A stretch of DNA of 33,466 nt from Caecitellus pseudoparvulus (GCA_965644315.1 CBFFRQ010000151.1:1-33466); one strand, 5' to 3'. Positions 1 to 33,466 are shown, counted from the first letter of the stretch. Numbers and translations: made by a program. The notes: generated by a model not told the origin, from the sequence alone.

Positions 1-427
1 TGCACAGCGATGGACAAATGCGATGATGCTGGCCTACACGATCCACGACTCTGTGACGTTCCAAGCTACTTGGGAGTATTTGGTAGCGACAACATGTGCG
101 GGATGCACGTGTTGTAAAGGACACCTCTCTGCAAAATCAAAGAGTCGGGCCACATCGAGTCCTGGGCTCAGTTCGAGCTGCAGAGGAGTGCTGCTCTGTG
201 CTGCAGGGTGCAAGATGTGCGCTGAAGGAGTGCTTCAAAGCTGTGTGGGTAGTTGGCGGTGCGATTCCAGCGAGCAGGAGGTGTGCGCAAGGCTGATCTC
301 CGCGGGCTTATGACAGCGCTTAGTCCAACGCGTTTTCATGACCTCTCGGGGTGGTTCACGAGCTTCTTGGCTTTAGGGATGGCCGAAAAGTGGATGTGCA
401 TTCCCGAGGCGCATTGGGGGATTCTCA

Positions 428-675
428 TCACGGTCGCCCCGCACCACGGGATCTCATCAAGAGCATTGCACGCCGCCCATGCCGAATGCTGGTGCCAGCC
501 CACACCGTATCACGAGCAGCTTGAGCGACGAACTCCCCTTTTTGTTGCCAGACTTGAGCTGGGATAGCTCTGTCACCCGTGAGACCAAACAGGTCACGCA
601 CGATGTCTATGTGGCCTCCAGTGCATGCCTCTCGGAAAGCAGCCTCAGGCCCAATCCGATCGGCCGCATGCACAT
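428..675 (-). pseudogene. Ankyrin-repeat protein, 3' part, separated from its 5' part by a 5.4-kb insertion
   Basis: Translates VHAADRIGPEAAFREACTGGHIDIVRDLFGL, the same repeat type as in 6056-6515. It rejoins that part in frame when 676-6055 is removed. Confidence 0.85.
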
Positions 676-3366
676 TCGCTGTCTACCGTTAGGTTCAGGG
701 GGTGTGGGGGAAGGGGGCCGCTCACGCAAGAAGTCAAACTAAGCCCCTAGAAGGCCCGTGGCCACGCAATCGCACCCACTACCTGCGTACATATGCAACA
801 TGGTATTTGCACGTGTTTTGCAGTGCGTGCAGTGCATATTGCAGGCGTAGGGCGCGAAAATCTGCCCGGAAATTGACAATCCCACGAGTTTTCAATCTCA
901 CGCACCAGGACACGCGCGCACCTTCCAAGGTGCCCTACACAAGGTCCCACAAAAGGCACATATAATGCAATGGTGCGTACAGGGCGGGGCGCGTGCGCTG
1001 CGCGGCAGGGCGTGCGCACACTTGTTTTCGGTGCCAAATTGTGCCCCTCACACGCGCAAGTCCACAGGGCAGGGCTGTGCACAAACGGCATTGTAAATGT
1101 CATGCGCCTGGCCTATGGACACAATACTGCATGCTCAGCCTACTGCCTGCTGCGCAGCGGCCAGTTCTGTGCCGTTGGCCTGTGTAGGTTTTGCTGCATA
1201 GGCGTGTTGGCTGGGCGCCGTCCTCGGCAGGCCTGTGCTAGGCCACCTGAGCACCTTGGCGCACTGTCAAAGTGTCTCAGGGCATCGGCACGGCATATGG
1301 CACGGAAGTTTGCTCTGCTTGGCGCAGAATCGCTTGCCGTGGCTCAGGGAAGTGCCGCAGTGCTGAGCCTGGCGCTGGTCTGGTGCATGGCTGGCGGCTC
1401 GCTCAGCAGCTCCGTGCTTTTGTAAGCGGGAGAGCTCCAATGGCTTGTGCTACAGAGCCACATGCAAGTCAGTTGCCTGCCCCAGTGCCAAGGCGAAGGG
1501 AATTGTGGTGCAGGTAGTGCTGACCGGTCCAGGGCGAGGCCTTGCTTGACGGGCAAGTGCTTGCTCGGCAGCGGGAGGCCGCCCAGCTGGGGCTGCATGC
1601 TGGGCTGCAGACATATCCAGTGCATGTGCTTGGGCTATACGTGTTACAGATTGTGCAGTTGTCCGAGTTGCCGCCGCCGGTCTCGCCGCCGCGCGCGCTG
1701 CGCCAGCAGCAGCGCGCGGCGGCAGAGGCCGGCGGCAGTGCACTTGCTCCAGAACGGCAGCCCAGCCGTCGTAGAACATGCATTGTGGTTCATGCTGGGC
1801 CTAGGCATGTGCAGAGGGCGTGCCACGGCTGCTCATGCCGCCAGCAAGAGCATCAGATTGCCCGTGTCCGTGGCTGGCTGAAGCCAACGAAGTTGGAACG
1901 AGCCACACCAAAGCCACGTGCAGCAGGTACAAACAGCTGCCCCGCCAGACTCCTGCACTGTGCCACACCTGTACCCTCCTGCGTGCGCGGGCGCCTGCTG
2001 GCACCGCCATCCTTGACCTCCACCGACTCTCTCCGACCCGGCCTTGCACCACACACACACGGGCGTCGGGCTGAGCACTTGTGCTGCTGGTGCAGCGTGA
2101 CACAGGGCTGGGCTGCTATACCCTGTGCACAGGCACTGCTGCATGGGCCAGGCAGTGCACACGTGACAGAATGTCCGGGTGTGGGCCTGCCTACGGCGTG
2201 CTGGGCGCAGCGGCTCTCCGGGCCATGGCCAAGCCAAAGTAGGTGCCGTGCCCAGCATGATCGCTGTGGCGGTCCCAGGGCCCAATGCCTGCAGTTGGCA
2301 GTATCCGTGCATGTCCGATGCGCCATGTGGCGGTCGCAGCTGCTGAGGCCACACGCGTAGGGCTTGGCGCCTGTGGCCGCATCACTCGCACTGGGTGTCG
2401 CACCTTCCACTGCGCGCGACCAGGGCAGTGCCGAGGCAGGCGCGCCTCAGGCAAGACGTGTACGACGCTTCAGCACATGGGAAGGGCAGTGCATGTCGTG
2501 CATGGGCTTGTGGTGGCTGAGGCACTGCGCGGGGAGCTGCTGTGGTGCTTGCAGTGGAAGGTTCCATTGATGTCCGCTGGCCTGGACGGGCACATCAGCG
2601 ATGTCCGTTGCCGCAGCGCCCAGTGCGGCACAGAGAGCGTGAATGCGAAGTCCCTGTGTGGAGCGCTGACAATGCATTGCACATGGGCGTCCACAGGTCG
2701 CCTTGGCTGGAAGTCCATGTGGGGCAGGTTGGCCGGCCGGAGGCCCAAGGCCACAGCCAGGGCACAGTGCAGGGCATGGGCCCAGCATGATCGCTGTGGC
2801 GGTCCCAGGGCCCAATGCCTGCAGTTGGCAGTATCCGTGCATGTCCGGTGTGCCGTGTGGCGGTTGCAGCTGCTGAGGCCACACGCGTAGGGCTTGGCGC
2901 CTGTGGCCGCATCACTCGCAGTGGCTGTCGCACCTTCCATTGCGCGCGACCAGGGCAGTGCCGAGGCAGGCGCGCCTCAGGCAAGACGTGCACGACGCTT
3001 CAGCACATGGGAAGGGCAGTGCATGTCGTGCATGGGCTTGTGGTGGCTGAGGCACTGCGCGGGGAGCTGCTGTGGTGCTTGCAGTGGAAGGTTCCATTGA
3101 TGTCCGCTGGCCTGGACGGGCACATCAGCGATGTCCGTTGCCGCAGCGCCCAGTGCGGCACAGAGAGCGTGAATGCGAAGTCCCTGTGTGGAGCGCTGAC
3201 AATGCATTGCACATGGGCGTCCACAGGTCACCTTGGCTGGAAGTCCATGTGGTGCAGGTTGGCCGGTCGGAGGCCCAAGGCCGCTGCCTGGGCACAGTGC
3301 AGGGCATGGGGATGGTAGATAGCGTCTCGCATGCCGCAGGCATGGCCCGGAGGGCCAGAGTATTTT
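676..3366 (+). mobile_element. Non-autonomous Helitron2/Helentron-like (HINE-type) element, copy 1 (2691 bp)
   Basis: Starts TCGCTGTCTACCGT. A subterminal inverted copy ATGGTAGATAGCG lies at 3312-3324 (2 mismatches), followed by GC hairpins and a terminal TATTTT. No TSD and no credible ORF; directly repeated at 3367-6055. Confidence 0.7.
2250..3309. repeat. Two tandem copies of a 530-bp internal repeat
   Basis: GCCCAGCATGATCGCTGTGGCGGTCCCAGGG at 2250 and 2780, with near-identical downstream sequence and ORF translations. Confidence 0.95.
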
Positions 3367-6055
3367 TCGCTGTCTACCGTTAGGTTCAGGGGGTGTGGGG
3401 GAAGGGGGCCGCTCACGCAAGAAGTCCAACTAAGCCCCTAGAAGGCCCGTGGCAACGCAATCGCACCCACTACCTGCGTACATATGCAACATGGTAGTTG
3501 CACGTGTTTTGCAGAGCGTGCAGTGCATATTCCAGGTGCAGGGCGCACTAACCAGTCCGGAAATTGAAATTCCACGAGTTTTCAATCTCACGCACCAGGA
3601 CACGCGCGCACCTTCCGAGGTGCCCCACACAAGGTCCCACAAAAGGCACATACAATGCAATGGTGCGTGCAGGGCGGGGCGCGTGCGCTGCGTGGCAGGG
3701 CGTGCGCACACTTGTTTTCGGTGCCAAACTGTGCCCCTTCCACGCGCAAGTCCACAGGGCAGGGCTGTGGACCAACGGCATTGTAAATGCTATGCGCCTG
3801 GCCTATGGGTACAATACTGCATGCTCGGCCTACTGCCTGCTGCGCTGTGGCCAGTTCTGTGCCGGTGGCCTGTGCAGGTTTTGCTGCATAGGCGTGTTGG
3901 CTGGGCGCTGTCCTCGGCAGGCCTGTGCCAGGCCACCTGAGCACCCTGGCGCACTGGCACAGTGTGTCAGGGCATTGGTACGGCATATGGCAGGGAAGTT
4001 TGCTCTGCTTGGCGCAGAATCGCTTGCCGTGGCTCAGGGAAGTGCCGCAGTGCTGAGCCTTGCGCTGGTCTGGTGCATGGCTGGCGTCTCGCACGGCAGC
4101 TCCGTGCTTGTGTAAGCAGGAGAGCTCCAATGGCTCGTGCCACAGAGCCATATGCAAGTCGGGTGCCTGCCCCAGTGCCAAGGCGAAGGGATTTGTGGTG
4201 CAGGGAGTGCTGACCGGTCCAGGGCGAGGCCTTGCTGGACAAGCAAGTGCTTGCTCGGCAGCGGGAGGCCGCCCAGCTGAGGCTACCTGCTGGGCCGCAG
4301 ACACATCCAGTACATGTGCCTGGACTGTACTCATTGCAGAGCGTGCAGTTGTCCGAGTTGCCGCCGCCGGTCTCGCCGCGCGCGCGCTGCGCAAGCAGCA
4401 GCGCGCGGCGGCAGAGGCCGGCGGCAGTGTACTTGCTCCAGAACAGCAGCCCAGCCGTCGTAGAACATGCATTGTGGTTCATGCTGGGCCTAGGCATGTG
4501 CAGAGGGCGTGCATCGGCTGCTCATGCCTCCAGCAAGAGCACCAGGGTGCCCGTATCCGCAGCTGGCCGAAGCCAACGAAGTTGGAACGAGCCACACCAA
4601 AGCCACGTGCAGCAGGTACAAACAGCTGCCCCGCCAGACTCCTGCACTGTGCCACACCTGTACCCTCCTGCGTGCGCGGGCGCCTGCTGGCACCGCCATC
4701 CTTGACCTCCACCGACTCTCTCCGACCCGGCCTTGCACCACACACACACGGGCGTCGGGCTGAGCACTTGTGCTGCTGGTGCAGCGTGACACAGGGCTGG
4801 GCTGCTATACCCTGTGCACAGGCACTGTTGCATGGGCCAGGCAGTGCACACGTGACAGAATGTCCGGGTGTGGGCCTGCCTACGGCGTGCTTGGCGCAGC
4901 GGCTCTCCGGGCCATGGCCGAGTCATTGTGGGTGCCGTGCCCAGCATGATCGCTGTGGCGGTCCCAGGGCCCCATGCCTGCAGTTGGCAGCTTTCGTGCA
5001 TGTCCGGTGTGCCATGTGGCGGTCGCAGCTGCTGAGGCCACTCGTGTAGGGCTTGGCGCTTGTGGCCGCACCACTCGCACTGGGTGTCGCGCCTTCCACT
5101 GCGCGCGACCACGGTAGTGCCGAGGCAGGCGCGCCTCAGGCAAGACGTGCACGATGCTTCAGCACATGGGAAGGGCAGTGCATGTCGTGCATGGGCCTGT
5201 GGTGGCTGAGGCACTGCGCGAGGGGCTGGTGTGGTGCTTGCTGTGGAAGGTTCCATTGATGTCCGCTGGCCTGGGCGGGCACATCAGCGATGTCCGTTGC
5301 CGCAGCGCCCAGTGCGGCACAGAGAGCGTGAATGCGAAGTCCCTGTGTGGAGCACTGGCAATGCATTGCAGATGGGCGTCCACAGGTCGCCTTGGCTGGA
5401 AGTCCATGTGGGGCAGGTTGGCCGGTCGGAGGCCCAAGGCCGCTGCCAGGGCACAGTGCAGGGCATGGGCCCAGCATGATCGCTGTGGCGGTCCCAGGGC
5501 CCCATGCCTGCAGTTGGCAGCTTTCGTGCATGTCCGGTGTGCCATGTGGCGGTCGCGGCTGCTGAGGCCACTCGTGTAGGGCTTGGCGCTTGTGGCCGCA
5601 CCACTCGCACTGGGTGTCGCGCCTTCCACTGCGCGCGACCACGGTAGTGCCGAGGCAGGCGCGCCTCAGGCAAGACGTGCACGACGCTTCAGCACATGGG
5701 AAGGGCAGTGCATGTCGTGCATGGGCCTGTGGTGGCTGAGGCACTGCGCGGAGGGCTGGTGTGGTGCTTGCTGTGGAAGGTTCCATTGATGTCCGCTGGC
5801 CTGGGCGGGCACATCAGCGATGTCCGTTGCCGCAGCGCCCAGTGCGGCACAGAGAGCGTGAATGCGAAGTCCCTGTGTGGAGCACTGGCAATGCATTGCA
5901 GATGGGCGTCCACAGGTCGCCTTGGCTGGAAGTCCATGTGGGGCAGGTTGGCCGGCCGGAGGCCCAAGGCCACAGCCAGCGCACAGTGCAGGGCATGGGG
6001 ACGGTAGACAGCGTCTCGCATGCCGCAGGCATGGCCCGGAGGGCCAGAGTATTTT
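3367..6055 (+). mobile_element. Non-autonomous Helitron2/Helentron-like element, copy 2 (2689 bp)
   Basis: Perfect 13-bp asymmetric inverted repeat CGCTGTCTACCGT (3368-3380) / ACGGTAGACAGCG (6001-6013). Hairpins CATGCC-GCA-GGCATG (6019-6033) and TGGCCC-GGA-GGGCCA (6032-6046); ends TATTTT. Confidence 0.7.
4939..5998. repeat. Two tandem copies of the 530-bp internal repeat
   Basis: Same repeat start at 4939 and 5469. Confidence 0.95.
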
Positions 6056-6515
6056 CCACTGCCCGCGCCCTACTCAGGCCCAACAGCTCACGCACAATGT
6101 CCAGGTGGCCATTGGCGCATGCGCCTCGGAAGGCGGCCTCAAATCGATCCTCAGGCGCCATGTGCACATTCACTGTCCGCGCCCCAGTGAGAGCCAACAG
6201 CTCACGCACGACGTCTGTGTGGCCATTCTCGCATGCGGCTCGGAAGGCAGCCTCGGGTCCATCTCCATCCGCCGCATGTACATCCACTTCAACGCAGCCT
6301 TCCAGAGCCAGCAACTCACGCACTAGTACCAGGTTTCCTTTGCTGCAGGCAACTTGAAACCGAGATGTTGTGTCTGAACTCGCCAGTGCCTCAGCCAAAG
6401 TGTCAGACTGAGCAGAACTTTGATGCAAGATGTGCCAGAGCTGATCTGCAGCAGCCACTCCACAAGCAGCTTTCCACTGAGTCGTGAACTGTGCCGGGTC
6501 TTCAAAGGTTGCCAT
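6056..6515 (-). pseudogene. Ankyrin-repeat protein, 5' part
   Basis: ATG at 6515. Three ankyrin-like repeats (ACSKGNLVLVRELL, ACENGHTDVVRELL, ACANGHLDIVRELL); similarity stops abruptly at 6056. Confidence 0.85.
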
Positions 6516-7237
6516 GACTGTCGACAGGATCCCAGTGGCCGAGGCTGAAGTTTTTAGCCACGGTATAAGCCAGGCAAGTTCAAGAGAAGCCCAGTGAAGA
6601 CACGCGGAAGAGCAACAGGTGTTCAGCTAGGGAGAATGGGGATCAATGATGATGGCAAGCCTGTGCACATACAGACACTGGGGTTGCGTCGATATTCGAG
6701 CAAATGTTTGGTGGAAAGTACCTGCTCGAATATCGCAACCACGTGCGATAGGCCAGCGCGACACGCACCACCTCCTGGAACGGTACAGGGATGGACAGAC
6801 TCACGCTAATAGCGAATGAATGATGTTGCCTGCCAAATTTCAGGTCGTGGTTTCGTCGCCCATTGAATGGCTTGGTTTGAGTTGTGAAGAGGCCAAGTGG
6901 TTGTCCAGCTGGGCCTCGTGTCTGAATCTGTGGCAAGGTCTTGCCGAGGGGGACACGGGGCGAAGGAATGCCCCAGAAGGACGCATAGGCAGGCTCTGGC
7001 TACGATTAAGGCCTGTTTTGAGCAAGTGCCCAACAGCAAGCTGGCACGCCACACCAGAGGAATGCCACGTTCATGGCCAAGGAACGCCACGAGAATGACG
7101 CATCCACACACCACTGCCCGGAATGCTACACCTATGGCGCACTCCTCACGTCTCATAGGATCATGCTCGGGCGGATTCTTGTTTATCAAGCCGCCACGAG
7201 CCCCTCAGCAGCAGCTCAAGCCATGCACTAACCAGGT

Positions 7238-9357
7238 ATGGCGTCGACTTCGACCTTGCCAGCGCAGACTCCCACACGCAGCCTTCACCCAGTGTTGTTG
7301 ATAACAAAGCCTCGCCCTTTGACACGTCTCACTGTGTACATCATGTGCACCATTCGCCTGTGGGAGAGCTCCGTCATGCGCCACCGGGAAGGCATGGTCA
7401 AGGTGCAGGCAGCCTTTTGGCGAGACCTCATGCGGCCCTTCCAGCACAAAGTGGACCCCTGGAAAGAGACGCTGTTCAGAAAGCACCCCTCTCTCGGTGA
7501 ATGCCCTGAGGTGCAATATGCACTGGCCCAAGCCGTGCGCCGAGCCAGAAAGCATGTTGTGGGCAACGTGCGATCCAGCACAAGCGTGAGGGCTCTGCGG
7601 GATGCCATCTTGCACATCTACCATGCCGCTGTCAAGCCGCATTTGGAGGGGTATGTACAGGCCCTTGCACGCTTCGCTGACACCATTGGCGTGGACTGGA
7701 CCTTTGCATCATCGGCCCAGGTGCACGTCGCGGGCCCGCAGGCACTGCGCAGTGCCAGAGCTGCGCCAGATAGCCCACAGCACGAGCTGGACGAGGAAGC
7801 GCCTAAAGATTGGCCGGATGGGGAAGTAGACAGCGACAGCGACAGCGACGGGGGTGCTGAGGAGGAAGCCTGTGCGGGCAGCGGAAGCCGGGCCACGCGG
7901 GTCACAGGGAGGACTCTGTGGCGAATGGCTCCCATCATTGCTACAGGGGCGGGCCGGCACGGCTTCATCCTGCAGCCTCCAATGTTAACGACCTACGAAA
8001 GCGGGGCAAACTTGGCCCGGGTCCTGGGCTTCGTACTGCGCAGGCTGAAGGGGCACCTACGAGAGCGCGGCCCGGCGGCGTCCCACCCCAGCGTCATCAC
8101 AGTGGACAACCTCAGAACCCACCAGCACGCCCTGCAGACAATCATCGACGTGCACTCCCCACTGCTGCGGAAAGGCGTGGTGCGGTTCGCCGTGGACCCG
8201 TGGCACTTCGCCAGCCGTGTGGCCAAGGCCATTCCCAAGCGAGCCATGCACCAGGATGGTCCACTCTTCATCAAGCTGTGGTTCGACACAGTGGAGTGGA
8301 TCCGATCGCCTGCACTGGGCGTGGTGTCTCCCAAGTTGCTCCTGCCAGAGGATGCCGTTGCTCGGCAACGAACCGCCTTGGACTGTGCTGAGCCTGCCGA
8401 CATCCAGGCCTTCATCGACTGTGCCTGCCGCATCTTGCTACGCAAATCCCTTTCAGACTCCCAAAAGACACAAGTCCAAGAATTCCTCACAGCCTATGGA
8501 TGGGCTCTGTACGGGCCAGGGTGTGCAGTTGGGGCTGCTGCAAGGCTTCGCGAGCACGCCCCCCTCGCTCTGGCTGCTGCCTGTGCCACTTCAGCAGGCA
8601 TGCTGCTCCGTCGGTGCCGAGGAGAGCACTTCACGCCAACTCAGGCTGGGCTACACCCAGGCGGGGTGCCCATCCTTCCCCTTCACATTGGGCCTTGCAC
8701 TCACAAGCAGGCATCAGCGGCACTGGAGCGCACTGCAAGCCTGTTTCGCCAGGTGTGGGCGCCTGCATCGCGGGGTGGCGCAGGCACCGCCGTGCAAGGC
8801 CGCATCACACGCGGCACCCTGGACCCCAAGTCCTCCTTGCATGCCACTCGCGCTCGGGTCAAGGCGTCATTGCAGAACGATGTGGGCTGCAAGGCTTGCT
8901 GGATGGGCGTGACGCGGTGCACGGCGCCACCACCACCAGGGGCAATGAGAGCCTGCACTCAGGCATGTGGCATATGGTGTCAGCAGGCACATCCACTCGC
9001 CTGGATGTCGCCGAGATGAACCTCACGCTGTACTGGCTGGAGAAGAACCAGGCGACAGCTACCAAGTTGCTGTCCACGTATGCAAGCGATGAGTGCCGAC
9101 AGGAAGGGACACACAGCAAATCCCAAGACGTTGCAGCCACTCTGGAGTTTTGCTCTGTACTGACTGGTGATGTGGGTGGCTTTGCTCGAGGTGCCCCGAC
9201 ATCAGCCTTGCAGAGCTGCCCGGATGCGCCTGCCCCTACCACATTCGAAGAAGCCAAGGCCTCTGGCCTGCCCCTGTACCACAAGGCCAGCTCGTCTGTC
9301 ACGCCAGAGGTTGAGCTGGACATTCGCCGACTGCTCAGGGAGGAGAGAGAGACATAA
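7238..9357 (+). mobile_element. Zisupton/KDZ-like DDE transposase, frameshifted near 8885; true start uncertain and possibly upstream
   Basis: Ordered motifs IGVDWTF (~7691), GRHGFIL..LTTYESG, ITVDN (~8102), VDPWHF (~8195) and, in the next frame, RGNESLH (~8944). This order matches what I recall for Zisupton-type RNase H-fold transposases. No TIRs identified. Confidence 0.6.
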
Positions 9358-9937
9358 GAGGCCAAGCCTGCCAGGTACAGCCCGAAGACAGCAGCGTCCT
9401 GCATCGCCTCCGCTGCTCACGCCACTGTCGGCCAGGTCGAGCGAGTGGCCAGCATGGTGCAGCGAGAAGAAGAGCGGTTTACCCAGCGGGGGAAGCGATC
9501 AAGGTAACATGGTCTTAGCCCGCCGAGTGCCAAGCGTGCGCCCCATTGAGAGCTGGAGCAGGGCCACCGGCTCTCCGGCTAGATGAAGGGAGTTTCATCG
9601 ACACACAGGCCTGCCAGGACCACGAGGCTAGCGGCGTGATCTGAGAGACTTGTATAGGATTTTGAAGCTCTATCAAATCATCTGTATCTTGTGAACCTCT
9701 AGGCGGTTCAGAGCCGGTTGGGTGCAGCCAACGGCTGACATATCGCAGGCCTCGTGGATTGTCGTGGTGAAGCAAAGCGAAACGCCACACCCGCAATGTG
9801 CAGCGCTCTCTGGCGGGAGAGGGACAACCCACGGGCACGCTTTGGGCAAGGTGGCTTAGGAGGATTCCATTTGATTTTGTCCAGCACACGAAATCGGCAA
9901 AATCCTATGGAAACGAGGCAAGACCTACCCAGAGAGC

Positions 9938-11330
9938 TTGAAGTGTGTAGCGCCTGCAAACTTGGTTGACACCAACAACGGTAGCGCAGCGGCGCTTTCG
10001 CTGACATGTGTGGGAACTGCCACACAGGCCAGCACCAGCGGCTTTGATTTGCTCTCTCGAGCGGAGTACCGCGTGACACTCATCGCATATGACGAGGACG
10101 GAGCGCTACTGGGTGCGGAGCACACCTCCTTCACCCCAGACGAGACAGCGGCGACCTTCGACGGCACAGCGGCAGTGACAGACGGGCAGCTGGTGGGTGG
10201 CATGTGCTACGCGTCCTCCACCAGCGCTGTAGCCTTGTCCTGGGCGCCGTTCCTGGACGCTGAGGGCGATGCTGCCTACTCAGCCGCCCTTGCCACGTCG
10301 CCTTTCGGGGAGCAGGTGCAGGGGTATTCCACACCCCTCTCCAGCCCAGCTGCCTCCTGGACTGGCCTGCACCTGGTCACTGGCACCAAGTACTACATGT
10401 CCGTGATTGGCACCAACGAAGCTGGTCTGCGCACAGTGTTCTCCAAGCCCGTCGTCGTGGACATCACCCCGCCAGACATCGGCAGCGTGCACTTCCTGGA
10501 CGCCACTGGCAGCAAAGTGTCCCTGCTGAGCGATGCGGCACAGGTCACGTGTGGCTGGGCAGGTGTCCAAGACGCCCAGGCATCAGTGCTGGGCATTGAA
10601 GTGCAGCTGGTGGAGGTGACGGCGGGCGGGACCGGCCCCATCGTGCTGCTGTCCAGTGTGCTGTCCCTGGGACCAGGTGAGGCCCAAGCCACCTTGAACC
10701 CCAGGAGCGATGGGGTGCCGGACCCCCTCCCTGAAGCCTGGTTCTTGGCCTGCAGGGCCAAGGCGACCAACGCAGCAGGCCTGGCACGCCGAGCACTGGG
10801 TCGCCCTGCACCCTTGGTCACAAGTGGGCCCACTGCCGGCATCGTACGCGATGGCGCACGACTGGGCGGCGACGTGGACTTTTCCGCTGACTGCAGCCAG
10901 GCGGCTGCGAAGTGGGACACCTTCGTGGACCCCTCCGGCATTGCAACGTACGAGGTCGCGCTGGGCAGCGCGGCAGGGCTGGATGACGTCATGCCCTGGA
11001 CAGTCGTGGCGCAGCGCAAGGCATGGGCTGCGACAGGGTTGGTGCTGACCCCTGGAAGCACTGTGTATACCAGTGTTCGTGCCACAAACATGGGGGGACA
11101 CGCCAGCGTCGCCTCCTCCGACGGCTTTGCATGCGACTAGACGCTGCCTTCCCTGGCCGGCGCGAGTGCACAGACCCTGTTGCTGACGGCGTTCGGGATC
11201 GGGGATCCTGCGGGGCGCGGCACTTGCACCTGTGCCGACCCCAGTGCTGCGCTTGTGCCCGACTTCACGCACGGTGGCGGCGTGTGCCAGTGTGGGCCGG
11301 GCTTCGTCCTGAACTCAACGAGCATGCCTC
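9938..11330 (+). pseudogene. Fragment of a large FN3-like repeat extracellular protein with a Cys-rich segment
   Basis: Repeated units (W..F.D.....Y..ALG; YY.SV..TN.AGL; VD.TPP..G.V). An in-frame TAG at 11138-11140 is followed by a same-frame Cys-rich segment (CTC...CQCGPGF). No ATG start or signal peptide. Confidence 0.65.
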
Positions 11331-12142
11331 CTCCCAACAAGCTCAGTACCCTCCCTGCTCCAGCGCTGGTGGGAGCCGCTGGATGCCATGACGAGTGCGA
11401 AGAGCACGTATGGATATGTACCTCTTTCCACCCATGCACTGTTGTGCTGCCTGTTGTGTGGCACGAACCAGGAGCTTGCTCTTTCAAGCGCTGCCATTCC
11501 TCGCAGATCCGACGCTGGCCAAGTCAAGGTGGTGTTGGGAAGTTCCTCGACGCAAACCTGAGGAGCGACGTGCTGCGTTTTGGAGGTGTCCACTATGGCC
11601 TTGCTGCGGGTCGCCGCTGGGCTGTGTTGTCACGGGTGTTGCATGAGCCAGCCCAGGGTGTGATATCCACACCAACCTGTCTCTCTCTCACACAGTGCTC
11701 TTGCGATGTCGGAGGGGGGTGCGCAGTATGCAAGGGAAGAGGGGCTGGAACGGAGATTGACGGCACCCTCTGGAACCTAGACACGGCGGGGAGTCTCGCA
11801 GGCCAAGTATGACCGCCAGGCATAGCGTGGTGTGTGCCGGGGGATGGAGCTGGCATCAGCGTTTCGAGCATGAAACGTCGTTTCACAAGCTCCTGGCTCG
11901 GAGGCAGTTTGCGCATTTGCACACTTTTCTCACCAAGAACTACATGCACTTTCTACGTCATAGCAAAACGTAACTAGCTCAACCCTCAAGTGACGCAGGC
12001 AAGCTCAGCCCTGCGCTTCGAAGAGCTGTGCAAGTTCTGCGAAGTGCTGGGGCGCAGGTGTCAGCACAAGCCAACACCGACTCCAAGTTCCCGTCGAGCG
12101 CCGGTGCACCTAACACAACTGGTCTACCATACGTTCTCAAGC

Positions 12143-15100
12143 ATGCTCTTGAATTCTCGCTCAGCTCTAGCTACGGCTGGCAGGGCACTCAGAGGTGCCG
12201 CCGCCATTGTTTGGCGTGGTGGCGTTTCGTCTGGCAGCGTTTTCATGCCCACTGCCTGTGTTGAGTACACCTCCTCTGCGGAGCACGCCCTGGAAGCCAT
12301 GACAGGCAGTGTTCCGCGACGAGAGTACGCGTCTTGTACAAGGGCGTGGCGCGCGTGGCCGGGCGTGGGAGTAGCACGCTTCAGCAGCACGGCGATGCTG
12401 CCTGAGCCTGACATTGTGCTTACGGCGATGAAAACGCCGGCCGTGCGTGAGCCTGGAGGTCTTCATGCAACCCTGGGTCATCTTGGATTGGAGGAGGCCG
12501 TGAGGTATCTGCCCCCTGAGCTGCCTCGGGTAGGTGCTGCGCGTTTTGTCACGTACTCCTCACAAGTCTTCGCAAGCACTGCCACACTCTTCTTTTCGTT
12601 TGACGCAGGGGTCCTTCCCCGAAACTGCAACAGCCCTGGCGCTGGCTTGCCCTGCACTGCGAGGTTTGCTGCGGGACTTGGATGAGCAGGCTTGGGAGGC
12701 TGCAGCGCGAGAGATGGTGCAGGGCATGGAGAAGCTGTTGTTCGTGCCCGCAAAGGAAATCAACAGTAGCTCCCTCCAAGGCATGTTCAATGTGAAAACA
12801 CAAAGTAATCAGCGGCTATTGTATGGGCTGCTTTCGGATCAAATGAAGCGTGCTGTAGTTGCTGCAGACGCCGCAGCTGCCGCCGCCAAGAAGAGAGCCG
12901 AGGAGAAGGAGGCTGCCGCCAAGAAGAGAGCAGAGGAGAAGGAGGCTGCCGCGAAGAAGAGAGCCGAAGACGAGGCCACGTGGGCTTCCGCGCTGTCCTC
13001 TGCAGGTGTCTCGAATACGGTGTTTCCGCTGCGGGAAGTTCTGCTCGACAGTGCGGCTGGGCAGGAGTTCGTGCCAGAGACCAGCCACCGCCAGGCGTTG
13101 CGGCATGTGCTGGGTTGGAAGCTTGGCCTCGGGGAAGCGATGCTGGAAGGAAAGAAGGAAGTATTGGATTGGTTTGAGAGGGCCAAGGCTGCACTGCAGA
13201 GGGAGCACGTGGGACGAGCGGGCGATGCAGGTGGTGCAGCAGGAAGCGAAGGCGCGTCGCAGCACGCCATGGACATCACTGGATTGAACCCTGTGATTGA
13301 CAAAAACGGGGAGGTTGTGGCTTTTGCAACAAGGTTCCTTCCACCTGTGGGCAGCGAAGCTCTCGAGCCGAAAGACTTCCAGCAAGAGTATGGCATCTGC
13401 GTGGCGGCAGACGAGGAGGCAGCGCCGTCCTTGTTCCCGCTGACGCATGGGCCAAGCGCACGAGACTTTGTTCACATTTGCACCGTGCGGCCCCGTCTAG
13501 ACGGTACGCTGGAGCAGCTGCCGCGAGAAGCAGTCCGCACTGTGAGTATCGTGTGGACGCCAGAGCGCATTGCTTTCCTCGCAAGCTGCGCGGAAGCGCT
13601 GAAGAGAAAGCGCCCAGGTCATTTGTTGACAGGGGTGCATGGATGCGGGAAGAGCACCACTCTGGCAGCGCTGGTCAGCATCGCGGCTGTGGGCGCTGGG
13701 GCTGACGTGCTGTATGTACGGGATGGCGGTGCTTTTGTTGGCAGTGAAGTTGACACACTGCTGCAAGGACTAAGCACGAGCGCAGGGGACAATCTGAGCG
13801 GCGATGTGCTGCATGACCGCATGTGGCCGCTGCTGGGCCCTCAGGAACTGCCTCCAAGGGTATTCATGAATGCCATGACCAAGTTGTTCGGTGTCGCGAG
13901 CCAACATGGGCCCCGAAAGAGTCGCCGCTTGGTTGTGGTGGATGAGGTGAACAATTTGTACCGAAAGGTGAAGGATGCAAAGCCATTAACTTTGCAAGAG
14001 AAGCTTCGAGATTGGTGCGATTGGTCCGGCTTTAATCAAGCAGTGGGTACGATGCGTGTGCTGGCAAGCTCCCCAGACACAATTTTAGGGGAAACGATCA
14101 AGAGCCAATTTTCGGAGGTTTTCTACGAGCTGGGGCCAACCACGACAAAGACCATGATGGCAGTGCTCTTCAGTGGGGTCGATGCAGAGCTGTCGCTGCC
14201 AAGCGCAGGGCACGCTGGAGTGGGCGGTGGGCCTGCGATTCCAACGGAGCATGAGGTGTGGGAAATGCTGCAGTACCTTGGCAATGTGCCACGCTTTATT
14301 CGGCAGTACTGTGACGATTTGAAGCGCATGGGGCACAAAGATGCCCTACAGCGAACTTTTTACAAGCTATCGGGTGAGCTCCGGAGGCGCCTCGAGCGAC
14401 AGCTTCGTGACAACAGCACAGAGGTGACGCTTACCTGGTCCACCATTGCGGCAGCGACCTGGGGATTGCACATGGGGGATGCACTTGATGGGCTGGTGAA
14501 TGCTTCCATGGTGTCTCGGGTTAATGTTGCAGACGAAGAGGTGGCAAATAACGCTGTGTTTGTGTCGTTGGCCGCAAGGCATGCCCTCCTGCAGGTGTTG
14601 CTGTCACGTACTTATGGGAGGACGGATGGGCAGCGATTGTCGAAACTGTTGGGAGGGGTTCATTCCACGGAGAGTGAATTTGAGAGCGACATTGTCGCAC
14701 TCTTGTCGTTGGGTGCGTGCGGACACCGTGCTTTGGCGGTGGGCCAAGCATTTCTTCCTGAGAATGTGAAGCAACTCATGGAGTACCCTCAGAACGAGAA
14801 CTCCCTGGACTTGGTGAAGGTGGTGTCGCCTGCATCGGTCACGAACGGTCCTCGTTTGTCACAGCTGATGAGAGTCTTGGGACTGAAGGAGGCGGATGCG
14901 CCACGAGTTGGCGAAGTTCCCCCAAGCCAGCTCGCGCTGGACAGCTCTGTGGTGCCGGCAGATGTGTTGTCATCCTTGCACGGCATGAAGGCAGGTGATG
15001 CATGGGTGATCCAGACGTGGAAGAACAGCCCTGGCGTGGACGCTTTGCTGGTGCATCATGACAAAGAGGTCAAACACGCCGTGTTCGTAGAGGTAACTTC

Positions 15101-15710
15101 CTCCAACCTGTACGCCCACGCATCAGGAAAGGGAAAACCCTCAGATGTGCCCCCTGGCTTGCGCGACATTGCACAGGTGGCGCTCTCAAAACGGTCACAC
15201 CTCGAGGCTATCAAGGGTGGAAACGTGAGATTGTTGCACACTGGCGGCAGCGAAAACGCGCCCGCATCAGACGCTGGGGATGAAGAGGGCTCTGAGGGGG
15301 GCATGTCTGTTGTGAACTCCTGGTTAGAACTGCTGAAGGCAGACGTGCGGGTTAAGGCAGAGCAAGTATCCGTTGGCGGTGTAAGTGGTGCTAGGCAAGG
15401 AGCTGGCGGCAAGAAGGGCAGCGTTGTTGACAAGTACAGGAAGCTCAGGGTGACGGCAGAGCCAGTGGATGGAGTTAGCAAGCCAGAGTGGCGGGTGCAC
15501 ATGCTGTACGTCACTAACACAGGCCTTGTAGACAACGAGCGGTACTTGAACCAATGCGCGAAGTACCTTGACTCCCCGCTGGTGCATGCGATGGTGGGTA
15601 GCGACTTCGTGCCTGTGCCTGCGCCAACTGCTGAGAAAATCACGGTGTTTCCAGATGTGTTTGACTCTGACTCAAGTGATGCCGGTGAACCAAGTGAACC
15701 CATTGGCTGA
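12143..15710 (+). CDS. Crinkler/RHS-type P-loop NTPase plus restriction-endonuclease-fold protein; exons 12143-12529 and 12609-15710, 1162 aa
   Basis: Walker A LLTGVHGCGKST, Walker B LVVVDEVN, GNVPR motif and a C-terminal PGVDALL...FVEVT nuclease-like motif. A phase-0 intron joins the two ORFs in frame. Confidence 0.75.
12530..12608 (+). other. Spliceosomal intron (79 nt)
   Basis: GTAGGT donor, pyrimidine tract and TGACGCAG acceptor. Removal gives ...LPPELPR|GSFPETA... in frame. Confidence 0.75.
12879..12974 (+). repeat. Coding 33-bp minisatellite, 3 copies (AAAKKRAEEKE, coiled-coil-like)
   Basis: Direct repeats visible in DNA and protein. Confidence 0.9.
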
Positions 15711-15929
15711 AGTGACTGAGGTGTGTAAATGCCTCTCGGCAAGGCTTCCATGTGCCAGACAAAAGACTGCCAAGGAGCGTGGCTTGCATAGTTTTCGCCC
15801 CGCGATATTTCTTGCCAGGTTTGTGGAGGTTTGCTTGGCAGGACGGTGCCTTCCCATATCGAGGCTTGGGCGCCATTGGAGCTCATCAAACAATCAAGTC
15901 GCGAGACACCCACAAGCTGTGAGACGACA

Positions 15930-16310
15930 ATGAACTCGCGAAAAAAATTTCACCCGTGGGACGCTTTGCCTTCTTCAACAGTGCTCTGCAGCGGCAAGCG
16001 CTGCGGTTGTGATTTAGCAACCAACGATTTTGTGCAGCCTGGCGCTGAGAGGGGCAGGAGCAAGAGAATTAGACCCGTAAGCCTGAGCCCTTCTATGTTA
16101 TTTTTGACCAGGAAGTCTCATTCGTGCCGTCACTCAGCGACAGGCAGCCAGGGGGCCGTGCAGTGCGGCAAACCGTGCTGCGGAAATCGGTTGTGTTTGC
16201 CATGCATGCCGGCGTCAATTCTGGAGAAGCTGGCCCAAGGTGGGGGTGGTTTTTGAAGCCAGAGGATTAACACCATAGATACATAGTCTACTTTGAAGTG
16301 TGAAGGCTGA
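15930..16310 (+). pseudogene. Cys-rich (zinc-finger-like) coding fragment
   Basis: CSGKRC...CRH...CGKPCCGNRLCLPC; exon structure unresolved. Confidence 0.25.
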
Positions 16311-16538
16311 AAATCTTCCCTGATGCCGCTGTTGCGTGGGAAGTTCGCCGCTGCCGTGGAGAAGGCTAGCAGGTGTGGCGCTGGCGGCATACTGACCAAG
16401 TTGCAGGCAGGTGAGCATATCCTCATCGCTACCTGCTCATGGCAGGATGTACGCTTTTATTGGGTCTTTCTCCTGCCTATCCTGCCGCCATTGACAAGTG
16501 AGTGCTGTTCGAGAGGTGTTGGTGTTTGGATTTCTTGA

Positions 16539-17492
16539 GTGTGCCTGTGGAGGAAGTGGGAGTGCCTGCACGCCTGCGGGCTTTGTGTGAAGCCATCGAC
16601 TTCACCATGGGCCATGTTCGACATTCACGGCATTGCAACGTCAATGGCTGACGATGAGCACTGCGGCGGCAGCGTTGTGCCACACCTCATCGTGCCGCAC
16701 CCGATGTGGTCTGTGGCCACTCTGGAAGGCACCACTGCCGCCGCCTTCATCCGTACCTCGTCTTGGGATGAGGAGCACGCCTGTTTGCGCCTCGTTACAG
16801 GCAACTCCCGAGGCTCTGTGCGCGTGTGGCAGGTGAATGCCGGCCTGCAAGACATCCAAGAGCTGGGCCACGGCGTGCAGACAGAGGGCGAAGCAGTCAA
16901 GTCTCTGTGCCGTGCTGAGCGGGAGACGTATGAGGCGCGGTCAGCGGCTCTGGTGGGCATTGGCAAGGTCGGTGTCTGCGTGTGGGGCATCTCCAACGAC
17001 CATGTGGAGGGCGACTTCGCTCCTCTGGAAGTGCACGATTCGGCCGCAGATGTTGCAGATTCATGCGAGAGCGACTTGCCGGGGTTCTTTGGGGAGATGA
17101 GCATGCCGCCTGGCGAAGGGTACGAGCCCGTTCCCGTCAGGATGGAGAAGCTGGACATCCCGTTGACGGGTGAAGACGGCGATTGCTTCATGGATGCTCG
17201 AACGCTCGTCCAAAGCACGAAGCGAAATCCCACGGAGGAGGAGCCACCCGTTTTCGTGCAGACTGCATCTAAGTCTATTGTGCCGTGGCGACTGACCCAG
17301 CTGGATGCCGAGCCGATGGGCGCCACGACGGAGTGGCTGAAGTCGGCCAAGTTTCAGACTGCAAAGCTGCTTCCAGGGCGCCCGAACAACTTCACAGCGC
17401 ACTGGCCCCTCGTGGATCCAGATACCGGCGACTACGACACGAAGTACTTGCTCACTGCTGGGCTGGAGATCTATGTATTCCACTCCTTTCCT
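16539..17492 (+). pseudogene. WD40/beta-propeller-like gene truncated at a telomeric tract
   Basis: Open frame with LVTGNSRGSVRVWQV and VCVWGI blade-like motifs. It runs directly into TTAGGG repeats (translated LGLGLG) at 17493. Start uncertain. Confidence 0.55.
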
Positions 17493-17509
17493 TTAGGGTT
17501 AGGGTTAGG
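17493..17509 (+). repeat. Interstitial telomere remnant TTAGGG TTAGGG TTAGG
   Basis: Same repeat and orientation as the terminal array; sits between the truncated gene and the 3' end of element A. Confidence 0.9.
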
Positions 17510-20500
17510 AATCAATGCATTGCAACCTCTTGTTTTCAACCACACTCACTTCACACTTGCTCCTCGAGAGAAGCGGGCTGCGGCGCTCGCTTGCTCAGTA
17601 CACATATCTTGCACAAAGCATGGTGAGTCACCGTGTGAAATAAGCTTGTTCTTTCAGAACATGGTCATTTAATGTTCTTCGTCGTCATTCAGGCGTTCGG
17701 CGCCTGTTGGGCGAGTTGGGCGCGGGTTTCGGCCTTGGCGTGTTGGGGGGCGCCGCGGCGACCCCGCGCACACCTCGCCACCCCGCGACCCAAAACGGCC
17801 CCGCCGCGCGTTACGACACTGGGAATTTCAGAATAACATCTTAGAATGCACTATCAACCCAAAGCAAGCTTTTATCACTCACTTTCTTGCTCCTCTGCTG
17901 CGCCACCTCGCCCGGGAGTGAGGTGGCTCGGCATGGTCCAGGCGGCAGGCGTGGCGGCCGTGTAGCGGGCTCGCCGCGCGAGGTCCGCAGCGGGCTGCCC
18001 GCGTTCCACGCCTGCGCCTTGAAGTTGAGCTTCTACCACGTGATCAAACACGGCCCCACAGTACCGGATGCACGTTTTCAGGACTTGCGTCCATCCGGGA
18101 GGTGCGGCGACCGCCTCGTGGGGCCAGTAGAAACTTTTGCCGTCAGCGGCACCCCCAGAATTCGGGAGCAACTTTTGCCGCAAGGGCCCAGCAAATGCCT
18201 CCAGTGCTTCAGAGGCTTTCACTGGGTCTTGGTCCAGTAGATGGGTCGAGTTTCGGACTGGAACACGCAGCCGTTCCATGTGTGGCGCCGTGAGGGCAGC
18301 ACAAGTTGCGTGATCCCAGTCCGCACACTCGGGTGCTCCCGTGGGCCACTGACCACACAGGGCGAGCCGCTTCAGCAACGCCCGGGTGTTCTGGCATGAG
18401 ATACGTGTTCCAGTGTCCAGTTGACAGCCAGCCTGCACCGCTGTGTGCAGGCTTTCTGGAATGGTGACGTATCTCAGGGGTGGGTGCCGGAGGGCCTCGG
18501 CCGTCGGCCGCCTCGGCACAGCGGTTGACTTTGCCGCTTCGTCACAGTCCTGCATGTTCTGCGCTGCCTCTCGGAAGAACGCTAGACGTTCTAGAGATAC
18601 TGAAGGGCAGTCCAGCAGAATGTGGTCTAAAATGAACTCCGCATCGCGTATTTCGGGGTCCAGACAGAGAGGACATGCGATATACGGTGTCAGGGCAGCA
18701 CCCGGATGCAGGAGCTGCTGTGTCTGCAGCATGAACACCTTCGGCAACGGGCTTCTGTCAGGGTGACAGGCAGTCCAGGCGCTACAGGGAACACTTGGAA
18801 TCGGATGCAGTTCCGCGTGTGTTCGCGCTCGGACGTCCAAATGGTGAGGCCTCGGCGAGAGCGTCGGATTCACTCTTTTGTCGCCTATTTCTCCCCGAGG
18901 CGAGTGGCCCGGGTACTCAGCAGGTAGGAACATGGTCTCCCGGTACATGTCTGTTCTTTGCGTCCGTGCAATGAACATGTACGACTCCAGGAGGTCCAAA
19001 CGCTGCCTCAACGTGAGAGTGGCTGGGAAGTCAACGGACCTGTCAAACCTCGCACAGGCCACAGGAACACTCATTGCGACGAACAACTTCGGGCCGTTCT
19101 GGGCCGTGTTCTTGGGCAGCTTTAAGGCCTTTTGGAGAGATCGCATCTCTTCGTGTAGGGCCGTGGTGTCCCGATTTCCGCTCAAATCGTGCCACCTCGC
19201 GGCCATGTCCAGAACGCCGAACACACCTTCGTGGTACCCCAACAGGCGCAACTCAAGTAGGGGTCTGACCGCCCACGGAGTGCCTGTACCGTAAAAGGTG
19301 TGTTTCGAGGCCGCTACGTCTTCCAAAAGGAGGGCCGAAGGGACCATCTCGTCCGGGACGTCCGCGACCATCGTTCGGCCCTGCCACACGCTCACCATCA
19401 GGATCTTGAAAGCAGGCGAATCCACCACAGCCTGCTTAAGTGTCCGGACTATGAAACCAATGCGACTTCGCATCGTGCGCATGTGTGTCAGAGGAATACC
19501 AGCCGCTGCAAGGACCGCGCCGTGTTGGACGCGCATCGGATGAAGCTGAAATCCGAACACGGATTTGTCCAGAACACTGCCAACGGCATTGTCGCACATG
19601 CGGTTGGGCATGAGCGAGTGTTTGCCAGTGATTGCCAGTGTGTAGTCCGCTGCAGCGACCACTGAGGTCCTCAAAAGGCGGTGCGCTGCCGACGGGGCGA
19701 GCCATTCAGCCGCAGAAATCGCCACAGAAGAATGCCCAGCCATGCTCAGGGTGGTTGCGGCATGTCGACAAGTCGCTTTATGCTGTGTGTAAAGCTTGGC
19801 TTGTAACGGTGTTCCTAAGTACTCGTACTCGGCGACGAGAGGAATCCGCTTTCCGTCGACGGTTAGCGCCTGTGACTCCGCAGCAAGGCGTTTCTTCGAT
19901 CTGACGACAAGCATCTGGACTCGGCCCATGCGATAGGAAAGAAGCGGGGATGATCGCATGATCATGATGGCCGACTTGGAGGCGTTGACTCTGAGCCCAA
20001 GCAGCGCCCCGACCCGCCTGACGATGGTGATCGCACGGATCACGGCGTCCGCGCTGTCTACGACGAGTCCCAGGTCGTCTGCGTACAGCGCGTGGCTGAA
20101 TCGGGGTCCAGTGTGGACTGGGTCCCCCTTTGAATGCAGTAGCTTGACCCCCAGTGTCGGTTTTTCCCCCTCTCCCTCCCCGGGAATGTGGTTCAAGGAC
20201 AGCGCACGGGACACCAGGTCGACCGCGATCTTGAATAGAAGGGGCGAGAGGACGCTCCCTTGCGCTACGCCACTGGTCGCATGGATAGCCTCGGTCATGC
20301 CGTGTTCCGTGTCGATGCAGACGCTGGCGTTCTCGATGAAATCCACGAGGAGTCGCCTGGTGGTGCGGTCCAGCGGCAGGTGGTCCAACAGCACGCGCAG
20401 GGCCCTGTGATCAACGGAGTCGAAAGCCTTTCGAAAGTCGATGAAAACGGCAAAAACGGCCAATGGAGGGCTGTTCTTGGGTCTAATGTCCCGGGAACAC

Positions 20501-22331
20501 GTCGCGGTCGCTGTTCTCAGTGCTGTTCTTGGTCCTTCGAGCATCGCAAAAACGTGCTCGTGGCACCCGCGGCCTCTGGAGAACCCTGCTTGCTGCGGAG
20601 TGATGAGGCCTTGGACGGCTTGTTCCAGCCTGAATGCAAGAACACTGTTCACCAGCTTGCTCAGCGGGCTCCGGCACACGATCAGCCGGTAGGTCGACGC
20701 GACCCCGGGGGTCTGACCCTTCTTTGCGAGCAGTACTCCCTTGCCGTGGTGCAGCTCCCGTGGCAGGAGACCGTCTTCCTTCACCAGGTGCTGTAGCGTC
20801 TCTGCGAGGCATCTCAGAACATCCGGGCCTGCGTAGGCCCAGTGTTCGGCCTTGAGTTCCGACAGACCACTGCTGCGGTGTTTCCGCAGTGACTTGGTCG
20901 CTCTGAGGACCGCCTCAAAGTTGAAGATTTTCGGCTCTTCAGAGGCTCCCGAGTCACTCCCTGCGGAAATTGGAGGCAGCAGACCCTCAAAGTGGGCTGC
21001 ACTGAGTCCGTCCAAGTCGGTACTGGGTGGCTGTGCTATCACAGATCTCATCTGAGAATGCAAGATTTTCACCACCTGGGCCGGCTCGGTCACCGCCTGG
21101 CCGGCCTGCAGCGCGAGGCCAGTTGGCGCCAGGCCTCCGGCTCTTCGACCCAGCGCACGGCAGATGAGTTGATGCGCCGTGAAAGGGTGCTCCTTGGCGA
21201 GCATGTTGATATGCTTCCTTAGCCTGGAGGCGGTCTCCTTCTTAAAATCGGCCTTCGCGCGAGCCACCTCGTTGTGAGCCGCCCTGCAGCGCAGGGTCGA
21301 TTCTCGGAGACTAACTTCTAAACTAGAGATCGCCAGGGCACGCCGCCTTGCAACCGAGTCACCTGAAGGGTGTTCTTCCAGATGGTGTGTTCGGAGTCGT
21401 CTCAACTTGCGCCGGAGTCTCCGGACCTCTGCAACTTTTTGGTTGCGTTTGCGGCGGGCCGGCCGCAGGCCATGGTCGGCCCTGGAACTCCTGCCCCTGG
21501 CGAAGACAGCGCATGCCGCTTTGTGCAGGACTCGGCCGATGTGACCCAAGGAGGGTGGTATGTGCGGTGTTCCGGCCCGTGGCCCCTGGGTGTTCTTGGC
21601 ACTCTGGGCCAGCCTATCGCCAGCATGACTGGCGTACTGGGTGACCCGGGTGGAGGTTTGGAACACACCGGGGTCTTCGAATGGGGCCACCGGCCTGCGA
21701 GTGTTCCGTGTTCGGCCTGGGGGGGCTGTGGCACCGTGCAGCGTGACCGTACAATGCACCAAAGCGTGGTCCGAGAGGAGCAGGTCCTGTGGGGACCTGG
21801 CGTCGCCCGTGCTGAAGGTGGTCACCACTCTTCCGTGTTCCGCGCGTTCGTACACGGGCCTGGACAGGCATATGTGGTCCAGGCACCGTCCGTACTTCAT
21901 GTGGGTCGCGTTTCCTGACCCCGGACTCGGCAAGAGACCGTGCTGGTGGGTCCATCTGTCGAAGGATCCGACGTCGGATGCCGGCTTCTTCGGTGTTCCA
22001 GGACAGGACCACCCCATCCGCTCCCAGAACTGCATCCCCCCTGTTCCGGGATGGCAGTTGAAGTCGCCAAGGAACGCCAGCTGGTGGGTGGGGCCGTAGC
22101 GGCTCGCCAAGAGCTCGAGGCCAGCCCAGACTTCGGCCCGGTCTGGCAGGGCGCCCGTGTCCACCTGTTCCACGTCCATGTCCCGTGTTCCAGTTGAAGG
22201 TGGAACATCGGGACGGTGGTCCACACCTTGTTCAGGCGGGCTAACTCTCGCGTGCTTCCGCGTGATGCTGTGCGGCCGCAGTACCGGCATGTACACGCCT
22301 ACCACCAGCAGCGGCGGTGACACCGCGTCCT
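17510..22331 (-). mobile_element. Element A: 5'-truncated APE-type non-LTR retrotransposon
   Basis: 3' UTR 17510-17874. The ORF breaks off inside the APE domain at ~22335 (in-frame stops upstream, no WNV motif). Confidence 0.9.
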
Positions 22332-22335
22332 TTAG
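17875..22335 (-). CDS. Partial APE endonuclease + reverse transcriptase + CCHC finger (5'-incomplete)
   Basis: GDFN, LDHI and SDH (APE); YRLI, QAGF, IDFRKAFDSV, GVAQGSVLSPLLF and YADD at 20074-20085 (RT); CPLC...HILLDC. Confidence 0.95.
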   Translation of the reverse strand, partial: LKDAVSPPLLVVGVYMPVLRPHSITRKHARVSPPEQGVDHRPDVPPSTGTRDMDVEQVDTGALPDRAEVWAGLELLASRYGPTHQLAFLGDFNCHPGTGGMQFWERMGWSCPGTPKKPASDVGSFDRWTHQHGLLPSPGSGNATHMKYGRCLDHICLSRPVYERAEHGRVVTTFSTGDARSPQDLLLSDHALVHCTVTLHGATAPPGRTRNTRRPVAPFEDPGVFQTSTRVTQYASHAGDRLAQSAKNTQGPRAGTPHIPPSLGHIGRVLHKAACAVFARGRSSRADHGLRPARRKRNQKVAEVRRLRRKLRRLRTHHLEEHPSGDSVARRRALAISSLEVSLRESTLRCRAAHNEVARAKADFKKETASRLRKHINMLAKEHPFTAHQLICRALGRRAGGLAPTGLALQAGQAVTEPAQVVKILHSQMRSVIAQPPSTDLDGLSAAHFEGLLPPISAGSDSGASEEPKIFNFEAVLRATKSLRKHRSSGLSELKAEHWAYAGPDVLRCLAETLQHLVKEDGLLPRELHHGKGVLLAKKGQTPGVASTYRLIVCRSPLSKLVNSVLAFRLEQAVQGLITPQQAGFSRGRGCHEHVFAMLEGPRTALRTATATCSRDIRPKNSPPLAVFAVFIDFRKAFDSVDHRALRVLLDHLPLDRTTRRLLVDFIENASVCIDTEHGMTEAIHATSGVAQGSVLSPLLFKIAVDLVSRALSLNHIPGEGEGEKPTLGVKLLHSKGDPVHTGPRFSHALYADDLGLVVDSADAVIRAITIVRRVGALLGLRVNASKSAIMIMRSSPLLSYRMGRVQMLVVRSKKRLAAESQALTVDGKRIPLVAEYEYLGTPLQAKLYTQHKATCRHAATTLSMAGHSSVAISAAEWLAPSAAHRLLRTSVVAAADYTLAITGKHSLMPNRMCDNAVGSVLDKSVFGFQLHPMRVQHGAVLAAAGIPLTHMRTMRSRIGFIVRTLKQAVVDSPAFKILMVSVWQGRTMVADVPDEMVPSALLLEDVAASKHTFYGTGTPWAVRPLLELRLLGYHEGVFGVLDMAARWHDLSGNRDTTALHEEMRSLQKALKLPKNTAQNGPKLFVAMSVPVACARFDRSVDFPATLTLRQRLDLLESYMFIARTQRTDMYRETMFLPAEYPGHSPRGEIGDKRVNPTLSPRPHHLDVRARTHAELHPIPSVPCSAWTACHPDRSPLPKVFMLQTQQLLHPGAALTPYIACPLCLDPEIRDAEFILDHILLDCPSVSLERLAFFREAAQNMQDCDEAAKSTAVPRRPTAEALRHPPLRYVTIPESLHTAVQAGCQLDTGTRISCQNTRALLKRLALCGQWPTGAPECADWDHATCAALTAPHMERLRVPVRNSTHLLDQDPVKASEALEAFAGPLRQKLLPNSGGAADGKSFYWPHEAVAAPPGWTQVLKTCIRYCGAVFDHVVEAQLQGAGVERGQPAADLARRARYTAATPAAWTMPSHLTPGRGGAAEEQESE

Positions 22336-22950
22336 CTACTCAATGCATTGCAGATTGCCTCCATGCAGGCTACATCATGGTACAGCTTGGGCTTGGACAT
22401 GTGGTGCCACCTGCGCCACAACAGAATGCAGTGACACAGACACCACGACGGCACCGCTTGCACGGCTTTGCGACTAGCACAGACTCGTGTCCGTTGTATA
22501 AGTCGCCGTCTGTCTTGGCGCTTCAGCGCCCGCCCCGGTGGGATGGTCTTGAGGTGTAGGTCCAGGTCTCGGTCCACTCTTGTCTTGTCCGTCCAGTCCA
22601 GTCTCGTCCGTCTCGGTCCGATGTCCAGGGGTGGAGACCCGACTTGCTTGGCTTGGGTGGCGGTGTGGGCTGGAGGATATGGACTCGACACGGACTGGGT
22701 GTTGCTGAGATGCAAGCACACGACCCAGCCCGGCTGTCCCTTCGGCTCAGGTTTGGGGGCGGCCTCACAGATCTTGCTGCAAGTGCCTTCCCCTTCCACT
22801 GAGCCGAGTCCTGATGTGTTGGTATCGATGTTGGGTTGGTGATGGTGAGGTTGGGTTGGACTTTCCAATGTCCGATGTCAGCTATGTGCGTCGGTCGCGA
22901 CACAAAGCTTCAGTCATGTGTGGCACAGGGAGTATGCCCCCACAGGTGAC

Positions 22951-25031
22951 TTACATCAGGCGTCCACCCATCTGCCCGATCGAGATGTGGGGCACATCCT
23001 TGACCTTGGGCAGGCGACCCTCGCCGTCTTCAGGCACCAGCCGCTTGAGGGGGTCCTTGACCTCAGCCTCCAGGGTGGCGGCCTGCTGTCGGGTCATCCG
23101 CCCATGAGGCATGGCCACCCTTGTGCCCTTGCCAGCGATGAGGGTCTGGGGGTGCACGGTGCCGTCGGTGGCCTTGTGAGGCAGGGGGAAGTCATCTCGG
23201 AGAGACTGGAGTGCCCCTCGAAGCCTGTCCCGGAAGGGTGCTGGACTGCCCGCCTCGGGTGTGGTCCAGATCCGGTACAAGACGTTGATGCCTTCGGCTG
23301 CCAGCCGGGTCATGCACTTGTGCAGGGGCAGCTCGTCATGGAGGTCAGGGATGTCGGGGTTCCACAGCACCAGCTTGCCTCGATCATGGTCGACGAGGAT
23401 GAGCTGCAGATGGGCCGTGTTGTCGGTCCACACCTCTCGAAGTGCGAAGGCATACAGCACTCCGTCGAGGTGCCCCTCTTGGTCACCCTCTTCATCAACC
23501 TGGCTGGGGTCGACGCCGGCCTGGCCAAGGTCATCATGCCCGGCTGGGGCACGGTACCCTTGGTTGATGCGGTCGATGAGCAGGTGCAGGCCGGGAAGCA
23601 GGACTGGTGGTGTACCTGGGGCCAGGAAGGTGTCATCCGGCGAGTGCTGGTGCAGCATGTTGCGGAAGACGGCCACCCGTTGCCCGTCTGAGCGGAAGGG
23701 GGAGGGTGGCTTCTGGCCGACGTCCATGATGTCCGAGCTGGACGAGTCACTGACCACCCCCTCCAGCTGCCTGACCATGTGCTTGAAGGCAAGCTGGGCA
23801 GCGTTGATGGTGGCTGCATGCTGGAGTAGGAGGAGGTCCCCAGCCTCGAAGACCCTCTCCCCTGCTGCCGTCTCGAGACAGGCCTGGACACAGGCCCGCC
23901 CCCCACGTTAGAGTACACGTGGGTCGATGACAGCAGGTCGGCCAGAGGGCCAGGCTTGATGGGGTACTCGGCCAGGTGCTCGGGTGTCCGCACACTGTCA
24001 TGAAGAGGCACCACCCTTGTGATCACCTCCCATGCTGCTGCTGCAGACGGCCGATACCGGTGCACCTCGGGGCTTGCCTCGCCCGACGGGGTGGGGGACG
24101 GCCACTTGCGGTCGACGCCCCGCTGCACCCTTGATGAAGGCAACATGGCATGCACCACAGGGGTGGTGACGGTATCTTTGGGTGAGCCTTGGGTGGCAGG
24201 TGGTGAGGTTGGTCGAGGTGCAGGTGGCCGGACGTTCTTGATGAAGACGTCCTCGAAGGTGAGGGATCGTCCGGCTGACTTGCCCTTTCCTCGCTTGCCT
24301 CGACGGGTCTTCTTCTTCTTCGGTGCCTTGTCGAGCTGAGTGTCAGTCCAGGTCGATGGTGTCTTGGTGTCGACAGGTGCATCACCCTCGGAGGGGACGG
24401 ATTGTCTGACACTGGGACGGACGGCTTGGGCTGGCACGGGGCCATGGTCGAAGTGGGACCTAACGAGGCACATGACCTTGGCAACATCACCTGACTGGCA
24501 GGCGATTTCGGTTGCTTCCTTGGTCACTTGGTGGGCCACTTGGATGGCGGTGGGGTGGGCCTTCACCTTCACTTTCGCCTTCGCCGATGCGAACTGCTTG
24601 GTGTTGGTGTAGGCCACGGCGACGAACCCACCTTGGCCGACTCGAATGGCGAAGTCGTCCTCTTGAGCAGCAAGAATGCGAAGTTGACGTGCCACTGTTG
24701 GTGAATCACCCTCACTTCCGAGCGTGACGAGGATGGTTGGCGATCCGGTGGGTCCCTGGCGCAGGGCCGCATTGGCGTTGCCGAATTCCGCACTCAGCCC
24801 TGGGATCAGCCGTTCGGCGGCTTCCCCATAGACCTCGAGCCACATGTCCCGTGCCGAAGATGAACTATCATGATCAGTCTTGGGCAGGGGTCCTCCAAGC
24901 TCGAAGGTGCGTGCGGCACCCCGACGTGGCATGTCAGTGAAGACACCTGTTCTGGGGCCGAGCACTTGCTTGCGCTTCAGGCACCCCTCCACGAAGAGGA
25001 CCCCCAGGACTTGATCCACTTGGGCGTTCAT
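22951..25031 (-). CDS. ORF1-like protein with putative Josephin-like cysteine protease (~690 aa; one frameshift at the C6 run 23899-23904)
   Basis: Colinear with the N-terminal part of element C (QVLGVLF, PRTGV.TDM.RRGAARTF.LGG, KKKKTRRGKR, CVQAC.ETAAGE, PPVLLPGLHLL, HLQLI.V, LVLWNPD, TRQQAA). ATG at 25031, TAA at 22951. Confidence 0.85.
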
Positions 25032-25115
25032 GATGCTTGTCAATGATGCTTTTGATGTCGATCCCAGGTGCATGCCCCGACCGAGGGCGCAAACTGGGAG
25101 CCACGGTGCGATGGT

Positions 25116-25256
25116 GTGCGGAATTCGCACTACCCCGCCCCGGTGCGCACCACCCAACCAGCAAGCACTGTGCAACACCACACTTGGGTGCACGAGCGCC
25201 TGGATTAGGCAATGTTAGCACTTCACAACTTGTGATTAGCTTGACATTTGGAAAGT
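25116..25256 (-). promoter_or_regulatory. Conserved 5'-terminal non-coding block of element B
   Basis: 25168-25256 matches 32788-32876 at 83/89 nt with no gaps. Hairpin GTGCG-GAATT-CGCAC at 25116-25130 is conserved at the same offset in C. Confidence 0.6.
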
Positions 25257-25269
25257 CCTTGCCGGTTAG

Positions 25270-28200
25270 CAACTCACAATGCATTTCACCTCGGCACAGC
25301 TTGGCACCGTACAGCTTGAGCGTCACACGGGCGCCCCACAATGCACCTCTGCACATGTAGGACGCCACAGCGGCTACCGCTTGGCGCGGATTCGCAACAA
25401 ACACAGGCTTGCACCCGTTATATCTGCCGCCACTTGCTAGGGCAGGTCCCTGCCCGCTCCAATTCATCATCTTGGCCCTCCTCCGCTACACTTCATCCCT
25501 TGCTCCGCCAGCGCCAGACACCTGGGGCACACCAGAGCACACCCAGGCATCCGCGCAGTCTTGACAACAGATCATAATCCAAATTCCTCACCCACCTCCT
25601 CTGTGGCCCTCATAGGCCTCTCTGCGCCCTTCATGAGGTGTGTGCTCCGCCTCTGCGCGGGAACTCGGCCGGGTGCGTGGTGCGGAATTCGATCGCGCAC
25701 ACCAGCACCCGTGCGCACACACGCGCCCGCGCCACAGAGCGCATCGCGCGCATCAAGGGGGATACAGAAAGGAAAAGGACCTTCTTCTTCAACCCGTCAC
25801 GCCCTGGTTTCGTGGTGAGTGAGCTTGCTTCATCGTCAGCCGCCATCCGGGCCGCGGCCGTGCAGCACTGCGGCTGCACACGCGCCGCGGCCCGAGGCAC
25901 GCTCCCGCTCACTCCACTGCTACTCGCAGGCTATGTAGTAAGTAAAAGGTAAGGTCTTGGGCATCTGCTTCGGGCTACCGTGGTTATCACCACGCTTCAC
26001 ACAGGTTCATCACGTCAGGACACTCGTGGAGGGTAGACGCGGCCACAAGCGTGGCTGTTCCACTCCCCGCCCGCACGCCTGCGTTCCGCCTTACTCCTCG
26101 CTCTCTTCACAGGAACCATCGGGCCCTTCCCCCTCACCATCAGTGTCTGCATGGGCTGGCTGAGGCCCCATGAAGTGCTGCAGCGTCCTCTGGACCTTGC
26201 CCTCCGTGGACGGCACTTGGCCAGCCTTGGCAGGGAAAAGGTGCGTGCCCTGCGGCGAGTGCGGGGCCTGCGCGTGTGCCGCGTGGCCGCTGACCGCACT
26301 GGCTGCGTGCGGCCAGGCAGCGGCGCCCCGCGCCCATGTACTGCCCACCACAGGTACTCAGCATGCCTCTGGACAGCAAGGTGGTGGGCATCGGTCATAC
26401 GCAACATGTAAGTGACTGTGACCCGCCACGCCTTTGCTGTGAACTCAACCGCGCTGCGCAGGATGTCTTGCCATACAGCTGGGGCACGGACACGGCAAGG
26501 ACCAGCACGGTGGACGAGGTGGGGGTGGGAGAGGACAGCCGCCTCTTTCATAGAGACAAGCTGCTCTTCGTCGGCCAGCCCCCACCGGTGAGGCCACTGC
26601 CCGCAGAGCAGGAGCCTGTGGAGGACCTCGAGGTCCCGCAGGCTTCGCGGCTCTGGGTCGGGGGCACGAAGGAGGGCGTGGCAGATCTTGGGGGGATGGG
26701 CAGGCACTGCACTTGGCCCGCCGCGGACTCGGGCACAGCTGACCTGTTGGCCAGTTCTCTGAACTTGGTCATCGTGTGTTGGCGTGCCATGGTGAGTTCG
26801 TGGTGGGTGCAGTGCAGCAGGATGTGCACGTGCAGCTGTACATCGGTGTTGAGTCCGCAAATCGGACAGCACTCGTACAGAGTGGCACTGTCCCCCCCAT
26901 GAAGAAGCTGTAAGGTCTGGAAGTGATGGACCATCACTCTGGTGGGCCTGTCATCAGGACAGACCCAGAAGAGGGGGTTCACCCCGTGTGGCAGTGGATG
27001 TAGCCACACGAAGTGCTGCGCACCAGGCCCAAGATGATACGGCCTGGGCTTCTGCACTTGGGGGATTCGGCTGTCGGTGGTGTAGTGGGCAGCTGCACTC
27101 GGCACTGCCTGGGCTACATGAAGATACGACGCGAGGACTTGGCGACGCAGGGCCCAGGGGGTGTCTGCCGTGAAGGCCGGGGGTTCGGCCATGGACGACG
27201 TCTCGCTGGCAGCCACCCCAACCACCGCAGACCTGTGGAGGCCCGGGGTGGTCTTAAGTCCGGCAAGGACTTGGGCAAGGGCTGTGGCAGCATGCTCAGA
27301 GCCAGGTGCACATGCAAGCCGAAGCTGTGCAAGGTCTGGCATGCAGCCCATGAGCCAGAGGTCCAAGAGGGCATGCAGTGCCCACGGAGCAGGGACACTG
27401 GCAGCCCGGAGTCGACCTCCATCAGCAATGGTGTCGACGATGAAGGTCGTCGACATCGAAGCAGGCATAAGGTCAAGGGCCTGCGGGATGGTCAGGCACA
27501 GAGCTCGGGCAAGAGGGGTGTCCGAGTGCAGCATCCGGAGAGCCTTGACAAACATCCCAGTCCGCAGTTGCGTGGAGCGGATGTGGGCAGGCAGGACTCC
27601 GCATAGAGCCAGCTTGGCGTAGCTGTGGGGGCGCATGAGTGCACTCTGCGAGCCGACTTGGGTCCTGTCCAAGGCGAGGGCGACGCCGCGGTCAACATCG
27701 CGCAGCGGAAGCAGGGAACTGTTGGCTTGGGTGGACAGCATGTAGTCGGCGGCTGACGTGACAGTGGCATACCCAACCAGGTGCCGCTGCTGCACATCGA
27801 GCCAGGTGGCACTGAGCAGCGCGCCCGCAGTGAACCCGGCTTGGATGCAAGCAAGCCCAGCTTGTTGCAGGGTAAGTGCACGGGTCTTGGCAGGATGTTC
27901 GGACATCGGCACACCCAAGTAGGTGTACTCGGCCACCCGTTGGATGGACTTGGTGCCAACCTTCAGCATGCTGCCCGCTTTGAGGGCAGCCGAGCGCCAC
28001 ACCAACTTCTTCCTTTCACTGACTGGTGTCCGGCTGCCTCGCACGGAGTTGGCAAGGATCATGACCCCGGACTTCGACGGGTTGATGGCAAGGCCAACCC
28101 GGGCAGCGATGGCCTTCACCTCTACGAAGATTCGGTGCAAGGCCGTGGCAGACGTTGCGATGCAGGCCAGGTCGTCTGCATACAGGGTGTGGGTGACATG

Positions 28201-31200
28201 GCCTGCTGGTGTTGGGATGCCCACTCCCTGGATGCCTTGGAGGGGCATCTCGTGGAGCCTTTGCGACAGCACATCTATCGCAACCTTGAAGAGGAGGGGG
28301 GACAGAGCTCCTCCTTGGGGGACACCATTGCTGACAGGAAGGGGGCGACAAAGACCATGGCGCGTGTTGATGGAGACCGTCGCCTTGGACATGTACTCCT
28401 TGATGACGGCCAGGAGTGGCGCAGGGAGGGAGGCAGCCTCAAGGATCTCTGTGATGGCTGCGTGGCTCACAGAGTCGAATGCTCCCCGGAAGTCCACGAA
28501 GAGTACCAGGACTTGCACTGGCGCTGTTGACTGTCGCAGGTGGCCCTTGATCACCTCTTGGAGAGCCAAGATGTGCTCATGCGTGTTGCGGTGTCGAGTG
28601 AAGCCAGCCTGCTCCTTCGACACCCATGTTTGCATCCAGGACTCCAGGCATGCAGCGGCCACTGAGAAGAAGAGCTTCGCAGGAGGGGGGCGGCATACAA
28701 TCAAGCGGTATGTGCGAGGCCGCCCAGCTTCACTCGTCTTCTTGGGGATGAGTGACCCAATGCCTGCATGGTAGTCTGGCGGGCAGGTGCCGTGTTGCAA
28801 CGCTTGGATGACGGCTTGGGAGTAGATGTCTTGGAAGCCTGGCCCAGCATACTTGATGTGCTCTGATTGGAACTTGCCAGAGCCTGGGTGTCGATGCAAG
28901 CTGAGTGATCCCATGAGGACTTTGACTTGCTTCTTGGAGGGAAGCCATGTCACTGGCGGGGTGAAGGACTCTTGGGCTGAGGGAAGGAACCTTGCCAGCC
29001 CGTACTTCAGCGATGTTGGCCTGGGCTTGTTGTGACTCAGGATGCCAGACATCTGCTTGGCAACCTCCTCCTTCACCAGATCAGGGGAGGAGATGAGCAC
29101 TCCCTGCATGGACTTCACGGACCTGATGGGAGCTCGACGGGCTCGACGACCTCGACCTGACAGGCGCTTGATGTGTTGGTGGGCAGTGAAGGGATCCGTG
29201 ACAGCGAGTTCCCTCAAGCGTGCTCGGATCCTGGACAGAGTGACATGTCGCTTCTTCTTCACAAGCCTCGTGCACTTCCGCATTGCATCCTTGCGGCATT
29301 GAAGCGTGGCGTGTAGCTCTTCAGTGGCCATGGAGATTCCCTCTCGGATGGCACGGGCGTGGTCTGGCTGAGGATGCCGACCGGTGGCAAGTGCGAGCTT
29401 CCGGTGCAGCTTGGCAATGGTCTTCCGCAGCTTGGACACGCGTGCAGTCATGGACTTCTTGAGCCCGCTGGCCGCCTTGATGTCCATCTTCAGCTGGGGC
29501 AGAGGGTCACGTGGGGTCTTGGCCTTGCGATGTGTGTCCATAGCCGCAGCTTCGATAGCACCGTTGAGAAAGGATAGGCTCGGGGCGGCGCTGCCTGTCT
29601 GGAGCGCGGTGGCCCGCGAGCTGAGGGATCCTCGAAACATCGCTTGCGCTGCCAGCCCAGCCTCTGTCGCTGAGGTCCACCAGGGTGGCACCGCCTGTAC
29701 ATGGGGGCTCTTGGATGATGTCCACACTCGCTTGGCAGGCTTCACTCGGACTTCTGCTGCAACAAGATGATGGTCACTGAGGACTAGTCGAGCGGCACTC
29801 TTTTTCGTCCCGCTGGAGAACGTTGTTGTGATGTGCAGTGGTCTGCTCAACATACTGTGGAGGTCCTCAGTCATCAGGATGTGGTCCAGAGCCCGACCAT
29901 ACCTGTGCGTTGGCAGGCCACCAAGTCCGGCTGGGATCAGTGGGCCTTGCTCGCAGAGGAGCTGCATCTGCAGGATGTCTTCAGTGGGCTCGGGAATGCC
30001 GGTCCGGTTCTCCCAGTGATCTGCTCCCCACGTGCCTACCCCTTCGTCACCTGGATGAGTGTTCAAGTCACCCATGATGACAATCATGTGGGTGAGGCGG
30101 AGCTGTTGAACAGCAGACTCAAGCTGCCGCCAAACCTCTTGCCGGTACGGAAGCTTCGTGTCCGGATCAGCGACTGGCTTCTTTCGCTGCCAAGAGTGCC
30201 AGTTGGGTACGTACGTGGCTATGATGGCGATGGGTTGTGGGCTTGCAGGGATCGAGCAAGCAATTATGCAGCGACCATCAACGTCGAGGCCCGGGATCAC
30301 TGAGCCATTGAGTCTTCGATCAAGCAGCAAGGCAACCTCACTCCGCCCGACAGGCCGATCAGGCGGGCTTGGGCGGAAGCATTCAAGGCCCATGACTTCC
30401 GTGTCGAGCAGGCCGTGCCCCCCAGGCTCTGTGACACAGAGTGCCAACATGGACGACGCACTGCACACAGACTGGACACAGGTGACGACATCGTGGACAC
30501 ACTGGCCGCAGGAGCCGTGCACATTCCAAGCAGCAAGTGCGAGTGTCATGTGTCTTCCGCGGCCGACAGGGGTATGGGGTGCATCGCTACTGATCTGGTC
30601 GGCGACTTGTACAGATGTTGGGATGAGTGACAGTATGGGGTCAACCGTCTTGGCTCTCTCATCGGCAGCTGCTTGTTGGCGCGTGGTGCGGCCTACAGGG
30701 AGGTACACCCGTGTTGTCTTGCCAGTGATGAGAGTCTTTGGGTAGACAGTCTCGTCCTCAGCTACGAACGGGAGTGGGGGAAAGTCAGACCTGAGGGACA
30801 GCATGGCCAGCCGCACTCTGTCTTTGAAGGGAATCGGCTTGCCACTCAGCGGGGAGGATGAGACACGGTACACAGACTCAATGCCCATCGAGTCGAGTGT
30901 GTTCAGGCAGCCGTCGATTGGAATGTTGGTGCTCTTGAAGGGTTCGTCAGGGTTCCACAGTACAAGTGTGGACTTCTCAGCGTTGACGACAATGAGCTGA
31001 AGGTGGGAGACACCTCCAGTGTCAACCAAGCTGAGAGCAAACGCGAAGTACACCCCAGCAAAGACTTTTGCCTCGGAGGTCATCTCTTTCTCTGCCTTGA
31101 CATCAACCAGGCAGTGTCCAGACACTGTGCCGCCTTCAAGTTCCCGATGGCCCTCGTTGATACGCGTGAGCAAGAGATGAAGACCAGGGAGGAGCACAGG

Positions 31201-32874
31201 TGGACAGGCACTGGTGAGTGCTGCATCATCAGGCGCATGTCGGTACAGGAACGATTGAAAGAGGTCAAGCTTGTCTTGCTCGGTGGTCGGCATGGAAGGT
31301 TCTGTTTCACAGACAGCATGGACCTCCGAGTCTGGTGTGCCAGGGTGACGCGCGCTGCTCTTCTTCAACACAGCACAGAAGGATGTCTGCGCCGCTTGGA
31401 TGGTGGCTGCGTGTTGAAGAAGGACAAGGTCATCGTCATTGAAGAGTGGCTCTCCTGCTGCTGTTTCAAAGCAGGCCTGGACACAGTGTCGTTGGTCCTT
31501 ATTGCGGAACGCGTGCGCAGAGGCGAGGAGTTGCTGCAAGGGGGAACCCAAGTCAAGGTTTGCCTGTCCAAGCCGTGCTGGTCGGCGACTGCAGTCAGCA
31601 AGTTTTAGCAGCGTAGTGGGTGCCGTGTTTGCAGGACTTGCAAGAGGTGGCTGTGCCCCGCTGCCCGATAGTGCCGCAGCTGTCGGGGACACGGGAGGAG
31701 GTCTCTTGCGTGGGCTGGGCGAGTCCCATCTGCTGAAGGTCGGGCGCTTGACTCTGGTGGACGGAAGAGGGACATGTTCAGGGGAAGGAGCAGCTTGGCC
31801 TGACGACTCGGCGGGTGCAGATGGAGGGGAGGGCGCTGTGGGGCGAGTAGTCACGACGCCCTCCTTGAACAGTTCAGCAAAGCGCCGAGGAGGAGAGCTC
31901 TTTGTCGATGGCTTGCGTTTGCCCCTCCGTGTCTTCTTCTTCTTGGGACCGCCTTCAGCAAGGGGCTTTGGCAGTGTGCTTGGCAGCTTGTCGACAGAGG
32001 CGTCATCTTCTGGAGAGACGGAGTGTCCGACAGGCTTTGGAGCACGCTTGGCGATGGAGTGAGTGTTGGTGACATGGGCATGGACAAGCTTCAAGATCTT
32101 GGACACATCCCCACTCTCACAGGCAATGTTGGTTGCTGCCTCAGAGATCTTTTGAGCAACCTTCACTACAGAGGGAGGGGCGATCACGCTGACCCTGGCG
32201 CGCTCTGACGTGAACTGCCGCGTGTTGGAGTACACCACGCCCACAGAGCCGCCCCCTTCAACATGATGATGAAGTCTTCTCGCACAGCAGCAGCAACGCG
32301 CAGGGACTTGGCAATGGCGGGGCCTTCACCGTCACTCGGCAGCGTGACAAGGAGAATGGTCTGCCCTGGTGCGGATTGTTTCAGCGCGGAATTAGCGCGC
32401 ACCATCACAGGAGCAGCTCCAGGAAACTCGGCCTCCAGCTCATCTCCGAAGATGCCAAGCCACTTGCGGACGAAAAATGATGCATCTTGGCCATCCGTGC
32501 AGTCAATGTCCATGCCACCGAGCTGGAAAGTCCGGGCTGCCCCTCGGCGTGACATGTCAGTCAGCACGCCTGTTCGTGGCCGCCCTGACACACGCTGCTC
32601 CAGGCACTTGTCCGCGAAGAGCACGCCGAGGACTTGGCTGGCCTTGGATGACATGATGATGAAGCAATGGTTTCGGGCAAGCAGTGGTGCAGCGTCCAGC
32701 CGGAGCCGCACTTAGCACTGCGTGGGGAGCGTGGCGTGCGGAAATCGCACTGCTGCTCACCCGCGCACCCAATGCAATGCACTAGCGCTGTGCAACACCA
32801 CACTTGGGTGCACGAGCGCCTGGATTAGGCATTGTTAGCAATGCACAACCTATGATTAGGTTGACATTTGGAAA
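25270..32874 (-). mobile_element. Element C: apparently full-length autonomous APE-RT non-LTR retrotransposon directly capped by the telomere
   Basis: 5' UTR ~220 nt, one long ORF and 3' UTR ~750 nt; both ends homologous to element B. Confidence 0.92.
26015..32654 (-). CDS. Single polyprotein (~2200 aa): ORF1-like region, putative Cys protease, APE, RT, CCHC; frameshifts at 32252-32256 and 26690-26695
   Basis: ATG at 32654. APE starts at 30549 (WNV, CVTE, GDLN, LDHI, SDH); RT VDFRGAFDSV, GVPQGGALSPLLF and YADD at 28171-28182; CPIC...HILLHC. The post-frameshift LHRLLLCGQWP matches LKRLALCGQWP of element A. The stop may instead be 26091 if a further slip exists near 26328. Confidence 0.9.
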
Positions 32875-32876
32875 GT
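32736..32876 (-). promoter_or_regulatory. Conserved 5'-terminal non-coding block of element C
   Basis: Counterpart of 25116-25256 at a constant 7620-bp offset. Confidence 0.6.
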
Positions 32877-33466
32877 TAGGGTTAGGGTTAGGGTTAGGGT
32901 TAGGGTTAGGGTTAGGGTTAGGGTTAGGGTTAGGGTTAGGGTTAGGGTTAGGGTTAGGGTTAGGGTTAGGGTTAGGGTTAGGGTTAGGGTTAGGGTTAGG
33001 GTTAGGGTTAGGGTTAGGGTTAGGGTTAGGGTTAGGGTTAGGGTTAGGGTTAGGGTTAGGGTTAGGGTTAGGGTTAGGGTTAGGGTTAGGGTTAGGGTTA
33101 GGGTTAGGGTTAGGGTTAGGGTTAGGGTTAGGGTTAGGGTTAGGGTTAGGGTTAGGGTTAGGGTTAGGGTTAGGGTTAGGGTTAGGGTTAGGGTTAGGGT
33201 TAGGGTTAGGGTTAGGGTTAGGGTTAGGGTTAGGGTTAGGGTTAGGGTTAGGGTTAGGGTTAGGGTTAGGGTTAGGGTTAGGGTTAGGGTTAGGGTTAGG
33301 GTTAGGGTTAGGGTTAGGGTTAGGGTTAGGGTTAGGGTTAGGGTTAGGGTTAGGGTTAGGGTTAGGGTTAGGGTTAGGGTTAGGGTTAGGGTTAGGGTTA
33401 GGGTTAGGGTTAGGGTTAGGGTTAGGGTTAGGGTTAGGGTTAGGGTTAGGGTTAGGGTTAGGGTTA
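32875..33466 (+). repeat. Telomere, (TTAGGG)n, about 98 repeats
   Basis: Uninterrupted TTAGGG array to the end of the window, G-strand running 5'->3' outward. Confidence 0.99.

Follow-up and report, generated by a model that had tools for sequence, protein, structure and literature searches.

The end of the window (the whole stretch of Caecitellus pseudoparvulus DNA analysed here, 33,466 nucleotides) is occupied by a telomere stub, three retroelements (A, B and C) arranged head to tail, and a terminal TTAGGG tract. The features are as follows.

17493-17504, plus strand: telomere stub, (TTAGGG)2, with a subtelomeric repeat unit on one side and the A 3′ end on the other
17505-22330, minus strand: element A, a 5′-truncated autonomous LINE of an older family, with APE endonuclease and RT
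17875-22323, minus strand: open frame of A, 1482 aa, with the C-terminal half of an APE endonuclease, RT and a CCHC-like motif
Minus strand, motifs of A: SDH 21763-21777; YADD 20074-20085; CCHC-like 18664-18675
22331: filler between A and B, a single T
22332-25255, minus strand: element B, full-length and non-autonomous, lacking endonuclease and RT, 2.9 kb
22332-22545, minus strand: predicted structured RNA module at the 3′ end of B, ending in a CAATGCATTG palindrome and then ...GCTAA
22951-25031, minus strand: coding region of B, ATG at 25031
About 22975-23892, minus strand: predicted papain/Josephin-like peptidase of B
25166-25255, minus strand: nearly invariant 90-nt 5′ terminus of B, common to B, C, D and F
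25256-25263, unstranded: 8-nt filler between the 5′ end of B and the 3′ end of C
25264-32875, minus strand: element C, a full-length autonomous LINE with APE endonuclease and RT, 7.6 kb
25264-25469, minus strand: predicted structured RNA module at the 3′ end of C, ending ...GCTAACC
26548-32654, minus strand: coding region of C, ATG at 32654
27910-28749, minus strand: RT domain of C, YADD at 28171-28182
29755-30546, minus strand: APE-type endonuclease of C, with all catalytic motifs
30562-31620, minus strand: predicted papain/Josephin-like peptidase of C, Cys motif at 31471-31485, WNPD at 30946-30957
32786-32875, minus strand: conserved 5′ terminus of C, adjoining the telomere
32876-33466, plus strand: terminal telomere, (TTAGGG)98.7, 100% matches, reaching the contig end

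Every part described in an earlier, sequence-only reading (stub, three head-to-tail elements, TTAGGG array) was found, with slightly corrected coordinates; the absence of intervening host DNA is likewise confirmed, A, B and C being separated only by fillers of 1 and 8 nt. The TTAGG at 17505-17509 is already the 3′ end of A and not part of the stub, and other copies of A have 0 to 4 repeats ahead of this end. The B-C junction, filler included, is seen again on contig C32; the filler plus the next GG forms a 10-nt string that is also present at an unrelated junction on that contig. There are 99 telomere 12-mer matches, against a chance expectation of 0.02. The long ORFs of A, B and C are without exception on the minus strand, and the 5′ ends of the elements face outward.

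The elements and their proteins

A, B and C are non-LTR (LINE-type) elements, A and C having both an RT and an APE-type endonuclease. The Pfam family RVT_1 is matched by C (E 2e-29) and A (E 1e-24), with YADD in both, and Exo_endo_phos is likewise found in A and C, with neither family in B; the earlier description of A as 5′-truncated with an RT, of B as lacking one, and of C as full-length with one is confirmed. The endonuclease of C has WNVHG, VTE, YVPN, GDLN, LDHI and SDH, and that of A keeps its C-terminal half alone, owing to the 5′ truncation. In sequencing-run data outside the assembly, A extends past 22330. A and C are 30% identical across 1342 aa, and copies of A across the genome are 89-98% identical. 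LTRs, looked for as head-to-tail similarity inside an element, are absent. There are no A-runs at the junctions and the elements are without poly(A); the 3′ end is in its place a single telomere-complement unit (in A, the complement of TTAGGAATCAATGCATTG). Copies with 5′ truncations are numerous across the genome.

The autonomous members (the older A, C, and the D and F relatives of C) each encode one polyprotein, in which an N-domain and a basic linker are predicted to precede a Josephin-like cysteine peptidase, followed by the APE endonuclease, the RT and a CCHC motif; B encodes solely the portion upstream of the endonuclease. The B protein is 35-45% identical to the N-terminal ~570 aa of C. 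In the window a -1 shift in the G-run at 23893-23906 divides the coding region of B between two frames, whereas copies elsewhere have a single 694-aa ORF; the frame of C is similarly broken by a -1 shift in the G-run at 32247-32261, while the copy on C32 and a metagenome relative have one frame. Pfam finds no knuckle ORF1 in A, B or C, and in C and P0001 it detects APE and RT alone, with neither RNase H nor a restriction-like endonuclease. A C-terminal CCHC-like motif is present.

Among 1.84 billion representative proteins there is no relative of the N-terminal protein; it has no Pfam match at E values up to 1, Josephin included, and a profile search of PDB sequences with its peptidase domain gave no match. 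A structure model of this domain (pLDDT 78, pTM 0.81) was used for two structure searches, in both of which the best match is ataxin-3's Josephin domain. VIA aligns 166 of 181 residues with Z 7.4, only middling on the tool's own calibration, and its top 50 rows are all papain-like; Foldseek gives E 3.9e-3. The model has the hallmark of Josephin/MJD (clan CA), that is, a papain fold with Cys at the N-terminus of a helix, followed by His and Asn/Asp on strands. C381, H541, N558 and D560 are invariant across four families, and the His, Asn and Asp across six. The model thus indicates that the previously unrecognised "ORF1" holds a papain-fold peptidase, nearest to the Josephin fold. The PDB matches of the RT are the R2 and L1 RTs, with only distant likeness. 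This, together with the absence of relatives of the N-terminal protein, agrees with the independent origin proposed in the sequence-only reading.

Termini, copies and junctions

The 90-nt 5′ terminus contains two CCTAATC motifs and one GCTAAC motif, and its conservation is ~95% between families with 43-52% protein identity. The 3′ module (~200 nt) is predicted to form 59 base pairs, 94.8% paired, with 28 pairs that covary over 12 different sequences; the observed covariation is not reached in any of 500 shuffles, and slid controls give at most 9 covarying pairs. Its 29 matches are all in the sense strand. As predicted from the DNA, the element RNAs end CUAA(CC), which is complementary to the G-strand of the telomere. 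That B and C have both termini in common suggests that B may be copied in trans by the RT of C.

The 30.6-Mb assembly holds at least 46 full copies of B, ~100% identical, and at least 13 of C, 98-100% identical, all of them terminal on their contigs and with the 5′ end pointing outward. Genome-wide mapping of A, B and C had been proposed as a check, and gives the expected picture of contig-end location, outward 5′ ends and arrays that vary between ends. About 54 inner edges of telomere tracts could be inspected: 39 lie at a full or near-full element 5′ end (32 joins of a 5′ end to TTAGGG are exact), ~10 at a truncated element, and ~5 are not identified, with recognisable plain host DNA at none. 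Retroelements and telomerase would build these ends together, nearly every assembled TTAGGG tract sitting on a one-way chain of elements. The genome does contain the TERT gene that was to be looked for, as an open frame with a Telomerase_RBD match of 79 bits.

In the G-strand view, the 3′ ends of the elements read TTAGC..., GGTTAGC... or TTAGGAA..., mostly with 0-3 repeats ahead, and every junction starts with TTAG preceded by a G. New copies are joined either to 0-3 telomere repeats or straight to the preceding element's 5′ end, whether intact or truncated; 11 of the 23 tight head-to-tail joints have no repeat at all between the elements. At full-length 5′ ends TTAGGG repeats come next, the first of them often irregular and specific to the end (TTTAGG, TTTGGG, TTTTTGGG, TTAGGGG). 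Pieces of 11-17 nt from the 3′ end of B, present at three junctions and in one case within a terminal telomere, are abortive copies.

The suggested comparison between strains was also informative: in other strains, organisms and metagenomes B is ~97% identical (~3% divergence), and both its junctions and its neighbours differ. Reads from these sources include B 5′ end plus telomere, and B-TAGGG-B. In addition, an independent short-read metagenome contig (L022) carries a 52%-identical element with the same termini and with long tracts of CCCTAA repeats on both sides.

How the arrays may be built

We consider it probable, at roughly 0.8, that these elements are a telomere-specialised non-LTR superfamily in a telomerase-positive marine eukaryote, which builds polar arrays under a TTAGGG cap. 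In every case the telomeric C-strand serves as the sense strand, and first-strand cDNA therefore continues the G-strand outward. The primer for reverse transcription would be the G-strand 3′-OH of a chromosome end that is uncapped or very short; the RT may switch from one RNA template to another, and telomerase would afterwards re-cap the conserved 5′ terminus. Repetition of this cycle would yield polar arrays beneath the cap at most or all ends, amounting to 15.4 kb at the end of the window. The end-extension system envisaged earlier is upheld as to its end-confined, outward-oriented arrays, but not as to priming at the chromosome terminus. Against such priming, C retains a complete APE endonuclease, which fits insertion into duplex DNA, and the long tracts on both sides of the L022 relative fit insertion into duplex repeats. 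The arrays at ~50 ends moreover consist of near-identical repeats of 3-8 kb, which are hard to assemble.

The same elements could instead integrate site-specifically through their endonuclease, as TRAS/SART or MoTeR do, with the long-tract arrays later lost by breakage, and this commands a sizeable minority of our belief. The APE would nick the G-strand, either immediately ahead of TTAG in duplex repeats or where the telomere meets a resident element's 5′ end. The intact APE motifs of C, the TTAG after a G at every junction and the repeats flanking the L022 relative would all be explained, and the 11 of 23 tight joints that fall exactly at the conserved 5′ end could mark a recognised target site, which would account for the strong conservation of that end. 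Interstitial tracts in Magnaporthe are unstable once they reach three repeats (PMC7367193), so the short tracts seen here could be survivors rather than traces of the mode of insertion. However, some junctions lack a telomere repeat and lie on truncated elements (A-B in the window, the C copy on contig C19, and the D-D joints). The B copies are essentially identical and hence very recent, yet their proximal tracts are already only 0-14 bp, against 0.4-5.3 kb for terminal tracts, and two interstitial tracts, of 413 bp and 60 bp, do persist.

Recombination also spreads the arrays, since some composite junctions are common to different ends (C18 and C30; the window and C32, with the same filler). 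That it does so as the main process, by break-induced replication or an ALT-like route, with retrotransposition rare or extinct, we think improbable. The ~100% identity of the B copies and the flanking 8-kb subtelomeric unit common to at least 12 ends speak for it, but the many distinct 3′ junctions differ in flanks, repeat numbers and truncation points, abortive 3′-end pieces exist, intact ORFs and catalytic motifs are retained, and the covariation is visible selection on RNA structure. The composite in the window and on C32 has different proximal flanks, and retrotransposition of a read-through C+B transcript fits it at least as well.

Wrong joining of telomere-adjacent repeats during assembly is very hard to credit: although contig C151 is only 33 kb, its repeats are near-identical, no Logan contig covers the whole array and the G-run frameshifts suggest homopolymer errors, the same architecture recurs at ~50 contig ends and on the independent metagenome contig, and junction reads occur in other organisms and metagenomes.

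Returning to the telomere-specialised superfamily with priming at chromosome ends, it may be taken a step further, to an independently evolved, host-integrated maintenance of ends beside telomerase, which we regard as unlikely and offer tentatively. RNAs whose 3′ ends mimic the telomerase template would be copied onto the bare G-strand after telomere loss; the 5′ terminus, with its three TTAGG-like motifs and G-rich end, would seed telomerase and capping proteins; and B would supply an excess of the Josephin-like peptidase protein, which would target or protect the RNP at the telomere. If so, this would be a living organism with telomeres intermediate between those based on telomerase and those based on retrotransposons.

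Comparison with known systems

Among known systems, Magnaporthe MoTeR1/2, Bombyx TRAS/SART and Drosophila HeT-A/TART come closest, and the elements described here are unrelated to those of the fly and the rice-blast fungus. Drosophila HeT-A, TART and TAHRE also form polar head-to-tail arrays at ends with cDNA extending outward, keep APE in the autonomous members, and likely involve read-through or co-transcription of neighbouring elements; B is comparable to HeT-A, a Gag-only partner reliant on the RT of a relative. The three-part analogy drawn in the sequence-only reading is nonetheless a loose one, A belonging to an autonomous family of its own, which is older and differs in its 3′ UTR. Flies have neither telomerase nor telomere repeats, whereas here there are TERT and perfect TTAGGG caps. 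The fly elements are of the Jockey clade, with a zinc-knuckle (CCHC) Gag and poly(A)/oligo(A) junctions; here there is a CUAA(CC) 3′ end, a predicted Josephin-like peptidase instead of the knuckle Gag, and a single polyprotein ORF. TERT, the TTAGGG arrays, and the lack of a CCHC Gag and of A-runs at junctions set our elements apart from this group.

The Penelope-like Athena and Coprina, which are endonuclease-deficient, resemble our elements in RNA 3′ ends that are the telomere-repeat complement, in 3′ ends toward the centromere, and in telomere repeats added on 5′ ends. Gladyshev and Arkhipova reportedly proposed in 2007 that they are added to free G-overhangs. Endonuclease-minus Penelope-like elements are restricted to chromosome termini (bioRxiv 10.1101/2021.04.23.441226). 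Their RT is Penelope/TERT-like and an endonuclease is lacking, as opposed to a LINE RT with an intact APE here.

Comparable in layout are the Dualen/RandI LINEs, with a single giant ORF holding cysteine peptidase, APE, RT and CCHC. The Dualen peptidase of Chlamydomonas is Josephin-like (bioRxiv 10.1101/2021.04.23.441226), and cryptophyte Dualen has a C48 peptidase upstream of APE (PMC5029228). Dualen elements, however, are not telomeric, and also have RNase H and a second, restriction-like endonuclease; Pfam finds only APE and RT in C and P0001.

Bombyx TRAS1 and SART1 (R1 clade) resemble our elements in being LINEs with an APE-type endonuclease that are confined to telomeric repeats, in a host that has telomerase; the orientation of TRAS (sense strand as C-strand) is the same, and recognition of 3′ UTR structure by the RT is a further likeness. 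They differ in having two ORFs, a CCHC Gag and poly(A), in arrays that are not strictly terminal, and in inserting at a defined nucleotide of long TTAGG arrays by a sequence-specific endonuclease. Here the proximal tracts are mostly of 0-3 repeats, with none at some junctions, and TTAG follows a G at each junction. We know of no non-autonomous protein-coding partner of TRAS1 or SART1.

An autonomous and non-autonomous pair in a telomerase-positive host is already known in MoTeR1 and MoTeR2 of Magnaporthe oryzae (PMC7367193). As here, that host has telomerase and TTAGGG telomeres, the shorter partner has both termini in common with the autonomous element, 5′ ends are always nearest the chromosome end, the head-to-tail arrays have from half a repeat to a few repeats between elements, and telomere repeats cap truncated copies (PMC7367193). 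In MoTeR1, on the other hand, the endonuclease is restriction-like and the RT of CRE/SLACS type, whereas here the endonuclease is APE-type and lies N-terminal to the RT. The MoTeR 5′ end consists of long variant repeats, TTCGGG(TTTGGG)n, rather than a unique conserved 90-nt end, and MoTeR2 has no obvious coding function, whereas the 694-aa protein of B is conserved and has a predicted peptidase domain. Finally, MoTeRs are found on some telomeres of some strains, while here nearly all assembled telomere tracts are on an element.

The array and the ends of the contigs

The window takes up an entire 33.5-kb contig (assembly of 30.6 Mb in 215 contigs; ~60% GC), which ends in 98.7 perfect TTAGGG repeats (32876-33466). 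The sole other telomere-like stretch in the window is (TTAGGG)2 followed by TTAGG at 17493-17509, and all of the long ORFs between the two lie on the minus strand. The sequence-only reading had described an old telomere stub, three head-to-tail elements (A, B and C) and then a TTAGGG array, and the ORFs, domains and junctions bear out this layout, with the boundaries moved by a few bases. The features are as follows, the limits of the elements being taken from the junctions.

12534-15710: ORF of 1058 aa in the subtelomeric unit, with weak matches to AAA_22 and STAND NTPases
17505-22330, minus strand: A, an older, 5'-truncated autonomous LINE
22331: single T between A and B
22332-25255, minus strand: B, a non-autonomous element
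23893-23906: -1 frame break in a G-run of B
25256-25263: filler of 8 nt between B and C
25264-32875, minus strand: C, a full-length autonomous LINE, with the telomere directly after it
32247-32261: -1 frame break in a G-run of C

RVT_1 and Exo_endo_phos domains were found in the ORFs of both A (1482 aa) and C (1898 aa), and both RTs carry YADD and a C-terminal CCHC-like motif. No known domain was found in the ORFs of B, and neither LTRs nor poly(A) in any of the three. The A and C proteins are 30% identical over 1342 aa. B does not derive from C by deletion. The B protein aligns to three consecutive stretches of the N-terminal region of C, at 45%, 35% and 43% identity, and ends exactly where the C endonuclease starts.

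The 'host' flank (9500-17484) is a subtelomeric repeat unit of ~8 kb, common to at least 12 other contig ends at 78-94% identity and in the same orientation, and many of its copies stop at the same base, ~17484, just ahead of the stub. Its NTPase-like ORF contains a 33-bp in-frame tandem repeat (12882-12967, 2.6 copies). At 675-6061 a 2.7-kb segment is duplicated in tandem (675-3372 against 3366-6061, 94% identity), and within each duplicate is a 531-bp internal tandem repeat with the CAATGCATTG palindrome. The duplication resembles none of the three elements, and the palindromes at 2670-5889, being part of it, were ruled out as element-related.

Over the whole assembly there are at least 46 full copies of B (~100% identity), at least 13 full-length copies of C (98-100% identity) together with 5'-truncated ones, and ~13 long copies of A (94-98% identity) with many 3' fragments, A lying deeper within arrays. 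About 50 contig ends bear elements, which spoke against Pelagomonas, with its 6 chromosomes, as the source; no match to rbcL was found. Minus-strand matches fall within ~20 kb of a contig start and plus-strand matches at high coordinates, with telomere repeats after the latter wherever tested. Ten contig ends were fetched, picked for having matches and so not an unbiased sample, and all ten have a terminal TTAGGG tract (0.4-5.3 kb) or belong to a contig that starts within an array. In these ends a full-length B or C is directly proximal to the terminal tract, with older or truncated elements further inward and the orientation uniform. For an unbiased view, every stopping point of runs of at least three telomere repeats was listed across the assembly; a plain telomere on unique DNA was recognised at none of them.

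Inner edges of telomere tracts (runs of at least three repeats, whole assembly)
Exact full-length 5' end: 32
Full-length 5' end, first repeat irregular: 4
5' end short of 9 nt: 3
Truncated but recognisable A, B, C, D or F (D and F being autonomous relatives of C): ~10
Unidentified sequence: ~5
Variant repeat within an array: 6

The expectation that copies would be confined to chromosome ends, with their 5' ends outward, holds for B and C, which lie at contig ends, but not for a few old A-like 3' fragments far from them (C30:253725-254341, C89:60639-73816, C78:433670 and C18:155119; 77-93% identity). They may have been left behind by ancient ends or by fusions.

Junctions and the likely mode of addition

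On the G-strand, A starts TTAGGAA(GT)TCAATGCATTG, B starts TTAGCTACTCAATGCATTG and C starts GGTTAGCAACTCACAATGCATT, from which the element RNAs would end ...CUAA(CC), one telomeric C-strand unit. Ahead of the CUAA unit is a palindrome, which reads CAATGCATTG in both A and B, and AATGCATT in C. The DNA proximal to a 3' end generally consists of 0-3 repeats or of the preceding element's 5' end, whether intact or truncated; the exceptions are tracts of ~24, 60 and 413 bp. Tight head-to-tail joints number 23 genome-wide. In 11 of these the elements abut without any repeat, five have exactly one and two have the 8-nt filler, the remainder having 2-3 repeats that frequently open with an irregular T-rich unit. 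Abortive pieces of the B 3' end, 11-17 nt long, are found at three junctions with telomere repeats or another element next, one of them inside the terminal telomere of contig C10. Where a full-length 5' end gives way to telomere, the first repeat differs from end to end (TTAGGG, TTTAGG, TTTGGG, TTAGGGG or TTTTTGGG), a pattern that speaks for de novo addition at each end separately and against a single templated leader.

The orientation is such that cDNA continues the G-strand. In the mechanism that we favour, the G-strand 3'-OH of a very short or uncapped end would prime reverse transcription, the template would now and then be jumped, and telomerase would afterwards re-cap the end. We put its probability at roughly 55%, because the proximal tracts are nearly always 0-3 repeats, against hundreds to thousands of bp for the terminal tracts, because some joints have no repeat at all, and because abortive starts are present at junctions. 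The main rival, to which we give a substantial but smaller share, is endonuclease-mediated insertion into duplex telomere repeats. The APE domain of C has every catalytic motif, and the short tracts may be no more than survivors, given the instability shown in MoTeR for interstitial tracts with at least three repeats (PMC7367193).

Recombination between ends acts too, since junctions are common to contigs C18 and C30 and to the window and C32, and the 8-kb flank is common to at least 12 ends. The composite in the window and C32 has an identical C-filler-B joint with differing proximal flanks, and fits a retrotransposed read-through C+B transcript.

Two further observations concern junctions. 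The 10-nt string TCCTTGCCGG (25256-25265) occurs at two different ones, between the B 5' end and the C 3' end in the window, and on C32 (pieces L020/L021), where an old, truncated copy of C meets irregular telomere repeats. A further family, E, is represented on contig C5 (L003:1432-1837) by tandem 3' fragments only, ~115-200 nt long with telomere-like units between them, and these look like repeated abortive additions.

Shared termini and the N-terminal protein

At their 3' ends, B, C, D, F and an older lineage of C have a module of ~200 nt with a common multi-helix fold. The six-sequence alignment gives 59 pairs (94.8% of cells paired), of which 19 covary, and none of 500 shuffles attains the observed value. 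The covariance model built from this module has 29 matches in 241 kb; every one is on the sense strand, and some belong to families outside the seed. The model has no match in A, and no family was found for the module in Rfam. With 12 distinct sequences 28 of the 59 pairs covary, against at most 9 in slid controls, this alignment being fitted to the covariance model and hence biased toward structure. A divergent copy on contig C31 (L018:9262-9465; 46% GC, 141 bits) may mark a further, older family.

The 5' 90 nt, with two CCTAATC and one GCTAAC, are ~95% identical between families whose proteins are just 43-52% identical. Since B has both termini of the autonomous elements, we infer that it is mobilised in trans.

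A -1 shift within a G-run divides the coding region of both B and C in the window into two frames. Sibling copies that are one base longer at the G-runs are in frame. Other B copies have a single 694-aa ORF (e.g. L004:5442-7523), and the frame is likewise unbroken in the copy of C on C32 and in a metagenome relative, so that the splits are either copy-specific lesions or homopolymer miscalls. Programmed -1 frameshifting in both elements is possible, but is less likely than differences in homopolymer length, as the siblings and the metagenome relative read in one frame throughout.

An exhaustive search of the N-terminal 700 aa against 1.84 billion representative proteins gave a single weak match (E 3e-6 over 65 aa), and nothing was found in Pfam or by PDB sequence profile. 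The whole-protein fold of B is poor (pLDDT 47), with no fold assigned to the N-terminal 200 aa. The C-terminal 350 aa are modelled better (pLDDT 78, pTM 0.81), and the ataxin-3 Josephin domain is the top match both in Foldseek (E 3.9e-3) and in VIA-align (Z 7.4, middling by the tool's own calibration; 166/181 residues aligned), where all of the top 50 rows are papain-like peptidases. The whole-protein model gives the same papain-like picture. There is an invariant Cys at a helix start, with an invariant His and Asn/Asp on the strands after it. We therefore propose a Josephin-like papain-fold peptidase, with only moderate confidence because of the middling Z. The H...D...C motif might suggest clan CE (Ulp-like), but this was rejected, the Cys lying upstream at the helix start and the fold being papain-like. 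LINEs of the Dualen group are already reported to carry Josephin-like and C48 peptidases (bioRxiv 10.1101/2021.04.23.441226; PMC5029228). Possible roles of the peptidase are to free the N-terminal protein from EN-RT in C, or to act as a deubiquitinase.

Occurrence elsewhere, telomerase and known systems

Only one close protein relative was found, a single 2159-aa ORF (52% identity) on a 7.7-kb ENA metagenome contig. This contig starts with CCCTAA repeats joined to the 5' terminus common to B, C, D and F, and ends with the shared palindrome and CTAA joined to CCCTAA repeats; its family, F, is present in the Caecitellus pseudoparvulus assembly too. JGI metagenomes gave no exact match to the 5' end, and distant RT relatives at 25-36% identity. 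Parts of the window occur in 20 public DNA-type runs from 10 studies, marine metagenomes and several named organisms among them. The sequence-only reading had proposed comparing strains, and in three of the public runs B is ~97% identical with different junctions: its 5' end runs into telomere repeats in two and there is a B-TAGGG-B joint in one. In all three A extends beyond 22330, so the junction between A and B appears private to the genome of the window. The TERT gene that the same reading had suggested looking for lies on contig C77 (G000:C77:24238-27642, L001), as a 1389-aa open frame with a Telomerase_RBD match of 79 bits that is TERT-like by language-model features and has no stops across the region fetched.

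Telomere-specialised retrotransposons are known from a handful of lineages, and their coexistence with telomerase, or their substitution for it, has been studied chiefly in Drosophila, where telomerase has already been lost. Here a small-genome marine eukaryote has both telomerase and retroelements at nearly all of its assembled ends. Recent activity of the elements is suggested by the near-identity of copies, by intact ORFs and by junctions that vary from strain to strain. Such a system would permit direct tests of whether short or lost telomeres recruit retroelements, of the mobilisation of a non-autonomous partner through a shared 3' RNA structure, and of the role of a peptidase at the LINE 'Gag' position. 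It also offers a structured RNA family and a protein family, both new, the latter without sequence relatives.

No prior description of the system was found in the searchable literature, a search that did not include Repbase or Dfam, and telomeric LINEs go unmentioned in a paper on Cafeteria. The nearest in organisation is MoTeR1/2, while HeT-A/TART is alike in logic and the endonuclease-deficient Penelope-like elements are alike in their telomere-complementary 3' end. A defining feature of each of these is absent from the A/B/C system, which would thus be an independent lineage of a known kind.
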